From sequence record OP595146.1: a stretch of DNA of 64,000 nucleotides; one strand, written 5' to 3'. This stretch comes from Escherichia phage vB_EcoM_DE17. The position numbers and the translations under genes are program-made. How positions within the stretch are numbered: position 1 is the first letter of the stretch; every line of letters begins with the position of its first letter. The notes below the pieces were generated by a model that saw only the letters and a program-made list of their open reading frames with translations, had not been told where the DNA came from and did no database searches. Below are positions 1-64,000 of the stretch, piece by piece.

Positions 1-9170: not shown

Positions 9171-9624
9171 AGAAACAGTTCGAAAAGCAATGCTTGACAA
9201 CTCAACTAAAGATGAAATGTACAAAGAAATTTGTGATAAGTTGAATTGCTCAAGACATGCTGCTAAGGTTCTTGTACATTGTTTTATCTGGGAATGCTCA
9301 GAAGCTTATATGCAGTACGTAGCGTTTGAGAGTTCTCACTTACTAGGTGATGTAGAAGCTGGTGAGAAGCTAAAAGAACCTGAGATGAAAACAGTCCCTA
9401 AAGTTGGAAATGTATACCTACTTAAAGATTTCAAGACTGGAAAGGTTGTTGCAAAAGGTGTAGTAGAGCATGTTTATGATGACGGTGAATACTTACTTAA
9501 AGTATTTGAGTATGATAGCCACCATACACACTTATGTGGGCTTACATTCTTTGTAACAAAAGAAGACCTCATTAAAAACAAAGACAACAAGTTTGCAGTC
9601 CCAGATTACCAAGTCTTACGATAA
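9160..9624 (+). CDS. hypothetical protein
   Basis: 154-aa ORF. Confidence 0.55.
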   Translation: MKVKETVRKAMLDNSTKDEMYKEICDKLNCSRHAAKVLVHCFIWECSEAYMQYVAFESSHLLGDVEAGEKLKEPEMKTVPKVGNVYLLKDFKTGKVVAKGVVEHVYDDGEYLLKVFEYDSHHTHLCGLTFFVTKEDLIKNKDNKFAVPDYQVLR

Positions 9625-10186
9625 TGGTGTGATAGCTATGGAAAAAGATAACTTAAAAGAAGTTGAAGGTAACTACCTAGTCCTTGATTGGGCTGATGTT
9701 CGGGAAGGACTCTCCGAAGAAAATTTTGACTGGTTCCAACAAATTATCTTTGCAGTACGGCATAACAGAGAAGTTGAAAATGGTAAAGAGCCACTTGAAG
9801 GAATCTTTGTAGAAAGGTCGTATCCGTTCTATGAAGACACTTTGCAGAAAGTTAAGATGTACTTTAGACAGAAGAACCGTAAAGTGGTCACTATGGTATC
9901 TCTTGGTGGACAGAGTATGTCTGTGATGGAAGATATCAATCCTAAGAGACCGAGTAAAGGTGTTTGTATAAAAATCTCAGGTCATGAAGAGTACATCTCA
10001 GTGGATGACTTTAGAGCATTCTGTAGTGGTTCTTGTGTCTTTAATGGTTTTCACTATGATATCCGAGTGTACCCAATCAAGGGTGATGATATCATGATGC
10101 AGGTATTCGATAATAACAATGGATTTACTCATTTTTATCAGACAACCAAGTCATCATTGAAAACAGTTCTGGAAACACTGATTTAA
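9593..10186 (+). CDS. hypothetical protein (true start may be the ATG at 9638)
   Basis: 197-aa ORF; last gene of the plus-strand block, followed by a terminator. Confidence 0.55.
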   Translation: MQSQITKSYDNGVIAMEKDNLKEVEGNYLVLDWADVREGLSEENFDWFQQIIFAVRHNREVENGKEPLEGIFVERSYPFYEDTLQKVKMYFRQKNRKVVTMVSLGGQSMSVMEDINPKRPSKGVCIKISGHEEYISVDDFRAFCSGSCVFNGFHYDIRVYPIKGDDIMMQVFDNNNGFTHFYQTTKSSLKTVLETLI

Positions 10187-10197
10187 AATATCTTAAG

Positions 10198-10226
10198 AGC
10201 CTCCTTAATTGGGGGCTTTTTAATTT
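10198..10226 (+). terminator. rho-independent terminator
   Basis: AGCCTCC-TTAATT-GGGGGCT hairpin (one G-U pair) followed by TTTTTAATTTTT. Confidence 0.5.
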
Positions 10227-10229
10227 TTA

Positions 10230-11785
10230 TAAAATTTATCGGTTGTCCCAACCTCTGGGTCACCATCATATGTGAATAAAAATATCTACCCTTCTTAACA
10301 ACCTCCTTAATCTTACTCTCTATATAGTTATATAGTACTATATAGTATCTTAGTATCTATCTAGTGGTCTTAATAGCCCCTCTGTATAGCCCTTCTAAAC
10401 ACTCTTCTAACAAGCCTTCTTAACAACCTATACAATCACATTAACCATCTCTCTATACCCTCTTAGAAGCTCCTATACACCTCTTAATCTCTAGGTTAGC
10501 TATGTTACCCTCTATAGGTGTTCACTAGGTATTACTAAGCCTCTATATAGACTGTTTTAACAAACTTAACAGGAATATCTTTACAGACCTTATCTCACAA
10601 GGTCTAACACGGTACTAACAAGGTATCTTATAAGCCTGTTTATGCCTGTATTTTTAAAAGACTGTCTAGGTAATTATTCAGAATTTTAAAATTTTTATAA
10701 AATAGGACTATCAAGTCGTTTTTTAGGGTCTTTGAAGGAACTGAAAAATATCTGTCTAGGATGTATATCTGCTTGGTAGCCCTTAACAGCTCCCTTACCA
10801 TCCCTTTGCAGAATTTTAAAATATCCTTAACAATCTCTTAATAGTTCTTACAACCTCTTAACATCTCTTCAGAGGTCTTAACAGATTCTTAACAGTTTTA
10901 ACAAGAGCTTAACAGTTTCTTAACAGTTGATACATAGGCTTTACAGAGTCTTAACAGATGACTAACAAGAGCTAACAAGTTAATTTTAAAGAGTTATTTT
11001 GTTAAGATAATTAACAAGTTCCTAACAAGTGTTTAACCTTTTTAACAAGCTATTAACATGGTCACAGTGGTTGTTTACAAACACAACTTATCTCTTTCTT
11101 ATCGTCCCCTTTCCCTCTTAGTGATTCTCTAAATAGCCCTCTTAAAAGCTCTCTATAGCCCCTTATAAGCTCTTTTAAGTCTCTTCCTAGTAATTACACC
11201 CCAACTATGTAGACACCTCTTTATAAGGCTTTACAGGAGCTTTTAAGGCTATGCTAAAGACTCTTACAAGGCTTTTACGTGGTCTTAACAGAGATTTAAC
11301 AAGGGGCTAACAAGTCTCTAACAAGCATAACTATGTAGGGATTGTTAAGAAATTGTTAAGAGAATGTTAAGGGGGCTAGCATTTACGTAACTTTATAGCC
11401 TCTTTTACGTAACTTTTAAGCCCCTATAACATACTTTTAAGACACTAACAAGCCCTTTTTAGATATTCACAAGATAACTAACGAGATGATAAAGCTTACA
11501 CCCTTATAAGATTCTTTTGAGGCTATAGGAAGCTTTATAAAGGGCTTTTTAGAGTGGGTTAATGCAATCCCTTAAGTTAGGTTGATAAGTCTGTTATAGG
11601 GCTTTATAGAGCGTTTAAATGGTTGCCCTTCCCTTTCGGGTTATGGGCTTTTATTTAAGTTGATTTGATAAGAGGTTATAGAGTAGACTATAGAGTTATT
11701 GTTTTTAAGGTACGAGATAGATTCTGTCGAATAAGTGGGATAGATTCTGGAAAGGAAAGGGATTGTATAGAGTCTATTACATAGA
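10230..11785. repeat. ORF-free, repeat-dense region with strand compositional skew
   Basis: No ORF of 60 aa or more in any frame across ~1.6 kb; plus strand pyrimidine-rich and G-poor around 10260-10560; many copies of CTTAACA(G/A), TAACAAG, CTTATAAG and CTTTTAAG, with inverted TTGTTAAG copies near 11340-11375. Confidence 0.7.
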
Positions 11786-11842
11786 CGTAAAAAAGCCCCT
11801 ATGAGAAAGGGGCTGTAAAGGTATCTGGGGCTATTTAGCCCC
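11786..11842 (-). terminator. tandem terminator hairpins closing the minus-strand small-gene array
   Basis: On the minus strand, GGGGCT-AAAT-AGCCCC then AGCCCCT-TTCTCAT-AGGGGCT followed by TTTTTT. Confidence 0.55.
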
Positions 11843-11852
11843 GTTGCGTCGA

Positions 11853-12101
11853 TTAGTTGTACCCTTGTTTGCTGTAGTACAGGGAGACAATCAAATCACC
11901 CCAATAATGGTAATGATGTTCATCGTTTAACGCCTCTTTTACTGCATCTTTCCAGAAGTCATCAGTAGGGTTATAATCTGGGATAACTTGCTTAATAACT
12001 GTCTTCACTAATGAAAAGCATTCATCAGTTCCACCAATATCAAATTTAACGTCCAGAGTGTAGCAGCCATAAGCATTAACAGTAGCGCGGATAGTAGCCA
12101 T
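11853..12101 (-). CDS. hypothetical small protein (array gene)
   Basis: 82-aa ORF preceded by the conserved cassette. Confidence 0.6.
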   Translation of the reverse strand: MATIRATVNAYGCYTLDVKFDIGGTDECFSLVKTVIKQVIPDYNPTDDFWKDAVKEALNDEHHYHYWGDLIVSLYYSKQGYN

Positions 12102-12166
12102 TTTTGAATCTCCTAGTTTAAGGTATTTATCTAGTGGGAGGTAATAACCTCCCGTTGATTAGTAAT
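12102..12166 (-). promoter_or_regulatory. intergenic cassette type A: hairpin plus conserved translation-initiation region
   Basis: Fills the 65 nt between the upstream stop and the ATG: GGGAGG-TAATAA-CCTCCC hairpin then the conserved ...TTAAACTAGGAGATTCAAAAATG. Confidence 0.6.
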
Positions 12167-12430
12167 TTACTGCATGTTGGCGTAGGTTGCAAGTCTTTTT
12201 TCGTTGTATTTTGTCAGAATCTCACAAGATAATACATCGTACTTTGTAATAGCGTTGCCTTTGTCGAGGTCAAAGAATCCGAATGCTTTACCGTCTTTGA
12301 ATCCGACAACTTCGTAAGATTCTTTAATGATTTCACCATTGAACAAATCACTTTCGATACGGTGGAATAGCGCTACATCCTCTTTGTCGGTTGCAATTTG
12401 TAAAAGTGTGGTCAGTTCGACGTGTTCCAT
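12167..12430 (-). CDS. hypothetical small protein (array gene)
   Basis: 87-aa ORF preceded by the conserved cassette. Confidence 0.6.
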   Translation of the reverse strand: MEHVELTTLLQIATDKEDVALFHRIESDLFNGEIIKESYEVVGFKDGKAFGFFDLDKGNAITKYDVLSCEILTKYNEKRLATYANMQ

Positions 12431-12491
12431 TTTGAATCTCCAGTTTAGGATTTTATTTAGTGGGGGAGGTCATCCCCCGTTGATTGACAAT
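12431..12491 (-). promoter_or_regulatory. intergenic cassette type A
   Basis: GGGGGA-TGACC-TCCCCC hairpin then CACTAAATAAAATCCTAAACTGGAGATTCAAAATG; nearly identical to the copy at 13023. Confidence 0.6.
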
Positions 12492-13022
12492 TTACAGACT
12501 TTTGATTGTCTCGTCAATATCTTTTTCAATTTCTCTTAAAGTTTTTTCTAAGTTCTTGATATTCAGCATTAACCCCTCTCCCAGTGTCTTAGCGTAACCA
12601 TTTGGGCGATGGTCATAAAGCTCGATTTCTTCCACTTCGTAAAGGCTGACATTGAAGCCCCCTACCCCGTAGGCTGTGGATGAAGTGCCTTCCGGTGCTT
12701 TGTAGTATTTATTGAGATTCTTTAAAGAGCGCTCGTAAGCCATACGATAACCGTTTAACACTGTTTTGGTGCAATCGCGTACACTTTCACACTGTGCCGC
12801 ATACTTTTCTAAGAACAGCGGGAGGAGTTCCGCTACCGCTTGCATGAAGTGACGAACAACGAAAGTAGACATATTACGGCGGTGAATGTAGAAAACACCC
12901 GTATCAGATTTAGTGATAGTTGCGAAATGTTCACCATTGCAACGGAATTCATAGGTATCTTTTACAGGCTTGGACATTACACGATTTGAACGAATGTAAT
13001 TGATTGCTTGAAACTTGTTCAT
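12492..13022 (-). CDS. hypothetical protein (array gene)
   Basis: 176-aa ORF preceded by the conserved cassette. Confidence 0.65.
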   Translation of the reverse strand: MNKFQAINYIRSNRVMSKPVKDTYEFRCNGEHFATITKSDTGVFYIHRRNMSTFVVRHFMQAVAELLPLFLEKYAAQCESVRDCTKTVLNGYRMAYERSLKNLNKYYKAPEGTSSTAYGVGGFNVSLYEVEEIELYDHRPNGYAKTLGEGLMLNIKNLEKTLREIEKDIDETIKSL

Positions 13023-13090
13023 TTTGAATCTCCAGTTTAGGATTTTATTTAGTGGGGGAAGTCATCCCCCGTTGATTAGTAATTTACTTG
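13023..13090 (-). promoter_or_regulatory. intergenic cassette type A
   Basis: Same hairpin plus initiation region; followed by ~150 nt of AT-rich spacer. Confidence 0.6.
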
Positions 13091-13238
13091 TTTTAATTTG
13101 TCTTTGCAAGCAATTTTTTAAGTTTATCTATAAAGAATCTTTTAAGTAAATCCCTTTTAGATAAACCCCCTCGAACAAATGTACTATTGTCAAGGGGTAT
13201 CGTCAAGTAATTTTTTAAAGTTTTTTATAAGTTATTGA

Positions 13239-13580
13239 TTAACTGATGAATATTTTTTCAGGTTTTACATAACTGATACGCTGGCTTTTTAGCAAGTCAT
13301 CCCAGATTAGCGCGGCAATGTGCCCATATCCGGCCTCACGTAACCCCTTCATCGTTTCAACTCGACTCTCAAAACGATTTGCGTAGTACTCGCTATTCAG
13401 TGTCGTTTTATTCCCTTCGTTATCTGTATGGATGATTTGCATTACCTGAAAGGGGCTTACATCCTCGCCTTTGTTCCACTGCTCAAAGTATTTTAGGCAC
13501 TGCATAGGTGACATCTTATCACTAACCTGAGTTGACCAAGATGAATTCTCTTTATCGGTAATTACAGTTACATAAGCCAT
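13239..13580 (-). CDS. hypothetical protein (array gene)
   Basis: 113-aa ORF preceded by the conserved cassette. Confidence 0.6.
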   Translation of the reverse strand: MAYVTVITDKENSSWSTQVSDKMSPMQCLKYFEQWNKGEDVSPFQVMQIIHTDNEGNKTTLNSEYYANRFESRVETMKGLREAGYGHIAALIWDDLLKSQRISYVKPEKIFIS

Positions 13581-13669
13581 TTTTGAATCTCCAGTTTAGG
13601 ACTTTGTTTAGTGGGGAAGTTCATTCCTTCCCCGTTGATTGACAATTTACAGATTTTTATCAGGCTTGT
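13581..13669 (-). promoter_or_regulatory. intergenic cassette type A variant
   Basis: GGGGAAG...CCTTCCCC hairpin plus the conserved initiation region. Confidence 0.55.
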
Positions 13670-13903
13670 CTAGTCTTTTTCAATGATAATTTCATATTGG
13701 CCGTCCACGCTGTCAAAATAGATACCGTCTTCATCTTCTGTCTTAAAGTAACATTGTATATCATCACTGGCGGGATAATCTTGCCTTGCTATCTGGCAAA
13801 CTTGAATAGCATTTTCTTTACTCCCTGTAAACTCCTCAAGCCCTTTAAAATCGCATGAATGACCGTTACAAATAGAAAGGATGAGATAAATGGTTGTCAA
13901 CAT
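13670..13903 (-). CDS. hypothetical small Cys-containing protein with hydrophobic N-terminus
   Basis: 77-aa ORF; N-terminal MLTTIYLILSICNGHSC looks like a signal peptide; a different hairpin (GCCCC-TACAA-GGGGC) lies upstream. Confidence 0.5.
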   Translation of the reverse strand: MLTTIYLILSICNGHSCDFKGLEEFTGSKENAIQVCQIARQDYPASDDIQCYFKTEDEDGIYFDSVDGQYEIIIEKD

Positions 13904-13969
13904 GATTTAAGCCCTCTAAAAGCCCCTACAAGGGGCTGATTAGTGTTTATAAGGTGATTGCATAGGTTT

Positions 13970-14512
13970 TTAGAAAAAGCTCTTTAAATCCTCTTCTGCA
14001 ATGTTTCCTGTCAGTGTATCCATGATGTCACAAAAAACCTGAATACTGTCTGACTGTTGAACACTTTTAGCGAGAAGCTCCAGAGACTCATCAAGACAGT
14101 TTAAATTTGGGTTATCCAGTGAAGGAAGACAAAAAGGTGAAAACATAGCGTTAAACTCTGTTGTATAGACCTTTTTAATCCAATTTACATCAAAGTACTC
14201 TGTAAAACTTGCTAAACTCGACATATTATCACAAGAATAATCATCATTTAGCTCATCCTCTGGAATATCGAGTTCTAAGATAACAATATTTTGGGTTTTC
14301 ATCTGGAAAGCTGCGGTGATAGTGGCATTTCCTAGAGCTTGTTGGATACCTTCTGATGCTATTTCTTCCTCATCGTCGCCATAGATTTTATTTTCTGGAT
14401 ACACGTAAAAATTGCCGTCCATATCCGAACAATTCCATGCGCCTGATGGTTTATCACCGTTATTAATCAGGTTGATGAAGTTTTCTTGAGTAGTTCCGTG
14501 ATAGCATTTCAT
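13970..14512 (-). CDS. strongly acidic hypothetical protein (array gene)
   Basis: 180 aa; D/E-rich runs (DDEEE, EDELNDD, EEDL) with few basic residues. Confidence 0.65.
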   Translation of the reverse strand: MKCYHGTTQENFINLINNGDKPSGAWNCSDMDGNFYVYPENKIYGDDEEEIASEGIQQALGNATITAAFQMKTQNIVILELDIPEDELNDDYSCDNMSSLASFTEYFDVNWIKKVYTTEFNAMFSPFCLPSLDNPNLNCLDESLELLAKSVQQSDSIQVFCDIMDTLTGNIAEEDLKSFF

Positions 14513-14597
14513 TTTTGAATCTCCAGTTTAGGATTTAGTGGTAAAGCTCTTTATCTGGGGCTTACTTTATCGAACTATAAGCCCCTTGTAAAGTACT
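14513..14597 (-). promoter_or_regulatory. intergenic cassette type B
   Basis: GGGGCTTA...TAAGCCCC hairpin plus the same initiation region; near-identical copies at 15308 and 17169, variant at 16790. Confidence 0.6.
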
Positions 14598-14801
14598 TTA
14601 ACGATTATTTTTGACAACTTTTAAAACTGCAAGATAACCTAAGCAATAAGAATCACCGAAGAGAGTTCTACCCATGAAAGAATCCTCTTTGATATCCTTT
14701 GCAGTGACAGTTTTTTCTACGCCGTGGGAAAGGACTACATCCCCAACTTTGATGTCTTTGATGTGTGTTGTTTCAATGGTTAAGCCGTTAATATTAGCCA
14801 T
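14598..14801 (-). CDS. hypothetical small protein (array gene)
   Basis: 67-aa ORF preceded by the cassette. Confidence 0.55.
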   Translation of the reverse strand: MANINGLTIETTHIKDIKVGDVVLSHGVEKTVTAKDIKEDSFMGRTLFGDSYCLGYLAVLKVVKNNR

Positions 14802-14878
14802 TTTAGAATCTCCTAGTTTAAGGATTTTACTTAGTGGGGAAGGTCATTCCCTCCCCGTTGATGAGTAATTTAATCTAT
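14802..14878 (-). promoter_or_regulatory. intergenic cassette type A
   Basis: GGGGAAGG...CCCTCCCC hairpin plus initiation region. Confidence 0.55.
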
Positions 14879-14902
14879 CTAGAAATCAATGTCAACAGTT
14901 TT

Positions 14903-15307
14903 TTAGAGTTCTGCGTAAATTGCGTCACAAATATCACGAAAATCATGATTTGTTAAATTACGTTGCAACCATGTTGCAAAAAAGTCAGCAATTGCAAAAT
15001 TTGCGTCATACTCGACAGATAGCCACACTTTCACGGCAAAACGAAACATTTTTAAATCAAGCTCTTTATTCATTACCTTTGATTTGCCTAACATGTCAGC
15101 CATTTCATATTGTGCACCGTCTAGCGTGATACCTGCTGCAACGTCAGCCAATGAGTTTTTTACACTTTCAACGTCTAAGATAACACTTTGAATCTTCCCG
15201 ATAATATTGTGCAATGTCTCATCAGGTGCTGATGATGTAATAACATTAATCCGGTTAACGGTTAAACGTGCTTTTAAGATTGATAACTCACGGTTATTAA
15301 TAGTCAT
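14903..15307 (-). CDS. hypothetical protein (array gene)
   Basis: 134-aa ORF preceded by the cassette. Confidence 0.6.
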   Translation of the reverse strand: MTINNRELSILKARLTVNRINVITSSAPDETLHNIIGKIQSVILDVESVKNSLADVAAGITLDGAQYEMADMLGKSKVMNKELDLKMFRFAVKVWLSVEYDANFAIADFFATWLQRNLTNHDFRDICDAIYAEL

Positions 15308-15392
15308 TTTAGAATCTCCAATTTAGGATTTAGTGGTAAAGCTCTTTATCTGGGGCTTACTTTATCGAACTATAAGCCCCTTGTAAAGTACT
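15308..15392 (-). promoter_or_regulatory. intergenic cassette type B
   Basis: Near-identical to the copy at 14513..14597. Confidence 0.6.
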
Positions 15393-15665
15393 TTATACTA
15401 AATGCAGCTTTTTACCTTTTACTATGATGTAACTTGATGCGCTATTGCCGCATACATCTTGATAAATTCTGCGCAAACGGCCTTCGTAGTGGACTTTCCA
15501 GCTAGTTGGAATCTTTTTCCCGTATCCGGTAGCAGTTTTTTGGAGTCCTGCTACTTGCCAATCTAAGATATGTTGCTCAGCTTGTAAATCTTCAAAGTGC
15601 ATCACACCATCAACATAGTGACGTAGAGTGACATTTAAAGTACGACCGTTGTTAGTAGTATACAT
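15393..15665 (-). CDS. hypothetical protein (array gene)
   Basis: 90-aa ORF preceded by the conserved initiation region. Confidence 0.55.
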   Translation of the reverse strand: MYTTNNGRTLNVTLRHYVDGVMHFEDLQAEQHILDWQVAGLQKTATGYGKKIPTSWKVHYEGRLRRIYQDVCGNSASSYIIVKGKKLHLV

Positions 15666-15688
15666 TTTTGAATCTCCTAGTTTAAGGC

Positions 15689-15847
15689 TTATTTTGACAG
15701 TTCACTAATTAAGACATCAAAGATTATATCATTATCTGCTACAGTTGCAACACCAGTGATATAATCAATTTCTAAGATAACAACAACTTTCGTACATAAA
15801 CCGTCATCTATATCATTCCAGACAACTTTATCACCTGCACAAAACAT
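15689..15847 (-). CDS. hypothetical small protein (52 aa, below the ORF-track cutoff)
   Basis: Hand-translated MFCAGDKVVWNDIDDGLCTKVVVILEIDYITGVATVADNDIIFDVLISELSK; has the same conserved initiation region at its 5' end and the cassette core follows its stop. Confidence 0.45.
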   Translation of the reverse strand: MFCAGDKVVWNDIDDGLCTKVVVILEIDYITGVATVADNDIIFDVLISELSK

Positions 15848-15920
15848 TTTTTGAGTCTCCTAGTTTAAGGACTTTACTTAGTGGGGAAGGTTATTCCCTC
15901 CCCGTTGATGTGTAATTTAG
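15848..15920 (-). promoter_or_regulatory. intergenic cassette type A
   Basis: GGGGAAGG...CCCTCCCC hairpin plus initiation region. Confidence 0.55.
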
Positions 15921-15938
15921 TCTATCTAAAAACCAGTG

Positions 15939-16271
15939 TCAACAGTTTTGTTTTCGTTTGCTCAATTCTTGAACAATTACAGCGTAGTAGTCTTTTAAGT
16001 CACTGATATTTAAAGCATTTATCAGAGAATTATAATCATCGACTAACTGGAAATCATCCTTGAAGATGTCACTTATCTGATAGGTTTTCGCTTTGAATCT
16101 GAAGCTCATCTCTAGCCGCTTTATTTGCTCATCACTGAGACGCCCTAGAAAGCTCTCTACAAGGTTATTGCTAACCTGCTGTGTGATTGCCTTATTTGCT
16201 AGATTATAGGCTTTATATGCCTTATATAGCGCTAAAATGGCAATGATTGCAGTGATACCAGTCATTAACAT
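15939..16271 (-). CDS. hypothetical membrane-anchored protein (array gene)
   Basis: 110 aa; hydrophobic N-terminus MLMTGITAIIAILALY; start overlaps the upstream gene (no cassette). Confidence 0.55.
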   Translation of the reverse strand: MLMTGITAIIAILALYKAYKAYNLANKAITQQVSNNLVESFLGRLSDEQIKRLEMSFRFKAKTYQISDIFKDDFQLVDDYNSLINALNISDLKDYYAVIVQELSKRKQNC

Positions 16272-16561
16272 GGTGTTTCCTCTTTACGTGATACTTTGCC
16301 ATTTACAGTTATCTCATAGGATTCTAATAAATCGCTTTTAGACTTTACAGGGCTTTTGAAAGTATCATCATAGATATTGACTTGTAATACAGGTTTTTTA
16401 TATTCCCTGCAACTATTCCATAAGCAAATCACTACACGACGGCCTTTGATTTTTCCGTGTAACCATTCCATAACATCATGACTATTCCTTGATGTCTCGA
16501 TAAAATCGATTTTGTTGAGTAACTTGCTTAAATTTTCACGGACTTTATTTGATAATTTCAT
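16265..16561 (-). CDS. hypothetical protein (array gene)
   Basis: 98-aa ORF; conserved initiation region overlaps the stop of the gene upstream. Confidence 0.55.
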   Translation of the reverse strand: MKLSNKVRENLSKLLNKIDFIETSRNSHDVMEWLHGKIKGRRVVICLWNSCREYKKPVLQVNIYDDTFKSPVKSKSDLLESYEITVNGKVSRKEETPC

Positions 16562-16576
16562 TTTTGAATCTCCAGT

Positions 16577-16789
16577 TTAGGATAAAATAGTAATCGTAAA
16601 ATTGTAATGACCATTAAGCTGATAAACATAACAGTTAGAGAATACACCAACTAACCGAGGTTTTCCATAAATTTTCATGCGCTCTTTAATCTCTTTGAGA
16701 GATTTCAAACCTGTAAGGTCTTTATTGAAATAGTCATCATCTGTGAATAGGACTTGTGAGGCGGTTTTCAGTTTTTGATTAATGTTCAT
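16577..16789 (-). CDS. hypothetical small protein (array gene)
   Basis: 70-aa ORF preceded by the cassette. Confidence 0.5.
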   Translation of the reverse strand: MNINQKLKTASQVLFTDDDYFNKDLTGLKSLKEIKERMKIYGKPRLVGVFSNCYVYQLNGHYNFTITILS

Positions 16790-16877
16790 TTTTGAATCTC
16801 CAGTTTAGGATTTAGTGGTAAAGCTCTTTATCTGGGGCTTAAGATACCAACTTTTAAGCCCCCTGTAAAGTACTTTA
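16790..16877 (-). promoter_or_regulatory. intergenic cassette type B variant
   Basis: GGGGCTTAA...TTAAGCCCC hairpin plus initiation region. Confidence 0.55.
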
Positions 16878-17168
16878 TCAGTTAATTTTCAGCTTTGCAT
16901 GACCTCTCATTGTACGAATGGGGGATGTTAAGGCTACGCGTCTAATATATGCCTTTTTCGTGTGTACATTTGCCTTCCCGATAGTGTTTACACATGTAAA
17001 AAGGTTTATTGGTGAATTTTTTAACTTCAACTGTCTATCAGTCTTCACGCCCCATCTTACAGCAGATTGTTTTCCGTTGTCAACCACTTTCCCGCCTAAC
17101 TTTTTCGCCATAATACGAGCGTCATCACGAGTTTTTGCAGGAATTACAACGTTTTTGATAATAGCCAT
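16878..17168 (-). CDS. hypothetical basic protein (array gene; start set by cassette)
   Basis: The track ORF extends 5 codons into the cassette; the ATG at 17166-17168 sits at the conserved position (MAIIKNVVIPAKTRDDARIMAKKLGG...). Confidence 0.55.
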   Translation of the reverse strand: MAIIKNVVIPAKTRDDARIMAKKLGGKVVDNGKQSAVRWGVKTDRQLKLKNSPINLFTCVNTIGKANVHTKKAYIRRVALTSPIRTMRGHAKLKIN

Positions 17169-17256
17169 TTTTAAGTTCTCCAATTTAGGATTTAGTGGTA
17201 AAGCTCTTTATCTGGGGCTTACTTTATCGAACTATAAGCCCCTTGTAAAGTACTTT
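17169..17256 (-). promoter_or_regulatory. intergenic cassette type B
   Basis: Near-identical to copies at 14513 and 15308. Confidence 0.6.
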
Positions 17257-17637
17257 TTATTTAATTTTGAAGATTGTCACGTAGCCATCACTGCCGATGA
17301 TTTGTGATACCCCAGCTTTTTCTACTTGATAGCCCATATTTTCCAGATGATAGATAGCATCGTCATAACCATATGCACCGCCCTGATAACGTCGCTTATC
17401 ACATCTTACTAAAACCTTTCCACGTCCTGCCAGTGCATTTAGTACAGCTTTTTCACTTGATAGCGTACCATCTATCATGGTTGCCGTGTAATGGTTGATT
17501 TTATTCCCGTTGATATCATACTTGAAATTGAACGAGTGAACAACGATAACGTTACCTTTAAAATTCTCATCAAGTGACTTCTCCAGTGCGTTGCGAAAGT
17601 TGTCTTTATTGATGAATTTAGGTGCACGGTATGCCAT
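17257..17637 (-). CDS. hypothetical protein (first gene of the array)
   Basis: 126-aa ORF preceded by a cassette. Confidence 0.6.
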   Translation of the reverse strand: MAYRAPKFINKDNFRNALEKSLDENFKGNVIVVHSFNFKYDINGNKINHYTATMIDGTLSSEKAVLNALAGRGKVLVRCDKRRYQGGAYGYDDAIYHLENMGYQVEKAGVSQIIGSDGYVTIFKIK

Positions 17638-17705
17638 TTTAGAATCTCCTAGTTTAAGGTTAGTTATTTAGTGGGGAAGGTTATTCCCTCTCCGTTGATG
17701 CAAAT
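17638..17705 (-). promoter_or_regulatory. intergenic cassette type A (most upstream copy)
   Basis: GGGGAAGG...CCCTCTCC hairpin plus initiation region, at the head of the array. Confidence 0.55.
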
Positions 17706-17853
17706 ATTAGATAACCATAGCCAAAGAGTCAAGAAAAATTTTAAAAATATTTTTGAAAAAACTGTAATGGAACGGGCGCACGCGACTACCACAAAACAGA
17801 ACTACAATCAAGAATTATTTTTCAATCCGCTACAAATTTTTCTCTTGACTTTT

Positions 17854-17884
17854 GGGGAGAGGGGGAGTAAGAGGGGAAGAGGGG
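17854..17884 (+). other. G-quadruplex-forming motif (four G4-5 runs)
   Basis: GGGGAGAGGGGGAGTAAGAGGGGAAGAGGGG on the plus strand, in otherwise AT-rich intergenic DNA. Confidence 0.5.
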
Positions 17885-17908
17885 CTTGGCTGGCTATCTA
17901 TAAAAACC

Positions 17909-18086
17909 TACCTGCACAATTCTAAAATGATTTTTCTTGCCCGACCTGAGCGGGGTCTGCACGTTTTGAAAATGAAAAAGCTCTTTGGAGATTACCTGCA
18001 CAATTTGAAAATGAATTTTCTCTTTGGAGTTCAAAATTATCTCTACAGATTTCTCTACAGAACTCTACCTGCACAATCCTAAAATG
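17909..18086 (+). repeat. three direct repeats of ACCTGCACAAT-NNN-AAAATGA
   Basis: Copies at about 17909, 17994 and 18066, spaced 72-85 bp apart; too few and too imperfect for CRISPR. Confidence 0.5.
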
Positions 18087-18160
18087 AAAAAACCCTCCTT
18101 ACCTGAAAAATTTAACAGATAAGAAAGGTTTAGCCTATTGTGAATATTCTACAGAGTTTC

Positions 18161-18946
18161 TTAGTTCTTTGCGTCTAAGAAGGTAACTTCTTGTGATGAG
18201 AAAATCTCCTCGATATCCTCATCAGTTCTTGCATAGATATAAGTATCTGCATCACTGCCAAATGTTACTGCAATCCTGTGATTGCTCTTCGACAGGTGGG
18301 TAACTAGAGCGTTACTTAGAGACATCTTTTCAACCGGAGGGTTACTTTGATGTATCTTGCCTTTTCTTCGTCTGAAGAGGGTAACTGCATCATCAGTGAA
18401 CGTTACTACACCTGCAAAGTATTCTGGTTCACAGTAGTTCTTCCAACCTGAGAGTAACTTGTGGTACAACTCTCCTTCGTAGACATATAGATAAACATCT
18501 ACACTCTTCATCACCTGATTAATGATAACGGTGACGGCTTGAGGGTCTAGTCCACCGATACCTGCACCAATCATAGGTAACCCAACTTTCTTCAACTGAT
18601 TAACTTCACAGTACCTGTTAAGCTGTTTCAAAGATGATTCTAAAGCACTGTATCGGGCATCTTTACCAGTCTTAAGCTGAGTGTAAAGGTTAGCTATACG
18701 GCCTTGTTTTAAACGTGCTACAGAGAAATTACCTAGTAAGTTCTCACAGGGCTTGTGGCCTATGCCACCTGCATACAGATAAACTTCTGTATCAGTCTCA
18801 TATGCTTTTGGGTAAAGTTTAGAAATCTTGTCAGCGATACCTGCACCCATTAAATTCATACAGTTGCAACCGTGACCAATGACGTCAAACTTACCTTTAT
18901 CAAATGCGGCAAAGATATCACCATTGATGATTTTTATAATACCCAT
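18161..18946 (-). CDS. macro-domain (ADP-ribose-binding/processing) protein with C-terminal extension
   Basis: 261 aa; N-terminal IINGDIF...DVIGHGCNCMNLMGAGIA and later GLPMIGAGIGGLDP follow the macro-domain pattern (G-D-I-x, H/N-x-x-N-x-x-x-G-x-G-I-A, second Gly-rich loop). Recalled pattern, not a search hit. Confidence 0.6.
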   Translation of the reverse strand: MGIIKIINGDIFAAFDKGKFDVIGHGCNCMNLMGAGIADKISKLYPKAYETDTEVYLYAGGIGHKPCENLLGNFSVARLKQGRIANLYTQLKTGKDARYSALESSLKQLNRYCEVNQLKKVGLPMIGAGIGGLDPQAVTVIINQVMKSVDVYLYVYEGELYHKLLSGWKNYCEPEYFAGVVTFTDDAVTLFRRRKGKIHQSNPPVEKMSLSNALVTHLSKSNHRIAVTFGSDADTYIYARTDEDIEEIFSSQEVTFLDAKN

Positions 18947-19147
18947 TTAACATCTCTCCCAAGATTCTTTATCTTCTGAAGGTTTTACACGCTGCCCTTC
19001 GTGGTCTACCCAGATGCACCCACAACCTTCACAGATTACTGGCATTGCATAGCCAGCTTTAAAGTCATCTTCAGTGATAAGACCCTTTAAGTCACCTGTA
19101 TCACGTCCGAACATTTCGATAGCACAGTCTTTGCAGAAGTCAGCCAT
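18947..19147 (-). CDS. small Cys-rich zinc-ribbon-like protein
   Basis: 66 aa with C-x-x-C ... C-x-G-C-G-C; translationally coupled to the macro-domain gene. Confidence 0.5.
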   Translation of the reverse strand: MADFCKDCAIEMFGRDTGDLKGLITEDDFKAGYAMPVICEGCGCIWVDHEGQRVKPSEDKESWERC

Positions 19148-19373
19148 GAATAATTACCTCTTGAGTGATGATGCCTTTACCACAGCGACTTTTAAAGTCT
19201 CCTAATGGTTCAGAGAAGAAGTCACGGAAATGGTTACTGCACTCACGTTTCATCACCTTCTTGTAAGTTAACACATCTTCTCCTGTAAACGGGACGACTT
19301 CATGTCTCCCTTTGAATACTGCTGAACTTACAATCTTACGTGTCTTTTTATCTCTGGCTAGTATTACTTTCAT
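19140..19373 (-). CDS. hypothetical protein
   Basis: 77-aa ORF. Confidence 0.5.
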   Translation of the reverse strand: MKVILARDKKTRKIVSSAVFKGRHEVVPFTGEDVLTYKKVMKRECSNHFRDFFSEPLGDFKSRCGKGIITQEVIIHG

Positions 19374-19713
19374 AGTTTACCTTCTCAGTTAGCTCATATA
19401 AATCAACATGCTCAAGACTATCAATGTTGATACCAATCTTTTTGAAGCGTTCTATCACTTCGTTGTCAGTCATCCATATCAGACACCAATGATTGTGGAT
19501 GGATTCTTCAAGAAGGTCAACACAATCTTTAAAAGTTTTTGTATCACTTCTTGTTCCGACTACTGCGATTGTCCCATACAACCACTTACCATTACCATAA
19601 GATACTTGTGCTACGCCAACTTCTTTATCTTTCTCGTAGTAAACGGCTACAAAGTCTCTTCCATTAATCTGCATTTGTAAGTTCCTCTGTTGGTAATTCA
19701 CCATTTTCAGCAA
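19348..19713 (-). CDS. hypothetical protein (start may be the internal ATG at 19674)
   Basis: 121-aa ORF; 50-nt overlap with the upstream gene if the longest start is used. Confidence 0.5.
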   Translation of the reverse strand: MLKMVNYQQRNLQMQINGRDFVAVYYEKDKEVGVAQVSYGNGKWLYGTIAVVGTRSDTKTFKDCVDLLEESIHNHWCLIWMTDNEVIERFKKIGINIDSLEHVDLYELTEKVNYESNTSQR

Positions 19714-19978
19714 AGTACTGAAGGTATGGCAATAACTCTTTCACCTGTTCTTGGTTGAGTTTCATTCTTTGGTTACCTACAAAATCTTTGCCTACTAATG
19801 CTGGGATATCAAGTGTTTTCCAGCCACCATCTAGGTACTGAACAGAGACCTCTTTAGCACCTAACCAAATACATGGTTCATATGATGAACTCTCTTGTAA
19901 AGTACAAATTTCCCCTTTAGCATCTTTAAATTCTGCATAAGAAAATCCACGATTTGTTGGCTGGAATTGCATAATCAT
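19664..19978 (-). CDS. hypothetical protein
   Basis: 104-aa ORF. Confidence 0.5.
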   Translation of the reverse strand: MIMQFQPTNRGFSYAEFKDAKGEICTLQESSSYEPCIWLGAKEVSVQYLDGGWKTLDIPALVGKDFVGNQRMKLNQEQVKELLPYLQYFAENGELPTEELTNAD

Positions 19979-20244
19979 TTCCTCGTTTTGATAACTGCTA
20001 AGATTTCTTTAGAGTCTGGTAAGAACCATGTGTAGTGATTCTCTTTGATTTCTGGATGAGTGTCAACCTTTATTTTGCACTCTTTACCAACGTGCTTAAG
20101 CTGTGCTGTGACACCTTGCATAAAGATATGACACATCACATTATCCATAATGGTTGGTAAGAAGTCAATTCGCATATAAGTTTCTTTTGGTCGTGGTAAC
20201 AGTAAGTAACCCTCTACGTAAAAAGTATCTTCATTCTCTGTCAT
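19975..20244 (-). CDS. hypothetical protein
   Basis: 89-aa ORF. Confidence 0.5.
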   Translation of the reverse strand: MTENEDTFYVEGYLLLPRPKETYMRIDFLPTIMDNVMCHIFMQGVTAQLKHVGKECKIKVDTHPEIKENHYTWFLPDSKEILAVIKTRK

Positions 20245-20510
20245 TGCTGTTTATTTCCTAATAAAATCATATCAATAAGGTTATTAGCTTTGATTGTGCA
20301 CTGGTAAAAACCATCACGATAAAACTCAAGGGCTGCTGCCACATCACTACCGGTATTACCTTTGATAGTGAATCTTGACTCCTCTTGAGTGTACTTGTCA
20401 CTCTCACTTACTTGGGAGTTTTTGAATGTACTGTTCACTTTGTTCGTTGAACACCCTGACATAATTATCAGTAACACAAACATTATAAAACTCTGGCTTA
20501 GTTTTTTCAT
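20241..20510 (-). CDS. putative o-spanin (Rz1-like outer-membrane lipoprotein)
   Basis: 89 aa; signal peptide with lipobox-like IIMSGC; starts inside the upstream gene in another frame, the classic Rz/Rz1 layout. Confidence 0.5.
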   Translation of the reverse strand: MKKLSQSFIMFVLLIIMSGCSTNKVNSTFKNSQVSESDKYTQEESRFTIKGNTGSDVAAALEFYRDGFYQCTIKANNLIDMILLGNKQQ

Positions 20511-20751
20511 ATGTTAGTACCTCTTTTGTATGCTTATTCTTAGCAAGCACATCTTTCAAATCATTTTTGTAATTGGTGCTCAGTGTGGCTAAACCTTCCT
20601 GATAAGCGTCTTTAGCAACACTTATTAGTTTCTCATTGCTTAACTCAGCTTCAGCAACTTGGTAGTCTCTGTAAGAGTATCCTCCCCAGACACCTGCCCC
20701 AACTAAGAAAACAATTATGAAAGTAGCTTGACAGAACTCTTTAAATGTCAT
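20404..20751 (-). CDS. putative i-spanin (Rz-like, N-terminal TM plus periplasmic coiled coil)
   Basis: 115 aa; N-terminal TM (ATFIIVFLVGAGVWGGY) followed by a charged helical region; overlaps the lipoprotein ORF. Confidence 0.5.
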   Translation of the reverse strand: MTFKEFCQATFIIVFLVGAGVWGGYSYRDYQVAEAELSNEKLISVAKDAYQEGLATLSTNYKNDLKDVLAKNKHTKEVLTYEKTKPEFYNVCVTDNYVRVFNEQSEQYIQKLPSK

Positions 20752-20767
20752 TTAACAATCTCCTGAA

Positions 20768-20793
20768 ATGAAAAAGGCTCCCGAAGGAGCCTG
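20768..20793 (-). terminator. rho-independent terminator (minus strand)
   Basis: GGCTCC-CGAA-GGAGCC hairpin with a U-run on the minus strand. Confidence 0.55.
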
Positions 20794-20803
20794 TATCTTA
20801 ACC

Positions 20804-21283
20804 TTAACCGAGGACTTTAGCAAGGATATTTGCAGCCATCGAAGAAGCTTTTGCAGCAGCAACTACGCCAGCTTTGACAGTGCTATCCTTAATAGCAGAT
20901 ACCGTTGCAGCATCAGTAAAGAGATAAGTGATTGTTTTAGAACCACTCGTAAAGGAAAGCATAAGAGTAGTTTCCAGATTGAAAGAGCGATACGGAGCAC
21001 CTTCTTTAACGATACCTTCAGCACCTAACTCTGAAGCCTTACCCATATCATAGATAGTCATCAGGTTTTCTTTGTGTGCAGTCGTTGAACCAGCACCTTT
21101 TACGTGCTTTTTAACATTCAACAATGCACGATATTCACGAATGCTGCCATCAGCTTTTACATTAACAGCACGGAAAATTTTACCTTCAAAGTTACCTTGA
21201 ATCATTTTACGAACTACTTCAGATTTGTTTGCCGTATCGTCCAGTGCTACCGTAATGATATTGTTCATAAGTTTTTCTCTCAA
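20804..21283 (-). CDS. hypothetical protein (start possibly at MNNIITV)
   Basis: 159-aa ORF. Confidence 0.55.
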   Translation of the reverse strand: MREKLMNNIITVALDDTANKSEVVRKMIQGNFEGKIFRAVNVKADGSIREYRALLNVKKHVKGAGSTTAHKENLMTIYDMGKASELGAEGIVKEGAPYRSFNLETTLMLSFTSGSKTITYLFTDAATVSAIKDSTVKAGVVAAAKASSMAANILAKVLG

Positions 21284-21975
21284 TGTTTAACTAACATGGT
21301 TTTAATGTGTGGAAGGATTCTGTTAACCTTCTGAACATTCTTCTCTGTATCTTCTATAAAACATACTATATTAAAATAAGGAAGAATGCAAGATTGAATC
21401 ATCCTCACTTTCAAACTTTCTGCACTTATAGAGTTAGTTCCAAAACCACGCATAAAAAGCATGTAATCATGCTCTATGTAATGCCTTAAAAACATCTCAG
21501 TAGGTACTCTCTGAGATTCACCCCTCGCTGTCAAGAGTCCAATGGTAGCATGATTAGAGATTGCATCAATAATATTGAAAACATATGTTGGTTTTGCACT
21601 TACAGAGTCAAGCAAATTAGTGTACTGTGAAAATGACCCATCAATCAGTTCCGTTGAGCAATCTTCGTGATTAAAATTTGTAAGAACACCATCAATATCT
21701 GCTAAGATGAGGTTACCTTTTTCTACAAGGTCTTTATTAACTATGACTAAACTGTCACGTCTTACACCTATAGATTGCCCCGTCTCTTTATCCACAACGT
21801 TCACAATTGGTTGTGATGTGTGGAACTCTTCAAGTGAACATACAACTTCTCTTGCAGTGTCTTCAAAATCCCTGCACTGTTCTGAAGTCCATACACAGGA
21901 ATCAAGACCTAACTCATGAGGGTGCAAGTCATAAGCATGGCACAATATTTCATCAGACTTTCTTAATTTTTTCAT
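21280..21975 (-). CDS. putative HAD-like hydrolase / nucleotidase
   Basis: 231 aa; ADIDGVLTN resembles HAD motif I (DxDGxL) and GLLTARGE motif II. Weak, motif-only. Confidence 0.4.
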   Translation of the reverse strand: MKKLRKSDEILCHAYDLHPHELGLDSCVWTSEQCRDFEDTAREVVCSLEEFHTSQPIVNVVDKETGQSIGVRRDSLVIVNKDLVEKGNLILADIDGVLTNFNHEDCSTELIDGSFSQYTNLLDSVSAKPTYVFNIIDAISNHATIGLLTARGESQRVPTEMFLRHYIEHDYMLFMRGFGTNSISAESLKVRMIQSCILPYFNIVCFIEDTEKNVQKVNRILPHIKTMLVKH

Positions 21976-22501
21976 GGTTTACCTTAGAAATGTTTGTTGC
22001 AAATTCACATTGAGCGATGACTTTCATATTGTTGTAGACATCTTGAGAGTATTTCTTAGCTTTAGGGATTTTGTACGAATACCCAGCATTATATGATGCT
22101 AAAACTTTTTGTAAAGTCTTCTTTGACTTTGGCTGACCATGCACCTTTGTCCAAAACTCAAGCTCTTTATGTGTTTCTTTTGCGGCATAATCAAAGTCCT
22201 TTAAGAGTTTCTTTTTAGCCACATTAGGACTGATTTTGTTACGCTTTACAACAGTCTTCAAGTGATTCTGGAAAATACCATAGTCGTGGGTCTTTTTATT
22301 CTCTACCTTCAGACCTAACTCTGACTCTTGTAAGGCTATAGCTGCTAGAGTAATACCCCAGCCTTTCCCCATATTATTCTCACCATACTGGTAAGCTTTT
22401 AACATGTTTACTTTTTGGCTAATTGTTAGCTCTGGGCAGTCAACTGCATAAGATAAGTGTGCTGTAAACATTAAGCACAAGCCTAGAATCAATTTCTTCA
22501 T
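21953..22501 (-). CDS. secreted lytic-transglycosylase-like (SLT domain) protein
   Basis: 182 aa; N-terminal signal peptide (MKKLILGLCLMFTAHLSYA), then ALQESELG ... YGIFQ resembling the SLT catalytic Glu-Ser and GLMQ-type motifs. Confidence 0.5.
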   Translation of the reverse strand: MKKLILGLCLMFTAHLSYAVDCPELTISQKVNMLKAYQYGENNMGKGWGITLAAIALQESELGLKVENKKTHDYGIFQNHLKTVVKRNKISPNVAKKKLLKDFDYAAKETHKELEFWTKVHGQPKSKKTLQKVLASYNAGYSYKIPKAKKYSQDVYNNMKVIAQCEFATNISKVNHEKIKKV

Positions 22502-22562
22502 TGGTTCTCCTGTTTAGTTTATCGTGACAACAATTATACAGCACTCTGCACAAAATACAAAT

Positions 22563-22586
22563 AAAAAAGGCCGCCGAAGCAGCCTT
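22563..22586 (-). terminator. rho-independent terminator (minus strand)
   Basis: GGCTGC-TTCG-GCGGCC hairpin then UUUUUU on the minus strand, just after rIIB. Confidence 0.55.
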
Positions 22587-22601
22587 TTAAGAAATTACTT
22601 A

Positions 22602-23711
22602 TTAGATTTCACGTTTACGTTGAGAGATAAGTTCACCAGCAGTGCCAACGATGACATGCAAAGCTTCAGTCTTACCATCCCATGCTTTCAGCACTTTACG
22701 TTGATTATCAACGATTGCTGCAACTTCATAACGAGAGGAACGCATCTTCATATCGTTGTAATCAGTTGGAACAGATACAACATCTCGTGGATGGACACGA
22801 ACCTTCAGGATGGTATCACCTGAGAAGCAACGAACATAATCCCAAGCACCAACATGAAGACCTTGAGAGCAAGTTACGTTACGGTTGTTATCAACCATCC
22901 AACGTGGCATCTCTACAATGTTACCCAAATCATTAGGTACTTTGTAGGTGTGAGAGTCAACCAGCTTGCCTTCACGAGTAGAGACTTTCTTCCAACCAAT
23001 GATGTAGCCTTCTTCATCAATTTCAACATCAAGGTGAGATACAAATCCCCAAAGTTGTTCTACAGAATCTTTAGATGGGTTTTCCATCAGTTTTTCGAAG
23101 AACATTACAAGTCGTTCAAAACCTTTATCACCAGTTTTCATCATGTGAAGAATACGGTCAACCAGAGTAGAACGCATCTCAACAGCACCGTAGAAGAGCT
23201 TGTCACCTTTGATTGTGATAGCGCCCTGAGTGAAGTTTTCGATAGACTTACGAATGTTCATCAGTTCAAATGCTTTCTTGAACTCACCTTTCACAACATG
23301 AACTACAATCTCTTGATAGTTCGGATGAGTAGATTCAACAATTTCAGATTCTGAACCGTAAGTCATAATTACAGAGTCACCAGTAATCATGTACTCAATC
23401 TTGTCATCTTTCTGCATAGCTTCATGCAGTTTATTCACTGGAGCTTTCTGTACAGCGTCTTTAACGACCTTTTCAACTGGTTTGCCAGCTTTCTTCTTAA
23501 AGGTCTTAGCAACTTGCTTCAAAGTCTTCGTAGCTGGTGTAGAAGCTGCCTTTTTCTTTCCTTTTAAGGTTGCTTCATGACGCTCTACAGCACGACCAAC
23601 TGAACGGGTTGAAGTATTGAACTTCTGTGCAATAGCTGTTTTAGTCAGCTTACCTTCTTTAACCAGTTCGTAAATTTCTGCGTCAATCTGTGCTTTAGTT
23701 TTAGTAGTCAT
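22602..23711 (-). CDS. rIIB: rIIB-like protein
   Basis: 369 aa; C-terminal KVRVHPRDVVSVPTDYNDMKMRSSRYEV closely matches the T4 rIIB C-terminus as recalled; adjacent to rIIA. Confidence 0.8.
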   Translation of the reverse strand: MTTKTKAQIDAEIYELVKEGKLTKTAIAQKFNTSTRSVGRAVERHEATLKGKKKAASTPATKTLKQVAKTFKKKAGKPVEKVVKDAVQKAPVNKLHEAMQKDDKIEYMITGDSVIMTYGSESEIVESTHPNYQEIVVHVVKGEFKKAFELMNIRKSIENFTQGAITIKGDKLFYGAVEMRSTLVDRILHMMKTGDKGFERLVMFFEKLMENPSKDSVEQLWGFVSHLDVEIDEEGYIIGWKKVSTREGKLVDSHTYKVPNDLGNIVEMPRWMVDNNRNVTCSQGLHVGAWDYVRCFSGDTILKVRVHPRDVVSVPTDYNDMKMRSSRYEVAAIVDNQRKVLKAWDGKTEALHVIVGTAGELISQRKREI

Positions 23712-23790
23712 CTTATTACTCTCTCTTGTTAATTAATAAATCATTTTGTAAGGCTATTCTAAGGGGCTTTGAAGCCCCTTGTCAAACACT

Positions 23791-26157
23791 TTAATCGTAA
23801 ATTGTAGTCCCTTCTGGAACACACTTCACATCAAAGCCTAAGAACTTACTCACTTCGATGGGTGACACTTTATTCCAATCTAAATGAGAAAGCAAGAAGT
23901 TTTCTTGTTTTCTTTTTGAAAGGTAGTTTGTCACCTTGATGACCATACGGTCACCAGCTTTCTTAATTTTCTTGTACAGCTTTGTATCATTATCAAGACA
24001 GCTTTTTAAATCTTGCAACACACTAATAGTGTAAGTGTATGCAAAAGGTGCAGCAACGTATTGGATTTTACCAAACATTGCCTCTACAGCATCTTCATTA
24101 CCTTCTAAGAAGATAGTTTTGTTTGTGTCTCGTGAATAGCAATAACCGCGAGAAATCTTCCTGTTATTGAACGTAAAGTTTCTGGCAATAATCCAACTGC
24201 TTGTAAGGTCTAGGACACCATTCATATAGATACGTGTCATATACCTGTTATGATTAATCCAGTGAACATCAGTTAAGCTGTCGTTCAAGAGCTTCTCATC
24301 TACTTCAATCCAGTCTTCTGGTATCTTTTTCCAATTTGCTTTTCGGAAAACATAGACTGTCTTTTCAATGACATTGGCAACTGACTTAGCTACATCTTCT
24401 GGAGATGAGCAAAAACATTCACCATCAACTGTGTCGCCTACTGCCTTAATATAAAGCTGAGGCTCTTCAATCGTATCTAAGTCTTCTGACACCTCTTTGT
24501 ATGAAGCTACGCCTTCTGCTGGAACAGCTTTCCAAAGTTTTACAACACCTCTTACAGCTTCTTTACGCTGATAATGGTGTTCCTTATCAGACATCTTCAC
24601 AATCTTTAACAAGCTTTTATCAAGTTTGTGAAGATTGATTAAATCATCTAGCTCTTCCTCATTAGAGAATACAAAGACGATACCATTGTATCTGTGAAAC
24701 AGACTTGACTCACTGGCATAGTCTCGACATGCACCACGCAGAATCTGATTGCGTCCTACAGTCTTCTCAGTACCATTTTTATTGCGACGGTCATTTATAA
24801 CAAACAAAAACTGTTCAATTTGACTTTTACGCATTGCGCCAAAGATATTGAACATACTTGCCTCTTGAGTGTAGGAAAGCGCTGTTGCACGAATCTTACT
24901 TTCTAAAGAGTTGAACTTAACATAAGCAACTGGATTATAAAGATAATCTACTTTAGGGATATTGTTCCCGTTCCTATCAACCTTAATATTGCCTTTACCG
25001 TCACGTTCGTAAATGACTGAGCCGTCTTCTGCGTAGATAATTCCACGACGAATGTTTAGTAATTCTTCTTCCAGAGAATCAAGCTTAACACCACCCCACT
25101 CTAGCTTTGGACACACAGCATTAAACATCTCTCGTGAGTTCAAGCGTAACTCAGCATAAGCCTGTGCAGCATCCATGAGTGTAGGTTGGCTATTAACTTT
25201 CTTGATAACATCCTTTGTAATTGCTTCAGTTATCTTTTTGGTAGCCTCAATGATAACATTTTTTGTCGTATCATTCATCTGCAATGCTTCACGAGAAGCT
25301 GCAATAGCAACTGAGCCAATAGGCATGTAGATGTTTACAAGGTCTACGCTCCTGCGGAAAAATTCTGGCAATACTTTGAAGAAATCATCACCAAGTAATG
25401 CTTCCATATTAACAGGGTAGGCAATGTTACCCATCACCACATTAAACTCTGTCCTGTTACCACTAGAACGCCAGCTTTGTTTGTGAATCATGGCATCATA
25501 AACACCTTCTTCACGGGCAATGACATTCATATCTGCTAATACATCGTCATACTCGATATTACTTTCTGGTTTTACAGCAAAGTATGAGTATACGTTACCA
25601 GCTTCTTCAAAGAACTTTGAGATGCGGTGGTCAGCAACTGCTACACGTACAGCTAAACCATTAGGCTCTTTTGTTGGGTTGGTGGTCAGTTTAGTTACTT
25701 GAGGAATGCCATTCTCAAGGTAAACAGAGTACTTATTAACCACACCATCAACATAGCTAGACACTGTGAATGACTGAGCAATTGCAAATGGGGATTTTGA
25801 GCCGATACCCATTGCACCAATGTAGTCATTAGAGTCATTCTTCGTAGAAGCCCCGTAGTTTAGGTACAAACTCATAACTTTATCATGAGTCAATCCAGTT
25901 CCAAAATCACGGACTTCAAAGTAAGGCTCAAAACGAGTAGGTAAATGCACATGGAACGGGATATTCTCTTTTCCAGCTTCTTTCTGAGCATCTACTGCGT
26001 TACATGACAGTTCACGAATCACTGCCCTTTCTTTAAAGGTATATACACCAGAACTCAAAAGGCTGAACATTTCAGGTGTCATTGTAATCTGTGCTTGAGA
26101 CGTCTCTAAAGAAGTTGAACTCTTAATCACTTCTGCGTGGTCATTTACCATGCGCAT
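23791..26157 (-). CDS. rIIA: rIIA-like protein (GHKL-type ATPase fold N-terminus)
   Basis: 788 aa; AVIRELSCNAVDA, RDFGTGL and SNDYIGAMGIGSKSPFA match the N-box/G1/G2 motifs of T4 rIIA as recalled. Confidence 0.85.
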   Translation of the reverse strand: MRMVNDHAEVIKSSTSLETSQAQITMTPEMFSLLSSGVYTFKERAVIRELSCNAVDAQKEAGKENIPFHVHLPTRFEPYFEVRDFGTGLTHDKVMSLYLNYGASTKNDSNDYIGAMGIGSKSPFAIAQSFTVSSYVDGVVNKYSVYLENGIPQVTKLTTNPTKEPNGLAVRVAVADHRISKFFEEAGNVYSYFAVKPESNIEYDDVLADMNVIAREEGVYDAMIHKQSWRSSGNRTEFNVVMGNIAYPVNMEALLGDDFFKVLPEFFRRSVDLVNIYMPIGSVAIAASREALQMNDTTKNVIIEATKKITEAITKDVIKKVNSQPTLMDAAQAYAELRLNSREMFNAVCPKLEWGGVKLDSLEEELLNIRRGIIYAEDGSVIYERDGKGNIKVDRNGNNIPKVDYLYNPVAYVKFNSLESKIRATALSYTQEASMFNIFGAMRKSQIEQFLFVINDRRNKNGTEKTVGRNQILRGACRDYASESSLFHRYNGIVFVFSNEEELDDLINLHKLDKSLLKIVKMSDKEHHYQRKEAVRGVVKLWKAVPAEGVASYKEVSEDLDTIEEPQLYIKAVGDTVDGECFCSSPEDVAKSVANVIEKTVYVFRKANWKKIPEDWIEVDEKLLNDSLTDVHWINHNRYMTRIYMNGVLDLTSSWIIARNFTFNNRKISRGYCYSRDTNKTIFLEGNEDAVEAMFGKIQYVAAPFAYTYTISVLQDLKSCLDNDTKLYKKIKKAGDRMVIKVTNYLSKRKQENFLLSHLDWNKVSPIEVSKFLGFDVKCVPEGTTIYD

Positions 26158-26185
26158 AATACTTTCCTCTTAGTTTACTGTTAAA

Positions 26186-26362
26186 TTACTTATTAAACAT
26201 TTTACCAGAACCACCACACATAGGACAGCAACCTGCTCTTGTATAGCCTTCTCCATTACAGTAGTCACATTTTTTGTGTTCTGCAAAGTACTTACAAAGA
26301 AGATAAACAAGGACTGCTACACCACCAAGTGACAGTAAAATTTCTACCCAATATGCTTGCAT
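26186..26362 (-). CDS. hypothetical small membrane zinc-ribbon protein (58 aa, below ORF-track cutoff)
   Basis: Hand-translated MQAYWVEILLSLGGVAVLVYLLCKYFAEHKKCDYCNGEGYTRAGCCPMCGGSGKMFNK: one TM helix plus CxxC...CCPMCGG; lies directly upstream of rIIA. Confidence 0.35.
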   Translation of the reverse strand: MQAYWVEILLSLGGVAVLVYLLCKYFAEHKKCDYCNGEGYTRAGCCPMCGGSGKMFNK

Positions 26363-26691
26363 GACTCACCTCTCATATTTTTGTAAAGGATAAAGCTTCT
26401 GTCATGGACGACACTTGTAGACACTGCAAAGTTACTTTCAAGCATCTGTTTGTTTGGATTGTAGAAGCTCTCTTTAAACTCGTCAAGTGCAAATTGGTGA
26501 TTGTCTGGAAGACCTTTTACACACACCTTTATTGTGATTGCTGCTGCAATCTTCCCAGTCAGTTCTTCTTTAGCTGCTACTAAGATTTTGTTGAGGAACT
26601 TATGACCATTTTCAGGCTTCTTGATGTTCTCCCAACGCTCTTCTAAGACAATATTGATGTTCATCTCTTTGATTTTCATAATTTTCACCAA
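26344..26691 (-). CDS. hypothetical protein
   Basis: 115-aa ORF. Confidence 0.55.
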   Translation of the reverse strand: MVKIMKIKEMNINIVLEERWENIKKPENGHKFLNKILVAAKEELTGKIAAAITIKVCVKGLPDNHQFALDEFKESFYNPNKQMLESNFAVSTSVVHDRSFILYKNMRGESCKHIG

Positions 26692-27029
26692 GTCCAGTTA
26701 ACGAGTATGCCATCGAAACCTTTTACTAAAGGTACACCCTCATGTTCATAAAATTCAGGATTAACTTCGAATCCACGATTTTCAATATACTCTATCATGT
26801 ATTTCATTACAAAGCTAATCTCTTCGTAGTCATCTGGGTCTCTGCCAAAGAACTGTTCTATGACAAACATACCCTCTTTTGTAGCAAATTGGCAGTGGTG
26901 ATTGTAGATACCTTCACAAAACTTTTCAAACTTTTCTTTACCGAGAACTTCAAGGATGTCTGTATAGGCAACTTGTAAGTATTTCGGTTGTACAGGTTTC
27001 TTATTAAACCATATGGAAAGGTTGTCCAT
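26685..27029 (-). CDS. hypothetical protein
   Basis: 114-aa ORF. Confidence 0.55.
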   Translation of the reverse strand: MDNLSIWFNKKPVQPKYLQVAYTDILEVLGKEKFEKFCEGIYNHHCQFATKEGMFVIEQFFGRDPDDYEEISFVMKYMIEYIENRGFEVNPEFYEHEGVPLVKGFDGILVNWTW

Positions 27030-27043
27030 AGCATTCTCCAGAA

Positions 27044-27067
27044 ATTAAAAAGGCTCCCGTAGGAGCC
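27044..27067 (-). terminator. rho-independent terminator (minus strand)
   Basis: GGCTCC-CGTA-GGAGCC hairpin with a minus-strand U-run, immediately after the NAMPT-like gene. Confidence 0.55.
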
Positions 27068-27082
27068 TCTTATCATATACTT

Positions 27083-28864
27083 TTAAAGCTGCTTGTCAAT
27101 ATTATTTCGAATATCACCAAGAGTTGTGTAGCCGAACTGCTCAGAGTCGCTAAAGACTAAACGTAAAGCACAAGCTGGATGTTCAAGTGCATCTGCAAAG
27201 CTCTGGAATCCATAGCCATCTACAGCTTTCAGATTCTCACCATCCCACATAGGGGCTACACCACCAAAAGCAGACTTCTTAACACCACTATCTGTTTTAG
27301 GGTCTTTTGCAAGCATAATCTCTTTACCACCAATTCTTGCAAGAGTTGCTTTGACAGCAAATGCAAAGGTGTCACGAGTCATGTACTGGTAAGTGTAAGA
27401 ACCTACACCAAACACTACGTTAGAGCTTGCAAAACCCATTTCATACAAACGCTTAAGGATTTCGTTTGCGCGTTCCAACGTGATAGAGTCACCATAAATA
27501 AGTCCGATATGCTCATCCAGTACTTTAAAACCTTTAGAGTTGATAGTTCCTCCAAAGATGTTATACAGTGTCTTGATAGCTCCATCAATCTCCGCTACAG
27601 GACGTGTTACAACGTTTGCAGAACCAACCATATAAGCATTTTTCAACAGCACTGTATCAGCAACTTCAAAGTCTTCTCTGTCAACAACCATTTCGTAACC
27701 TTCTGACAGTAGCCATCCAGCAATACCATAATTGATGTTTTCAAGCTTCATGTTCAGAACAGCATTCAGCATTGTGTCGCTGGCTTCCAGCTTACTTAGG
27801 TGTTCGTAATAAGCCTTTTTAGCACACTCTAAATGGATTGCTTTGTATCCTGTGACAATATGTACAGGGTCTCCAGAATCAGGACGAATTACCAGTTTGC
27901 CATCACGTTCCATAATCTCTTTACGGAGTTCTGGCAATATGACTGATACAGTTCTCCAGAAGTTATAAGTATCTGAAACAACACTTGCAATACCAGTTGG
28001 GTAAGTTTTTGTTAAGAAACGACGGAAGGTTTGTAACTCACCTTTAAAGCGTCTTTCTTCTTCAATCAACTCGTTACCACCTTCCCAAGCAATGTTTGCA
28101 CACATTACAGAATGTTCAGTGGCTGGTACAGAGCTACCAATATCAGAGATTGGGTAGGACTGTCCATAGATGCGTTTAGCTGTATACACAGCAGGGAAGC
28201 TATCAGTCCCTTTAAAGCTGGTTAAGTGACCTACAGCGTTAAATGCGTCATCAGTAAAGCCAGACATACCACGCATAGCAAAGTCATGGCACTGGTAAGG
28301 TAAATGTAAGTCGTTGTCACAAGTAAGGTCAGCCCACTTCTTACAGATACGTTTGTAGTGCAATGCAATAGTTGCAATGGTACAAGCCTTCCAAATCTCA
28401 GCAGAGAAAGCATCTTCCAGATACCCCGCTACCCAATGGAAACCTGAAACAGTGTTCTGGAAAACAATCATTGGTACACGCATAGGGACAACTGTACCTT
28501 CTTCTACAGCGTAGACTTCAACTGGTAAATAACCTAAGTCGTGGAGTGCTTCCCAATGTTCTCGACCAATAGCATCTTTACCCAGAACACCATTCATGAC
28601 TTCTAAGATTTCGTCAATTGCTTCTTTTTTGTCACGTTCAAAGAACGTAGCATTCCAATGGTCTATCAGGTAATCTTTAACAAAACGTTGAATACCAAAA
28701 GCAACTACACCATCAATTGCTAAGGGGCTGTTAAACCATTTGTCACTACGTGGTGTCAGGTTGAACATCAAGTACTCTGTTGCGCTAGGATACTGGTAGA
28801 TGTGACCAGATTTGTAAGCATCTGCGTTTAAACCTGCTGGTACTGCATAAAGTGATTTAGTCAT
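27083..28864 (-). CDS. nicotinamide phosphoribosyltransferase homolog (NadV/NAMPT family; Namat-like)
   Basis: 593 aa; N-terminal NADAYKSGH and overall length fit the NAMPT family; paired with a PRPP-synthetase homolog. Confidence 0.8.
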   Translation of the reverse strand: MTKSLYAVPAGLNADAYKSGHIYQYPSATEYLMFNLTPRSDKWFNSPLAIDGVVAFGIQRFVKDYLIDHWNATFFERDKKEAIDEILEVMNGVLGKDAIGREHWEALHDLGYLPVEVYAVEEGTVVPMRVPMIVFQNTVSGFHWVAGYLEDAFSAEIWKACTIATIALHYKRICKKWADLTCDNDLHLPYQCHDFAMRGMSGFTDDAFNAVGHLTSFKGTDSFPAVYTAKRIYGQSYPISDIGSSVPATEHSVMCANIAWEGGNELIEEERRFKGELQTFRRFLTKTYPTGIASVVSDTYNFWRTVSVILPELRKEIMERDGKLVIRPDSGDPVHIVTGYKAIHLECAKKAYYEHLSKLEASDTMLNAVLNMKLENINYGIAGWLLSEGYEMVVDREDFEVADTVLLKNAYMVGSANVVTRPVAEIDGAIKTLYNIFGGTINSKGFKVLDEHIGLIYGDSITLERANEILKRLYEMGFASSNVVFGVGSYTYQYMTRDTFAFAVKATLARIGGKEIMLAKDPKTDSGVKKSAFGGVAPMWDGENLKAVDGYGFQSFADALEHPACALRLVFSDSEQFGYTTLGDIRNNIDKQL

Positions 28865-28909
28865 CTTTTAATCTCTCTCAAAATGGGGCTTTTAAGCCCC
28901 TATAAACTT

Positions 28910-29806
28910 TCAATCAAGGTTTGCTACAGTAACTTGACTATAATGTGTTAAGCCACGGTCTTTAGCTTCGCCTAAAGAGTTTGTAGTGTAAATATGGTCG
29001 ATACCATTGTCAAGAAGGTTTTCAACATCTTTAGAGAAGATACCATGTGTTACATAAAGTTCCACACGTTTTGCACCTGCTTCACGAAGATGTTTCGCTG
29101 CTTCTATGAAGGTTCGACCACCATCACAGATATCATCCAGAATCATAACGGTTTTATCTGTCAAATCAACATCATCAAGGATTCGCATACCAGTAATTTC
29201 ACCAGTCTTAAGGTTACGCACTTTAGACATTGTGATGTATGGTTTATCCACCTCTTTAGCAGTCTCTGCAATCTTCTTAGCAGCACCTGCATCTGGGGCT
29301 ACTAAGTAATCAATCAGTGGGTCATTTGCATAGTGGACTGCAATTTCCTTTTGAGGAATACTCTGGAAGCAGTTAAACAGGTTATCTGGTACATAGCTGT
29401 GAGGGTCAACTGCACAGACTGCACCAAATCCCATTGCATTTACCTGTTTAGCAAAAACCTTTAAAGCTGCTGCGTCACCTTTAAACATGTGACGGTCATA
29501 GCGTGCATTTGGTAAGTAGTAAAAGATGACAGTCTTTAAAGCATAATCATGAGGAATTAAATCATCAATTGCTTCTTTAGCAAGTGCCACAGCAAACAAT
29601 GTATCCTTATCATAACCTTTTACAATCATAATCACATTGTTGATGGATGATGCTGCATAAGCAGTGAAATCAACAAACTCTGGCGAAAAGTGTCCACCAA
29701 TCTCACCAGAAGGAAATTGGATGATGTTAAACTCTTCTTCATGAGTTCCTTTAGTTGGTGAATGAACTGTAACACGGATAGATGTTTTCATAGTTTTCTC
29801 TCTCAA
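28910..29806 (-). CDS. ribose-phosphate pyrophosphokinase homolog (Prs family; Adps-like)
   Basis: 298 aa; FPSGE (compare Prs FSDGE), DPHSYVPDNLF (compare DLHAEQIQGFF) and the PRPP-binding loop ILDDICDGGRT. Confidence 0.75.
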   Translation of the reverse strand: MREKTMKTSIRVTVHSPTKGTHEEEFNIIQFPSGEIGGHFSPEFVDFTAYAASSINNVIMIVKGYDKDTLFAVALAKEAIDDLIPHDYALKTVIFYYLPNARYDRHMFKGDAAALKVFAKQVNAMGFGAVCAVDPHSYVPDNLFNCFQSIPQKEIAVHYANDPLIDYLVAPDAGAAKKIAETAKEVDKPYITMSKVRNLKTGEITGMRILDDVDLTDKTVMILDDICDGGRTFIEAAKHLREAGAKRVELYVTHGIFSKDVENLLDNGIDHIYTTNSLGEAKDRGLTHYSQVTVANLD

Positions 29807-30081
29807 TCAAAAGTTACGTTTGTTACTGCCATTGCAGATTTGCATTTTGCAGGGTCTACAACGTGATAAAGTACACTACAGTTACCTGTGCTGTCTGGTA
29901 CAGGTTTAACCCATTGTTGCTTGACAGTTGGTTCGCCTAAGTCTTTGTAAGAACCATCTGTAAAGTTGTTTACCATCTCAAGTGCAATTGGCTCTGGAAC
30001 ATGACCACGTATCATGTACATTTCACAGCCATTACCACCTTCACTGACTAATGGTAAAATCTCCCACTTTTCTTTAGCCAT
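29803..30081 (-). CDS. hypothetical protein
   Basis: 92-aa ORF coupled to the Prs-like gene. Confidence 0.5.
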   Translation of the reverse strand: MAKEKWEILPLVSEGGNGCEMYMIRGHVPEPIALEMVNNFTDGSYKDLGEPTVKQQWVKPVPDSTGNCSVLYHVVDPAKCKSAMAVTNVTFD

Positions 30082-30589
30082 TGTAAGTTGCCCTATAAAC
30101 TATCTCGAACTTCAACAGGAGAGATATTGCCAAATCTGTATAGTTGTTGTCAAGCACATCTGGCATATTATTTTTGATATATCTCTCTTGCTCTTCATAG
30201 GTCATCTTAGGGGTACTTAAAAGACTATCTCCTTGCTTCTGGTTATCAGCTTTAGTCTGAATAAACCAGTTTGCACAGTGATGTTCGCCACCTTTTGTAA
30301 CAGGTTTGTGGTGGCCTAATGTGAAGGATTGACTGCCTGTGTATCTGCAAAGTTTATTGAGTACTGTAATGGTGTTCTTCACAACAAAGCATTCATATAG
30401 GTTGTCTATGGTGTAGTGTGGGTAATATCGAAATAATGCTCTTTCACGAGTACTCTCACGATTCCAGAGAATCATGTGGTTGGAGTTGGAAGGGTCGTAT
30501 TGGTGGGAGTCAATGAACTCTTGACGTTCCTCAAAACTGAGTCTTAACACTGACATTGCAGCAGAACGTTTCAGATTTGACAGATACAT
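30074..30589 (-). CDS. putative HNH-family endonuclease
   Basis: 171 aa; GHHKPVTKGGEHHCANW resembles the HNH H-H...GG...N core. Motif-only. Confidence 0.35.
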   Translation of the reverse strand: MYLSNLKRSAAMSVLRLSFEERQEFIDSHQYDPSNSNHMILWNRESTRERALFRYYPHYTIDNLYECFVVKNTITVLNKLCRYTGSQSFTLGHHKPVTKGGEHHCANWFIQTKADNQKQGDSLLSTPKMTYEEQERYIKNNMPDVLDNNYTDLAISLLLKFEIVYRATYNG

Positions 30590-30640
30590 ATTATCTCCAA
30601 AATAAAAAGGGAACCTTTACAGTTCCCTTATAGTATCTGC

Positions 30641-30961
30641 TTACTGAGCTACTTTCAAGATTCTTGTGAATGGAATTTCACTTTCTTCCATTAACTCTTT
30701 AGTTTCTTTGGTAACTTTCACAAAGTTATCTAGGCAGATAATCTTCTTATCTTTCTTACTATAGGTTAATTTAACCTTTTCAATATCTTTCTCAGAGCTT
30801 TTCTCTTCATTGAAGAGTTTTACAGCCTCTTTGAATGGGAGATATGAGCCATCATTATCACTAATGAATCCTGTACCACAATAGTAGGAGTTATGTTCTC
30901 TAGCCATAAACTGGCACAGTAAGAAAATCTGTAATTTACGAGTGTTATAAACTTTGCTCAT
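30641..30961 (-). CDS. hypothetical protein
   Basis: 106-aa ORF. Confidence 0.5.
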   Translation of the reverse strand: MSKVYNTRKLQIFLLCQFMAREHNSYYCGTGFISDNDGSYLPFKEAVKLFNEEKSSEKDIEKVKLTYSKKDKKIICLDNFVKVTKETKELMEESEIPFTRILKVAQ

Positions 30962-30963
30962 GA

Positions 30964-31248
30964 TTATTTAGCCTTCTTATTACGTTTACGGTTACGAGCT
31001 TTCTTAGCTGCTCGTTTAATAGCTGCTGCACCAGACGGACGGTGGGCTTGTTTCTTACCACCTTTGCCACGGCCTACATAGATGTAAGGTTGCTGTTCAA
31101 TTTGGCTTGTAAGAACCTGTGCAACCGCTGAAGCATCTACACCGACCTGCTTTCCAGTCATAGAAACAATGGCTGCTGCTTTTGCCAGTGCCTTCAAGAA
31201 TCCAGCTTTCATATTACCTAAAATTCCCATTTTTAGTCTCTCTCTCAT
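30964..31248 (-). CDS. hypothetical protein with basic C-terminal tail
   Basis: 94-aa ORF ending in a K/R-rich tail. Confidence 0.5.
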   Translation of the reverse strand: MRERLKMGILGNMKAGFLKALAKAAAIVSMTGKQVGVDASAVAQVLTSQIEQQPYIYVGRGKGGKKQAHRPSGAAAIKRAAKKARNRKRNKKAK

Positions 31249-31328
31249 TAAAGTTTAATACAGAACTTATGAAGTTCTTCTTCAGTGATACCAATTGGAG
31301 TTATACCTTAGTCCATTTGCCAGAATAA

Positions 31329-31814
31329 TCACTCTGCTCTCCACTGACAATCACCTTGCCACCCATACTCTTTTCTCCAGAGGTTTTGATTATCAGAACC
31401 ACGATACGGTTTAACTGTTGGTTTAGATGAATCATACTTACCATCAATCACCACGTCAACATATTTCATCACATCTAGGTGAATTTTTTCGTGTAACTGA
31501 AAACCTGTCCAGAGCCAGATAGACTTCTCTGGATAAACAGTTTTAATACGTTTGCATATGTTGGTAACCTCTTGAATATTTCTATCATCCAGAGGTTCTC
31601 CACCAAGTATTGACAACCCACTGATGGCCTCATCACCCATTAAATTAATAATGCCGTAAAGGTTTGCATAAGTAAACTCTTTACCAGCATTAAACTTCCA
31701 AGACTCCCTGTTAAAGCAGCCTTCACAGTGATGTTTACAGCCAGCTACGAAGAGGCTTACCCGAACCCCTTCACCATTAGCTGTGTCAAATGGTCGAATC
31801 TCCATGTAATTCAT
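31329..31814 (-). CDS. nrdG: anaerobic ribonucleotide reductase activating protein
   Basis: 161 aa; radical-SAM CxxxCxxC (CKHHCEGC) near the N-terminus; next to nrdD. Confidence 0.8.
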   Translation of the reverse strand: MNYMEIRPFDTANGEGVRVSLFVAGCKHHCEGCFNRESWKFNAGKEFTYANLYGIINLMGDEAISGLSILGGEPLDDRNIQEVTNICKRIKTVYPEKSIWLWTGFQLHEKIHLDVMKYVDVVIDGKYDSSKPTVKPYRGSDNQNLWRKEYGWQGDCQWRAE

Positions 31815-31823
31815 CTAGTTACC

Positions 31824-32123
31824 TCACCAATACATATAAGTGTTCTTAGCGGCTTTCTTTGGAGACTTGCTATCAATATCAAAATCTTCATCTAAGAAGG
31901 ATGTCTTAGAAAGCTGCCTTATTTGTGTTCTTGTAAGACGTTTAGTGGCCTTCTTAATCTCTCTACAAGGCTGACTTGTAAAGTCATAAGAGCCACCTTT
32001 TCTGGACATCATATCAGAATGGAAGTAGACATCTAAAGCATTTTCTCTGTTACGTACCTCATTTCTCCACTCATAAAGTCCATGAACGTTCTTTAAACCT
32101 TTTCTTCGAATTGTTTTACTCAT
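31824..32123 (-). CDS. hypothetical protein
   Basis: 99-aa ORF. Confidence 0.5.
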   Translation of the reverse strand: MSKTIRRKGLKNVHGLYEWRNEVRNRENALDVYFHSDMMSRKGGSYDFTSQPCREIKKATKRLTRTQIRQLSKTSFLDEDFDIDSKSPKKAAKNTYMYW

Positions 32124-32515
32124 TCAAACACCACCTGACAAGGAACCTGTTTAGTAATAAATTCTTCACAGTGCTCTTTAATGAAGTTTTGTAATGGTAC
32201 ACAATCTTGTGCGCAAGTCATTAGCATAATGTACTCTGGATTCATGATGTTTTCAAGACTGTAGAAGACAACATCATCAGATAGTTCGTGACCATCTTCT
32301 TCAGACCAAGTTCCAGTGACTACAGCTAATTTGTCAAGCAATTCATTAGGCAATGCTACACTATCTTCTACAGAATCACTTAGAACATTGTCGCCGATAT
32401 ACAATGTGAAGACCGTGTGGAATGTTGAGTATCTTACGTGATTCTTTTCACAAGAGCCACACTCTGAGGCATAATCTTTAATCCACTCTAACTGTTTTTG
32501 GCTCAACTTAATCAT
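32120..32515 (-). CDS. hypothetical protein
   Basis: 131-aa ORF. Confidence 0.5.
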   Translation of the reverse strand: MIKLSQKQLEWIKDYASECGSCEKNHVRYSTFHTVFTLYIGDNVLSDSVEDSVALPNELLDKLAVVTGTWSEEDGHELSDDVVFYSLENIMNPEYIMLMTCAQDCVPLQNFIKEHCEEFITKQVPCQVVFE

Positions 32516-32712
32516 AATTTCACCTTAGTCGGTAATGCACTGAATGCTATAGATAACCCTAAAAATGGTTTGAAGCATGACCATAAATCCATCTGACCAT
32601 GATATGAGAAACCCCATTGTGGGTCTGAAAAACCCCATACCATAACACTAACCCCAAAGAAGAAGACTAGAATATGGAGTATGTATATCAACGCTTTTGA
32701 TATCTTAAACAT
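32512..32712 (-). CDS. hypothetical small membrane protein
   Basis: 66 aa, mostly hydrophobic. Confidence 0.45.
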   Translation of the reverse strand: MFKISKALIYILHILVFFFGVSVMVWGFSDPQWGFSYHGQMDLWSCFKPFLGLSIAFSALPTKVKL

Positions 32713-32865
32713 TTTAACTTACCTTTCAATTCACAATAAGAGAGTCCTAAAAAGAACCCTAGTAAGACAGAACCTATGAACAACCCAATAATACTCTCTG
32801 CCATATCTAACATCCAATAAAAAGGTGATGTAAGCCTACCAAGACCCACATCACCTTGTCAAGTT

Positions 32866-35010
32866 TTACATAGAGACTCTATCACGAATCTCAGCGATTT
32901 TTGCATCGTTCATTCGGGATTCACCTTTAATCTTAGTCCATCCAAGATACCCACACACCCTGTTAATCACAGAGATATCATGTGAATGGCAAACCTCACA
33001 TTCTTCAACATCAGCCTTTGGTCTGTTACCACAATGTTCACAGATTGCTAAGTCAAAGTTAAGCCCCTGATAGAAACCTTTCAACATCCCTCTGGTAATA
33101 CAACTTTTAAGTGCTGTTAAGTTTTCTGGATTAGCTACCCTTACATACTGGATTCTGCCACCTCTACAGATATGGAAGAATGGCTCTTCTAAGTCCTGCT
33201 TCTCAAATGGTGAGATGTCTGCTGCAACATTCATATGAAAACTATTTGTGAAGTATTCCTTGTCAGAAACACCTTTAATAACGCCAAACATATCTCTGAA
33301 CTGTTTTAACTGAGTTCCGCAAAGTGATTCTGCTGGAGTACCATAGACGGCATATAAGAAGCCATCTTCATTTTTAAACTCTTCAGTTTTCATGTTGATG
33401 TATGCCAGAACATCGTATGCAAAACTACAGCTTCCAACTTCATGAAGTCGTTTACCTTCAGCAAGAACAGATAGCTCATCAAGCGCGGTAACCCCAAAAG
33501 AAGCTGTGAAGGACTTCACGATATCCCAGCCAACCTTGTCAGTAGGTTTCTTATTCCCTTTGTACAGACCACCTTGTGTGAATGCAAGAGGGTTAGAACT
33601 TGCTGGCATATTAGCAATCATTTCGTAACGTTTCTTGTGGAAGCTGCGAATCATCTCTAGGTACTTATCAAGCTCTTTCCAGAAATCTAAGCCATTCTCT
33701 TTAGAATACTGGTAAATCATTGGTAAGTTCAAAGATACAGCACCAATGTTAGCACGACCAACATAGAACTCTTCCCCATTCTCATTAAAATATGGAGATA
33801 AGAAGGCTCTGCAACCCATCGGTGAAATTACCTTGCCAGAACGCTCAAAAGCTTCTGCTACAGCACCATGACCAGATACGCTTAAGAAATCTGGATACAT
33901 CGCTTTAGAGCAACACTCAATAGCTTTACTGTACAGGTGTCCTTGACAGATATTTTCATCATGTCTCTTCTGGTCATAGATATAAACCAGCTTAGGAAAT
34001 ACAACAGGTTTTTTACTCTTACCTTGTCCATTCATACGAACATCTAGGAGAGTACTTGCAATCATGTATTGTAGTCGGTTGTCTTCATTAGACATGTCTG
34101 AGTCAAGCAAACCAAATGTTAAAGTTGTGAATGCAAAATCACCACGGCTGCAAGGTACAGTATTTAGTTTCATCTCTAGTGACTGGAAGCCTTGAGTTAA
34201 TTCAATCTGTAGCTGCTCCATGACATAGTTATGGTAATGTTCTTTAGGAATACCGTAAGATGCTGCTTTCTCAGCATGATAGCGTAGAGACTTCTTAGCA
34301 TACGGTACAAGTGCCTTATCAATCTCTGCTAAAGTAAATCCACCAAATTGCTGTGCAGTTGCTGAAAGAACTACATCACCGATAACTTGTAAGGCTGACA
34401 GTACAGACTTCGGTTCACAGTATTCGATGCCAGACATTTCAAAGCCACCTTTCAGTACTTTACCAATGTCGAACAGGCAACAGTTAATCCCACCAAAAAT
34501 TAGGTCTCTTAAGTCATGGATGTAGATAAACCCTTTTTCAATGGCTTCGAGTTCCTCTGGTGTTAAATGGTACTGTTTAAAGATTTCTTTAGTCAGATAA
34601 CCACGAATAATTGAACCTTTTGTAGAAATTAAACTACTGTCAAAGTTAGCATTTTCACGGTCACCTAAGAAGAGTGTGTCTCTGGTCTTTTGGTAAAGCT
34701 CATCCCAATTTTGAGCAACCTCTTTACGGTAATTTCTGTATGTTGAGTAAGACTCATAAATCTCGTGATTGACTTCTGCCAAAGCACCCTCAACAATGCT
34801 GTGGATATCATTTACCGAGATAAGCAAATTACCCTGCTTAGTGGACTTTACCAGAATCCTCATAAATGCTGACTCAAGAGCTTGGGTAACATCTGGTGGC
34901 AGTTCTTTATATCCAACCCTGTTAGCTGACTTTGTCACTGCCGCTAAAACTTTTTTGATATCAGGTTCTTCAAGTGAGCCATTCTTTTTAATAATCTGTA
35001 CTTTGTTCAT
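32866..35010 (-). CDS. nrdD: anaerobic ribonucleoside-triphosphate reductase
   Basis: 714 aa; C-terminal glycyl-radical motif RVCGY and a preceding Cys-rich zinc ribbon (CEHCGN...CEVCH). Confidence 0.9.
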   Translation of the reverse strand: MNKVQIIKKNGSLEEPDIKKVLAAVTKSANRVGYKELPPDVTQALESAFMRILVKSTKQGNLLISVNDIHSIVEGALAEVNHEIYESYSTYRNYRKEVAQNWDELYQKTRDTLFLGDRENANFDSSLISTKGSIIRGYLTKEIFKQYHLTPEELEAIEKGFIYIHDLRDLIFGGINCCLFDIGKVLKGGFEMSGIEYCEPKSVLSALQVIGDVVLSATAQQFGGFTLAEIDKALVPYAKKSLRYHAEKAASYGIPKEHYHNYVMEQLQIELTQGFQSLEMKLNTVPCSRGDFAFTTLTFGLLDSDMSNEDNRLQYMIASTLLDVRMNGQGKSKKPVVFPKLVYIYDQKRHDENICQGHLYSKAIECCSKAMYPDFLSVSGHGAVAEAFERSGKVISPMGCRAFLSPYFNENGEEFYVGRANIGAVSLNLPMIYQYSKENGLDFWKELDKYLEMIRSFHKKRYEMIANMPASSNPLAFTQGGLYKGNKKPTDKVGWDIVKSFTASFGVTALDELSVLAEGKRLHEVGSCSFAYDVLAYINMKTEEFKNEDGFLYAVYGTPAESLCGTQLKQFRDMFGVIKGVSDKEYFTNSFHMNVAADISPFEKQDLEEPFFHICRGGRIQYVRVANPENLTALKSCITRGMLKGFYQGLNFDLAICEHCGNRPKADVEECEVCHSHDISVINRVCGYLGWTKIKGESRMNDAKIAEIRDRVSM

Positions 35011-35029
35011 TATTGCCCCTTTACATGCT

Positions 35030-35050
35030 AAAAAGGTCTCCGAAGAGACC
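35030..35050 (-). terminator. terminator/attenuator hairpin upstream of nrdD
   Basis: GGTCTC-CGAA-GAGACC hairpin with flanking A/T runs. Confidence 0.45.
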
Positions 35051-35058
35051 CTTTCATT

Positions 35059-35265
35059 TTAAATCTTTTTAGAAAACTTCGAAACGAGTTTTCTTAGTTT
35101 TTCAGTGATACCTAGCTGTATCTCTAATATTTCAAAGATAACCCATAGTAACATGGCTCCAAACAATGAACCTTGTTCAAAATCAGTAAATAGGTTAACA
35201 ACAAGCATACCAATCACAATGGCTGGTGCATCAACAACCAAGCCTTCCCAAAGGCGTTTAAGCAT
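35059..35265 (-). CDS. hypothetical small membrane protein
   Basis: 68 aa, hydrophobic core. Confidence 0.45.
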   Translation of the reverse strand: MLKRLWEGLVVDAPAIVIGMLVVNLFTDFEQGSLFGAMLLWVIFEILEIQLGITEKLRKLVSKFSKKI

Positions 35266-35500
35266 TATTCACCTCTGCCATAAAATTCTGTAGCGTTCCA
35301 ACAGGTTTTAGGTTTTGTCCATCAGTTTTCATGATGAATGGCATCTGACGAACTGGCATCTGTGCAATATCCATCAGGTCTGACAGTTCATAATCCTGCC
35401 CTAACATTCTCACAACATGGTCAATACCACGAGCTTTTGCAAAATTCTTTGCAGTCTCACACTGAGGGCATCCAGTTTTGGAGTAAATTACATAAGTCAT
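35258..35500 (-). CDS. glutaredoxin/NrdH-like redoxin
   Basis: 80 aa with CPQC active-site motif; between RNR genes. Confidence 0.75.
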   Translation of the reverse strand: MTYVIYSKTGCPQCETAKNFAKARGIDHVVRMLGQDYELSDLMDIAQMPVRQMPFIMKTDGQNLKPVGTLQNFMAEVNNA

Positions 35501-36573
35501 TAAGGAACCTCTAAAAATCCACTATTCAAATCATCTACAACAGTATTCAACAGGTACGCACCATTCTGTTGCTCCTGATTAGCATTCTGCTCTTTATCAA
35601 TTTCCATCTTCTTAATCATATACTTCAAAGGTGGTTCTTTAGGAGCTATAAAATCTCTGGGAATGCCAAACATATCATACAGTGGGGCAGCATTATAGTA
35701 AACCCACTCATGAAGAAGCTTTGTATTTAAGCCAACTACAGCACGTCCTTCGGAGAAGATATAATACGACCATTTCTCTTCACTTTCAACTACTTCATCT
35801 AAGATTACTTTAATCTCTGGAAGGATTTGTTGAAAAGCTTTCTGCCACTCATCATCTCTTAAAGTTTCTTTTAAAACTTCAATATCAATTTTAGTGTGAA
35901 GGATTTCGTCAAGCATAATTTTCTGGACAGCTTGAGCAATACCTTGAAATTTATCTTGGGCATCAAGTGCAAAAGTACATGCAAAAGATGCCATAAAAGA
36001 AATACCTTCAAGTGCAGTCACTGCAAATAGACCTTTTAGAATCACTTTATGGAAGTGTAAAGGGTCTTTGTCCAGAAGTGAGTCACGCACATAACTCAGA
36101 CGATAGTTTATACCTTCATCCAGTAATTCTTCAAGGACACGATTCACAGTTTTTAATCGGTCTTGTACAGCAACATTCTGGTTAATCTCATCTAAGATTG
36201 TTTCAGGGTTTTTAATACATTGTCTTACAATCTCTGAGTAAGTAAGAGCGTGTAGGTTTTCAATCTCAGACTGCTTCATAATTGCAGTTGCATAGATGTC
36301 ATCAGAGATGAAGGGTGCAAAGGCAAATGCCAAGCTCTTAGCAACTTGAGTGTCTGCCTCCCACTGCCACTTAAGAATCTCAAGCATTACACCTGACATT
36401 GATGCTGGGACACTCTCAAAATCAAGACGTGATTGTTCAAAAGGGAACTCATCTTCTGACCAGTCTTGTGCTTTTTGTTGTTTATAAAGTTCGAAGATTT
36501 TTGGGTAGTGCTTATTAAGTGAGTCAAAAGTTTTTCTCTCACCACCTAAAAAGATTGGGTGCTGGTTAATCAT
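35500..36573 (-). CDS. nrdB: ribonucleotide reductase small subunit
   Basis: Ferritin-like di-iron subunit pattern; start moved to MINQHPIF (ATGA overlap with the upstream stop) rather than the longest ORF. Confidence 0.8.
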   Translation of the reverse strand: MINQHPIFLGGERKTFDSLNKHYPKIFELYKQQKAQDWSEDEFPFEQSRLDFESVPASMSGVMLEILKWQWEADTQVAKSLAFAFAPFISDDIYATAIMKQSEIENLHALTYSEIVRQCIKNPETILDEINQNVAVQDRLKTVNRVLEELLDEGINYRLSYVRDSLLDKDPLHFHKVILKGLFAVTALEGISFMASFACTFALDAQDKFQGIAQAVQKIMLDEILHTKIDIEVLKETLRDDEWQKAFQQILPEIKVILDEVVESEEKWSYYIFSEGRAVVGLNTKLLHEWVYYNAAPLYDMFGIPRDFIAPKEPPLKYMIKKMEIDKEQNANQEQQNGAYLLNTVVDDLNSGFLEVP

Positions 36574-36911
36574 AGCGTGATTTCTCCTTTCTTTATCATT
36601 TCTAAGGCTTGTTTTCTGTCTAAAACTTCCCAATTCTCTTTGTTAAACATCTCATAAGGTCTTGCGTAGATTTTACCATCTGCTGTAGAGATGTAAGAGG
36701 CTCCAGTGACCCATAAGTCATCATTCTGCTTTATCATGATACCTGTGCTGCTCACATAGTACAATGTTTTGCGGGGTTTGTAGAGCAAGTATATTGGTCG
36801 CTCATGTTTTTCTATTAAATCTTTCATGGTCTCTCCAAAGTTATTTTTAGAGGGTCTTTTACGACCCTCATAGTTATTAAAACTAAACACCACAACCCTC
36901 GCAATAAGCAT
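36570..36911 (-). CDS. hypothetical protein between nrdA and nrdB
   Basis: 113-aa ORF. Confidence 0.5.
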   Translation of the reverse strand: MLIARVVVFSFNNYEGRKRPSKNNFGETMKDLIEKHERPIYLLYKPRKTLYYVSSTGIMIKQNDDLWVTGASYISTADGKIYARPYEMFNKENWEVLDRKQALEMIKKGEITL

Positions 36912-39117
36912 CTTGCAGTGCAGATTTACCTACACCAATGCGACTGTTAAGGTAGTACATGGTTTTCATACCTACCGAGTTGGCATAAATCATGTACTTC
37001 AAAGCTTGAGCCAATGATACCTTCTTAGCTTTTGCGTAGTCAACATAGAAATCTGAAGAGATAGCTTGACCAGTGAACTTTTGAACAATTGCATAACAAT
37101 CAATCAGGTCAAAGGTGTCAATACCCCAAGCAATTTCATATACATACTTCAACTCTTCATAATCTGGAACAATAAACAGTACGTTACCAGTTGCAGACTT
37201 TTTGGTTAAAATAAAGTCACGAATTGGGTACAAGCCGTTAGTTGTATTAGTCGCCAGAGAAGAACTCTCGTTAGGCATGTAAGCCTCTAATACAGAGTTA
37301 CGGATTCCACCATTTTCTTTGATACGCTGTGCTAAGTCATCCCAATCATATCGTAGTTTTGCATCATGCTTTTCATCAATCTTCTTGTTGGCTGTCTTTG
37401 GAGGAACCCAACCTTCAGGATACTTAGTGAACTTCATGTACTCTGGAACGCCACGCTCTTTAGCAAGTCTCAGAGAGGCTTCATGCAGATAGTAAGAGTG
37501 CATCTCTGCAAGTTCATGAAGCTTCGTCTTACCTGCTCTTGAAGAATAGTTCACGTAGTTTTTCGCAAGGTAATGAGCCACATTTGTAAGGCCAATCCCA
37601 ACAGAGCGACGCTTCTGAACATGGTTGCGCATCGACGGATACGGATAATCCATAAGGTCAATAACGGAGTCAACCATTGCAAGAGCATAATAAGCAACGT
37701 CAGCGTATTCATCTTCTGAAATTCTCCCTGCAACCAAACTAGCTAGGAAGCAAAGAGCTACCTCACCATCCTCTTTCACAGCATCGTCTCTGTAAAGGTC
37801 TGTCTCTTTCTCAAAACCATACACTGGCAATACAATTTCCATGCAAAGATTTGACATCTTCAATGGCTCTTTAAATGGTGTATGTGTGTTTGCATTATTT
37901 GTGAAGAATGGGTACACACGACCTGTTGCGTAACGCTGCTGGATAAACAGTTTAGCAATTTCACGAGCCTTTACTCGTCTGTGTTTAACACCAGAATGTA
38001 CTGCGTGACCAACTGCCATAGCAAACTCATCAGCGGATGCTGTGTAGAACATGTCATAGAGTTTTGGTGCATCTTTGTAAGAGAATAGCAACCAATCTGT
38101 ATCATACTGGACACACTGCCAGAAATAATCGTTTGTGCCGAATGAGTAGTCCATCTCATTAATACGTTTAGAAGGAACCGTTGTAGGGTGCTTCAAACGC
38201 AGTAAGTCTTCAATCTGTGGGTCTAGAGCGGTGTAGAAGTTGTTAGCTGAACCACCACGGCTCTTCTGTTTGTTTGCCTCTACAGATGAACGTACAAGTT
38301 TGTAATAAGGTAGCTTACCCATGTGCTCAATAGTATTTTGACGGATACCATCACCAATAGTGCGAGTCTCCATCAGCATACCGATACCAGCTTGCTTTGT
38401 AGTCATATCATAAGCAACCTTTGCAGCAATGCCAAGAGATTCAGCAGTATCGTTTGCCTTAATCAAACAGCATGACGCATAACCTGACTTAGTAGCACGT
38501 AAACCATTCAGATAAGGCGTAGGAGCGTTAATCTTCAGGTCAGATAGGTAAGTGTACAGCTTAATCACATCTTGCAGTCTACGGTGTTTTGGTTGCTTCT
38601 CAAAAGCTTTCATAGCCATACCCATAAACATAAATTGTGGTGACTCAAAAAGTCTTCCAGTTTTAATATCACGGATACCATATTTGTCTCTGAACTGTTT
38701 CAACACTGCATAGCCGTAAGAGATATCTTTTGAGTGCACAATATACCCTTGCAGATATTCAAGCTCTTCCTGAGAATAGTCCATCTTCTCCCAAAGTCCT
38801 GCTCTCTCCATATTTTTAACGAAGGTAACCAGCGTAGGAACCTTAGTAAAGCCTCCAAAGGCTTCTTTGTAGATAATCCCCAGAAGTAGCCGTCCAGCCA
38901 TATCTGAGTACTCTTGAGTTTGCTTATCAACACAAACATCAATCATGGCTTGGTGCATCTCTTTTGTAGTGCAACCCTCATAGACACGCTTCATGGCTTC
39001 CATAGTGACTTCTGACCAGATAATTCCACGCTTATCTGCCCATGATGCCCACTTATTCAGTCTTTCTGGGTCAAAGCTGACTACTGTACCGTTTGATTTT
39101 TTAATTGTCTTAATCAT
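36883..39117 (-). CDS. nrdA: ribonucleotide reductase large subunit (class I)
   Basis: 744 aa; N-terminal ATP-cone-like region, overall class Ia alpha-subunit pattern, C-terminal Cys pair. Confidence 0.85.
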   Translation of the reverse strand: MIKTIKKSNGTVVSFDPERLNKWASWADKRGIIWSEVTMEAMKRVYEGCTTKEMHQAMIDVCVDKQTQEYSDMAGRLLLGIIYKEAFGGFTKVPTLVTFVKNMERAGLWEKMDYSQEELEYLQGYIVHSKDISYGYAVLKQFRDKYGIRDIKTGRLFESPQFMFMGMAMKAFEKQPKHRRLQDVIKLYTYLSDLKINAPTPYLNGLRATKSGYASCCLIKANDTAESLGIAAKVAYDMTTKQAGIGMLMETRTIGDGIRQNTIEHMGKLPYYKLVRSSVEANKQKSRGGSANNFYTALDPQIEDLLRLKHPTTVPSKRINEMDYSFGTNDYFWQCVQYDTDWLLFSYKDAPKLYDMFYTASADEFAMAVGHAVHSGVKHRRVKAREIAKLFIQQRYATGRVYPFFTNNANTHTPFKEPLKMSNLCMEIVLPVYGFEKETDLYRDDAVKEDGEVALCFLASLVAGRISEDEYADVAYYALAMVDSVIDLMDYPYPSMRNHVQKRRSVGIGLTNVAHYLAKNYVNYSSRAGKTKLHELAEMHSYYLHEASLRLAKERGVPEYMKFTKYPEGWVPPKTANKKIDEKHDAKLRYDWDDLAQRIKENGGIRNSVLEAYMPNESSSLATNTTNGLYPIRDFILTKKSATGNVLFIVPDYEELKYVYEIAWGIDTFDLIDCYAIVQKFTGQAISSDFYVDYAKAKKVSLAQALKYMIYANSVGMKTMYYLNSRIGVGKSALQDAYCEGCGV

Positions 39118-39163
39118 TTTTGAATCCTACAGATGAGAAGAGCCTCCGAAGAGGCTCCCTAGT

Positions 39164-39496
39164 TTAAATCTTGAAAATTTGCTCATTCTGCCACATATCG
39201 TAAAACTTATCACTTACCTTTGTGACTGACGAAGTGTGCATACAATTGACGAACCATGATATATTACTATTCATAATTATTTCAAGCTGTTTTGTGACAT
39301 CCACATTCATGTCTTCAACAACGTAATTACCTCGCATCTTGCAAACAACTCTTCCAAACAAGATTGCACTTCTGCCTCTTCGGTCGTCACAGTACATAAC
39401 TGTGTCTCCGTGCTTAACATCTTGTCCGATACTATCAACACCTAATTTAGCACCTGAGATAATGTCATCATAAGATAACTTTTTTGCTTTAGACAC
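39164..39496 (-). CDS. hypothetical protein
   Basis: 110-aa ORF. Confidence 0.5.
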   Translation of the reverse strand: MSKAKKLSYDDIISGAKLGVDSIGQDVKHGDTVMYCDDRRGRSAILFGRVVCKMRGNYVVEDMNVDVTKQLEIIMNSNISWFVNCMHTSSVTKVSDKFYDMWQNEQIFKI

Positions 39497-39821
39497 GGTA
39501 TTTCTCCAAGTTTCTTTTTAGATATAACCAACCATAGTCAGTTCTTTCTACACCCATGAAGAGTGGAGCCATTACAACTTTACCAAAAGTATTCCTGTGT
39601 TGACAGATTTCAAAAGAATACTCTTTCTCAATATCAATCCCGTATTTGTACAGAACTGCTTTTAAAACTTGTTCATTATCCAGAAGTGTATCTGGAGTCT
39701 CACCATACTTCTCAAGTAACGGGTCATTCATAAACACCGTCATAGAGATATTGTAGTTTGAGAAGTGGCTCTTCTGAGCCACACCTTCTTTATTAATGTT
39801 CTGTGAATCCATTATAACCAA
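39489..39821 (-). CDS. hypothetical protein
   Basis: 110-aa ORF. Confidence 0.5.
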   Translation of the reverse strand: MVIMDSQNINKEGVAQKSHFSNYNISMTVFMNDPLLEKYGETPDTLLDNEQVLKAVLYKYGIDIEKEYSFEICQHRNTFGKVVMAPLFMGVERTDYGWLYLKRNLEKYRV

Positions 39822-40548
39822 CCCCTTTTAACCAGCACTTCAGGTTATTAGCATCATAATTCAGTTTCGGGTATGAGGTTACATGGAACTGCTCACCATC
39901 ATAGTAGACAATATCTGCAATCCATAGTCCATTCTCTTTACAGAAATCTTTATCTGCTTTAGAGGTAATTGGATTAACTTCTACAAAACCATCTACACCC
40001 AAATCCTTTAAGCTACATACAATACCTTTGCAGATAACGCATGTGTCAGATACTACCACAAAAAGTTCTTGGCTTTCAAGTTCTACAATGTATTCACCAA
40101 GCTGAACTTTAGGGAGATTAGATTGCTTCATAATCTTCCCATCGGCTGCACGAACAATTGCATACCATTCTTTACCATCAACTACTGACATTCTGATGAT
40201 ACACTCTTGACCAGTACGCTTCTCAATATCTGCAAGACGCTTTAAAGCTTCTTCATAGTCGTCTGTGTACTTCAGGTCATTATTATGGCAAACAGCTTTC
40301 ATAGCACCGTTATGGTCATGTTGTGATAGATAAATCAGACCGTCAAGAACATATTGCAAATCTGCCTGAGCATCCAGTGTCTCAATGGGGTCTTTCTCTT
40401 CAATTGCTTTTACAAGCTCTTTTGCTTCTTCAAGCATACATAGAGATTGAGATTTCAAAGACTCCCAATACTCATCACTGTAAGGTTGCTTTTGAGTGTT
40501 TCCACAACGAAGATTCCAGTTTTTTACTGATTCTCTTGAGTTAAACAT
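39793..40548 (-). CDS. hypothetical protein with possible MazG-like NTP-pyrophosphohydrolase N-domain
   Basis: 251 aa; LEEAKELVKAIEEKD...DAQADLQYVLDGL resembles the MazG EExxE / D-x-x-D helix pair. Weak. Confidence 0.35.
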   Translation of the reverse strand: MFNSRESVKNWNLRCGNTQKQPYSDEYWESLKSQSLCMLEEAKELVKAIEEKDPIETLDAQADLQYVLDGLIYLSQHDHNGAMKAVCHNNDLKYTDDYEEALKRLADIEKRTGQECIIRMSVVDGKEWYAIVRAADGKIMKQSNLPKVQLGEYIVELESQELFVVVSDTCVICKGIVCSLKDLGVDGFVEVNPITSKADKDFCKENGLWIADIVYYDGEQFHVTSYPKLNYDANNLKCWLKGVGYNGFTEH

Positions 40549-40787
40549 TTGGACTCCTTAAAATATCTGTTAACCTTTAGCTCTCGTGTTTCAATATATT
40601 CCAGATGCTCACGTAGCTCTTGACGTTTAAGCATTAGGTGCTGCATTTGAGATTCAACAGCTTCAACCTCTTTAATTATTGACTCTCTGGCATTTGCAAG
40701 AATGCGCTCAAGTTCTTCAATCTTGCTGTCAACTTTTGCTACATGACTCACAGCTTTACTTTTGTTAAACATTTTATTCTCTCTCAA
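40524..40787 (-). CDS. hypothetical coiled-coil protein
   Basis: 87-aa ORF. Confidence 0.45.
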   Translation of the reverse strand: MRENKMFNKSKAVSHVAKVDSKIEELERILANARESIIKEVEAVESQMQHLMLKRQELREHLEYIETRELKVNRYFKESKCLTQENQ

Positions 40788-40793
40788 TAGTTA

Positions 40794-41291
40794 TCAAGCA
40801 CAGTTTGCTTTCATTACCTTATGGATTCTTTTTTCAGCATCTTCATAAGTTTCTTTAGTAATAAACTTAATTGCTGCAATATTGGCATTGTAGAAGAGTC
40901 TGAGCTTAGAGTCAATCCTTTTTGTCATTACATCGAATTTATGTTGAAGGTTTGCTTCACCATAAACTAGACCACCTTTTGTGTAGTAGGTTTGAATAAT
41001 GTAAAAGTCAAAAAATTCTTTTCCAAAGCTCTCAATATCTTTTTTGATATACTCAGAAGAAGTCTCATAAGTCATCCAATCACTTTCCTTAGTGACTACC
41101 TTCTTCCGAGTCTTGCCAGCAACTTTTCTTTTGGTCACACTATTAAGCTGTTTCTTTCCGATATAGTATTGTCCGGTTTTCTTACAGTATACTAAATAGA
41201 CAAAGCCAAAATGTTTAGTGGGGTCAACTTCCCCACACAAAGATACCCAATGACCGTAGGTAGGACAATTGCCAAATCCTTTAATCTTCAT
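40794..41291 (-). CDS. putative GIY-YIG-type nuclease
   Basis: 165 aa; VYLVYCKKTGQYYIGKK resembles the GIY-(x9-10)-YIG signature. Motif-only. Confidence 0.35.
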   Translation of the reverse strand: MKIKGFGNCPTYGHWVSLCGEVDPTKHFGFVYLVYCKKTGQYYIGKKQLNSVTKRKVAGKTRKKVVTKESDWMTYETSSEYIKKDIESFGKEFFDFYIIQTYYTKGGLVYGEANLQHKFDVMTKRIDSKLRLFYNANIAAIKFITKETYEDAEKRIHKVMKANCA

Positions 41292-42321
41292 TCATACACG
41301 GCTCCCAATTATATTTCTTAAAAGAGAAATTATCTTTTGGATTTCTCTCTTGATATGCTATCCAGAAATGTTGCTCCATTAACTCTAATGGTGTTTTGGT
41401 AACAGTCTGTCCATCCCATGACACATAGGTGTAAGACTCTTTTTTAGCATAGAGTTCATAGATAGCGTCAAGGCACTCTTTATAGGTCTCTTTACCATCT
41501 AAAGCATTCATCACAGCTACTTTGCCAGCACCTTTAAGGCCGAAGTAGTTGTCTGCATTATCTCCAGCAACAGCCTGATAACACAAAAATTTAAAACCTA
41601 CACCAACTGTTTTTGCAGCTTTTGGTTTTGATTTGATAGGACAATCCCAGATATCACCAACATTATTGTCAGCAATAAAAATTAGTGGTGACTTTTCATA
41701 GGTCATATCAATACAATAAGTCCCTTCAGCTTGTCGAAGGTCTTTGTCAATACTCATAAGAGCAGCCTTCTTACCCATCTTTTCAGCTTTAGCAATTACG
41801 ATTGAGTCTGCTTCGAAGCCACCCTTTAAGAGTTTAAACTCTGGTCTTGATAAAAGATATTCACGACAAGCAACTAAGTGTGTTGGTGTGACAGCTTCTT
41901 TACGGTTACCTTGATATTGGTGCTCAAGCCCTTTAATGTCTTTATGTTTATGTACACCCTTCTCTGTTAGATAACCTACCCAAGTTCTTTCTTTACCAAC
42001 AACCTTAAGCCATTCCTGAAGAACCTGCTGAGTAGCCATGATAGCTTCTTTTTCACTCTTAGCTTCTTTCCAAGTCTGTCTTTCCCATTCATCTTCATCA
42101 AATGTCAGACCAAGTTCTTCCACAAGGATTCTCTGGTCTGCTAACCATCTTGCAGCGTCTTTTGCATTATCAAATGGTTCAGATTCTTCTGCTGTGAGTT
42201 TATTGACATATTTATATTTTGCTTTCTCAACTACACAAGCACCTTTATAGGCAATACTATCAGAGTCAATAAAGACATGTGTAACTGAATCTGGAAGTTT
42301 TGTTAGCGTATACTGCTCCAT
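41281..42321 (-). CDS. 5'-3' exonuclease / flap endonuclease (T7 gp6-like)
   Basis: 346 aa; N-terminal acidic cluster HVFIDSDSIAY and later SIDKDL follow the FEN/PIN-like pattern. Confidence 0.6.
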   Translation of the reverse strand: MEQYTLTKLPDSVTHVFIDSDSIAYKGACVVEKAKYKYVNKLTAEESEPFDNAKDAARWLADQRILVEELGLTFDEDEWERQTWKEAKSEKEAIMATQQVLQEWLKVVGKERTWVGYLTEKGVHKHKDIKGLEHQYQGNRKEAVTPTHLVACREYLLSRPEFKLLKGGFEADSIVIAKAEKMGKKAALMSIDKDLRQAEGTYCIDMTYEKSPLIFIADNNVGDIWDCPIKSKPKAAKTVGVGFKFLCYQAVAGDNADNYFGLKGAGKVAVMNALDGKETYKECLDAIYELYAKKESYTYVSWDGQTVTKTPLELMEQHFWIAYQERNPKDNFSFKKYNWEPCMNED

Positions 42322-42383
42322 TATGAATCTCCATATGAAAAAGCCCCATACTAAGTACAGGGCTTTAAAGTAACTTTTAGAGA

Positions 42384-43241
42384 TTAGTCTTCTGTATCGA
42401 AGTCTTCATCTTCTTCGTCATCTGGGTCTGGCAAGTCTTCATCGTCACCATCATCAGAATCATTTGAAGGTTTGTGGTCTTTTGCGTCTTCTTCAGTGAT
42501 TTCACCGTTATCTTCAACACCATCAAGACCAAGCATAGCCAGTTCGTCTTCATCCAGTTCAGGCTCACCGTTAGCACCGTTACCACCAGTGTAAGGTACA
42601 AGAGTATCAATGATAAACTGTTCCTGAATAGGTTTTGTCAGAACATTGTTCTCAAAAGTGTAGAAGTGAGTAGAAAGAATCACACTACCAAAAGAACCAT
42701 TACCAACTGCAATATCTGGATGAATTACATCATAGTTCTTGTCATCTTCATGTTTGTCAGATGCTTGAGCTTTGATTTTCTTCATCGGCTGTTTAACAGC
42801 TACACGCTTACCGTTTACTTCTTCAATCAGCATTACAGGGAATGACTGTTTAGCTGTCCACACAGCACCATCTTTATAAGCTGCTGCACGACTTACTTTC
42901 AAGATGTAGTAAGTGTCTGCTTCAAATGGTGGTTTGCAACCAAACTTCTCTTCGAAGTCATCTGCATCAACTGCTTCAGTAGTAACTTTATCCCAACCTT
43001 CTGGGTTTTTCTTAGACTTAGTAAACTCTTTAAAGAGCTTGTTACCATCTTCTGCCAGAATTGAAACACTGTAGTTACAGTCTTTTCCTGGGAATTTCTT
43101 ATCAATTGATTTACCTTTTCCCGGACGTGGTGAAGTGTTCAGGTAATAAAACCAGACATCTTTCAGAAGGTAACGCAGAGTTTGACGTTCAGTACCATTG
43201 TACTTCTCTACCGGAGCTTTCATTTTAACAACTTTAGACAT
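42384..43241 (-). CDS. putative ssDNA-binding protein with acidic C-terminal tail
   Basis: 285 aa; last ~60 residues extremely acidic (DDGDDEDLPDPDDEEDEDFDTED), as in T7 gp2.5-type SSBs; within the replication module. Confidence 0.5.
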   Translation of the reverse strand: MSKVVKMKAPVEKYNGTERQTLRYLLKDVWFYYLNTSPRPGKGKSIDKKFPGKDCNYSVSILAEDGNKLFKEFTKSKKNPEGWDKVTTEAVDADDFEEKFGCKPPFEADTYYILKVSRAAAYKDGAVWTAKQSFPVMLIEEVNGKRVAVKQPMKKIKAQASDKHEDDKNYDVIHPDIAVGNGSFGSVILSTHFYTFENNVLTKPIQEQFIIDTLVPYTGGNGANGEPELDEDELAMLGLDGVEDNGEITEEDAKDHKPSNDSDDGDDEDLPDPDDEEDEDFDTED

Positions 43242-43313
43242 TATTTAAACCTCTATCTCAATTTATGAAGAGTACCAATTCTAATTTGTTGATACTCTAT
43301 TGTCAAACATTAA

Positions 43314-43463
43314 TTACTGGAAGTTGTGCTTATCTTTAGAAGCTGCTTTACGTGCAGTTTTTCCAGTTCTTACACGCTTCTCTTCATAGTATTTTGCTGG
43401 TTTACCAGCAGTGGCTTTTAAGGAATCCCCAAAAACTTTTTCAAATGCTTTAGAGTGTTTCAT
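43314..43463 (-). CDS. hypothetical small basic protein (49 aa, below ORF-track cutoff)
   Basis: Hand-translated MKHSKAFEKVFGDSLKATAGKPAKYYEEKRVRTGKTARKAASKDKHNFQ; fills the gap between SSB-like and primase-helicase genes. Confidence 0.35.
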   Translation of the reverse strand: MKHSKAFEKVFGDSLKATAGKPAKYYEEKRVRTGKTARKAASKDKHNFQ

Positions 43464-43715
43464 GATATTCTCCGATATACTTGATATTCAAACACATTTT
43501 CTTTTATTACAAACAGCCAACCAATATTATGTTTAGGTATAGTAATAATGACTGTGATTATGCTGTGATGGAACTTTTCTTCTACCTCAACGCCTCCATC
43601 ACATTTCATGGAGAGCATTCTATAGAACCTATCAACCTTTGTCAAACACTCTTCCTGAAATTCATTTAAACTTTTTTCTTCAAAGAAGGGTATAAACCCC
43701 TCTCTTTTATAACTA

Positions 43716-45707
43716 TCACTCAGTTTCGAATGGGCAGTCATCTGCATCCTCACTTAATACAGGTGGAATCGTTGAGCTTTGACGCTGTTCTTCAGTATAG
43801 ACTTCACCAGTCTCACGGTCAAACACTTCATCCTCATAATGAGGTAAAGAGTCGTCATAATGGTCTTCAGCTTCACCAATACCAAACTGTTGACGAATAT
43901 TTTCTGCTGCGCCATCAATGTCAACACCACACCCAGAAGCTTTGATAAGACGTCCTGTGTCTGGATTGTACCAAGTATGACCAGCAATACCTGTTGACTT
44001 ACCATGACGACGACACTTAGTTAACTTGATTTTTGTCAAGTTTTTCTTAACAGGGTCTGGGTCAACCTTGTTACGCATTAACAGAATGTTGTTCATAGAA
44101 ATCTGGAAATACGCACCAGAACCTTTAATGTCCTCTTCAGAGATATCTCCACCTTCAGAGTTAGCTTTCTGACCACCTGCACTCTTACGAACGTGACAGA
44201 CGTTTACCTGTGCATACTGGTAGCGTTTGCAACGACGCAATAGCTCAGACAAAACTTCCTCTTCATCCGTATCTGAACGTGACAGAGCCAACGTAATAGG
44301 GTCAAGAATAATAATCTTACAGTCTAAACTGTTAACAAGATAGTCAACAAATTCCAGCAGGTTATCTTGGTCAATTGCCCCTTGATGGTCTACGATGTGG
44401 ATGCGACGACCTTTAGATAGTTCTGCGTGTGCTTCCTTTAATTCATCCCAATCACGTTCGTCATAAGGAATCTCAGAAATCTGTTTGCTCAGGTGAATTG
44501 CACAGAGCATCTCCATCAACTCTTCATAGGTATCTTCTACCGGAATTACACCAATATTGTAATCGGTTTCCTTCCAAGCTGAATAAATCATCTCACGAGT
44601 GTAAGCTGATTTACCTACTGAAGATGGTGCTGCCAGAGTTGTAATCTCTCCTAAACCATAACCACCGTAAGTTAGTCTGTTCAAATCCCCGAAAGATTCT
44701 GGGAAAGGAATCAATGGAATCTGACCACGATTCTTCATTGCCTCAAAACCATCTGCAAAGTTCTTGATACCAGCAGGGCAATAACGAGGTGCATTGTAGA
44801 TACGCTGCTTAAATCCTTCCAGAACTGTGTCTTTCTCTTTATAGAACTTTGTCCACCATTCATTAAGGTCTTTTACACCTTCTGGATACTGGAATAAACG
44901 CACCTTCTCAATAGGTAGGATACCAGCAGCCTCTTTGGTGGCTTTAGCACCTGCTTCATCGTTATCAAAGCACAAGTAAATTTCATCAAATGATGTAATG
45001 TACTGATAGTTATCTTTGATAGACTTGATGTTTGCACCTGACGGAACAGATACATGACAGTAATTCTTACGACGAGACTTATCCTTAATCGCCAAAGAAG
45101 TCATGTAGATTGCTGTGGCGCATTCCATCTCACCTTCCCAGATGAACAGACGATTCCCACCTTCTGGGGCAATCCATGAACCGAACATTGCCAGTTCACC
45201 TTTAATGTCTCCAACACCACCTGAAAAGTCTTTTAGCTTACCACGTAGGTGTTCTTTTGGATGGTCTTCTGGGTAACGGTGACGAACACGGTAGCCAACA
45301 TGTTCTAGCTTACCATCTTCATTACGTTTGTAAGTTGGATAGAAATGTGCATCAATTTCACCATCACTGTCAATGTCAACCTTGATACCTAAGCGTTCAA
45401 GAACTTTTGCAGGAATCTTCCTGTCTTTCAAGTCCATAGCTTCAAGGTTTTCTTTTACATCATCTAAATCCATTCCACGGAAAGTACGGTTTTTATTATC
45501 TGAACCAGTAGAATAAGTGCTCACAATTTGTCCTTTATCAAAATCCCACTCTGGAAAACCTTTGTTACAGCTAAAGCAAGTCATTGAATAGGAATCATCG
45601 TCATGGTGGTAGATTGAACCAGCATCTGATGAACCACAACGTGGACATGCACAATGACCAATAAACTGACCAGCCTCTTTCAATTTGCGACCTTTAGACA
45701 TTAGCAC
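43716..45707 (-). CDS. primase-helicase (T7 gp4-like)
   Basis: 663 aa; N-terminal zinc ribbon (CPRCGSSD...CFSCNKG), central TOPRIM-like region, C-terminal Walker A (GLGEITTLAAPSSVGKS). Confidence 0.85.
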   Translation of the reverse strand: MLMSKGRKLKEAGQFIGHCACPRCGSSDAGSIYHHDDDSYSMTCFSCNKGFPEWDFDKGQIVSTYSTGSDNKNRTFRGMDLDDVKENLEAMDLKDRKIPAKVLERLGIKVDIDSDGEIDAHFYPTYKRNEDGKLEHVGYRVRHRYPEDHPKEHLRGKLKDFSGGVGDIKGELAMFGSWIAPEGGNRLFIWEGEMECATAIYMTSLAIKDKSRRKNYCHVSVPSGANIKSIKDNYQYITSFDEIYLCFDNDEAGAKATKEAAGILPIEKVRLFQYPEGVKDLNEWWTKFYKEKDTVLEGFKQRIYNAPRYCPAGIKNFADGFEAMKNRGQIPLIPFPESFGDLNRLTYGGYGLGEITTLAAPSSVGKSAYTREMIYSAWKETDYNIGVIPVEDTYEELMEMLCAIHLSKQISEIPYDERDWDELKEAHAELSKGRRIHIVDHQGAIDQDNLLEFVDYLVNSLDCKIIILDPITLALSRSDTDEEEVLSELLRRCKRYQYAQVNVCHVRKSAGGQKANSEGGDISEEDIKGSGAYFQISMNNILLMRNKVDPDPVKKNLTKIKLTKCRRHGKSTGIAGHTWYNPDTGRLIKASGCGVDIDGAAENIRQQFGIGEAEDHYDDSLPHYEDEVFDRETGEVYTEEQRQSSTIPPVLSEDADDCPFETE

Positions 45708-45894
45708 CTCTTCGTTGTAGTTCTGCCTTCAATCCATTTTCAATCTTGTCAAGTTCATGAATCTCATCTGCAATCTCTTTCCTTCGTGATTCAACTCTCT
45801 TAAGACGTTCAATCATTACCTCATTGGAAAGAGATGAGAGTTCCACTAAACGATGGTCAATAACCTTAAAATTATCTTTTACTCTCATCTTCAT
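45694..45894 (-). CDS. hypothetical protein
   Basis: 66-aa ORF. Confidence 0.45.
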   Translation of the reverse strand: MKMRVKDNFKVIDHRLVELSSLSNEVMIERLKRVESRRKEIADEIHELDKIENGLKAELQRRGANV

Positions 45895-45902
45895 TCTCTC
45901 TT

Positions 45903-46646
45903 TTAAATTTTCAGGATAGCTCTTAGCTTACTTTCAAGGTCTGCAAGAGTACCATTATTATGGATAATGTCACGCGCATATTTGGTAGAAATTCCATTTT
46001 CTGAAACATGTGATGAAACCTTGTCCACATTGTCTCTTTTTACTTCAATAATCTGGTGTGCAAATCTACTCAGCCACTCAGCTTCAGAGTCAAACCTTAA
46101 GTCACTGATTAAAACAACACCCTCTTGATTCATAAGTGAACAAGATTCAAAGAAGCGAGCCATTCGTTTTTCAAGGTCTTTAGCCCAGAATTTGTCACCC
46201 ATAACTTTACGGATTACTTCAGTGCCCCAAATCTGTTGAATTTGTCTTGATGAGAATTTATACTTCTTGCTAAATCCCAGACGTGTCAATAGAGTTGGCT
46301 TAGCAACCTTCTTAAGTTCCATGATTAATCGTCCGGTTAACTCCGACATAAGCTTAAAGTCCATATGATAACGTTCATCTCTGAAGGTGAACTCCATAGC
46401 TTCCGTAACTTTTAACATAAGTTCAGAGTATGATAAATCAAAAACCTGTGGAGTCTCTTTAGTTTCACCGTACAGGTCATTCCATGTCAAGTCAAATATC
46501 TTTGACGCAGATAGCTTAAGATTGTCTGCATAGGCCATTACTGCAACATTGTAGCCATACTCATCCTCTAAGATGTTCTTCACAATAGAACATGAGGTAT
46601 CTTTTCCAGAACGTGCCTTTCCAGTAAATGCGATAATATTGCTCAT
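45903..46646 (-). CDS. deoxynucleoside monophosphate kinase
   Basis: 247 aa; P-loop FTGKARSGKDT matches phage dNMP kinase (T4 gp1-type SGxKRSGKDT). Confidence 0.75.
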   Translation of the reverse strand: MSNIIAFTGKARSGKDTSCSIVKNILEDEYGYNVAVMAYADNLKLSASKIFDLTWNDLYGETKETPQVFDLSYSELMLKVTEAMEFTFRDERYHMDFKLMSELTGRLIMELKKVAKPTLLTRLGFSKKYKFSSRQIQQIWGTEVIRKVMGDKFWAKDLEKRMARFFESCSLMNQEGVVLISDLRFDSEAEWLSRFAHQIIEVKRDNVDKVSSHVSENGISTKYARDIIHNNGTLADLESKLRAILKI

Positions 46647-46707
46647 TCTATCTCCCTTAATTACTAAAAAGCCCCCAGCTAAGGAGGCTTGTAAGTTTTA
46701 TAAAGAC

Positions 46708-47520
46708 TTAGTGCAGTTGGGCAGTATTAATCTGTGAGTGTTCTTTTTCAGCCATAGCTGAGATTTGCTTAACAAAATCATCACCGAAGTTAATGCGAAG
46801 CTTCTCTTCAATGATTGAAGCACCGATGCTTACCAAAACATCATTGATTGCTTGCATACTCACACCGCCAGTCATTTCCTCAACGAACTCAATGGTTACT
46901 CCCAACATCTGAGAAAGTTGGATTAGTGCAACAATATTCATCATTGTAGAAATAGCTGGAATCATCAGAGCAACCTTCACCTGTAGTGGTTCTACATCAG
47001 CTACAGAATCATCTTTCACAGCTTCTTCTAAAGAATCTTTAGTTTGCTGGATAATCTCTTTGATTCGTGGATTTAACTCTTCTACACCCCAATCAAGTTT
47101 TTCATATCGTGACAGCTTCTCTTCCATGCGCTTCTCAAGAGCAGCCATAACAGCACTCGTTGACGAAATTAACAGGTCAACTAGCTCATTATTATCTAAG
47201 AGCAGTAGTAATTCTTTTTCTTCAGAGGTCATGGCAATATAGTCATTTTTCTGCATCTCATAAAAAATGAACTCTGCAAGAGCATCAACACCTACAACAA
47301 TAGATGCTAAAGCAAGTGTTTTGTCACACAACATCATATTAACCTGTTCTGCAAAAGCACCGTTATCAGACTTGTCTTTAGGCAGGTTATAGCTTGCAGG
47401 TATAAACTGCTCTGTGTAGTTGTTTCCACGAAGAATCATAGCCATGCTTTCTACGGCATTGATTAAGAAAGCTTCGTCAATACCTTTTTCTTCAAGCATC
47501 TGGTCTACAGTAGTATTCAT
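46708..47520 (-). CDS. hypothetical protein
   Basis: 270-aa ORF. Confidence 0.55.
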   Translation of the reverse strand: MNTTVDQMLEEKGIDEAFLINAVESMAMILRGNNYTEQFIPASYNLPKDKSDNGAFAEQVNMMLCDKTLALASIVVGVDALAEFIFYEMQKNDYIAMTSEEKELLLLLDNNELVDLLISSTSAVMAALEKRMEEKLSRYEKLDWGVEELNPRIKEIIQQTKDSLEEAVKDDSVADVEPLQVKVALMIPAISTMMNIVALIQLSQMLGVTIEFVEEMTGGVSMQAINDVLVSIGASIIEEKLRINFGDDFVKQISAMAEKEHSQINTAQLH

Positions 47521-47521
47521 A

Positions 47522-47944
47522 TTATTTCTCTCTCAGTTGGTTAAGTTTCTTTCTAGAACATTTTAAGTTTTCGGATGAAGAAAAGTCAAGTGTCTTTTCA
47601 GAACGTGGATAGTAATGTCTATCCCAAGAAGTTTCAACATCATTAATCAGTGACGCTAGATTACACAGGTCTGTACCACTTTGCAACCTCTTTTTAAGAG
47701 AATCTAGTAAAGCAACTGTGTCTTTAGCTTTACGTCTAGCTGTAGCAACATCTTTCATATGCTCAAATACAGAGCATTTTAAGTCATCTTCATAGTTTTC
47801 AGACAACTCTATTTCATGTTGTATATCAACCATTCTCCTGTGATGGTGAGCATATTCCCGTTGAGCAGCAATGTCAAGTTCTTCCAACTTCTGCAAAGCT
47901 CTAACAAAGTCAGCTATGTCTGGGTGAACAAACATTTTCTGCAT
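47522..47944 (-). CDS. hypothetical protein
   Basis: 140-aa ORF; first gene of the long minus-strand block. Confidence 0.55.
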   Translation of the reverse strand: MQKMFVHPDIADFVRALQKLEELDIAAQREYAHHHRRMVDIQHEIELSENYEDDLKCSVFEHMKDVATARRKAKDTVALLDSLKKRLQSGTDLCNLASLINDVETSWDRHYYPRSEKTLDFSSSENLKCSRKKLNQLREK

Positions 47945-48201
47945 GTAAGCCTCTTTTAAGTAACTATTAAGTTTTAATCTTTTATCTTAACGTATTCTAT
48001 ACGTTATACTTTAAAGCTTTTTAAAAGCTATTAAATAATCTTTTAAGAGTTTTAAAGTATCTGTATAGTTAAACTGTTAAGTAACCTTTTAAGTAAAAAC
48101 CCACTTCGCAAAGATTAACACCTTGTCAAGTACATTGTCAACTTGCTTTTTATAATTTTTTGCAGTAATGTATGAGGTTAATGATTTTAGAGGGAGTAAA
48201 A
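47945..48201. promoter_or_regulatory. divergent AT-rich control region upstream of the polymerase gene
   Basis: Strand-switch point; rich in CTTTTAAG/TTAAGT motifs; TATAAT at 48151-48156 and a GGGAG RBS before the ATG at 48202. Confidence 0.4.
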
Positions 48202-50901
48202 ATGGAAAACGTAGATTTTAAAAACTTACATTTAGTTGGTGATACAGAAACTGATGGTTTACTCCTTGAGTTCACTAAAGTGCACGTAATGGCTTTCGCA
48301 GACTATAAATCTGACGATGAAGAGCCACCTGTATGGGTCTTTACAGATGAGCCTATCCTCGGTCACAAATACACCAAGTACATCAAGGGTGGTTTGCGTG
48401 AAGGTATTGAGTTTGCGTTAAAGGCAAAACGACTTTGCATCCATAATGGTCTGGGTTATGACTGGTGGGTATTCAATCACATTGCACCTGATTTGTGGAA
48501 CTTTGATAATCCAAAGTGTAAACCGTGGAGTAATTTCTTTCAGGATTCTCTTATCCAATCTCGTGTTCAGTGGATGGATAGGCCAACTCCAAAAGGCTAT
48601 AAAGGTGCTCATGGCTTGGCGGCATGGGGTGCTCGTGTTGGTGTCCGTAAACCAGAGATTGAACATTGGGGTGTGTGGAATGCAGAAATCTTCACTCGTG
48701 TTGTAGAAGATATCCGTATTAACGCCAAAACTAAACGTGCACTGGATAATGAATACCTGAAGTTAAAGAAGTGTGGTATAGACACTTATGAAACCTATAT
48801 GCGAGCTAAAGAAACATCTTTCTGGATGAGTCAACAAGCTATCAATGGTTGGAAAGCCGATAAAGAGCTTATGGAGTTCCATGTAAAGGAACTTGACAAG
48901 TTGACTAATGAGCTTGCTTCGGAAGTTGAACCACATCTTCCTCCAACTATTAAGACCAAAGGTAAAGTTACTGGGGAAGAGTTTGCAAAAGCTTGGAATG
49001 AGTATGTTGAAGCATTCGGTCATGCAGATGGACTGAAGAGAATTACCAAGTACCCTAAGACAAAGTATCGTCAACAGGTACGTAACGGTGAGATGCAGAC
49101 ATACGAAATCAAGCCATTTGGTAAGCCAACTACAAAGATTTTTAACATTGAAAAGAGAAATTGCTATACACCAACCAACTCTGTAACTGGTGAAGAGTAC
49201 AAGGAAGGTTTTGTAGCAATGAAGGATGCTCGTGCAATTTGCAACGAGTTGAATGCAAAGATTGGTAAGAAATGCAAAGACTGGAAGCCAGTAAAAACAG
49301 TTAAAACTGTGAAGTACTATAACAGTCATGTTGTTAATCACTTTGAACTAGAGTCAAGTCGCTACACAGGATTGATTGATGCACCATATACACCAATTGA
49401 GTTTGAAGTTTCTCGTATGACTCAGGTAGCAGTTGTTAAAGACTACTTAAAATCAGTTGGTTGGATTCCAGATGACTGGAACTACAAGAAAGACTCAGAT
49501 GGTCGCCCTGTCAAAGTTTGTCGTTTCAAAGACAACAAAAAGATGATTACAAAGCATCCTAAGTGGCAGGAGATGGTGGAACGGTGTGGGTTGAGCTATG
49601 TTGAACACGAAGGTGTCCAGTACATTGAGCATAACTGGTCTGTGAAGAAATACACAGATTTACTTGAGCCTTGCTTAATCCGCACTTCACCAAAACTTAC
49701 TGAATCTTCTTATGATACGATTGAAGGTGAGCTTGGACAGAAGATTGCTAAGTACTATACTTTGATGCACCGACGCAGAACCATTGAGAACTCAAAGGAT
49801 GATGAAAAAGGTTGGCTAAACCAGATTCGTCCTGATGGTCGCCTTAGTGCTGGTGCAATGGTATTTGGTACTTCAACTGGACGTATGACACAATATGGTA
49901 TTGTAAACGTACCGTCTGGTGCTGCTGTCTATGGGGAACCAATGAGGGCAGTGTGGATTTGTGAAGAGGGTACTAACGTTGTCTCTGTAGACATGAACTC
50001 AGCCCAGCTAGTTCTCCTTTGTAACTTTATGGGTGATAAAGACTTCACCAAAGCGGTAACGCAAGGTAAAGAAGAGATTGAGTTTATTCGTCAAGAAGAT
50101 GGACGCTATTACTGCAAACACTTTGATGAGTACCTCAACCCAGAGATTGATAAGTACCTTCGCTATGACTCTGAGAATGACCTGTACGTTGTCTATTCAG
50201 GGACTGATGCACACACACTGAACAGTATTTACTTTAGCTTGAATGATGAGCAGGATATCTTGACTTGTCGAGCCACTCAGGATGAGAATCTTCTCCATGA
50301 GATTAGTAAGGGTCGTAAAAAAGCTAAGAATGGTATCTATGCACTACTGTTCGGTGCAGGTGATGAGAAGTTTGCTAAGACGATTAAAGCTGCAACTACT
50401 CAGGAAGGTGCACTGACTAAACAGACTTACTTTATTCGTTTGCCTAAAATTAAGAAGCTGCTAGATGACTTGGAAGCTGACTACAAAGCGACTAAAAAGG
50501 CACTTGAAGAGGTGTTTGGTAAGACTGCTGCAATCTCTAAAGGAGGATTTGTAAAGGTTGCTGGGGCTTGGTTGTGGTGTAAATCTCCACACAAACTGTT
50601 GAACTATCTTTTGATGGGTTCAGAGGCTCAGATTCAAAATGAGGCAATTAACCTTGCTTGTCGTCGTATGATTGACGAAGGTTTGATGAAGTTGAATGGT
50701 CGTCAACCAGCTATTGGTGCTCGTTTGCTCTGCGCATATCACGATGAAACAAGCTGGGAATGTCCAGAAAGTATGACGGCAGAAGTGAAAGCAGTTACTG
50801 ACTGGTATTATGGACAAGCTTCTAAGAACTTAGGTCTTAAGAAAGAAACACTTGTAACAGGTACTGGTAAGGTTGGTAAAAGCTGGCTTGAAGTGCACTA
50901 A
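48202..50901 (+). CDS. DNA polymerase, family A, with 3'-5' exonuclease domain
   Basis: N-terminal Exo I motif LVGDTETDG; polymerase motif A-like VDMNSAQLVLL and motif C-like AYHDET. Start set to the RBS-preceded ATG at 48202. Confidence 0.85.
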   Translation: MENVDFKNLHLVGDTETDGLLLEFTKVHVMAFADYKSDDEEPPVWVFTDEPILGHKYTKYIKGGLREGIEFALKAKRLCIHNGLGYDWWVFNHIAPDLWNFDNPKCKPWSNFFQDSLIQSRVQWMDRPTPKGYKGAHGLAAWGARVGVRKPEIEHWGVWNAEIFTRVVEDIRINAKTKRALDNEYLKLKKCGIDTYETYMRAKETSFWMSQQAINGWKADKELMEFHVKELDKLTNELASEVEPHLPPTIKTKGKVTGEEFAKAWNEYVEAFGHADGLKRITKYPKTKYRQQVRNGEMQTYEIKPFGKPTTKIFNIEKRNCYTPTNSVTGEEYKEGFVAMKDARAICNELNAKIGKKCKDWKPVKTVKTVKYYNSHVVNHFELESSRYTGLIDAPYTPIEFEVSRMTQVAVVKDYLKSVGWIPDDWNYKKDSDGRPVKVCRFKDNKKMITKHPKWQEMVERCGLSYVEHEGVQYIEHNWSVKKYTDLLEPCLIRTSPKLTESSYDTIEGELGQKIAKYYTLMHRRRTIENSKDDEKGWLNQIRPDGRLSAGAMVFGTSTGRMTQYGIVNVPSGAAVYGEPMRAVWICEEGTNVVSVDMNSAQLVLLCNFMGDKDFTKAVTQGKEEIEFIRQEDGRYYCKHFDEYLNPEIDKYLRYDSENDLYVVYSGTDAHTLNSIYFSLNDEQDILTCRATQDENLLHEISKGRKKAKNGIYALLFGAGDEKFAKTIKAATTQEGALTKQTYFIRLPKIKKLLDDLEADYKATKKALEEVFGKTAAISKGGFVKVAGAWLWCKSPHKLLNYLLMGSEAQIQNEAINLACRRMIDEGLMKLNGRQPAIGARLLCAYHDETSWECPESMTAEVKAVTDWYYGQASKNLGLKKETLVTGTGKVGKSWLEVH

Positions 50902-50962
50902 TTAGTATTGACAAGGTGCTCACGGAAGAGTACCTTATACTGTATCTTGTATAGGAGGTCAT

Positions 50963-51181
50963 ATGACACTTTCAGAGATTGAAGTTCAGTTGCAATGTGC
51001 TGGTTACTCTCAAAAAGAGATTGAAGGGATGTTTATCGTTCTTTGCAGTAGCTGTAGGAATTTGAAGGTAAACCCTGAAGTTCTACGTAGAGTCGATATC
51101 TTTATTGCTGGAGGCAAAATCGCAAAAGACAAGACAGGCTACTTAAAAGGTGAGCGTGTAAACATTGAGAGCTTATTATGA
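50963..51181 (+). CDS. hypothetical small protein (paralog of 51384..51596)
   Basis: 72 aa; shares ...GKIAKDKTGYLKGERVNIESL with the downstream paralog. Confidence 0.5.
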   Translation: MTLSEIEVQLQCAGYSQKEIEGMFIVLCSSCRNLKVNPEVLRRVDIFIAGGKIAKDKTGYLKGERVNIESLL

Positions 51182-51387
51182 GCCACCGTGGAAGAACCCA
51201 TGCAGCGATGATGAAAGGTGCTTCAAAGGAGACTATCAAGAATCGTAAGCAGAAGTTGTTTGAGAGAATGAACAGGTTAATTGACAATTCATCTCTTTCA
51301 GGTTCTGAGAAAGTTTTCTTGAAAGGTAATCTGAAAAGCATTGCACAAGAACTTATTGACATTGAATATTGGAGACACCAAAAATGA
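51178..51387 (+). CDS. hypothetical protein
   Basis: 69-aa ORF. Confidence 0.45.
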   Translation: MSHRGRTHAAMMKGASKETIKNRKQKLFERMNRLIDNSSLSGSEKVFLKGNLKSIAQELIDIEYWRHQK

Positions 51388-51596
51388 CACTTGCAGATGT
51401 TATCCAGCAACTTCACGACAATTGCTATACTCCAGAGTTGATTCAGGAAATGCTTATTGTAGTGATGCCTAGCAAGTTCGTAAAAGGTTTTAATCGTGAC
51501 TCCTTAATGTCTGCGCATATCATTATCGTTGACGGTAAGATTGCAAGGGACCGTACAGGAGTCCTTAAGGGTGAACGTATTAGTATTGACCTCTGA
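51384..51596 (+). CDS. hypothetical small protein (paralog of 50963..51181)
   Basis: Start moved to the ATG at 51384 (ATGA overlap). Confidence 0.5.
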   Translation: MTLADVIQQLHDNCYTPELIQEMLIVVMPSKFVKGFNRDSLMSAHIIIVDGKIARDRTGVLKGERISIDL

Positions 51597-51615
51597 GTAT
51601 TGGGGGGACATCAAA

Positions 51616-51771
51616 ATGAAACGCAAAGTAAAATTATTTAGTTTATATGGAAGAGTCGGTAAAGGTTTTGATTGGCAACTGCTACGTTCAGATGTTAAAA
51701 GCAATGAATTAGCACAGCTTATTATAAACTATCGACGAACGTACAGAGAGGTAGAACATCGTGAACAGTAG
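51616..51771 (+). CDS. hypothetical small protein
   Basis: Start moved to the internal ATG at 51616 to avoid a long overlap. Confidence 0.4.
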   Translation: MKRKVKLFSLYGRVGKGFDWQLLRSDVKSNELAQLIINYRRTYREVEHREQ

Positions 51772-51784
51772 TAGGAGAAGTATT

Positions 51785-52021
51785 ATGTGGAAAGCAGTAA
51801 TTGTGTTTGGTGTTATCTTTCTGTCTGGCTGTAACCCATCTTACGAGGACAAAAACGCTTCTTATAGCCTCCCACCAGAGATGCAAGATTGCAAAGTCTA
51901 TAAGTTAAATGGGGATGCAATAAGCACAGATATTGTTGTTGTCAGATGTCCAAACTCTCAAACGACAACATCTTATAGATATGGTAAAAATAGCCAATCA
52001 CACACTACGGTTATTGAGTGA
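51785..52021 (+). CDS. putative lipoprotein
   Basis: Signal peptide with lipobox FLSGC (MWKAVIVFGVIFLSGCNPSY). Confidence 0.5.
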   Translation: MWKAVIVFGVIFLSGCNPSYEDKNASYSLPPEMQDCKVYKLNGDAISTDIVVVRCPNSQTTTSYRYGKNSQSHTTVIE

Positions 52022-52031
52022 GGTTTTTACG

Positions 52032-52238
52032 ATGCAGGTCTTAATAAACTATATCTACTGTTATGATGTTGTTCACTCCACTACAACGGTAGCTCAACGT
52101 AACCCAATCGTCCCACGAGAGGGTGAGTTGGTTAGAATCGAGGGTTGGACTTACACTGTGGAAAGCATCATTCATAAGTTTGATGTTGCTGGTGATGTTC
52201 AAGTTATTGACGTAGAGATTGGTGGTAAGAGAAAATGA
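52032..52238 (+). CDS. hypothetical protein
   Basis: Start moved to the ATG at 52032. Confidence 0.4.
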   Translation: MQVLINYIYCYDVVHSTTTVAQRNPIVPREGELVRIEGWTYTVESIIHKFDVAGDVQVIDVEIGGKRK

Positions 52239-52438
52239 CTGTAGAAGATAAATTTAAGAACGCAGTTCTTACAGAAGATGGTGAGCTTGAAACATTCATT
52301 CTTCGTGTTGATGGTAAGCTATTCCGGTGTCGTTGTGGGTCAAACTGTTTTCACAAACCTGATAACACAAAGTTAGACATATACGAGTGTAATAACTGTG
52401 GGGTAAGGTTCTTAGGTAAGATTAAGGATATGCAATGA
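52235..52438 (+). CDS. zinc-ribbon small protein (paralog of 52763..52954)
   Basis: 67 aa; CRCGSNCFHKPDNTKLDIYECNNCG. Confidence 0.55.
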   Translation: MTVEDKFKNAVLTEDGELETFILRVDGKLFRCRCGSNCFHKPDNTKLDIYECNNCGVRFLGKIKDMQ

Positions 52439-52701
52439 AGATAACTCAAGAAATGAAGGGATTGTATGAGAAAAGTCTGGTAATCCCTCCAAAGACTAAT
52501 ACTAAGAAATTACTATTTGACTCTTGGTTAGATAGCTCTACATATGGGAAGTACTACCTAAAGGTTATTTCATTTGGTGAAAGACCAGAATCACCAGAAT
52601 TTTATGAGAGCTACATAAATGAGCAAGATAAAAAATGTTTATGTTTCTACGAAAAACACATGGAATTAGTAAATTCAATTAATCACGAAAGAGAGCTTTG
52701 A
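52435..52701 (+). CDS. hypothetical protein
   Basis: 88-aa ORF. Confidence 0.5.
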   Translation: MKITQEMKGLYEKSLVIPPKTNTKKLLFDSWLDSSTYGKYYLKVISFGERPESPEFYESYINEQDKKCLCFYEKHMELVNSINHEREL

Positions 52702-52762
52702 TGGTTGTGCTTGGCACTACTTCTACTCAAAAGGTTGCATAGCTTGTGAGGCAAGAGATAAA

Positions 52763-52954
52763 ATGAACAAAGAAGATAAACATAAAAATGCTGTACGAAC
52801 TCCTGATGGAAAGGTTCAATCCTTCATCCTTACAGTTGGTGGAAAGCCATTTCGTTGCCACTGCGGAGCAAACTGTTTTCATAAACCAGATAAAAATGAC
52901 TTAGAGCTTTACGCATGTAATGCTTGCAATACTTGGTATCACTCAGAGGAATAA
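52763..52954 (+). CDS. zinc-ribbon small protein (paralog of 52235..52438)
   Basis: 63 aa; CHCGANCFHKPDKNDLELYACNACN. Confidence 0.55.
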   Translation: MNKEDKHKNAVRTPDGKVQSFILTVGGKPFRCHCGANCFHKPDKNDLELYACNACNTWYHSEE

Positions 52955-52955
52955 A

Positions 52956-54059
52956 ATGACAATTCTGTACAAACAAAATAAAGATAACTCTTTTAACGTC
53001 TGGTCATGCGTTGCTGTAGGTGACAAAGTTATTACAACCTACGGTAAAGAAAATGGCAAGATGATGTTTGAAGAGTATACAGCAGAACCTAAAAACATCG
53101 GTAAAAAGAACGAGCGTAACGCTGAACAGCAAGCTCTCTTTGAAGTCGCTGCTAAGTATAAAAAGCAAGTTGACCGCAAAGGTTATGCTTACACAAAAGA
53201 ATCTGCACAGAATACTGAGAAGGTAGGTGTGCAGCTTGCTCATGATGCTGCAAAGGTTAGTCATGCAAAGTATCTGAAGTTCCCTGCTGATGCTCAACCG
53301 AAACTTGATGGTGTCCGTTGTAGGATTTCAAGGCACTTAAGTATTGGCAGTGTATTCACAGCATACTCTCGTGAAAATACTGTTTACAAAATCCCTACTG
53401 AACTAATACCTGATATTATGGCAATGTTAAGGCTCCACAAAGATGTTGATGAATTTGATGGAGAGATTTATGCTCATGGGTGGGACTTAGAAGATATTGT
53501 CTCTATGATTAAAAATGAAGACAATCCTGACCGTCATCTACTTAAGTTTTACTGGTATGATATCTGTGACAGTACTAAGACGTGGCCTGAGCGTAGAGAT
53601 ATTATTGAGACTTCACCATTGAATGACTTTAGAGACGGCTGTAAAGTTGTTCCTGTTAAGTCTCGTCGTGTAAATTCTTGGGAAGAGTTTGATGAAGCTC
53701 ATGATAAGTGGGTTGAAGCTAAGTTTGAAGGTGCAATGTACCGTTCAATCTCTGAAGACTCCTTCTATGAGTGCTGTCACCGTTCATACTTCTTGATTAA
53801 GCACAAGAAGATGCACACTGAAGAGTTTAAAGTGACTGGTGTAAAGACTGATAAGCGTGGTCATGGCAAGTTCGTTGTAGAGACTCTTCCTAACGTCTTT
53901 GTAGATGTCTCATGGAAGACTACTCATGAGAAGAAACAGTATCTTGCTGAGCATCCTGAAGAGTTTATTGGGAAGCCTTTAACGGTTCAGTTCCAGAAGA
54001 TGACTCGTAAGGGTTCTTTACAGTTCCCTGTTGGGCTAGTTATCAGGGATTACGAATAA
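52956..54059 (+). CDS. ATP-dependent DNA ligase
   Basis: Adenylation motif I KLDGVR (QPKLDGVRC); size matches T7-type ligases. Start set to the GAGGA-preceded ATG at 52956. Confidence 0.8.
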   Translation: MTILYKQNKDNSFNVWSCVAVGDKVITTYGKENGKMMFEEYTAEPKNIGKKNERNAEQQALFEVAAKYKKQVDRKGYAYTKESAQNTEKVGVQLAHDAAKVSHAKYLKFPADAQPKLDGVRCRISRHLSIGSVFTAYSRENTVYKIPTELIPDIMAMLRLHKDVDEFDGEIYAHGWDLEDIVSMIKNEDNPDRHLLKFYWYDICDSTKTWPERRDIIETSPLNDFRDGCKVVPVKSRRVNSWEEFDEAHDKWVEAKFEGAMYRSISEDSFYECCHRSYFLIKHKKMHTEEFKVTGVKTDKRGHGKFVVETLPNVFVDVSWKTTHEKKQYLAEHPEEFIGKPLTVQFQKMTRKGSLQFPVGLVIRDYE

Positions 54060-54065
54060 AAGTTG

Positions 54066-54093
54066 TTGACATAGAAAATTTGGTGAGTATACT
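54066..54093 (+). promoter_or_regulatory. sigma70-like promoter (TTGACA-16 nt-TATACT)
   Basis: Consensus -35 hexamer and near-consensus -10 with 16-nt spacer; the -10 overlaps the left arm of an 8-bp inverted repeat (GGTGAGTA ... TACTCACC). Confidence 0.4.
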
Positions 54094-54340
54094 GAGCAGC
54101 ATAAACTAACAGGTACTCACCAGCATCACTTAAGAGTCTTTTAAGAGGGTTTTAAGTAATGTATTGCACGGCAAGGCGATGTGAAGTCTGGTTTTGCATG
54201 GTGTGGTCTGGTATGGAAGGATGGCAGTAGCCTTATAAAAAATCTGCCAAATAAGCTATAAAATCTGTTGACAAGTCAGGTGTTATAGCTTATTTTTATG
54301 CTCAATGTAATACAAAATTTAATATAACTTTGAGGTCATT

Positions 54341-54724
54341 ATGAAAAAGATTTTATTAGCTGCTGCAATGGTTATGTCAATGAATTTACCAGTCAATGCA
54401 ACAGAACTCCCAAATGTGGACTTATCAGGTGTTCCAGAAGACACTTGTCAGATTGTTAAAGGTGTTGCTTTGACTAATGGTGAGTTACTTAAACCAATCT
54501 CTGAAGAGTCTTTAACAGAGATGACTGATAAGGTAACTGACTATCAGTATCGTGTTCTTGCAGAGTATTTCCTGCAATCTGCAAATATTAAAGAGAAGCA
54601 CCCTGATGATATTGATGTACAGGCTATGCTCAATCATCGTATTCAGTTTAAAGAAGATTTGATGCAAAAAGCTATGTATGGTGTTGAGTATTTCTTAGAA
54701 AACAGAAGCTGCACAGGTATTTGA
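54341..54724 (+). CDS. secreted/periplasmic hypothetical protein
   Basis: 127 aa; signal peptide MKKILLAAAMVMSMNLPVNA. Confidence 0.55.
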   Translation: MKKILLAAAMVMSMNLPVNATELPNVDLSGVPEDTCQIVKGVALTNGELLKPISEESLTEMTDKVTDYQYRVLAEYFLQSANIKEKHPDDIDVQAMLNHRIQFKEDLMQKAMYGVEYFLENRSCTGI

Positions 54725-54725
54725 T

Positions 54726-54938
54726 ATGGCTCTTAAAAAGTTACATCCTAGAAGTGGTTATGGTAAGATAATTGATGATACAGACGGCTTTACAGTCTTT
54801 ACAGTTATCTGTCAAGATGATTCACAGATTGAAAAGGCTCTTGATGATTATCTTAACGATGAACGTGAAAAGGTTAGGGCTACAAACATAGATTCATTGA
54901 TTGACACTTCACGCAAACGGAAGAAGAAAGATGAATGA
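54726..54938 (+). CDS. hypothetical protein
   Basis: 70-aa ORF. Confidence 0.5.
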   Translation: MALKKLHPRSGYGKIIDDTDGFTVFTVICQDDSQIEKALDDYLNDEREKVRATNIDSLIDTSRKRKKKDE

Positions 54939-55230
54939 GACTTTTGACCCTTATGCTCCACAAGATGATTGGGAGGCTGACAGAGAGGTTGAAATGGAGA
55001 GTTATATTTGTCCAATGGATGTAGACGAAATGAGAGATTTCGTTGCACATCGTTTTAAGAGAGAGATTAAATCCAGAGGTCTTTCTCAAGAGCAAGTTGC
55101 TAAAATTTGTGGTATCTCTCAGGCTCGCGTATCCAACATAATCCACCTCACTGGTAATGTCTCCCTTGAGTATATGTTGGAAGTATGCGAAAAATTTGGT
55201 GTTAATTTTAATTTAAGGCTGGCAGATTAA
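54930..55230 (+). CDS. helix-turn-helix DNA-binding protein
   Basis: LSQEQVAKICGISQARVSNI is a typical HTH; start set to the ATG at 54930 (the track ORF begins at a TTG). Confidence 0.5.
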
Positions 55231-55231
55231 T

Positions 55232-55591
55232 ATGAAACGTGAAAATATTATCCACTCTGAAAACTTCGCATTAGGCTTTTATGGTGTACCTACTCACCTT
55301 GAAAAGTATTATGGTGTGAAGATTCTTTCCAATCTCATTATTGCTTATAAAGATGGTAAGATTAAGCATACTGAGAAGAAACGTGTCATGGGTTATATGG
55401 CTGTAGGTTCAGCAATCTCAAACATTAAGCTGGAAACAACTAGTAGCCAGATTGTAAAAGACCACTTCATCAAAGAGCTTTACCACAATCTTGATGGTGT
55501 AGCTGTTCAGGCTGTTTGGCTGGATGTTGATGGTCACAATTACACAAGCTTCGTTTTCAAAAATGATGACATTAAGTGTCTGTTCCCATAA
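55232..55591 (+). CDS. hypothetical protein
   Basis: 119-aa ORF. Confidence 0.5.
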   Translation: MKRENIIHSENFALGFYGVPTHLEKYYGVKILSNLIIAYKDGKIKHTEKKRVMGYMAVGSAISNIKLETTSSQIVKDHFIKELYHNLDGVAVQAVWLDVDGHNYTSFVFKNDDIKCLFP

Positions 55592-55604
55592 TAGGTGATT
55601 AACT

Positions 55605-56120
55605 ATGATTGATGTCTACTTACAAGATGCTCATGCAGATTTCCTTAAAGTGATGCTTAAAAAGTTTATGGCTTCACAGTGTGAGAATGAAGCATCTTTT
55701 AAAATAGTTACATGTGGCGATGAAGCTGGTTTTGTTGAGATTGAACATGAAGGTACTGGAAAGATTGTTTGTAAGTTACCTGATAGTATGTTCTCTAACA
55801 CATTCTTAACAAAGACTAGTATAAATGTTAAGCTTGTACCTCAGATTGAAACATACTCTGGTACAGATTACCCTAAAGGTTTTAAGTCACTGATGAAGTA
55901 CTTCTTAGATGACTTTGTGAGTAATCTTCTGAGAGAGGTAAAAGAAAGTCGTACAGTGTTGACTGTAGAGAACATGGGAGGAACTATCAGGGTTACTTCT
56001 GACTGTTTTGTTATGAGCCTCTTCGACTTCGTTCCTAAGAACTTTGATGGTATTCTGGATGAAGAAGATGACTGTGTAGATTTTATATTGGTTCTTGAAC
56101 CAGTTTTTGAGGTTAAATAA
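55605..56120 (+). CDS. hypothetical protein
   Basis: 171-aa ORF. Confidence 0.55.
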   Translation: MIDVYLQDAHADFLKVMLKKFMASQCENEASFKIVTCGDEAGFVEIEHEGTGKIVCKLPDSMFSNTFLTKTSINVKLVPQIETYSGTDYPKGFKSLMKYFLDDFVSNLLREVKESRTVLTVENMGGTIRVTSDCFVMSLFDFVPKNFDGILDEEDDCVDFILVLEPVFEVK

Positions 56121-56381
56121 ATGAAAATTGAACACTGCTATGAGTCTGACGGAGCACCTATCCGTTGTCCACATTGTGGATGCACAGACTTACAAGGTGA
56201 GGTAAGTGAAATAGTCAACGGTCATATTGCTGAAGAGAGTACAAGGTGTACAGGGTGTAGTGAAGTTATTGCTTTCTGGGCTTATGGTTCATACCAGCCT
56301 ACGCCACACTTAATCTACCATAGCAATAAAGCTGTGAAGAATGTTATCAACTGGTTCATTAAGAAAGGGTTTACAAAATGA
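56121..56381 (+). CDS. small zinc-ribbon protein
   Basis: 86 aa; CPHCGC ... CTGCS. Confidence 0.5.
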   Translation: MKIEHCYESDGAPIRCPHCGCTDLQGEVSEIVNGHIAEESTRCTGCSEVIAFWAYGSYQPTPHLIYHSNKAVKNVINWFIKKGFTK

Positions 56382-56923
56382 TTAAATTAATCTTTGCAAG
56401 TGGTGAAAATGGTGAGTTTGGTACTCCAACTGGTATGCCGTGGCCTCGACATAAACAGGACATGCAAGAGTTTAAGAGACTCACTAAAAACAACTTAGTA
56501 GTGATGGGTAATGAGACTTTCAAGACTCTGGGGAGTAAACCTTTACCAGAACGTGCAAACCTAATCTTAACAAATTCTGTACCATACTTAGGCATAGACT
56601 TTGGCAAAGATGAGGTAATGTATGCTAAGGCCAGCAAAGAATCCTTTGGAGCATTTTTGAACTATCTTGATAGCTCTATTGATGAAGATGTCTTTGTAAT
56701 TGGTGGTGCAGGTGTCCTTGTCAATGCTTTACCATATGCTGGTGTAGTTTTCCATACAGTTTTCCATAAAGTTACTGAAGAGGCCACTGTGTATTTACCT
56801 TTTGAAAACTTTTTTGAGAAGTTGTATGATAACCGTGTATTTACAAAGGTACAGTCAAAACCATCAGAGGATGGTAAAGCAACCTTTGAAATTTATGTTC
56901 CACAAGTAAAAGGGCACTTTTGA
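56378..56923 (+). CDS. frd: dihydrofolate reductase
   Basis: 181 aa; MPW near the N-terminus, VVMGNETFKTLG, PLPERANLIL, as in FolA-type DHFR; upstream of thyA. Confidence 0.8.
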   Translation: MIKLIFASGENGEFGTPTGMPWPRHKQDMQEFKRLTKNNLVVMGNETFKTLGSKPLPERANLILTNSVPYLGIDFGKDEVMYAKASKESFGAFLNYLDSSIDEDVFVIGGAGVLVNALPYAGVVFHTVFHKVTEEATVYLPFENFFEKLYDNRVFTKVQSKPSEDGKATFEIYVPQVKGHF

Positions 56924-56924
56924 T

Positions 56925-57824
56925 ATGTCACAAGCAGATACAAGTTACAAAAATATCCTGAACCATGTTTTATCAGTTGGTGAACTGCGTACTACACGAA
57001 CTGGAGATGTTATCTCTGCTTTTGCTCCACCTCAGTTTCGATTTGATATGCGAACTGGTTTCCCGCTCTTAACATCTAAACAGGTGTTTACACGGCAAGT
57101 TATCGGGGAAGCTTTATGGTTCCTGAATGGTGAGAATAAGCTGGGTGAACTCCGTTACCGCACTTGGGGTGAAAATGATGGGGAACGCTGGACTATCTGG
57201 TCAGATGATTTTAAACGCTGGTTAAGCTCTAATTATTCTTCTGAACAAGATTGGTTAGAGGATGCAGGTGGAAGAATCTATGGGGTGCAGTGGAGAAACT
57301 TTGAAGGTCATAACGGTTGTGTTGTAGACCAGTTAGAGACCTTAGTAACGAAGATGAAGGGTGATATCACAGACCGTTACATGCTTGTTAATGCTTGGAA
57401 TGCAGCAGATATTGCAGCAAACTCAATGGCTTTAGCACCTTGTCATGTTCTGTTTCAGATTTATATCACTAATGAGGGTGAAGTTGACTTACAATGGTAT
57501 CAGCGTTCAGTGGACACCTTCTTAGGACTTCCGTTTAATATTGCATCTTACGGTTTTATTCTGGAAGTTCTTTGTAAGATGACTGGATACACTCCACGGT
57601 ACTTGATAGGTGTCTTTGGAGATACTCAGATTTATCAGAACCATATGAAGCAGGTTTATGAACTGATGAACAATGAAGAGTTCCATGCACCAACTTTTGA
57701 GATTGGTATCCCACTTAACACTTTAAGTGACTTAAAACATCTTACAGCAAGTGATTTTATTGGTGGGATTAATAACTACCAACATGCAGGTAAGATTGAA
57801 GCACCTCTGTCAGTAGGCAAGTAA
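56925..57824 (+). CDS. thyA: thymidylate synthase
   Basis: 299 aa; RTG-FPLLT, ALAPCH active-site Cys, YQRS-D-FLGLPFNIASY, GDTQIYQNH match ThyA throughout. Confidence 0.9.
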   Translation: MSQADTSYKNILNHVLSVGELRTTRTGDVISAFAPPQFRFDMRTGFPLLTSKQVFTRQVIGEALWFLNGENKLGELRYRTWGENDGERWTIWSDDFKRWLSSNYSSEQDWLEDAGGRIYGVQWRNFEGHNGCVVDQLETLVTKMKGDITDRYMLVNAWNAADIAANSMALAPCHVLFQIYITNEGEVDLQWYQRSVDTFLGLPFNIASYGFILEVLCKMTGYTPRYLIGVFGDTQIYQNHMKQVYELMNNEEFHAPTFEIGIPLNTLSDLKHLTASDFIGGINNYQHAGKIEAPLSVGK

Positions 57825-57831
57825 AACAAAA

Positions 57832-57855
57832 AAGGCTCCCGTAAAAAGGAGCCTT
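57832..57855. terminator. bidirectional terminator between thyA and the minus-strand late block
   Basis: GGCTCC-CGTAAAAA-GGAGCC hairpin flanked by A-run and T-run. Confidence 0.55.
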
Positions 57856-57860
57856 AAATT

Positions 57861-58232
57861 TTATTTTTCAGTATTCTTTGTGTTCTTTTCAGTAATAGCT
57901 TGCAAGGCTGATACTGATTGAGCCAGATTGTTCACACTGTCAGAGAATTTATCAAGAGTCTTAGTAAGTTTTGCATTCTCACCCTTAACATTCTCTAACT
58001 GAACTTTCTGGTTCTCCATCCCTAGCTGAATCAGTCTCATGTCAGACTGTAAATCACGAATAGCTGAGTAATTACTTTTGGAATAATTATCTAACTGCTG
58101 TAACTTTGTTGTGACAGAAACTTCTTGTTTACCACTTGAAACTTGCATGGTGGTATACATCCCAATAACACTAAAAATACCAACTACAATTGCACCAATA
58201 TTATTTTTAAAAGCTTCCTCTAGCCACTTCAT
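57861..58232 (-). CDS. hypothetical membrane-anchored coiled-coil protein
   Basis: 123 aa; N-terminal TM (IGAIVVGIFSVIGMYTT). Confidence 0.5.
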   Translation of the reverse strand: MKWLEEAFKNNIGAIVVGIFSVIGMYTTMQVSSGKQEVSVTTKLQQLDNYSKSNYSAIRDLQSDMRLIQLGMENQKVQLENVKGENAKLTKTLDKFSDSVNNLAQSVSALQAITEKNTKNTEK

Positions 58233-58426
58233 TTATTCTCCCCCTTAAAAGCTTTTTCTAAGTTATCTACGAACTCATCATCAATAGGTGTGTCTGTTTT
58301 ACTCGCAAGATATCTTGCAAGCTTAAAGAACACTTTCTCAATCATGTATTCACTTAGAAGGGATAAAATGAGTTTCCAGAAGAAGCTACCTAGATTTTTT
58401 AGAAGAATTGCTAGGATTGTAGGCAT
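58229..58426 (-). CDS. hypothetical small membrane protein
   Basis: 65 aa; hydrophobic N-terminus. Confidence 0.45.
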   Translation of the reverse strand: MPTILAILLKNLGSFFWKLILSLLSEYMIEKVFFKLARYLASKTDTPIDDEFVDNLEKAFKGENK

Positions 58427-58505
58427 TTAATCACCTCATCAGCCAAGATGGTGAGAATACCCATAAAGAATATTAACACCATCTTAACAATCAGTCAACA
58501 AGTGA

Positions 58506-60863
58506 TTAAGCAGTTCTTACCCAAGCCATTAACTTGTAGAACTGGTTTGTAACACTAAATGCTGAACCAGAACCAGTACCACCTGTGTTACCGCTAACTG
58601 TGTGGCTGTGAGCACCAATACCAACAGTGTGGCTGTGGTTACCTGTTGTATTCGTTACACCAGACCAAGTTCTTGACGCATTAAAGTTAGCAGGGATACC
58701 ATAAGTGAAGTTAGAGCCAGTAAAACCCTTAGAAGCAGTTGAGCTACCAAGTGTAAATGCACCACTTGCTGTGTAGAAGCTGCTAGAGTCACTTCTAAAG
58801 TAACCTACTGTACCAGTAATCTCCATAGTACCTCTGTTATGGTTATGGTTACCAGTTGTGCTAGAAGTCTTAGTGCCATAATCAAATGATGAAGTGGTAG
58901 CAGAGAAGCTATGCGTGTGTGAAGGTAAGTTGCCAACAGATAACGTTACAGAGTCTGAACCACCAGTTGTAGCAACATCTGAGCCATTTGCTGCTGCAAT
59001 TCGGATAGTTCTACCAACACCATTGTTCAGGTACGTCCAAGTTAGACCAGGAAGTGCTGTATTAGGGTTAACATTGCTGTTAAACCATGTCACAATACCC
59101 ACTGGGTAGATTTTATTCAGGTCTGTAGAGTCACTTACTGCTTCTGCAATTCTCTGGTCAGTTTCAGCTTTAGTATATGCACCAATTTCTGAAGGGGTTG
59201 GTTTCTGAGCTTCAGTGTAAACCTTAGACCATTCAGCCTCAAAACCAGACCTATCTCTGGCTGTTCTATACCACATCCCACCATTTCTATAATCAAACCT
59301 TAATTGCGCAGTTGGTGTTGATGCTAACATATTAGCGAATAGGTGTAAGACTAAACGGCTTGAACCACCACCCTTGATAGTCTCTACATAAATTCCTGAA
59401 GGTTGGTTCCAAGCCACACCACCATCAGACTCCTCCACCAAAGCTCTGGCTGATGACCATAAGTACTTTGCATCGGTTGCAGATTTAACGTAGTATCTAG
59501 CATCTAAGTTAGAGAAATCCGAAGGTTGAACTTGACCCGTGATTGCTAAAGTTGCATTCATTTCAAATACTGAACCAATGCTAAGCCCTTTACCTGTCTT
59601 GTAGTTAAACACATTTAAGATATCACTGGCATCACCATTACCAATATACCACTTGCTGGTTCCATCAACAGCCTTTCCCCTAATGAATAAGGACGTTGCA
59701 GTTTTTGCTCGTAACGCGAGAGCTTCTCCATCAGAGTTGATAACCTGTTGTGCAGAGAATGTATTAGCAGCATTAGTTCTTGCAATCGTACTTAATGTTG
59801 CTGCCGGAATATATCTAGAGTCAATATTAGCCCAATCTGAAGGTTGGACTTGTCCAGTGATTTGCACAGTCTTATTGATACCAATAGTAGTACCTAGTGA
59901 AATCTGTGAACCTGTAAGGTAGTTATAAATGTTTAGACGTGTCTCGTCAGAATCTGTACCAACATACCATTTATTTGTTCCATCAGACTTCTTACCGAGA
60001 ATGTAAAGTGCTGTACTTGCATCAGTATTCTGTAAAGTAATAGCATTAGCATTCTTCTTAGCAACAAGGTTAGTGAAAGTGTTAGCACCTGTAAAAGTAT
60101 TATTGCCAGCTAACTGTGCAAATCTCTGATTAGCAACTGTCTGAGTAAAGTATCTGGCATCTAAGTTAGAGAAATCTGAAGGTTGAACTTGACCAGTGAT
60201 TCTAAGTGACTTGTTAAATGCTGCTGTTGCATCAAGGGTTAACATTGCACCAGTAGCATGATTGTACAAATAAACATTAGTACTATTTGCATTTCCCTGT
60301 CCAACATACCAAGTTTGCTGGTTATTAGCATCTCTACCTTGAATATATGAAGCACCTGCATTGGTTGCCTTCTTAAGAGTTAACTGCTCACCATCAGTTA
60401 CAATTGCTTGCCTGATACTGAAGTTATTTGTAACAGCAATCCTTGCATATCTTGCATCATTCTCTTCATTAGTTCTCATACCAAGCTCATTAGGGCTTGG
60501 TTTATTCAAAGTATGATAAACAGTTGCCGACCTTGTGGCATCTGCAATAGTGAGTTTAAGCCCATTTGAGTTAATTTTAAAAGTCTTTAAAATATCCCCA
60601 ATAGTAATCTCAGAAGAGCCTGTTGGGTCAAATACTGCCTTACCACCGTAAAGTAACTTGACAATACCTAAATCCCCAACCATAGTACTCCCAGCAATCT
60701 GAACAAACCTTTCTAGTTTGAAGGAAGCTAAGAAGTCTTGATAGGTCATTCTACGGTCTTCGTCACCCAACATTTCAGGTCTTTTCTTAACTCTGATGTG
60801 CAATAGGTCTTCTGAACGAATTGTGTCGATTGAGTTTAATTGACTCAATTTGTAATCTGCCAT
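58506..60863 (-). CDS. tail fibre protein with His-rich C-terminal tip
   Basis: 785 aa; three internal repeats containing ITGQVQPSD(F/W)SN(L/I)D(A/S)RY; C-terminal HNHN / HSHTVGIGAHSHTV boxes like T4-type fibre tips. Confidence 0.8.
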   Translation of the reverse strand: MADYKLSQLNSIDTIRSEDLLHIRVKKRPEMLGDEDRRMTYQDFLASFKLERFVQIAGSTMVGDLGIVKLLYGGKAVFDPTGSSEITIGDILKTFKINSNGLKLTIADATRSATVYHTLNKPSPNELGMRTNEENDARYARIAVTNNFSIRQAIVTDGEQLTLKKATNAGASYIQGRDANNQQTWYVGQGNANSTNVYLYNHATGAMLTLDATAAFNKSLRITGQVQPSDFSNLDARYFTQTVANQRFAQLAGNNTFTGANTFTNLVAKKNANAITLQNTDASTALYILGKKSDGTNKWYVGTDSDETRLNIYNYLTGSQISLGTTIGINKTVQITGQVQPSDWANIDSRYIPAATLSTIARTNAANTFSAQQVINSDGEALALRAKTATSLFIRGKAVDGTSKWYIGNGDASDILNVFNYKTGKGLSIGSVFEMNATLAITGQVQPSDFSNLDARYYVKSATDAKYLWSSARALVEESDGGVAWNQPSGIYVETIKGGGSSRLVLHLFANMLASTPTAQLRFDYRNGGMWYRTARDRSGFEAEWSKVYTEAQKPTPSEIGAYTKAETDQRIAEAVSDSTDLNKIYPVGIVTWFNSNVNPNTALPGLTWTYLNNGVGRTIRIAAANGSDVATTGGSDSVTLSVGNLPSHTHSFSATTSSFDYGTKTSSTTGNHNHNRGTMEITGTVGYFRSDSSSFYTASGAFTLGSSTASKGFTGSNFTYGIPANFNASRTWSGVTNTTGNHSHTVGIGAHSHTVSGNTGGTGSGSAFSVTNQFYKLMAWVRTA

Positions 60864-60874
60864 TATAAATTTTC

Positions 60875-60900
60875 CTCTTAAAAGGGGCTACAAAGCCCCT
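60875..60900 (-). terminator. terminator hairpin between the two tail-fibre genes
   Basis: GGGGCT-TTGT-AGCCCC followed by TTTTAAGAGG on the minus strand. Confidence 0.45.
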
Positions 60901-60909
60901 GTAAAGAAA

Positions 60910-62085
60910 TTAAGCTGTTCTCTGCCACACATATACTACAAAAGATGGCTGCTCAACACTGAAAGCTTGACCACCACCAACAGAACCAGATGTCCCTGAG
61001 TGTGTATGCTCAGAGCTAGAAACAGTAACAGTGCCCGTATGACTGTGTGAACCAATATTGACAGTGTGGCTGTGAGCACCAATTGCAACAGTATGACTAT
61101 GAGCACCAGATGATGCAGTTGTACCTGAGAAGCTATGGGTGTGAGCACCAGCTAAGTCAGTATATGAAGCATTACCAACCCCAGCATCAGCAGATGCGGT
61201 AATAGCATTTGACCCACTTCTATCATTACCCCTCAGAGGTACTCTATGGTTGTGGTTACCAGCATTACTTGTCGTTCCACTAAATGTGTGGGTGTGAGCA
61301 CCAGCACTGTTAGTTGCCTTCGTACCGTAGTCAAAAGTTGATGTACTCTTTGAACCATAATCAAAACTAGAGATAGATACACTTGCAGAGTGTGTATGAC
61401 CACCCCCTGTTAGATAGATAGAGTGAGTATGTGCTGGTAAATTGTTATTTGTCAATACTACAGTCTGAGAACCAAAAGTTGAACCAACAGGTCTAGAATC
61501 TGTATCATAACCAACCAGTGCTCTACCTTTAGAAACTAACTCCCAAGTACCTCCACAAAGCAAGTAAGTGGATGGGTTGGCAGAGTTAACAGATAGGTGA
61601 ATAGTCCCTACTGGATATGATGCTTGAATAGCTTTGTATAAATTATTCACTGCTCTCGCGGTAGCGTACTTATCAGCATCTTCATTGTACAGATTAGATG
61701 TTGTCCAGTTCTGAACATTACTTAAACCTACCTGTGCTTTCGTTGTATTGTGTGGGTTACTTTTGTCGTCAATATGTTGCTGAATTGAGTTATTCACTTC
61801 TTCTGACGACATAATTTGTAGATTTGCTCTTGCCTCAGCAACATTCACAATGTCTGACAAGTTATTGGCTGCAACTAATTGGAGAGAGTTAATAACATTA
61901 TCAAGACCCACTTGTGATTTAGTTACACCATGAGGATTATTCCTCAGAGATGCGTGAGGTGCTAACAACTGTTCAAGCGTACATCTTTTATCCTCAACAC
62001 CTTGCTTAAGGTGGAAGATATCACTTAAATCAACTGGTAAGGCCGCTTGTGGCAAGGCACTAATTTGAATTTCACCTACTGCCAT
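60910..62085 (-). CDS. tail fibre protein (paralogous His-rich tip)
   Basis: 391 aa; N-terminal NPH..TK.QVGL.NV repeats typical of phage fibres; C-terminal HTHS/HSHTV boxes and ending similar to the 785-aa fibre. Confidence 0.8.
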   Translation of the reverse strand: MAVGEIQISALPQAALPVDLSDIFHLKQGVEDKRCTLEQLLAPHASLRNNPHGVTKSQVGLDNVINSLQLVAANNLSDIVNVAEARANLQIMSSEEVNNSIQQHIDDKSNPHNTTKAQVGLSNVQNWTTSNLYNEDADKYATARAVNNLYKAIQASYPVGTIHLSVNSANPSTYLLCGGTWELVSKGRALVGYDTDSRPVGSTFGSQTVVLTNNNLPAHTHSIYLTGGGHTHSASVSISSFDYGSKSTSTFDYGTKATNSAGAHTHTFSGTTSNAGNHNHRVPLRGNDRSGSNAITASADAGVGNASYTDLAGAHTHSFSGTTASSGAHSHTVAIGAHSHTVNIGSHSHTGTVTVSSSEHTHSGTSGSVGGGQAFSVEQPSFVVYVWQRTA

Positions 62086-62087
62086 TA

Positions 62088-62390
62088 TTAAGCTCCTACA
62101 TATTCATATGTGTAAAGGTTTCCTGTACTTGTTGATGCAGTCCCTGTCTCAGATTTAATCAGATTCCAGCCATTAGCCACTAAATCTGGTTGCTCAGTTG
62201 CATATGAGCGAACTTCACCAACAGTGCCGTTTACTTTATTAAGCAGGTAGTTGATAATATAGTTGAACCACTGCCTACCCATAGGTTCACCCTTTAAAAG
62301 ACCTGTCTCTTGAACTTCCGGTGGTGGTAAAACTTTTAACTGGTTACCATCAGTATCTACTTCATTTGTAGACCAATTTAAAACTGCCAT
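62088..62390 (-). CDS. hypothetical protein (fibre-associated by position)
   Basis: 100-aa ORF coupled to the fibre gene. Confidence 0.5.
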
Positions 62391-63244
62391 TAAGAATTTC
62401 CTTCTTGTTGTGATTTATCTTTTCTGCCTTTGACAATTTGTGCAACCTCAGCCATGATTCCATATGCACCACCTGCAATAGCTTCTTTACCAACGATGAA
62501 ATAGCCACTATTATTGGACCTATCTACAGTCATATAATCATCACTCTGTGAGTTTGCTGTTCTGTCAACCCTAAAGTAACCATCAATAACACCAGCATCT
62601 GCAAGACTACCTACTAAGTTGGATTCCAGAGAGCCACCAGTGTTATTTGTGACAAGACCTCTGTTAGCATCAGTTACAAACCAGTTCTCTTTATCATCAA
62701 CAATAGCAAGTGATGAATCAGCAACCTCTACAGGAGTCCAAGCAGTTCCATTTAAAGTAACATCTCTTAAGATGACAGCGGAGCCAGTAGTTGTTGCAGA
62801 AATCTTTGACAATGTATATGCAGCATCTAGAACGCTTTTTCTAGTGTTGATACGGATAACGATACCACCAGTCTTAGGAGTAATATGCTCAAAAATCTGA
62901 GAGAAAGTTGCACCATATAGCGTCATAATTGCTTTTTGCAAGAATGTTGGGGTGGTGTCAGAGCGTCTTAGGAAGATTTGGATATAAAGCATAGCCCTAT
63001 ATGTTTCATCATCTGCACCTAAAGGTCTAGGAACTTTAATCAGTGAGCCAATGTTATCAAGTTGTTGGCCTACTGACGTCCTGATATTTCTCTCTGTGTG
63101 CATCTGCCAGCAAACATCCTCTAGAGTTTGTAATTCATCAGTGATTGCTTTCAAGATACTTGTATAGATAAATTTATCTTTAAACTGTGTTACAGTCCTT
63201 TCATCAAGTGTTTTGTAATAAACACTATCAATCTTTTCAAACAT
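62390..63244 (-). CDS. hypothetical protein, probable virion/tail component by position
   Basis: 284-aa ORF. Confidence 0.5.
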
Positions 63245-63246
63245 TA

Positions 63247-63990
63247 TTACTCCTTAGTGATGGTATACTGGCTGCTTTCCCAAACAGTATATTGGTCACC
63301 GTCAACAGTAATTCTTGCTGTAGTATACTGCCCGTCACTAGGTGGGACTGATTGACTGTTTGATAAGGCTACTTTAACCTCATTAATCTCAATACCTTTA
63401 ATTACGTCATAGATATATCCATAGATTCTGTTAGGGATAACATCATTACCAACCTTAAGAGTTCTCCCATAAGCATTAATACCTTGTACAATGCTGTCTC
63501 TGATATCCTCTTCAGGGATTGTCAAGCTTTCTTCATCATATAAAGAGTAAGAGACTTTAACAAATGCGTATTTTGGTGTTGGTCTGCTAAAATAAATATT
63601 ATGTGCCAAACCACCTAAATCATGGGCTGTACCAAAAATTGAGCCATAAGCCCTAATACCAGCAGGTTTTGTATCCCAGATTGCTTGAGCAACATTATCA
63701 TTTTGACCACCAACTACAACAATCTTAAAAGATTTTGGTGGAAGACCTTCTGAGCTTGTCTCTTCAGTATCATTCTCAACACCTGAAGCATCTGAGACAC
63801 CTTGAACTCTTTTAACAGCAGCTACAATTGCATCCAAAGTCCCTACACCAGTAACTGCTAAAGATTCTAAATATCTCTGTCTAAGTTCTGTGTCAGTTTC
63901 TTCGTTTCTACCAGTTGTTAAGTCATACCTGTTATAAATACTGTCAAGACCATCAACAGTTGTCTCAATCTCAATAAGCGTACCAGCCAA
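63247..63990 (-). CDS. hypothetical protein, probable virion/tail component; 5' end may lie beyond the window
   Basis: ORF runs to within 10 nt of the window edge. Confidence 0.45.
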
Positions 63991-64000
63991 AGCAGGGGTA

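Follow-up and report, generated by a model that had tools for sequence, protein, structure and literature searches.

The rII gene pair of Escherichia phage vB_EcoM_DE17, a probable Ounavirinae form of the rII anti-defence module of phages

Introduction

The founding members of the rII family, rIIA and rIIB of phage T4 (Tequatrovirus), lie in that order on one strand, and the classical view is that their products act at the membrane. Closer counterparts of the genes analysed here have been described in two Ounavirinae phages, and in both the pair was shown to counter a host defence. For Bas63 (Escherichia phage JohannRWettstein, Felixounavirus; bas63_0084/0085) that defence is QatABCD: deletion of either g84 or g85 lowers plating 10^4-10^5-fold on QatABCD, complementation restores it, and the Bas63 screen flagged only those two genes (10.1101/2024.10.10.617714, the PhageMaP preprint, which also claims >80% rII homology to T4). 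For SUSP1 (Suspvirus) it is lambda RexAB: knock-down of RIIA or RIIB in SUSP1, N4, T4, MM02 and EdH4 is harmless without Rex and reduces plating on lambda RexAB (PMC11879866). The combination of rII genes with T7-like replication functions is likewise already published, as the Felix O1 genome paper (2010) described rIIAB in a genome that also encodes a T7-like polymerase and a gp4-like primase-helicase, together with a 5′ exonuclease and an ATP-dependent ligase.

The rII locus and its transcription signals

We analysed a 64,000-nucleotide stretch of DE17 (OP595146.1; here called the window), a Felixounavirus genome that is 95–97% identical at the nucleotide level to many Felix O1-like phages. 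Positions 22602–26157 are filled exactly by two ORFs on the minus strand: rIIA (23791..26157; 788 aa, start at 26157) and, directly downstream across a 79-nt gap, rIIB (22602..23711; 369 aa, stop at 22602). Their identification as rII homologues, made originally from the sequence, is secure. The PHROG families phrog_612 ‘RIIA lysis inhibitor’ and phrog_609 ‘RIIB lysis inhibitor’ match them with E-values of 2.3e-189 (profile positions 1–716 of 725) and 1.3e-89, respectively; T4 rIIA aligns with 32% identity over residues 24–317 (BLASTP, E 8e-37), and T4 rIIB matches end to end with 37% identity (T4 residues 13–312 of 312, E 1e-60). Our measured identities to T4, 32% and 36%, disagree with the >80% of the PhageMaP preprint.

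The arrangement of rIIA followed by rIIB is common to Bas63, SUSP1, Tribble, P778 and the loci L011, L012 and L013. Bas63, from the same genus, shares the locus and its neighbours with DE17; its RIIA (gp84) is 98.2% identical to ours and its RIIB 83.2%. The SUSP1 proteins, from the same subfamily, have 790 aa (RIIA) and 373 aa (RIIB), close to the 788 and 369 aa of DE17, and are 63% and 81% identical, respectively, RIIA having diverged far faster than the replication core (91–96% identical). Immediately around the pair lie three small ORFs and the NAD-salvage genes, together with genes for an SLT-like protein, a polynucleotide kinase and the spanins.

Two predicted terminators, both on the minus strand, delimit a unit that consists of the three small ORFs, rIIA and rIIB. 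The downstream one (22565..22588), of the intrinsic type, begins 14 nt past the rIIB stop codon, and its 10-bp stem includes 5 GC pairs and leads into a T-run; the annotation of phage Tribble places a terminator at the same position after rIIB. The upstream one (27048..27071), which follows the NAMPT gene, also combines a 10-bp stem with a T-run and is annotated in Tribble. Judging from these signals, the host RNA polymerase would transcribe the rII pair as part of this two-terminator unit, within a long leftward block of early/middle genes. The gap between rIIA and rIIB, which is only ~11 nt in T4, here contains a putative promoter of its own: a sigma-70-like site on the minus strand (23756..23785; TTGACA-N18-TAGAAT, 11/12 consensus) that would permit independent transcription of rIIB. 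Its spacer contains a GC hairpin, and both the -35 and the -10 hexamers are kept in Bas63, Tribble, SUSP1 and Yersinia phage P778. Another promoter-like site, ending at 26156, was rejected as an rIIA promoter because it abuts the rIIA start codon and is thus unable to serve that gene.

RIIA, a predicted GHKL ATPase with an Hsp90-like build

Judged by its sequence, RIIA is a soluble GHKL ATPase in which every nucleotide-binding element is intact. The N-box (ExxxNxxD), G1 (DxGxG, with G88 also noted) and G2 (GxxGxG) motifs are all present, and E49/N53/D56, D84/G86 and G114/G117/G119/K121 are invariant in 57 homologues. The ATPase domain (~25–200) is N-terminal and is followed by a conserved second region to ~320 and a lineage-specific C-terminal half; neither RIIA nor RIIB has a transmembrane segment. 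A Pfam scan of RIIA found no GHKL model at E 0.1, and PF13589 is recorded on RIIA homologues.

The ATPase motifs and the region that follows them are conserved between the DE17 and T4 proteins, and the similarity is RIIA-specific, extending beyond the ATPase core to residue ~317 rather than being limited to the generic GHKL fold; our family profile A1 aligned to T4 RIIA residues 1–577 with 290 bits. The C-terminal 470 residues, in contrast, lack sequence similarity to T4, and a profile built from this region in Ounavirinae only gave no signal on T4 RIIA (-2.3 bits), so the case for C-terminal homology is made by predicted folds only. Our AlphaFold2 model (pLDDT 85) aligns with the predicted T4-type RIIA folds of KVP40, 44RR2.8t and RB43 over ~810–890 columns with TMq 0.45–0.50, of which the N-terminal 300 residues alone could yield 0.38. 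The C-terminal region has been termed highly variable in the literature.

The overall build of RIIA is Hsp90/TRAP1-like, with a fast-evolving C-terminal half. The best solved-structure matches to the model are members of the Hsp90 family (TRAP1, HtpG and Hsc82; 580–700 columns, E 1e-17 to 1e-13), and TRAP1/Hsp90 was also the only PDB family found with the RIIA sequence profile (TRAP1, E 5e-5). The likeness is a distant one: identity to the family is 10–14%, the TM-score is only 0.30–0.33, and no curated family threshold is reached, the NCBIfam model ‘HSP90 family protein’ scoring 42.5 bits where its cut-off is 455 (E 3e-11). Such a resemblance between a model and a chaperone family would not imply chaperone activity for RIIA. 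Our literature search for RIIA together with Hsp90 returned nothing relevant, and a sequence search of the PDB found no solved relative of RIIA or RIIB.

RIIB and its two ends

RIIB is built from a sigma-region-4-like helix-turn-helix (residues 6–51), a flexible, lysine-rich linker predicted to be disordered (53–91; 13 K/R in 41 residues), the conserved Phage_T4_rIIB region (94–335) and a 30-residue C-terminal tail (AlphaFold2 model, pLDDT 82). Its homology with T4 RIIB spans the whole length, and the T4 protein lacks both the linker, 45 residues long in this comparison, and the 30-residue tail. The Pfam scan of RIIA and RIIB, run on a copy without PF26926, gave no family match and only a sub-threshold helix-turn-helix; PF26926 (Phage_T4_rIIB) is recorded on P0121, a cluster representative 98% identical to DE17 RIIB. 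The C-terminal part is strongly conserved: DE17 RIIB has the motif TCSQGLHV...HPRDVVSVPTDYNDMKMR, in keeping with the family pattern TCSxGLHV...HPRDVVS(V/I)PxDYNDxKMR, and the invariant residues of the family (C281, G284, L285, H286 and P308) all fall within the C-terminal domain.

The N-terminal helix-turn-helix, which is LuxR-like as well as sigma-region-4-like and is kept in most family members, brings in a different reading, in which RIIB is mainly a DNA-binding regulator of phage gene transcription, RIIA is its ATPase partner and protection against defences is indirect. The lysine-rich linker would suit such a role, and Iyer et al. 2021 (PMC7824862) list RIIB among phage-specific transcription factors. 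We nevertheless regard this reading as rather unlikely, since many RIIB relatives retain the C-terminal domain without the helix-turn-helix, the invariant positions are all C-terminal, and loss of the genes has no phenotype unless a defence system is present. In T4, moreover, RIIB is classically able to do without its N-terminal part, which speaks against the helix-turn-helix being essential.

Replication genes and the question of a mosaic genome

The original prediction placed the rII pair beside a T7-like replication module and took this as a sign of a mosaic genome. The module is in fact 15–27 kb from the pair, and its T7-like character holds for the primase-helicase and the polymerase. The former (43716–45707, minus strand; Pfam Toprim_2 + DnaB_C) is 27.7% identical to T7 gp4 over 592 aa (E 1e-44), and the latter, a family A enzyme (48172–50901, plus strand; Pfam DNA_pol_A, E 5.5e-15), matches T7 gp5 in two collinear blocks (E 5e-13). 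The exonuclease (41281–42321, minus strand) belongs with phrog_107 ‘exonuclease’ (E 2.8e-63) and has no Pfam match; its likeness to T7 gp6, from a single pairwise comparison, is 20.8% over 221 aa (E 1.2e-5). The ATP-dependent ligase (52920–54059, plus strand) contains Pfam DNA_ligase_A_M and DNA_ligase_OB_2, and we reject its description as T7-type because direct comparison with T7 gp1.3 gave no pairwise match (BLASTP E 7.7; nothing by phmmer). Its closest non-phage relatives are eukaryotic ligases (Whichard et al.).

The presence of rII genes in this background might be taken for a mosaic junction left by recent horizontal transfer from a T4-like phage, given that the nearest RIIB relatives outside the Ounavirinae are those of T4-type phages (34–41% identity) and that the replication genes have their relatives in T7-like podoviruses. 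We give this explanation almost no weight: identity to the T4 proteins is only 32–37%, and GC content, synteny and presence/absence counts all go against a recent acquisition. The GC fraction of the rII genes (0.39–0.41, against 0.386 for the window) equals the genome average; SUSP1, Bas63, Tribble and Yersinia phage P778 all have an identical gene order; and synteny between DE17 and SUSP1 is unbroken from 18 to 63 kb. Full-length rIIA of the DE17 type is present in 301 phage records, compared with 302 that carry the lineage's primase-helicase, and full-length rIIA homologues come only from 82–92 kb contigs of the Ounavirinae lineage. More widely, rII pairs occur in ~2,900 phage records, including many from non-T4 lineages (for example N4-like, rV5-like, Vi1-like and Streptomyces phages). 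The rII pair thus belongs to the core gene set of the Ounavirinae lineage and is not a recent mosaic insert. Since it is conserved and already annotated across hundreds of Felix O1-like genomes, the finding of rII genes here is correct but ordinary.

Function in overcoming host defences

We consider it likely, with a probability of roughly 0.85, that the DE17 pair represents the phage rII anti-defence module in the form it takes in the Ounavirinae (Felix O1-type phages). By orthology with the characterised pairs (63–98% identity), rIIA and rIIB would be dispensable on defence-free hosts and each would be needed against abortive-infection systems; by the same analogy, DE17 probably resists RexAB- and QatABCD-type abortive infection through these genes. 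The proposed link to Rex-type exclusion was correct; SUSP1 is sensitised to lambda RexAB by rII knock-down, and the corresponding plating experiments on rII mutants are already published for close relatives (PMC11879866). Joint action of RIIA and RIIB, shown in close relatives, can be expected here by orthology; it fits with the need for either gene in those relatives, with the nearly equal numbers of rIIA and rIIB over phage records (2920 vs 2910) and with a natural RIIA–RIIB fusion of 1049 aa in RB43 (phrog_609 covers both proteins).

The rIIB allele of DE17 differs from the Bas63 allele that was tested. The helix-turn-helix is identical in the two, and divergence rises toward the C-terminus, with identity falling to only 41% over the last 34 residues; dN/dS between the two phages is 0.24 for rIIB and 0.026 for rIIA. 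With RIIB only 83% identical to that of Bas63 and 81% to that of SUSP1, specificity could differ.

Our best guess at the mechanism is that an ATP-driven RIIA–RIIB complex works at the interface of membrane and DNA, where it would stop intermediates of phage replication or recombination, or the attachment of these to the membrane, from setting off DNA-sensing defence components such as RexA. Neither depolarisation of the membrane nor nuclease action would then follow downstream. The Hsp90-like build of RIIA, the RIIB helix-turn-helix and a membrane zinc-finger neighbour offer cheap leads on this mechanism, none of them specific to the window.

Lysis inhibition, also attributed to the pair in the original prediction, is better seen as a legacy label. 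In T4 the genes required for it are rI, rIII and that of the holin, not rII, and the T4 annotation itself credits the rapid-lysis phenotype to prophage genes. That the DE17 genes time lysis, delaying it upon superinfection, would accord with the ‘lysis inhibitor’ names in PHROGs and GenBank and with the position of the spanin pair (20241–20751) only 1.8–2.4 kb away and of the SLT-like secreted protein adjoining the pair. No holin-lysin cassette was reported for Felix O1 (Felix O1 genome paper, 2010). We find a role in lysis timing very improbable because knock-down or deletion, including that in the relatives SUSP1 and Bas63, caused no defect without a defence system.

A small membrane protein upstream of rIIA

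Directly upstream of rIIA lies a gene for a 58-aa miniprotein (26186..26362, minus strand; phrog_3931) with one predicted transmembrane helix (hydropathy peak 2.16) and two CxxCxGxG motifs resembling DnaJ-type zinc fingers. This protein might tether an ATP-driven, chaperone-like RIIA–RIIB machine to the inner membrane, which would explain how rII proteins that have no transmembrane segments act there. The resulting three-part module in Felix O1-type phages, consisting of the membrane miniprotein, Hsp90/TRAP1-like RIIA and RIIB, is in our estimate an unlikely one: the Bas63 screen flagged g84 and g85 only, and the miniprotein is absent from the L011/L013 clade and from T4, where the gene upstream of rIIA, rIIA.1, encodes neither a transmembrane helix nor cysteines. 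In its favour, the miniprotein gene occupies the equivalent position in Bas63, SUSP1, Tribble, Yersinia phage P778 and the metagenomic locus L012, and it directly precedes rIIA in 6 of the 8 loci examined, down to 35–38% RIIA identity.

Identity and genomic setting of the rII genes

Two minus-strand ORFs separated by 79 nt fill 22602-26157 exactly, and ORF calling together with PHROGs matches bears out their original prediction as rIIA (23791-26157, 788 aa; phrog_612 'RIIA lysis inhibitor', E 2.3e-189, 716 of 725 profile positions) and rIIB (22602-23711, 369 aa; phrog_609 'RIIB lysis inhibitor', E 1.3e-89). In direct comparisons, the rIIB match spans its T4 counterpart in full (37% identity, E 1e-60) and takes in the C-terminal block TCSQGLHV...HPRDVVSVPTDYNDMKMR, and the rIIA match to T4 rIIA extends from residue 24 to 317 (32% identity, E 8e-37). 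The similarity therefore goes beyond a generic GHKL fold, and the rIIB C-terminus is conserved.

Comparison of the 5 kb and 25 kb surrounding the pair gives 95-97% identity to many Felixounavirus (Ounavirinae) phages of Escherichia, Salmonella and Shigella, whose records label the two genes rIIA and rIIB. Also present in the window are the replication genes expected from the original prediction: a family A polymerase (48172-50901, plus strand), a fused primase-helicase (43716-45707, minus strand; 27.7% identity to T7 gp4 over 592 residues, E 1e-44), an exonuclease with weak similarity to T7 gp6 (41281-42321, minus strand; E 1e-5) and an ATP-dependent ligase (52920-54059, plus strand). Rather than sitting beside the rII pair, however, they lie 15-27 kb from it, and the ligase, which had been called T7-type, shows no pairwise similarity to T7 ligase (E 7.7). 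The 2010 Felix O1 genome paper already describes rIIAB together with these replication genes: a polymerase nearest to podovirus ones, T7 among them, as well as a GP4d-type helicase, a 5′ exonuclease and an ATP-dependent ligase (PMC3185647). The rII finding itself is thus already known.

Vertical descent and allele exchange

The proposal that this combination marks a mosaic genome is not supported. SUSP1, an Escherichia phage from another genus of the same subfamily (Suspvirus), has an identical gene order over 18-63 kb, and the local order of PRPP synthase, nicotinamide phosphoribosyltransferase (NAMPT), small ORFs, rIIA, rIIB, a protein resembling lytic transglycosylases (SLT) and polynucleotide kinase recurs in the Felixounavirus Bas63, in Tribble and in the distant Yersinia phage P778. 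The GC contents of the two rII genes (0.39 and 0.41) match that of the window (0.386). Full-length rIIA of this type occurs in 301 records of a phage collection, versus 302 for the lineage's primase-helicase (at least 60% identity), and full-length homologues in a large protein database come solely from 82-92 kb contigs of the Ounavirinae lineage. Based on these observations, the pair is a core, vertically inherited Ounavirinae component. Since rIIA homologues are found in 2,920 phage records and rIIB homologues in 2,910, with carriers that include N4-like podoviruses and rV5-like, Vi1-like and Streptomyces phages, an rII pair without a T4-type replisome is commonplace.

Exchange does occur on a fine scale inside the genus Felixounavirus. 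Relative to Bas63, rIIA is 98.2% identical (dN/dS 0.026), whereas rIIB is only 83% identical (dN/dS 0.24), with an identical helix-turn-helix; nucleotide identity is 90-97% in the flanks, 84-89% inside rIIB and 61% at its 3′ end. The patch of divergence spans 22540-23540. Because the window's rIIB matches those of Tribble (98%) and KEP3 (100%), we conclude that the genus has two circulating rIIB alleles and that the boundary of exchange falls within the gene.

Role against host defences

The predicted link between rII and Rex exclusion holds, and plating of phages lacking rII function on Rex-type hosts has already been carried out in relatives (PMC11879866; 10.1101/2024.10.10.617714). Knock-down of RIIA or RIIB in SUSP1 (63% and 81% identical to the window's proteins, respectively) made no difference on plain E. 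coli but reduced plating in the presence of lambda RexAB, with the same outcome for T4, N4, MM02 and EdH4 (PMC11879866). Deletion of g84 (rIIA) or g85 (rIIB) from Bas63 lowered plating 10^4-10^5-fold on QatABCD, and complementation rescued it (preprint 10.1101/2024.10.10.617714). 'Lysis inhibitor' is therefore a historical name, given that loss of these genes has no phenotype unless a defence system is present. RIIB can also be a liability to the phage: T6 RIIB by itself triggers a CARD-gasdermin defence system (PMC10312443). The Bas63 preprint (10.1101/2024.10.10.617714) puts the homology of g84 and g85 to T4 RIIA/B at more than 80%; in our direct comparison, identity was 32% for g84, confined to the N-terminal 300 residues, and 36% for g85.

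NAMPT (27083-28864, minus strand) and a ribose-phosphate pyrophosphokinase-like gene (28910-29806, minus strand) are encoded immediately upstream of the rII unit. As their Bas63 orthologues, g80 and g79, are reported to counter Sir2-HerA, this part of the genome looks like an anti-defence neighbourhood.

Protein architecture and possible mechanism

The GHKL nucleotide-binding motifs of rIIA (E49/N53/D56, D84/G86, G114/G117/G119/K121) are invariant among 57 homologues. Its AlphaFold model (pLDDT 85) best matches Hsp90-family structures (TRAP1, HtpG, Hsc82), with E values down to 8e-18 over 580-700 columns, and the family sequence profile has TRAP1 as its sole match in the PDB (E 5e-5). The C-terminal half shows no sequence similarity to T4 rIIA; structural alignment to models predicted for T4-type RIIA proteins nevertheless extends across more than 800 columns (TMq 0.45-0.50). 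Neither rIIA nor rIIB contains a transmembrane segment. Joint action of the two proteins is supported by a natural RIIA-RIIB fusion in RB43 (1049 aa; BFVD Q56C47), and positions 31-299 of the 1055-position phrog_609 profile match the rIIA N-terminus while 755-1048 match rIIB. The window's rIIB has only a plain lysine-rich linker, unlike some relatives (P0154, P0169 and P0143) that carry one or more extra small linker domains (columns 200-600 of our rIIB alignment) with a recurring motif, V.W.NG..N.Y...DLE. Three rIIB family members match Pfam MIB_HERC2.

In the best-supported account, an ATP-dependent RIIA-RIIB complex would stop abortive-infection sensors from firing. RexA is a DNA-binding protein (PMC11077077), QatABCD includes a nuclease and RIIB bears a DNA-binding-type domain; together, these features would make action at the DNA/membrane interface likelier than direct channel plugging.

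The transcription unit and its small upstream protein

Minus-strand terminators at 27071-27048 (upstream) and 22588-22565 (downstream) delimit a unit in which three small ORFs precede rIIA and rIIB. Between the two rII genes, a predicted sigma-70-like promoter (TTGACA-N18-TAGAAT; 23756-23785, minus strand) is conserved across the subfamily. Its spacer folds as a GC hairpin (GGGGCT-loop-AGCCCC), of which SUSP1 retains the stem with a different loop and which is absent from P778.

The single lead that we single out is a 58-aa ORF (26186-26362, minus strand; phrog_3931) 28 nt upstream of rIIA, with one transmembrane helix and two CxxCxGxG (DnaJ-type zinc-finger-like) motifs, whose product might tether the rII module to the membrane. 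It is conserved directly upstream of rIIA in six of the eight lineage loci examined, occupying this position in Bas63, SUSP1, Tribble, P778 (L010:4819-4983) and a metagenomic locus (L012, uncalled ORF from 909), and is absent from two further lineage loci (L011 and L013) and from T4. The Bas63 screen did not flag this gene (10.1101/2024.10.10.617714).

Other features of the neighbourhood

Directly downstream of rIIB, 21953-22501 (minus strand) encodes a protein of 182 aa (phrog_600) whose N-terminus resembles a signal peptide. Its counterparts in P778 and L011 have weak Pfam SLT matches, and some records label it 'putative lysin'; an i-spanin (20404-20751) and an o-spanin (20241-20510) follow it. 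The anaerobic ribonucleotide reductase gene nrdD (32866-35010, minus strand; 714 aa) is intact in the window, whereas its counterparts in Tribble and Bas63 are each interrupted by an insertion with an HNH homing endonuclease. At the left edge (119-280, minus strand) are two tRNA genes, Glu-TTC and Pro-TGG, which presumably belong to the Felix O1-type tRNA cluster.

Follow-up and report, generated by a model that had tools for sequence, protein, structure and literature searches.

Genomic setting of the operon

Two adjacent minus-strand genes of Escherichia phage vB_EcoM_DE17 (sequence record OP595146.1), at positions 28910-29791 and 27083-28864 of the 64-kb stretch of DNA analysed here (hereafter the window), very probably constitute, judging from their sequences, a NARP1 operon encoding the proteins Adps and Namat. 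NARP1, a published phage route that restores NAD+ degraded by bacterial immune enzymes, was discovered in the operon of genes 79 and 80 of Escherichia phage Bas63 (bioRxiv 10.1101/2024.02.11.579819), to which the window pair is orthologous in both sequence and genomic position. The window represents a Felixounavirus (FelixO1-like) genome, collinear with that of Bas63 at approximately 91-95% nucleotide identity, and in both phages the pair is flanked by nrdD/nrdG on one side and rIIA/rIIB on the other. Orthology, synteny and the conservation of mapped functional residues are established for the window pair, and we infer by homology that the same chemistry and phenotype exist in the DE17 phage. 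Because this phage is a close relative of Bas63, the source of the NARP1 discovery, the finding is not new: the operon is a textbook case of a system already in the literature, and no new biology is added, since NARP1 was found in the same phage genus.

A preliminary description of this DNA had noted a NAMPT-like/Prs-like pair and preferred NARP1 to ordinary salvage by Prs and NadV. The pair is real, both ORFs being present on the minus strand with Pfam and PHROG matches far beyond chance, and the preference for NARP1 is upheld by orthology to Bas63 genes 79-80 and by clade-specific signatures in both proteins. In ordinary salvage, the Prs-like enzyme would make PRPP from ribose-5-phosphate, the NAMPT-like enzyme would make NMN from it, and host NadR or PncC would complete NAD+. 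We regard this as very unlikely here, although it is the reading that generic models suggest by the names they give the proteins (Pfam, PHROG, a narrow pass of TIGR01251 and a pass of NF006629). The GenBank records point the same way: the adps-namat region matches 250 phage records (best 97.9%), and the labels for the two genes among the matches listed are Prs and NAMPT or NAPRT. Recognition of NARP1 corrects the labels 'ribose-phosphate pyrophosphokinase' and 'nicotinate/nicotinamide phosphoribosyltransferase' on every annotated relative listed.

The adps gene and its product

The Prs-like ORF matches Pribosyltran and Pribosyl_synth in Pfam and phrog_619 ('ribose-phosphate pyrophosphokinase', 4.7e-97). 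It had been described as reaching position 29806, and a mechanical ORF of 298 aa that starts with TTG does exist there (28910-29806), but the most likely start is the ATG at 29791, which gives a gene at 28910-29791 (minus strand) and a protein of 293 aa. A GAGAGAG ribosome-binding site is located 6 nt 5' of this ATG, and the same motif is found ahead of namat. The length counted from this ATG equals that of bas63_0079, and the TTG at 29806 shares nucleotides with the stop codon of the preceding ORF. Based on orthology to bas63_0079, on individual residues and on profiles, we designate this gene adps, encoding a putative ADP-ribose diphosphokinase (ADPR-PP synthetase).

The window protein is 78% identical to bas63_0079 across all 293 aa. 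Its identity to the Adps proteins of ICP1, Pontus and SPbetaL1 is 36.7, 38.0 and 35.6%, respectively, and that to E. coli Prs is 28.7%. Sequence similarity separates Adps from Prs only weakly at the distant end, where the Adps of FADO scores 68 bits and E. coli Prs 61 bits, and the assignment is accordingly based on orthology, on signature residues, on a profile test made in both directions and on the neighbouring namat gene. In the profile test, an Adps profile from which Ounavirinae members had been left out gave 207 bits for the window protein versus 119 for E. coli Prs, whereas the Prs subfamily model TIGR01251 gave 123.5 bits for the window protein (cutoff 113) versus 422.7 for E. coli Prs. 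The window protein falls below the cutoffs of all Prs equivalog models (best 103.7 bits versus a cutoff of 296), which argues against salvage.

The catalytic lysine is kept (K190, corresponding to K185 of ICP1 and K162 of SPbetaL1), as are the residues F26, R97, H131, D167, D219 and D220 that match the functional set of ICP1. Three ligand-contact residues of ICP1 Adps are changed in the window protein (F92 to M102, A219 to R226 and F223 to E230), and all three are changed likewise in Bas63. The preliminary description had reported an intact PRPP-binding loop. A loop is present, but it is the PP loop of Adps type, DDICDGGRTF (residues 219-228, with C222-D-G-G-R-T-F228), and not the DDMIDTGGTL of Prs; the DxxDTGGT ribose-5-phosphate loop of canonical Prs does not occur in the window protein, CDGGRT standing in its place. 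In the ICP1 Adps structures, the PP loop grips the donor phosphates of ATP and not ribose-5-phosphate (PMC13586617). The C-terminus of the window protein is short, and the regulatory region of Prs (alpha11-alpha12) is absent from it in the alignment. Both the loop and the missing regulatory C-terminus count against a salvage enzyme, and by these signatures the window protein belongs to the Adps clade.

The N-terminal domain of Adps exists as two alleles. Over the first ~150 codons (~440 nt), the window and Bas63 have 64-75% nucleotide identity, as against 90-97% in the flanks. A weaker idea is that a host factor directed against Adps may have selected for the divergence of these two alleles.

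The namat gene and its product

The second gene, namat (27083-28864, minus strand), encodes a NAMPT-like protein of 593 aa, a putative nicotinamide ADP-ribose transferase according to its orthology to bas63_0080, structure matches and motifs. In Pfam, this ORF matches NAPRTase at 3.2e-34, and its match to NAMPT_N (2.6e-05, 24.8 bits) lies just under the 25-bit gathering cutoff; among the PHROG families it matches phrog_448 ('nicotinamide phosphoribosyl transferase', 1e-201). It is 97% identical to bas63_0080 and 27% identical to KVP40 NadV. The top matches among solved structures are those of SPbetaL1 Namat (9W5W/9W5X, 2e-127), followed by the bacterial Nampt of Xcc (1e-51) and human NAMPT (3.5e-41). 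Since the window Namat and KVP40 NadV both pass the NCBIfam model NF006629, that model cannot tell the two apart.

The catalytic core is kept (D15, Y17, F195, R198, D221, H251, R327 and D329). An adenine clamp motif confined to Namat proteins has been defined as GSx-phi-x-phi-x-phi-TRD (PMC12774641). The window protein has the clamp helix GSYTYQYMTRD at residues 488-498, where KVP40 NadV has GGGLLQQLDRD; this, too, speaks against salvage. Its clamp loop, TPRSDKWF, is identical to that of Bas63 and contains K42-W43, an arrangement of a lysine followed by a stacking residue. When the window proteins were aligned with Adps and Namat on the one hand and with Prs and NadV on the other, a comparison proposed in the preliminary description, both sided with Adps and Namat.

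Namat also carries a 77-residue insertion (residues 351-427) that is lineage-specific (Ounavirinae) and common to Bas63. A single-sequence AlphaFold2 model of the protein had a mean pLDDT of 33.7 and a pTM of 0.21, values that make it unusable for placing this insertion.

Proposed pathway and evidence from homologs

In the pathway proposed for these proteins, a host NADase effector (SIR2-HerA, type I Thoeris, DSR1/DSR2, SEFIR or similar) would split NAD+ into ADP-ribose and nicotinamide. With Adps as catalyst, ATP would then donate its beta,gamma-diphosphate to the 1'' hydroxyl of ADP-ribose, yielding ADPR-PP. ADP-ribose would occupy the groove in which Prs binds ADP and ribose-5-phosphate, the remodelled PP loop would hold ATP, and K190 would act as the catalytic lysine. 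Namat would exchange the diphosphate of ADPR-PP for nicotinamide and thereby form NAD+ directly; its NAMPT-like core is predicted to be supplemented by the adenine clamp (helix residues Y490 and Y494, loop residues K42/W43), which would pick ADPR-PP over PRPP. The cost would be one ATP, with no NMN intermediate and no need for host NadR or PncC.

Deletion of the two-gene operon (79-80) renders Bas63 sensitive to SIR2-HerA, its counter-defence is independent of host pncC or nadR, and ADPR-PP was detected in vivo only in the presence of both the defence system and the Bas63 operon (bioRxiv 10.1101/2024.02.11.579819). In a second, independent study, single deletion of g79 or g80 caused a 10^4-10^6-fold loss of plating, which was restored by complementation (10.1101/2024.10.10.617714). 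The Bas63 enzymes resisted purification; enzymology has been shown for homologs from SPbetaL1, ICP1, DyoEdafos and Paenibacillus foliorum, and the in vitro chemistry comes from homologs that are 36-43% identical to the window proteins.

The same enzymology bears on salvage from both sides. SPbetaL1 Namat also accepts PRPP in vitro and converts it to NMN (PMC12774641; bioRxiv 10.1101/2024.02.11.579819), so that some conventional salvage activity may still occur. However, SPbetaL1 Adps yielded no Prs product, and Namat offered PRPP and ADPR-PP together made only NAD+ (bioRxiv 10.1101/2024.02.11.579819).

The NAMPT-family protein could alternatively belong to a pathway of NARP2 type (Nampt plus a phage NMN adenylyltransferase) or NARP3 type (PnuC-like import of nicotinamide riboside plus a NadR-like enzyme), and KVP40 NadV does pass the same NCBIfam model. 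We scanned 98 ORFs with an ATG start and a length of 60 aa or more throughout the 64 kb, approximately 23 kb of the genome lying outside the window. No CTP_transf_like/NMNAT, Nudix, NadR, PnuC or RyR domain was found by Pfam at E<=1e-3 in the whole window, and no NMN adenylyltransferase is listed in the full Bas63 annotation, in agreement with the preliminary description, which had seen none nearby; nor does that annotation list a Nudix, NadR or PnuC domain. Together with the 27% identity to KVP40 NadV, the Namat motif in place of the Nampt one and a partner gene that encodes a protein of the Adps clade, this makes a NARP2 or NARP3 pathway exceedingly improbable. NARP1 explains the escape of a large group of coliphages and Salmonella phages from NAD+-depleting defences such as SIR2-HerA, type I Thoeris and DSR1/2, and many of these phages are considered for therapy and biocontrol.

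Operon layout and neighbouring genes

The adps gene lies directly 5' of namat, separated from it by a 45-nt spacer, and both are on the minus strand. In the original survey, Namat was the neighbour of 97% of Adps-clade genes (bioRxiv 10.1101/2024.02.11.579819). The spacer contains a hairpin on the minus strand (GGGGCT-TAAA-AGCCCC, followed by ATTTT, at 28880-28900), whose RNA fold has a centroid energy of -11.5 kcal/mol and a z-score of -2.2. In Bas63 both stems are kept and one loop base is changed. The hairpin was not called by the consensus terminator scan; it may attenuate transcription weakly or stabilise the RNA.

The terminator scan identified a minus-strand stem-loop of 10 pairs followed by a T-run at 27048-27071, beginning 12 nt past the namat stop codon and identical in Bas63; it probably marks the end of the transcription unit. 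A second terminator-like stem-loop on the same strand, upstream at 30607-30629, is the probable 5' boundary of the unit that holds adps and namat. Between this site and adps are two tightly packed minus-strand ORFs, one of 171 aa at 30074-30589, orthologous to Bas63 gp77 (96.5% identity to bas63_0077), and one of 92 aa at 29803-30081, orthologous to gp78 (98.9% identity to bas63_0078). They match phrog_3500 and phrog_4726, and a weak hit to an HNH endonuclease was obtained for the 171-aa ORF. Bas63 gp77 has been reported to counter retron Ec67. The two orthologs probably share the transcription unit with adps-namat but are not core NARP1; the same four-gene order is found in Erwinia phage Omen and not in Salmonella phage pSal-SNUABM-01. 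Pfam detected no Macro or RyR domain (Adpp, RyDEP) in four ORFs next to the operon, two on its upstream side and two of the three on its downstream side. Rfam at the gathering threshold returned two tRNAs only, and none of its hits was in the operon or the ORF-free zone.

A distal Macro-domain protein

Adpp is the ADPR-1''-phosphate phosphatase of NARP1-AP. The only Macro-domain protein of the window is an Adpp homolog of 261 aa, encoded at 18161-18946 on the minus strand (Pfam Macro, 1e-07), about 8.1 kb and 14 ORFs from adps-namat. It is 95.8% identical to bas63_0095 (gp95) and is kept across Ounavirinae. Both this protein and the verified Adpp of Vibrio phage Gary fall in phrog_335 (3.5e-112 and 1.3e-49, respectively), and the two are 28% identical over the whole Macro domain (E 7e-14). 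Compared at the level of motifs, they have in common both ADP-ribose-binding motifs, H-x-C-N-C-x3-M-G-x-G-I-A and G-L-P-x-I-G-x-G-x2-G-x-D (ending in G-L-D here and in G-G-D in Gary).

A tentative extension of the NARP1 reading is that Felixounaviruses run a split form of NARP1-AP. The Macro protein would dephosphorylate ADPR-1''-phosphate produced by aRES-type RES-domain NADases and feed ADP-ribose to Adps and Namat, which could then also rebuild NAD+ after aRES cleavage. The common PHROG family, the presence of both binding motifs, the location of the gene on the NARP1 strand and the conservation of the protein in Bas63 and Ounavirinae are consistent with such an arrangement. The table of NARP1-AP phages given by the authors of that system contains no Escherichia or Salmonella phage, and a split arrangement would thus have gone uncounted. 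However, several terminator-like sites lie between the Macro gene and the operon, the protein has an extra C-terminal stretch of ~100 aa, and its top NCBIfam match is the DarG macro domain, far under the cutoff. In addition, Macro homologs that are at least as similar (about 34%) are found in T4-like phages, which to our knowledge lack NARP1; the family is therefore no specific marker of NARP1. NARP1-AP has been recognized by a Poa1p-like Macro-domain phosphatase inside the NARP1 operon, and none was found among the neighbour ORFs scanned (two upstream, two of three downstream). On balance we consider the split form rather unlikely; if it is true, the criterion of operon adjacency undercounts NARP1-AP phages (15% of NARP1 phages).

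Comparison with known systems

The window pair belongs to the same superfamilies (type II phosphoribosyltransferase and the Prs fold) as the enzymes of NARP2 (KVP40 NadV plus NMNAT) and of bacterial salvage by Prs and NadV, and nicotinamide is the substrate in each. It differs from them in having no NMNAT partner and in carrying an aromatic clamp in place of the Nampt-type GGGLLQ helix; canonical Prs, unlike the window Adps, has the regulatory C-terminus and passes the Prs equivalog models.

The NARP1 of the Bacillus phage SPbetaL1 and the Adps of the Vibrio phage ICP1 (PMC13586617) have the same two-gene order as the window, and the catalytic lysine, the ADPR-groove residues, the PP loop, the Namat core and the clamp motif are conserved, whereas identity to the window proteins is 36-43%. 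Within the PP loop, the window has CDGGRT, SPbetaL1 SSFGGT and ICP1 CDGAAS. Compared with SPbetaL1 Namat, the window protein is extended by insertions at two places (about 15 and about 77 aa) and has a clamp loop that is four residues longer, with K-W replacing the stacking Arg. Vibrio phage Gary has NARP1-AP as an adps-adpp-namat operon, and Adps, Namat and an Adpp-family Macro protein are also encoded in the window. However, the Macro gene lies between adps and namat in Gary and Pontus, whereas that of the window is ~8 kb away and encodes a ~100-aa extra C-terminus.

The closest known system is that of Bas63 (JohannRWettstein, MZ501086). It differs from the window in the allele of the first ~150 codons of adps and in its nrdD, which contains an intron and a homing endonuclease that are absent from the window nrdD. 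In contrast, bas63_0079 and bas63_0080 agree with the window genes in genus, genome position, flanks and protein lengths (293 and 593 aa). The two phages also have the same terminator sequence downstream of namat and share, within Namat, the clamp loop, the clamp helix and the insertion of 77 aa.

Identification of the gene pair

The preliminary description had placed a NAMPT-like gene beside a Prs-like gene, and both ORFs proved to be real, on the minus strand, with unambiguous Pfam and PHROG matches. The NAMPT-family gene, namat (27083-28864), encodes 593 aa (Pfam NAPRTase, 3.2e-34; phrog_448, 1e-201), and the Prs-family gene, adps, spans 28910-29806 when counted from a TTG codon (Pfam Pribosyltran and Pribosyl_synth; phrog_619, 4.7e-97). 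An ATG at 29791 seems a more plausible adps start than the TTG at 29806, because it is preceded by GAGAGAG, a motif also found ahead of namat, and because the resulting 293-aa product has exactly the annotated length of the ortholog in Escherichia phage JohannRWettstein (Bas63, MZ501086).

The 2.7-kb adps-namat region matched 250 phage records (top identity 97.9%), nearly all from Felixounavirus and related Ounavirinae infecting Escherichia, Salmonella, Shigella and Citrobacter. The whole window is collinear with Bas63, in reverse orientation, at approximately 91-95% nucleotide identity. Over their full lengths, Namat is 97% identical to bas63_0080 and Adps 78% identical to bas63_0079; the flanking genes are the same in both phages and 92-99% identical, except rIIB (83%). 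Adps is the protein furthest diverged from Bas63 among the neighbours compared. The first ~150 codons of adps (29350-29791, minus strand) have 64-75% nucleotide identity to Bas63, are flanked on either side by sequences of 90-97% identity, and contain no indels; judged from this alignment, they are a mosaic patch. Patch identity is bimodal across the database (approximately 155 records at >=90% and 98 at 60-80%), which indicates that Ounavirinae carry two circulating alleles of the N-terminal domain of Adps. By these record counts, the rarer allele is that of the experimentally tested Bas63.

Protein signatures and pathway assignment

In structures of Adps from phage ICP1, ADP-ribose spans the sites that hold ADP and ribose-5-phosphate in Prs, the ATP donor is held by a remodelled PP loop, and K185 is essential (PMC13586617). 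The window Adps keeps the ICP1-equivalent residues F26, R97, H131, D167, K190, D219 and D220, and differs from ICP1 Adps at three contact positions (M102, R226 and E230), all shared with Bas63. The "intact PRPP-binding loop" of the preliminary description does exist, but its sequence, CDGGRTF, is the Adps version, predicted to bind ATP rather than ribose-5-phosphate. The C-terminal regulatory and filament module of Prs is absent. With a profile made exclusively from Adps proteins outside Ounavirinae, the window Adps scored 207 bits versus 119 for E. coli Prs, whereas the curated Prs model TIGR01251 gave 123.5 versus 422.7, and the window Adps reached none of the Prs equivalog cutoffs.

In a sequence search of solved structures, the window Namat was closest to Namat of SPbetaL1 (9W5W and 9W5X, 2e-127), compared with 1e-51 for Xanthomonas Nampt and 3.5e-41 for human NAMPT. 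Residues 488-498 (GSYTYQYMTRD) fit the Namat-only motif GSx-phi-x-phi-x-phi-TRD (PMC12774641), whereas KVP40 NadV, an enzyme of the NARP2 pathway, has GGGLLQQLDRD at this position. The second clamp element, TPRSDKWF, has the form described for Bas63, a Lys followed by a stacking residue (PMC12774641). The catalytic core is complete, with R327 equivalent to the mutated R306. Relative to the SPbetaL1, FADO and KVP40 homologs, Namat contains a 77-aa insertion (residues ~351-427; 27584-27814, minus strand), which by tblastn is confined to Ounavirinae (253 records), and a second insertion of ~15 aa lies at residues ~258-277; neither is discussed in the structural paper (PMC12774641).

The preliminary description saw no NMN adenylyltransferase nearby, and this extends to the whole window: Pfam searches of 98 ORFs spanning it detected no domain of the NMN adenylyltransferase, Nudix, NadR, PnuC or RyR type, and the complete Bas63 annotation likewise lists none. 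These missing partner domains argue against NARP2, NARP3 (PnuC-like import with a NadR-like enzyme) and a RyDEP accessory. Ordinary salvage, with the Prs-like enzyme supplying PRPP to the NAMPT-like one, is very unlikely given the Adps and Namat signatures, even though SPbetaL1 Namat keeps a PRPP-dependent side activity in vitro. Together with the identities to the Bas63 pair and the shared neighbours, these clade signatures support the originally proposed reading, and the pair very probably constitutes NARP1, in which Adps converts ADP-ribose to ADPR-PP and Namat forms NAD+.

Gene organization and neighbours

The spacer between adps and namat is 45 nt long. Exactly at this junction lies a GC hairpin (28880-28900, minus strand) that is conserved and has ATTTT directly after it; in Erwinia phage Omen the junction is occupied by a free-standing HNH endonuclease gene. 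Strong terminator-like and terminator-like stem-loops follow namat (27071-27048) and lie upstream of adps (30629-30607), respectively. Between them, a 92-aa ORF (29803-30081, minus strand) is packed directly upstream of adps, and a 171-aa ORF (30074-30589, minus strand), nuclease-like with a weak HNH match, lies further upstream; this tight packing between the same two terminators suggests that both probably belong to the adps-namat unit. The four-gene order recurs in Omen, an Ounavirinae phage, but not in a NARP1 phage of unrelated descent, which marks the two additional ORFs as lineage-specific neighbours. The 171-aa protein is termed GIY-YIG in the literature. Activity against retron Ec67 has been reported for gp77, the ortholog of this protein in Bas63, and activity against qatABCD for the downstream rIIA/rIIB; the region thus looks like an anti-defence cluster.

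A 261-aa Macro-domain protein (18161-18946, minus strand), 95.8% identical to the "putative phosphatase" bas63_0095, shares phrog_335 with the verified Adpp of Vibrio phage Gary (28% identity across the whole Macro domain). Adpp is the ADPR-1''-phosphate phosphatase that turns NARP1 into NARP1-AP in that phage. The window protein also has an extra C-terminal stretch of ~100 aa. Its gene lies 14 ORFs (~8 kb) from adps and namat, and no Escherichia or Salmonella phage appears in the published table of NARP1-AP phages. Similar proteins are also carried by T4-like phages, which are not known to have NARP1. A functional link to NARP1 would therefore be a tentative and rather improbable proposal.

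Other regions of the window

An ORF-free zone of ~1.66 kb (10187-11852) between convergent gene blocks contains 27 of the window's 93 YTAACAR sites. The repeats are dense, an 11-nt phasing is kept by many of them, and copies in inverted orientation occur at 11342 and 11353. This array looks iteron-like; Rfam matched no family in the zone, and the corresponding gap in Bas63 (70493-72154) is likewise unannotated. Among the replication genes there is an ORF for a free-standing homing endonuclease of the SegE-type GIY-YIG class (40794-41291, minus strand; Pfam 2.3e-27). Next to the endolysin gene, an ORF on the plus strand (3939-5072) encodes a protein of 377 aa that carries three immunoglobulin-like domains; its Bas63 counterpart, annotated as an immunoglobulin-like domain protein, is ~83 aa longer (1383 versus 1134 nt). 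The window nrdD (32866-35010, minus strand) is a single uninterrupted 714-aa ORF, whereas that of Bas63 (bas63_0067) is annotated as two joined pieces enclosing bas63_0068, a homing-endonuclease gene; the window-Bas63 alignment breaks at window position 33813.

Comparison with the NARP1 operon of Bas63

Some uncertainty in the assignment comes from the in vitro NARP1 chemistry having been established with homologs that share 36-43% identity with the window pair. The original NARP1 study reportedly appeared later in Nature, in 2024. In Bas63, deletion of the operon gave sensitivity to SIR2-HerA, infection with the deletion mutant led to a further drop of NAD+ in cells, host pncC and nadR were dispensable for protection, and ADPR-PP was seen only when defence system and operon were present together (bioRxiv 10.1101/2024.02.11.579819). 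In an independent knockout screen, single deletion of g79 or g80 lowered plating efficiency on Sir2-HerA cells by 10^4-10^6, and complementation reversed the loss (10.1101/2024.10.10.617714). The window pair is orthologous to Bas63 genes 79 and 80, the two-gene operon from which NARP1 was first described (bioRxiv 10.1101/2024.02.11.579819); this orthology is what decides in favour of NARP1, and the finding is one already known.

Follow-up and report, generated by a model that had tools for sequence, protein, structure and literature searches.

As judged from its sequence, the region behind the DNA ligase gene of Escherichia phage vB_EcoM_DE17 is a self-contained small-RNA gene, namely a solitary guide unit of the type II (SUSP1-clade) VIPR systems. 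It probably acts as an orphan anti-vipr guide, which would turn the Vipr protein of a co-infecting rival phage against the rival's own gene. The window, i.e. the whole stretch of 64,000 nucleotides analysed here (record OP595146.1), derives from a Felix O1-like myovirus (Felixounavirus). VIPR itself is already known; what is new, by the sequence, is that a full lytic phage has kept a single guide without the effector, and that this guide is directed against the effector gene of the phage's relatives. This effector-less single-guide configuration is not described in the main text of the 2026 VIPR preprints, and the lone-guide arrangement is shared by ~100 sequenced phages, one of them being Felix O1, the classical typing phage.

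VIPR was first described in 2026 as an RNA-guided DNA-binding system that is older than CRISPR and is used in phage-phage conflicts. Vipr is a small RAMP protein, and the guides (vrRNAs) consist of 9-16 YNNGG repeats and a pseudoknotted 3' tail. One GGY is gripped by each Vipr protomer, and the NN pairs read double-stranded DNA with every third base skipped, which is usually the wobble base. Guides of the SUSP1 clade target an E. coli satellite; altering GGY abolishes silencing, and internal degeneracy of the repeats is frequent (bioRxiv 10.64898/2026.04.26.720920,.720927).

Positions 53000-56000 of the window match 259 phage records, the best of which is Escherichia phage Ro111lw with 98.5% identity (85-97% for blocks of the whole window). 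The first gene downstream of the unit codes for a 127-aa protein, whose N-terminus resembles a signal peptide when the translation is judged by eye; its GAGG Shine-Dalgarno is located at 54332-54335, and a gene for an HTH regulator (54931-55230) follows 600 nt downstream. The preliminary description had reported a stretch devoid of ORFs, and there are indeed 0 plus-strand ORFs of at least 30 aa between the ligase stop at 54059 and the ATG at 54341. The following elements are recognised in and around this stretch (window positions):

52920..54059, plus strand: ATP-dependent DNA ligase gene, the upstream border (ORF; annotated as DNA ligase in relatives)
54066..54093, plus strand: P1, sigma-70-type promoter-like site TTGACA-16-TATACT (11/12 consensus match)
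54081-54089 / 54114-54122: inverted repeat TGGTGAGTA / TACTCACCA, perfect over 9 bp, arms 24 nt apart (repeat search)
54124..54161, plus strand: unit header, imperfect palindrome CATCACTTAAGAGTCTTTT / AAGAGGGTTTTAAGTAATG (repeat search; recurrence before the tracts of relatives)
54153..54217, plus strand: vrRNA repeat tract, 13 in-phase pentamers of the pattern NN-G-G-Y (periodicity scan)
54163..54212, plus strand: guide core with the NN dinucleotides AT AC AA GA GA CT TT AT GT CT (20/20 to vipr nt 469-497)
54213..54249, plus strand: vrRNA 3' tail, hairpin and pseudoknot (identity to the terminal-unit tail of SUSP1 and E9; covariation)
54249..54298, plus strand: AT-rich inverted repeat, 19-nt arms with 89% complementarity and a 9-nt loop, followed by a T-run (repeat search)
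54268..54296, plus strand: P2, second promoter-like site TTGACA-17-TATTTT, for the downstream operon (10/12 match)
54341..54724, plus strand: first downstream gene, 127 aa, phrog_4332, function unknown (ORF; PHROGs)

A small RNA was one of the two options offered in the preliminary description, and at the level of the sequence it is borne out by what would be a VIPR guide RNA unit of ~100 nt, made up of a repeat tract and a pseudoknotted tail. The tract reads TAAGT AATGT ATTGC ACGGC AAGGC GATGT GAAGT CTGGT TTTGC ATGGT GTGGT CTGGT ATGGA, with G at position 4 and T or C at position 5 in 12/12 consecutive pentamers between 54153 and 54212. This run is unique in the window, and the in-phase score is far lower elsewhere, peaking at 6 on the minus strand of the window and at 6-8 in shuffled sequences. 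The period of five nucleotides rules out that the tract is coding. Full GGY is found in 6/12 repeats; the first G (G1) is missing from the other six, and the second (G2) and Y are present in 12/12. The idea that the tract has decayed, since half of its repeats lack GGY, was rejected because equally degenerate guides of vipr-carrying phages have perfect targets: the fourth vrRNA of phage SUSP1 contains full GGY in 6/11 repeats, yet has a perfect satellite target (22/22).

The flanks of the tract are equally characteristic. A conserved header precedes every repeat tract of the type-1 header class; its copy in the window has one stem mismatch and reads GGGTTTT with four T, as also in Si3, Felix O1 and phiWec172, versus five T in several relatives. 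On the 3' side, the tail is identical to that of the terminal unit of SUSP1 and E9 over 54213-54249. Its hairpin is formed by TGGCAG (54222-54227) and CTGCCA (54244-54249), and AAGG (54217-54220) forms the pseudoknot with CCTT (54231-54234) in the loop. Among four tail types, hairpin and 4-bp pseudoknot leave 90.7% of the cells paired, versus at most 44% with slid partners, and 9/12 pairs change on both sides. The unit thus has the tandem repeats, the 3' tail and, as detailed below, the 1-nt-skip target of a type II vrRNA. It does not qualify as a CRISPR array, as there is one unit without repeat-spacer structure, and PADLOC and Pfam gave no Cas matches.

The claim of a 280-nt leader is not supported, because a terminator-like hairpin (54249-54298) and P2 (54268-54296) separate the small-RNA unit from the gene. 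The AT-rich hairpin forms in the predicted fold, is kept in all relatives and encloses the -35 of P2; together with the T-run it would constitute a terminator-like end of the small-RNA unit. Since hairpin and P2 stand between the unit and the gene, the 5'UTR of the 127-aa gene probably measures only ~40 nt. P2 itself is kept in every relative directly 3' of the last unit; it had been overlooked in the preliminary description, as had the AT-rich inverted repeat around it and the periodic tract.

The promoter proposed at the start of the region, with its -35 TTGACA at 54066-54071, its -10 TATACT at 54088-54093 and a 16-nt spacer, is present as described and matches the sigma-70 consensus at 11/12; the promoter call is plausible, and the site is conserved. 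The inverted repeat is likewise there with its 24-nt spacing and its left arm over the -10, only that it is a perfect repeat of 9 bp instead of the 8 bp given before. Neither feature is statistically exceptional alone. The 64-kb window contains 7 promoter sites of 11/12 (shuffles: mean 3.1, maximum 9), so the consensus match of P1 by itself proves little, and by our own estimate a stretch of 280 nt would contain an inverted repeat of 8-9 bp by chance with a probability of about 0.1-0.2. Both are taken as real because they are conserved: P1 and both arms are unchanged in all ~35 Felixounavirus copies read, with variation confined to the loop between the arms, and substitutions beside the right arm extend the complementarity to 12 and 10 bp in Pr103Blw and mio, respectively. 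The repeat is possibly an operator of P1, for which the 24-nt spacing of its arms is atypical; it is not the main content of the region. In vipr-carrying relatives, P1 heads vrRNA1-vipr-vap1. A direct repeat, TACTGAGCAGCATAAACTAACAG / TACTCACCAGCATCACTTAAGAG, whose copies are 74% identical and 24 nt apart, extends at window positions 54090-54136 over the -10 of P1 and the right arm of the inverted repeat. Many promoter-like sites on both strands of the window share an extended -35 region, TGTTGACA or GTGTTGACA, as in P1 and P2 (examples at 43306-43278, 43645-43617, 23785-23756, 15942-15914 and 14895-14867), which suggests a phage-specific early-promoter consensus.

Database searches at first gave no name to the region. 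Rfam, at gathering as well as permissive thresholds, reported only two tRNAs in the window and nothing at E < 1 within 53900-54500; the two tRNA genes lie at window positions 122-280 on the minus strand, at the edge of the phage tRNA cluster. Searches of the cassette and the neighbouring genes against Pfam, PADLOC and PHROGs returned nothing beyond "unknown function", and no description of Felixounavirus intergenic repeats was found in the literature. The assignment came from the relatives, in which the distance from the ligase gene to the phrog_4332 gene amounts to ~200 nt, ~340 nt or ~1750 nt, the long forms containing two genes. Units of ~150 nt, each consisting of a header, 10-18 in-phase NNGGT pentamers and a hairpin, occur 1-5 times in these phages, and the hairpin stem varies between the copies in a compensating manner. 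About half of the relatives, including phage SUSP1, carry vipr-vap1 at the same site, flanked by 3-5 units. In Ro111lw (positions 2560-2715 of its locus) and pSJ21, the ligase stop is separated from P1 by an extra insertion of ~150 nt, which is annotated as a small ORF on the reverse strand and is missing from the window.

The product of the first inserted gene, a protein of 195 aa, has no match in Pfam or PADLOC. A profile of 48 homologues matches PDB entry 36pp, "SUSP1 Vipr protein", with E = 1.3e-80, and the predicted structure of Vipr has a pLDDT of 94.6. The layout of the SUSP1 locus agrees with the published one, i.e. one vrRNA followed by vipr, vap1 and three vrRNAs. A scan of IMG/VR with a DNA pattern of seven consecutive GGTNN returned >120 unrelated viral contigs, 35 of which encode a homologue of the first inserted gene beside the array. 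Many of these contigs (L038-L154) carry tandem arrays of 11-13 pentamers with short lineage-specific separators (e.g. L047 3276-3975, L057 2187-2886 and L046 4762-5377); the matches to the pattern also include noise from simple microsatellites, (GGTCG)n and (GGTTA)n among them. Several earlier candidates were dropped once the linked protein had matched SUSP1 Vipr: a TRAP-like attenuator, G-quadruplexes, an R-loop origin and minus-strand rut/boxA sites and, on the same ground, T7-type primase sites, Shine-Dalgarno mimicry, pairing with tRNA CCA ends and a mobile cassette like the PeSLs of T4.

The locus in the window lacks the adjoining vipr gene and vap accessory gene of a complete VIPR system. 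The Vipr HMM finds no match in the window or in the complete genome of Ro111lw (86,950 bp), with E9 as a control yielding 1e-82, and no homologue of vap1 was detected in either sequence. For the 23 kb of the phage outside the window, we infer the absence of vipr from Ro111lw, which covers that part; the Ro111lw genome contains exactly one periodic tract. This state is widespread. The contiguous single-unit form occurs in 104/230 phage records matching the region, including Felix O1, and vipr is present in 130 phage records, with zero overlap between the listed records of the vipr group (45) and the single-unit group (60). As the single unit combines the type-1 header of a first unit with the tail of a last unit, it would represent the leftover of a recombination between identical headers flanking the cassette. 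Some phages without vipr keep two or three units, namely ECOH1 and those of loci L007, L011, L032 and L167, and most of their guides match satellites (33/34 for guide 1 of ECOH1); these arrays are perhaps the result of a recent loss of the cassette.

By its sequence, the guide of the window is addressed to vipr. With a skip of 1 nt, it matches at 21/22 inside the vipr genes of SUSP1, E9 and others, as obtained in a target scan of 2.35 Mb including phage loci, in which shuffles of the NN order reached a maximum of 19; with skip lengths of 0 and 2, the guide reaches only 17. Its target at vipr nt 466-497 is read in coding-strand sense, the NN pairs falling on the first two positions of the codons and each skipped base on a wobble position. 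When the first, header-proximal pentamer is omitted, the match is 20/20 (vipr nt 469-497) in 7/16 alleles. No significant target was found in 74 E. coli satellite loci (17/22, z = 1), and a search of IMG/VR for the exact target pattern of 11 NN gave no hit. The single-unit guides of other phages point to different sites of the same gene:

vipr nt 40-65, template strand: guide of EC6 / JN01 (18/18)
vipr nt 4-32: guide of SP3 (18/20)
vipr nt 97-125: guide of L004 (17/20)
vipr nt 359-393: guide of RPN213 / D1-2 (19/24)

In all five single-unit families examined, the best match within the cassette lies inside vipr, two of them being borderline (z about 3). The guides of vipr-carrying arrays and of the vipr-less arrays with two or three units mostly match E. 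coli satellites. The skip rule was checked on a set of 8 E. coli satellite loci from complete genomes and 66 from metagenomes or species genomes, in which ~30 of 40 distinct guides from vipr-carrying arrays have matches of 82-100% (z of at least 4 against NN-order shuffles). None of these ~40 guides matches the vipr coding sequence; neither do the 11 guides of the vipr-less arrays with two or three units or 11 satellite-borne tracts. Among the guides of vipr-carrying phages, none was found to target the window phage.

Two guides of other phages may be mentioned in passing. Guide 2 of a vipr-carrying array (L031) matches at 18/20 just 5' of the vipr start codon of another phage (L029:440) and may be a VIPR-against-VIPR or an autoregulatory guide. 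Guide 1 of a vipr-less phage with two units (L032) matches at 20/26 (z = 5.3) on the minus strand of phage E9 (L002:6012), within a conserved Felixounavirus gene homologous to window positions 55605-56120 (phrog_4422), which would be a possible phage-against-phage target other than vipr.

Guide and target also appear to vary together. In a set of 15 vipr alleles, codon positions 1 and 2 are variable at 9/83 sites inside the four tested target sites versus 5/309 outside them, an enrichment at guide-read positions with a Fisher p of 4.6e-4 for target sites that were defined after the fact. The vipr changes comprise Lys AAA to Arg CGA or AGA and Leu TTG to CTG. Within the guide family of the window (10 phages), G2 is invariant and Y is always T or C; changes are seen at four G1 and three NN positions. 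One of the NN changes sits at a non-pairing position, and the other two have counterparts among the vipr alleles, TT to CT in CTG and AA to AG in AGA; the CTG alleles are matched at 20/20 by the guide of the Felix O1 type. Since the guides track vipr alleles and vipr varies at guide-read positions, guide and target appear still to meet, and an ongoing interaction is suggested by this small sample with its post hoc sites.

The proposed mode of action starts with host RNA polymerase, which would initiate at P1 near 54100 and transcribe the short header, ~12 NNGGY repeats and the tail with its pseudoknot. The AT-rich hairpin and T-run probably terminate this transcript, and the next genes would be driven from P2, which lies inside the hairpin. 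In single infections the orphan RNA is expected to remain idle; its own phage lacks the target vipr. In a mixed infection with a vipr-carrying relative, the rival's Vipr protein would load the orphan RNA, and the guided filament would then sit on the rival's vipr gene and block transcription of vipr and vap1. Such an anti-VIPR guide would need no effector gene of its own. We regard this mode of action as rather probable. Its extension to the whole group, according to which vipr-less Felix O1-like phages carry an early-expressed, guide-only counter-weapon and are engaged in an ongoing arms race of escape substitutions in vipr and matching changes of the guides, is advanced with more reserve, as a serious possibility falling just short of an even chance.

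The alternative to be taken most seriously is that of an inert relic, in which a self-targeting guide silenced vipr, the loss of the gene became neutral, a header-to-header deletion removed vipr-vap1 and the remaining RNA now has no role. The single unit with its type-1 header and terminal-type tail is exactly the predicted product of such a deletion, and the model requires no benefit to explain why anti-vipr guides are confined to single units. G1 is degenerate in half of the repeats, and a benefit of the guide is indeed hard to see, as the guides of the relatives target satellites that presumably harm both phages. The vipr-less arrays of two or three units demonstrate that guides outlive the loss of vipr; these phages keep anti-satellite guides which are unusable alone, so that persistence of a guide is no proof of its use. 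Against this stands that five guide families directed at five vipr sites would demand five such events, and that ~100 phages, Felix O1 among them, have retained the form with an intact tail and an undisturbed 5-nt phase, G2 and Y. Moreover, guide variants follow the vipr alleles, and vipr varies preferentially at the positions read by the guides. An inert relic is therefore considered unlikely, if still a substantial contender.

Far less probability is assigned to the idea that the orphan RNA is a sponge which titrates the rival's Vipr off the rival's guides, the match to vipr being incidental. For this role it would be enough to have in-phase repeats, the intact tail and a strong promoter of the early type, yet a decoy should be indifferent to its NN string, and 5/5 single-unit families point into vipr in codon phase. 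The model of the preliminary description taken alone, in which a sigma-70 promoter under operator control and its long structured leader regulate the downstream operon with no trans-acting RNA, appears slightly more improbable again. It can draw on the conservation of P1 and the inverted repeat, on the two variants with extended pairing and on the HTH regulator gene at 54931-55230; however, the terminator-like hairpin and second promoter detach the unit from the gene, and in relatives this P1 stands in front of vrRNAs and vipr rather than of the downstream operon. Nor does the model account for the periodic tract, the covariation of the tail or the match to vipr. Scarcely credible, finally, is some other G/T-rich periodic feature, such as a TRAP-like attenuator, two-tier G-quadruplexes, an R-loop origin, clustered primase sites or minus-strand rut/boxA sites. 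The triplets at 2-nt spacing are TRAP-like, GGTGTGGTCTGG is similar to the thrombin aptamer and ACC is abundant on the minus strand, but the conserved T or C after GG is not needed by a quadruplex, no Rfam family matches, and the periodicity is accounted for by the associated RAMP protein, of which a structure bound to this RNA has been solved.

A comparison of the presumed orphan guide with known systems places it closest to the type II VIPR vrRNAs of SUSP1, homologues known to be expressed, with which it shares the site between the ligase and phrog_4332 genes, P1, P2, the header, the 9-16 YNNGG repeats and the terminal tail, as well as the 1-nt-skip code and an in-frame target with the skipped bases at wobble positions. 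SUSP1 differs in having four units with vipr-vap1 in cis and a satellite target, whereas the window contains one unit, neither gene and vipr as the target. Satellite-borne vrRNAs without vipr have been reported, whose guides target other satellites, and vrRNAs targeting other VIPR systems are known from a Pseudomonas fulva clade (bioRxiv 10.64898/2026.04.26.720920,.720927). The former resemble the window unit as guides on a Vipr-less element which must borrow the protein of a helper, but their carrier is a satellite instead of a full lytic phage, and the target in our case is the effector gene. The latter also represent VIPR against VIPR, with an attacker that owns vipr, whereas the attacker in the window would be guide-only and dependent on the protein of its victim. 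Outside VIPR, effector-less viral guide-type RNAs in virus-virus or anti-effector conflicts are represented by virus-borne mini-CRISPR arrays, orphan CRISPR arrays and RNA anti-CRISPRs. These share the effector-less viral RNA with the window unit and differ by their repeat-spacer organisation from its pentamer code; RNA anti-CRISPRs are repeat mimics that poison assembly, not guides to the effector's own gene. The trp leader of Bacillus presents eleven or so (G/U)AG triplets, 2-3 nt apart, each bound by one subunit of TRAP. It differs from the window unit by an unrelated protein, by being a cis-acting attenuator RNA and by the lack of any nucleic-acid targeting.

If the proposed mode of action is true, these phages would be the first viruses to disarm an RNA-guided system by supplying a guide against its effector gene. 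An active guide would imply that an RNA-guided system can be subverted by a rival supplying RNA alone; it would also explain the diversification of vipr at particular codons and put a natural anti-VIPR tool at hand. Furthermore, a "hypothetical intergenic region" is re-annotated in a large group of therapeutic and typing phages.

Some minor observations concern the satellites and the remainder of the window. The E. coli satellite targeted by most Felixounavirus guides is ~11 kb long, resides in yecE (DUF72) or near tonB/wrbA and occurs in ~10% of complete E. coli genomes (loci L155-L162 and L172-L237; e.g. L156 4779-16200). It codes for a serine recombinase, baseplate and tape-measure proteins, an HNH endonuclease and Dam; Vipr was not found in the 74 satellite loci. 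A stretch of 1.5-2.5 kb without annotation contains vrRNA-like tracts of the satellite's own. In the window itself, a GC-rich hairpin at 57832-57855 with T-runs on both strands separates the thymidylate synthase gene from a minus-strand gene that converges on it, and looks like a bidirectional terminator.

Follow-up and report, generated by a model that had tools for sequence, protein, structure and literature searches.

The window, a stretch of 64,000 nucleotides from Escherichia phage vB_EcoM_DE17, very probably encodes the short tail fiber (STF, 391 aa) and the long tail fiber (LTF, 785 aa) of a Felixounavirus E. coli myophage, with gp37-type HxH tips on both proteins and with LTF cassettes and an STF head that recombine between phages. 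The fiber pair, its HxH tips and the variability of the LTF beta domains have already been published (VpaE1, 2015; Sf14; Bas63, 2025), so no system of a new kind emerges from the window. The contribution made here is incremental and comprises a map of five cassettes, reassorting alleles and evidence for recombination. No literature on vB_EcoM_DE17 was found.

Two fiber genes in a conserved baseplate neighborhood

The genes lie on the minus strand in the order 284/100/391/785 aa (Table 1), and three related phage genomes used for synteny and DNA comparison (L001, L002 and L003) share the order 489/284/100/391/785 aa. STF was assigned to the tail fiber family phrog_2097 (E 3e-137) and LTF to the PHROG tail fiber family phrog_4277 (E 0); the latter protein has already been deposited as a vB_EcoM_DE17 tail fiber protein (100% identity). 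Megablast matched 230 Felixounavirus-type records. At 100% coverage in tblastn, LTF was 65% identical to its counterpart in Bas63 and 55% identical to that in Sf14, while the identity of STF relatives ranged from 96 to 40%. Full-length homology and synteny of the wedge, platform, STF and LTF genes place the two proteins in the STF-LTF pair of Felixounavirus/Ounavirinae, and the STF-LTF synteny was kept in every relative examined. The 284-aa protein is the counterpart of Bas63 wedge 1 (gp24, 285 aa), and the 100-aa protein probably corresponds to the Bas63 LTF platform gp25, an assignment made by gene position only from the reported Bas63 order (PMC12609058).

A sequence-only reading of the window had described the two fiber ORFs as they were found here and had considered that one of them might be a non-expressed remnant. 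Both ORFs are intact and each has a Shine-Dalgarno ribosome-binding site; in relatives, both fibers were detected on virions by cryo-EM (Bas63 and Sf14) and by mass spectrometry (VpaE1) (PMC12609058, PMC11821841, PMC4690856). The hairpin that separates the two genes has a folding energy of -16.5 kcal/mol (z -2.3) and was kept in L001 to L003. The fiber genes would be transcribed within a late baseplate operon of wedge, LTF platform, STF and LTF.

Table 1. Features of the fiber region, in window coordinates
Feature	Residues (aa)	Position	Strand	Basis or remark
LTF gene	785 aa	58506..60863	(-)	Counterpart of Bas63 gp27 / Sf14 gp53 / VpaE1 gp75
LTF conserved N-terminal region	1-140	60444..60863	(-)	Putative baseplate-binding domain and first beta block
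LTF module R1	126-238; variable core 141-220	60150..60488	(-)	PF20744 gp37_trimer; repeat alignment
LTF module R2	239-351; variable core 261-340	59811..60149	(-)	PF20744; repeat alignment; hhalign
LTF module R3	352-457; variable core 361-440	59493..59810	(-)	PF20744; repeat alignment; hhalign
LTF Mu-S-like beta domain, Pfam gp37_C	458-580	59124..59492	(-)	PF12604; fourth variable cassette
LTF collar domain	581-660	58884..59123	(-)	Nearly invariant; homologous to STF tip
LTF short needle and head	661-785	58509..58883	(-)	HxH at aa 649, 673, 743, 752
LTF His-free head cassette (~67 aa)	676-742	58638-58838	(-)	Followed by invariant C-terminal strand
Hairpin, 7 bp, GC-rich, with UUUU		60880..60900	(-)	Between STF stop and LTF ribosome-binding site
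STF gene	391 aa	60910..62085	(-)	Counterpart of Bas63 gp26 / Sf14 gp52 / VpaE1 gp74
STF N-terminal region (putatively baseplate-binding) and short shaft	1-145	61651..62085	(-)	Repeated motif NPHxxTKxQVGLxNV
STF collar domain, T4 gp10/gp37 type	146-215	61441..61650	(-)	Pfam PF21939; gp10 2FKK/5HX2
STF needle and head	216-391	60913..61440	(-)	9 HxH positions
STF hypervariable head	about 281-312	61150-61245	(-)	Identity comparison among relatives
100-aa protein gene, upstream of STF gene	100 aa	62088..62390	(-)	phrog_4141; synteny 489/284/100/391/785 aa in L001-L003
284-aa baseplate wedge protein gene	284 aa	62390..63244	(-)	phrog_4017 baseplate protein, E 5e-168; synteny

Related tips and a modular LTF shaft

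The C-terminal ~200 to 245 residues of STF and LTF are homologous, with 31 to 32% identity. LTF residues 586 to 785 aligned with STF residues 157 to 391 (32% identity; E 3e-27 with composition correction switched off), and hhalign gave an E value of 2e-32 over an alignment that takes in the non-repetitive collar. These alignments bore out the similar HxH tips that had been claimed from the letters of the window. The same reading had called the two proteins paralogs, which holds for the C-terminal tip; they are not simple duplicates, since the N-terminal parts displayed no detectable relationship (hhalign probability, 2 to 9%), and paralogy is detectable only in the C-terminal collar and needle region. 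The Bas63 paper likewise found the fiber N termini not to be detectably homologous (PMC12609058). That the tip similarity could be an artefact of a G/S/T/H-rich composition, or one fiber gene a redundant or non-expressed duplicate, is extremely improbable. The tips are indeed compositionally biased, and the BLAST E value weakened to 1e-8 upon composition adjustment and SEG masking; however, the match was still significant after this correction and in the profile-profile comparison, with the collar aligned, and the intact ORFs, Shine-Dalgarno sequences, synteny and virion-borne fibers of relatives argue against a redundant or non-expressed duplicate. At the level of sequence, this explanation is already refuted.

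LTF carries 4 HxH motifs and STF carries 9, compared to 0.27 and 1.4 expected from shuffled tips, and the observed counts were reached in 0 of 20000 shuffles. The motifs occupy two strands that flank the head, with a gap of 37 aa in STF and 70 aa in LTF, and the most variable stretch of each fiber across relatives is the head, which separates the descending HxH strand from the ascending one. The STF head was only 6 to 28% identical among relatives with N termini of ~90% identity. Both tips, collar included, are homologous to the T4 gp37 tip (2XGF): STF matched it over aa 146 to 362 (E 2e-27), and LTF matched it with E values of 6e-4 as a single sequence and 9e-14 as a family profile. The STF collar also matched gp10 (PDB 2FKK/5HX2; E 3e-6 with a single sequence and 1e-10 with a family profile), and Pfam Gp10_C covered STF aa 154 to 276 (E 1e-18). 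On LTF, the Gp10_C score of 24.3 bits was under the Pfam cut-off of 27; the LTF collar is 98 to 100% identical across relatives.

By homology to Bas63, Sf14 and T4, each fiber protein would form a homotrimer that docks on the baseplate by its N terminus and ends in a tip in which a gp10-like collar is followed by a six-stranded beta needle and, at the far end, by the head. The T4 gp37 tip binds the receptor and its HxH motifs bind iron according to Bartual 2010, as cited in PMC12609058. By analogy, each HxH motif of the needle may, with the three chains together, hold a single coordinated metal ion, which is Fe2+ in T4, and the head would touch the receptor, for which the literature on the genus names the LPS core and/or the O-antigen. 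No determination of the receptor or of the division of labor between the two fibers was found in the literature for any Felixounavirus, vB_EcoM_DE17 included (PMC8594841, PMC12609058); a 2026 receptor-prediction preprint gave Felixounavirus no receptor assignment, and the PhageMaP preprint on Bas63 essentiality held nothing on these two fibers. STF aa 1 to 145, which are 74 to 98% conserved among close relatives, probably bind the baseplate, as suggested by the Bas63 cryo-EM structure (PMC12609058). An AF2 monomer of STF (pLDDT 67) displayed two long antiparallel strands (aa 222 to 241 and 347 to 365) and low confidence at aa 287 to 305. A Foldseek search with it gave no PDB match at an E value of ≤0.001 and weak gp10 matches only; this fold search was uninformative because the model represents a monomer of an intertwined trimer.

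The LTF shaft consists of three homologous beta modules and a Mu-S-like beta domain, with conserved helical linkers between them. Three copies of an ~110-aa module had been read from the sequence, and alignment confirmed their homology: R1, R2 and R3 (106 to 113 aa) are pairwise 35 to 46% identical, with E values of 9e-22 to 2e-27 in BLASTP and 1e-37 to 5e-47 in profile-profile comparison (hhalign). A self-BLAST of the whole protein listed the identity match only; the repeats emerged when single segments were compared by BLAST, MAFFT and hhalign. PF20744 (gp37_trimer) matched LTF in three stretches with 182.6 bits, above its cut-off of 21.7 (E 1e-54). The motif ITGQVQPSD recurs at aa 222, 335 and 441, R1 terminates in the conserved linker ITGQVQPSDFSNLDARY, and a 53-nt DNA repeat at the linkers is 94% identical between the ends of R1 and R3. 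PF12604 matched with 53.5 bits (cut-off, 22.5; E 3e-14), and the slot of this Mu-S-like domain holds an unrelated ~175-aa domain in 848-aa variants. Residues 1 to 140, which are 91 to 100% identical to the query across 111 relatives, showed no sequence similarity to the repeats, and neither aa 55 to 130 nor the Mu-S-like domain gave a signal as a degenerate repeat copy (hhalign probability, <15%). Because of this missing hhalign signal, the "five beta-helix domains" counted in the Bas63 paper are read as three sequence repeats, the only ones that are homologous in sequence in the window LTF, and two unrelated beta blocks. The AF2 monomer of LTF had a mean pLDDT of 52, with four confident beta cores (module cores, pLDDT 70 to 88), and was used for local fold matches only.

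Exchange of cassettes between phages

LTF contains five variable cassettes (the R1, R2 and R3 cores, the Mu-S-like domain and the head) between near-invariant linkers. Cassette statistics rest on the 120 top-scoring database hits after clustering at 90% identity and are therefore biased towards the query and not phylogenetically independent. In this sample of 112 proteins from best hits, segment identities were bimodal (~99% or ~38%), each cassette fell into 9 to 14 allele clusters that occurred in 77 combinations, and all 112 proteins had three modules with core lengths of 79 to 83 aa. In L001, a 240-nt block of R1 was 50% identical at the nucleotide level within 8.4 kb of otherwise 97.4% identical DNA; in L003, the LTF head was replaced (58% nucleotide identity). 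Since such replacements of single cassettes sit in regions that are otherwise 97 to 98% identical, we attribute the LTF variability to recombination and not to drift. The five LTF cassettes and the STF head would exist as discrete alleles across the genus, which homologous recombination within the near-invariant linkers reshuffles into combinatorial fiber variants. A movement of divergent alleles from other repeat positions was rejected, as cross-position similarity was at most ~53% among the 112 proteins from the best hits. A diversity-generating retroelement target was rejected as well, because no template/variable repeat pair covers the variable cores: the sole long direct repeats in the fiber region correspond to conserved linkers (53 nt) and to segments of the His boxes. 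The His-box DNA common to both fiber genes is 73 to 84% identical over 37 to 52 nt.

The window alleles of the five LTF cassettes are carried by differing phage subsets (26, 38, 7, 30 and 21 records). The head allele was found in Escherichia phages only, and the R1, R2, R3 and Mu-S alleles were found in Escherichia and Salmonella phages, so the shaft alleles do not track the host genus. The proposal that diverged receptor-binding tips provide a route to host-range variation is consistent with the variability of the heads and the Escherichia-only head allele of LTF.

The shaft cassettes, i.e., the cores of R1 to R3 together with the Mu-S-like domain, may be additional LPS- or O-antigen-binding sites that render recognition multivalent and combinatorial, an explanation that we regard as rather doubtful. 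It is in line with cassettes that vary as much as the head between invariant linkers, with discrete alleles that are maintained and reassorted, with a Mu-S-like slot that can take a non-homologous domain, and with the kinship of the Mu-S-like domain to that part of the Mu fiber which binds the receptor; it is also among three possibilities raised by the Bas63 authors (PMC12609058). However, of the window alleles, only that of the head is confined to Escherichia phages, and those of the shaft also occur in Salmonella phages. Variation of the shaft cores as neutral drift in mutation-tolerant spacer beta domains would agree with the conserved length and number of the modules, as in a structural ruler, but is unlikely: the identities are bimodal and not graded, the alleles reassort independently, and point mutation in situ cannot yield the diverged block of L001 between its nearly identical flanks. 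This block contradicts drift as the sole mechanism; a neutral exchange of pre-existing alleles is possible. Even less probable is allele exchange as an escape from a host anti-phage defense or another antagonist that targets the shaft cassettes. Discrete, strongly diverged alleles in exposed beta domains with conserved scaffolds would fit such an escape, but the window provides no information about it, and we know of no defense system that senses LTF shaft domains. It was suggested as a possibility in the Bas63 study (PMC12609058).

The evidence that shaft variability stems from recombination and not from drift narrows the choice among the three hypotheses of the Bas63 study. Tentatively, the LTF might be a combinatorial array of five surface cassettes that are exchanged independently, in which at least some shaft cassettes would have a ligand of their own (for lateral binding of glycans or for evasion of a defense). 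If this is true, allele combinations along the whole LTF would set Felixounavirus host range or immunity escape, and the question of the Bas63 authors as to why beta domains 2 to 5 vary so much would be answered. Felix O1-like phages are in wide use for the typing and biocontrol of Salmonella and E. coli, where their fibers decide which strains are killed, and the cassette boundaries (five LTF segments and the STF head, with invariant linkers on either side) constitute natural junctions for host-range engineering.

Comparison with known fibers

Bas63 (Escherichia phage JohannRWettstein), with gp26 and gp27, belongs to the same genus and has the same gene order. Its cryo-EM analysis (Sci Adv 2025) described a gp37-like collar, needle and head with HxH motifs in both fibers, attachment of one short and one long fiber at different baseplate sites, and an LTF of repeated beta domains with helical linkers between them, and the authors noted the variability of these domains and of the tips (PMC12609058). 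The window differs in its cassette alleles and in the number of HxH motifs, with 9 in STF compared to 7 in Bas63 and with 4 and a 67-aa His-free head in LTF compared to 6 (PMC12609058). Shigella phage Sf14 (Commun Biol 2025) is from the same subfamily and has the same two-fiber layout with near-identical lengths (gp52, 391 aa; gp53, 792 aa); its fibers are both retracted along the tail and, as downstream of the window LTF gene, no Mu-type chaperone was found (PMC11821841). Sf14 belongs to a different genus (Mooglevirus), and its alleles are more divergent, above all at the distal tip. An STF-LTF pair was described in VpaE1 in 2015 (PMC4690856).

The window tips share the collar, HxH needle, head and returning strand with T4 gp37. 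The T4 protein makes up the distal part of a fiber built from four proteins and needs gp38 and gp57A. In contrast, the window tips are fused onto single-protein fibers, their HxH motifs number 9 (STF) and 4 (LTF) compared to 7 in T4 gp37, and LTF has a larger head, which is His free. The 65-aa and 123-aa ORFs downstream gave no matches to chaperone families in Pfam and PHROG. T7 gp17 matched LTF with an E value of 3e-3 as a single sequence, and its pyramid domain (4A0T) matched the modules with a profile (E 1e-4). Foldseek with the LTF model returned the Mu fiber, the T4 gp34 rod (4UXG/5NXH) and T7 gp17, all with a probability of 1.0; the match to 4UXG had an E value of 4e-7 and TM-scores of 0.13 to 0.23, obtained with a low-confidence monomer (mean pLDDT, 52). 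Sequence identity of the modules to the gp34 rod and gp17 is only ~15%.

LTF aa 472 to 573 are homologous to residues 329 to 427 of Mu S, and the Mu tail fiber 8JU3 matched LTF by sequence (E 1e-22), family profile (E 5e-27) and Foldseek (E 9e-9), which identifies the domain as S-like. It is internal in the window LTF and terminal in Mu S. A Mu-type switching fiber was rejected, with no Tfa gene next door and no segment flanked by inverted repeats: ORFs downstream of the LTF gene gave no Tfa/U-type chaperone match (Pfam, PHROG), and no inverted repeats of at least 18 nt were found in 57800-62400. The window LTF is therefore not a fiber of that type and has one domain in common with it. The T-even gp37/gp38 adhesins reportedly undergo domain shuffling mediated by His boxes (Tetart et al., in 1996/1998; the 1996 paper is cited in PMC6669636). 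The window LTF resembles them in that short conserved motifs flank variable segments and would serve as recombination sites. Whereas these sites are His boxes in the T-even adhesins, the breakpoints suggest that exchange in the LTF shaft takes place mainly at the helical linkers (ITGQVQPSD...ARY).

Fiber locus and domain assignments

A 4-kb region of the window matched 230 phage records by megablast, essentially all of them Felix O1-like phages from Escherichia, Salmonella, and Shigella, and the 785-aa long fiber (LTF) matched the "putative tail fiber protein" of vB_EcoM_DE17 at 100% identity. Therefore, the window was assigned as a segment of a Felixounavirus genome. The genes for a baseplate wedge protein and a 100-aa protein precede those for the LTF and the 391-aa short fiber (STF), which are followed by two small membrane-type ORFs and a terminator. 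Both fiber ORFs are intact and carry a Shine-Dalgarno sequence 8 to 9 nt upstream of the ATG; the possibility that either gene is a remnant was therefore rejected.

Coordinates of genes, repeat modules, and terminator at the fiber locus
Feature	Position	Strand	Remark
Baseplate wedge protein	62390..63244	-	284 aa
100-aa protein	62088..62390	-	
STF gene	60910..62085	-	intact ORF, 391 aa
LTF gene	58506..60863	-	intact ORF, 785 aa
LTF module R1	aa 126-238		113 aa
LTF module R2	aa 239-351		113 aa
LTF module R3	aa 352-457		106 aa
Bidirectional intrinsic terminator	57832-57855	both	9-bp stem, T-runs on each strand

The STF contains a Pfam Gp10_C domain at aa 154 to 276 (E = 1e-18), matches the solved receptor-binding tip of T4 gp37 (2XGF) at aa 146 to 362 (E = 2e-27), and also matches the T4 gp10 collar. 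PF20744 (gp37_trimer) was found in three stretches of the LTF (E = 1e-54), together with PF12604 (gp37_C) at aa 480 to 580 and a sub-threshold Gp10_C match at aa 583 to 681. The LTF sequence further matched Mu tail fiber S (8JU3; E = 1e-22), the pyramid domain of T7 gp17, and 2XGF (E = 6e-4 with the single sequence and 9e-14 when a family profile was used). For the LTF, AF2 gave a monomer model that was poor overall (pLDDT of 52) but had confident beta blocks at approximately aa 150 to 220, 280 to 335, 390 to 445, and 470 to 560; Foldseek searches with this poor model returned the Mu fiber, the T4 gp34 rod (4UXG/5NXH), and T7 gp17 with a probability of 1.0 each. The STF monomer displayed long antiparallel strands (aa 222 to 241 and 347 to 365) around a low-confidence head and gave no significant fold match.

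The terminator stands between the minus-strand fiber operon and a convergent plus-strand thymidylate synthase/DHFR operon. ORFs at 56378-57824 (+) resemble DHFR and thymidylate synthase (PF00186/PF00303 in syntenic relatives), and one at 52920-54059 (+) resembles an ATP-dependent DNA ligase by reading of its translation; their convergent orientation to the fiber operon is a layout typical of Felix O1-like phages. Between the STF stop codon and the LTF ribosome-binding site lies a GC-rich hairpin of 7 bp with UUUU after it (60880-60900, minus strand; dG of -16.5 kcal/mol, z of -2.3), which is conserved in three relatives. It may set the STF:LTF ratio by weak termination or attenuation, or it may stabilize the mRNA. 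Past the LTF stop, within 58229-58505 (-), a sigma70-like element (TTGACT-17-TAATAT) and a 9-bp inverted repeat (AAGATGGTG...CACCATCTT) closely precede a 65-aa single-TM ORF (58229..58426, minus strand) of phrog_402, with a precomputed Pfam match to PF26925 (Phage_PM2_Gpl) in relatives. Behind the fiber genes, the late operon is closed by a 123-aa ORF (57861-58232, minus strand; phrog_4038) whose product has a TM helix at its N terminus and a coiled coil. Only weak, DivIC/filament-like Pfam matches were found for this protein, which may act in lysis or assembly.

Repeat modules and fiber tips

The sequence-only reading had described three copies of an approximately 110-aa module in the LTF, and these were recovered by BLASTP (E = 9e-22 to 2e-27) and by profile-profile comparison (E = 1e-37 to 5e-47), with pairwise identities of 35 to 46%. 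The motif ITGQVQPSD recurs at aa 222, 335, and 441, the repeat period in the DNA is 339 and 318 nt, and the ends of R1 and R3 share a 53-nt linker-coding segment at 94% identity. Similar His-rich tips on both fibers, likewise described there, were borne out by alignment of the C termini (LTF aa 586 to 785 and STF aa 157 to 391; 32% identity), with an E value of 3e-27 uncorrected, 1e-8 after composition adjustment and masking, and 2e-32 by hhalign. HxH motifs numbered four in the LTF (0.27 expected) and nine in the STF (1.4 expected), counts that were reached in none of 20,000 shuffles. No relation was detected between the N-terminal parts of the two fibers (hhalign probability of 2 to 9%). As judged by these comparisons, STF and LTF have a common tip and are not a whole-gene duplication. 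The proposal of duplicated, diverged receptor-binding tips as a route to host-range variation was essentially right, except that the tip is the only part shared.

At the DNA level, the segments coding for the His boxes (GAHSHTV and similar; 58572-58648 versus 61034-61150 and 61258-61303) are 73 to 84% identical over 37 to 52 nt; as read from the alignment, they include 20 consecutive identical nt. This common DNA is a potential microhomology for tip exchange between the two fibers.

Cassette variation in the long fiber

Alignment of the LTF with 111 database relatives revealed parts averaging 87 to 100% identity to the query (aa 1 to 140, the linkers at 221 to 260, 341 to 360, and 441 to 460, the collar at 581 to 660, and the last 45 residues) and blocks averaging just 52 to 80%, namely, the cores of R1 (141 to 220), R2 (261 to 340), and R3 (361 to 440), the Mu-S-like domain (461 to 575), and the head between the HxH strands (661 to 740). 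For the STF, aligned with 71 relatives, the identity minimum (14%) fell at aa 281 to 300, which is the head. Per-segment identities in the LTF were bimodal; the R1 core, for example, was either about 99% or about 38% identical. Clustering at 80% sorted each cassette into 9 to 14 alleles, which occurred in 77 combinations in 112 LTF proteins; no allele was common to different repeat positions. In one relative (L001), aa 141 to 220 were replaced (50% nucleotide identity), while the remainder of 8.4 kb was 97.4% identical; two others differed at aa 381 to 580 (L002, 72%) and aa 661 to 760 (L003, 58%). In the 848-aa variants P0033 (phage KEP1), P0079, and P0080, the place of the Mu-S-like domain is taken by a domain of about 175 aa (SASDSRYLRIRSTSFNVGN...) that is unrelated to it; the linkers flanking this slot (aa 458 to 580, nt 59124-59492) are unchanged, and the head allele is that of the window.

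Such replacement of single cassettes is impossible by point mutation in situ; the variability of the LTF therefore appears to reflect exchange of cassettes by recombination, the junctions lying in the conserved linkers. A Mu-type switching fiber was rejected, since no inverted repeats of at least 18 nt flank any segment in 57800-62400 and no Tfa-type chaperone match was found among the downstream genes. Long direct repeats at the locus are confined to conserved, not variable, sequence, and a DGR-type template was therefore rejected as well.

The window alleles of R1, R2, R3, the Mu-S-like domain, and the head occurred in different sets of sequenced phages (26, 38, 7, 30, and 21 records, respectively, which are small and phylogenetically nonindependent counts). 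The shaft alleles were present in Escherichia and Salmonella phages alike, whereas the head allele was restricted to those of Escherichia, for most of which the isolation host was O157:H7 or another STEC. This distribution fits the head as a host-specific element and lends no support to a specificity of the shaft cassettes at the genus level. The window arrangement of four HxH motifs with a 70-residue gap was found in 74 of the 112 LTF proteins; another 36 have six HxH motifs and a gap of 34 to 48 residues, as in Bas63 and the T4-like allele of VpaE1, and 57 of 72 short fibers have nine. Needle length and head size therefore vary by allele. By analogy with T4, the needle in the LTF of the window would be short, with four metal sites, and the His-free head comparatively large.

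Proposed mechanism and published relatives

Gene structure, homologies, repeats, cassette pattern, and breakpoints constitute the demonstrated part of the mechanism. By analogy with solved or imaged relatives, each fiber would be homotrimeric and dock on the baseplate by its N termini, the STF on wedge 2 and the LTF on a trimer of the 100-aa platform protein. Each HxH triplet would hold one metal ion in a six-stranded needle, and the head would bind LPS. The first contact, a reversible one, probably falls to the LTF, and the STF would act once the baseplate has rearranged.

The genus receptor is LPS (PMC8594841; PMC12609058). The fibers are the standard, already characterized pair of a sequenced Felixounavirus, and their architecture is published and not new. 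In VpaE1, homology to the T4 gp37 adhesin was reported for the C termini of both gp74 (aa 146 to 362) and gp75 (aa 584 to 780), along with high variability in the middle part of gp75 (PMC4690856, 2015). Cryo-EM of Sf14 displayed two fibers, gp52 (391 aa) and gp53 (792 aa), each retracted along the tail, and no Mu-type chaperone was found (PMC11821841, 2025). In the cryo-EM study of Bas63, gp26 is the short and gp27 the long fiber, both with a collar, HxH needle, and head as in T4 gp37; gp27 comprises five beta-helix repeat domains with helical turns between them, resembling the T4 gp34 rod, and attaches via the gp9-like platform protein gp25 (PMC12609058, 2025). The variability of beta domains 2 to 5 was termed "unexpected" by its authors, who offered mutation tolerance, variable host recognition, and a defense target as explanations (PMC12609058). 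Added here, as drawn from sequence comparison, are the cassette map and the reassortment pattern of the LTF.
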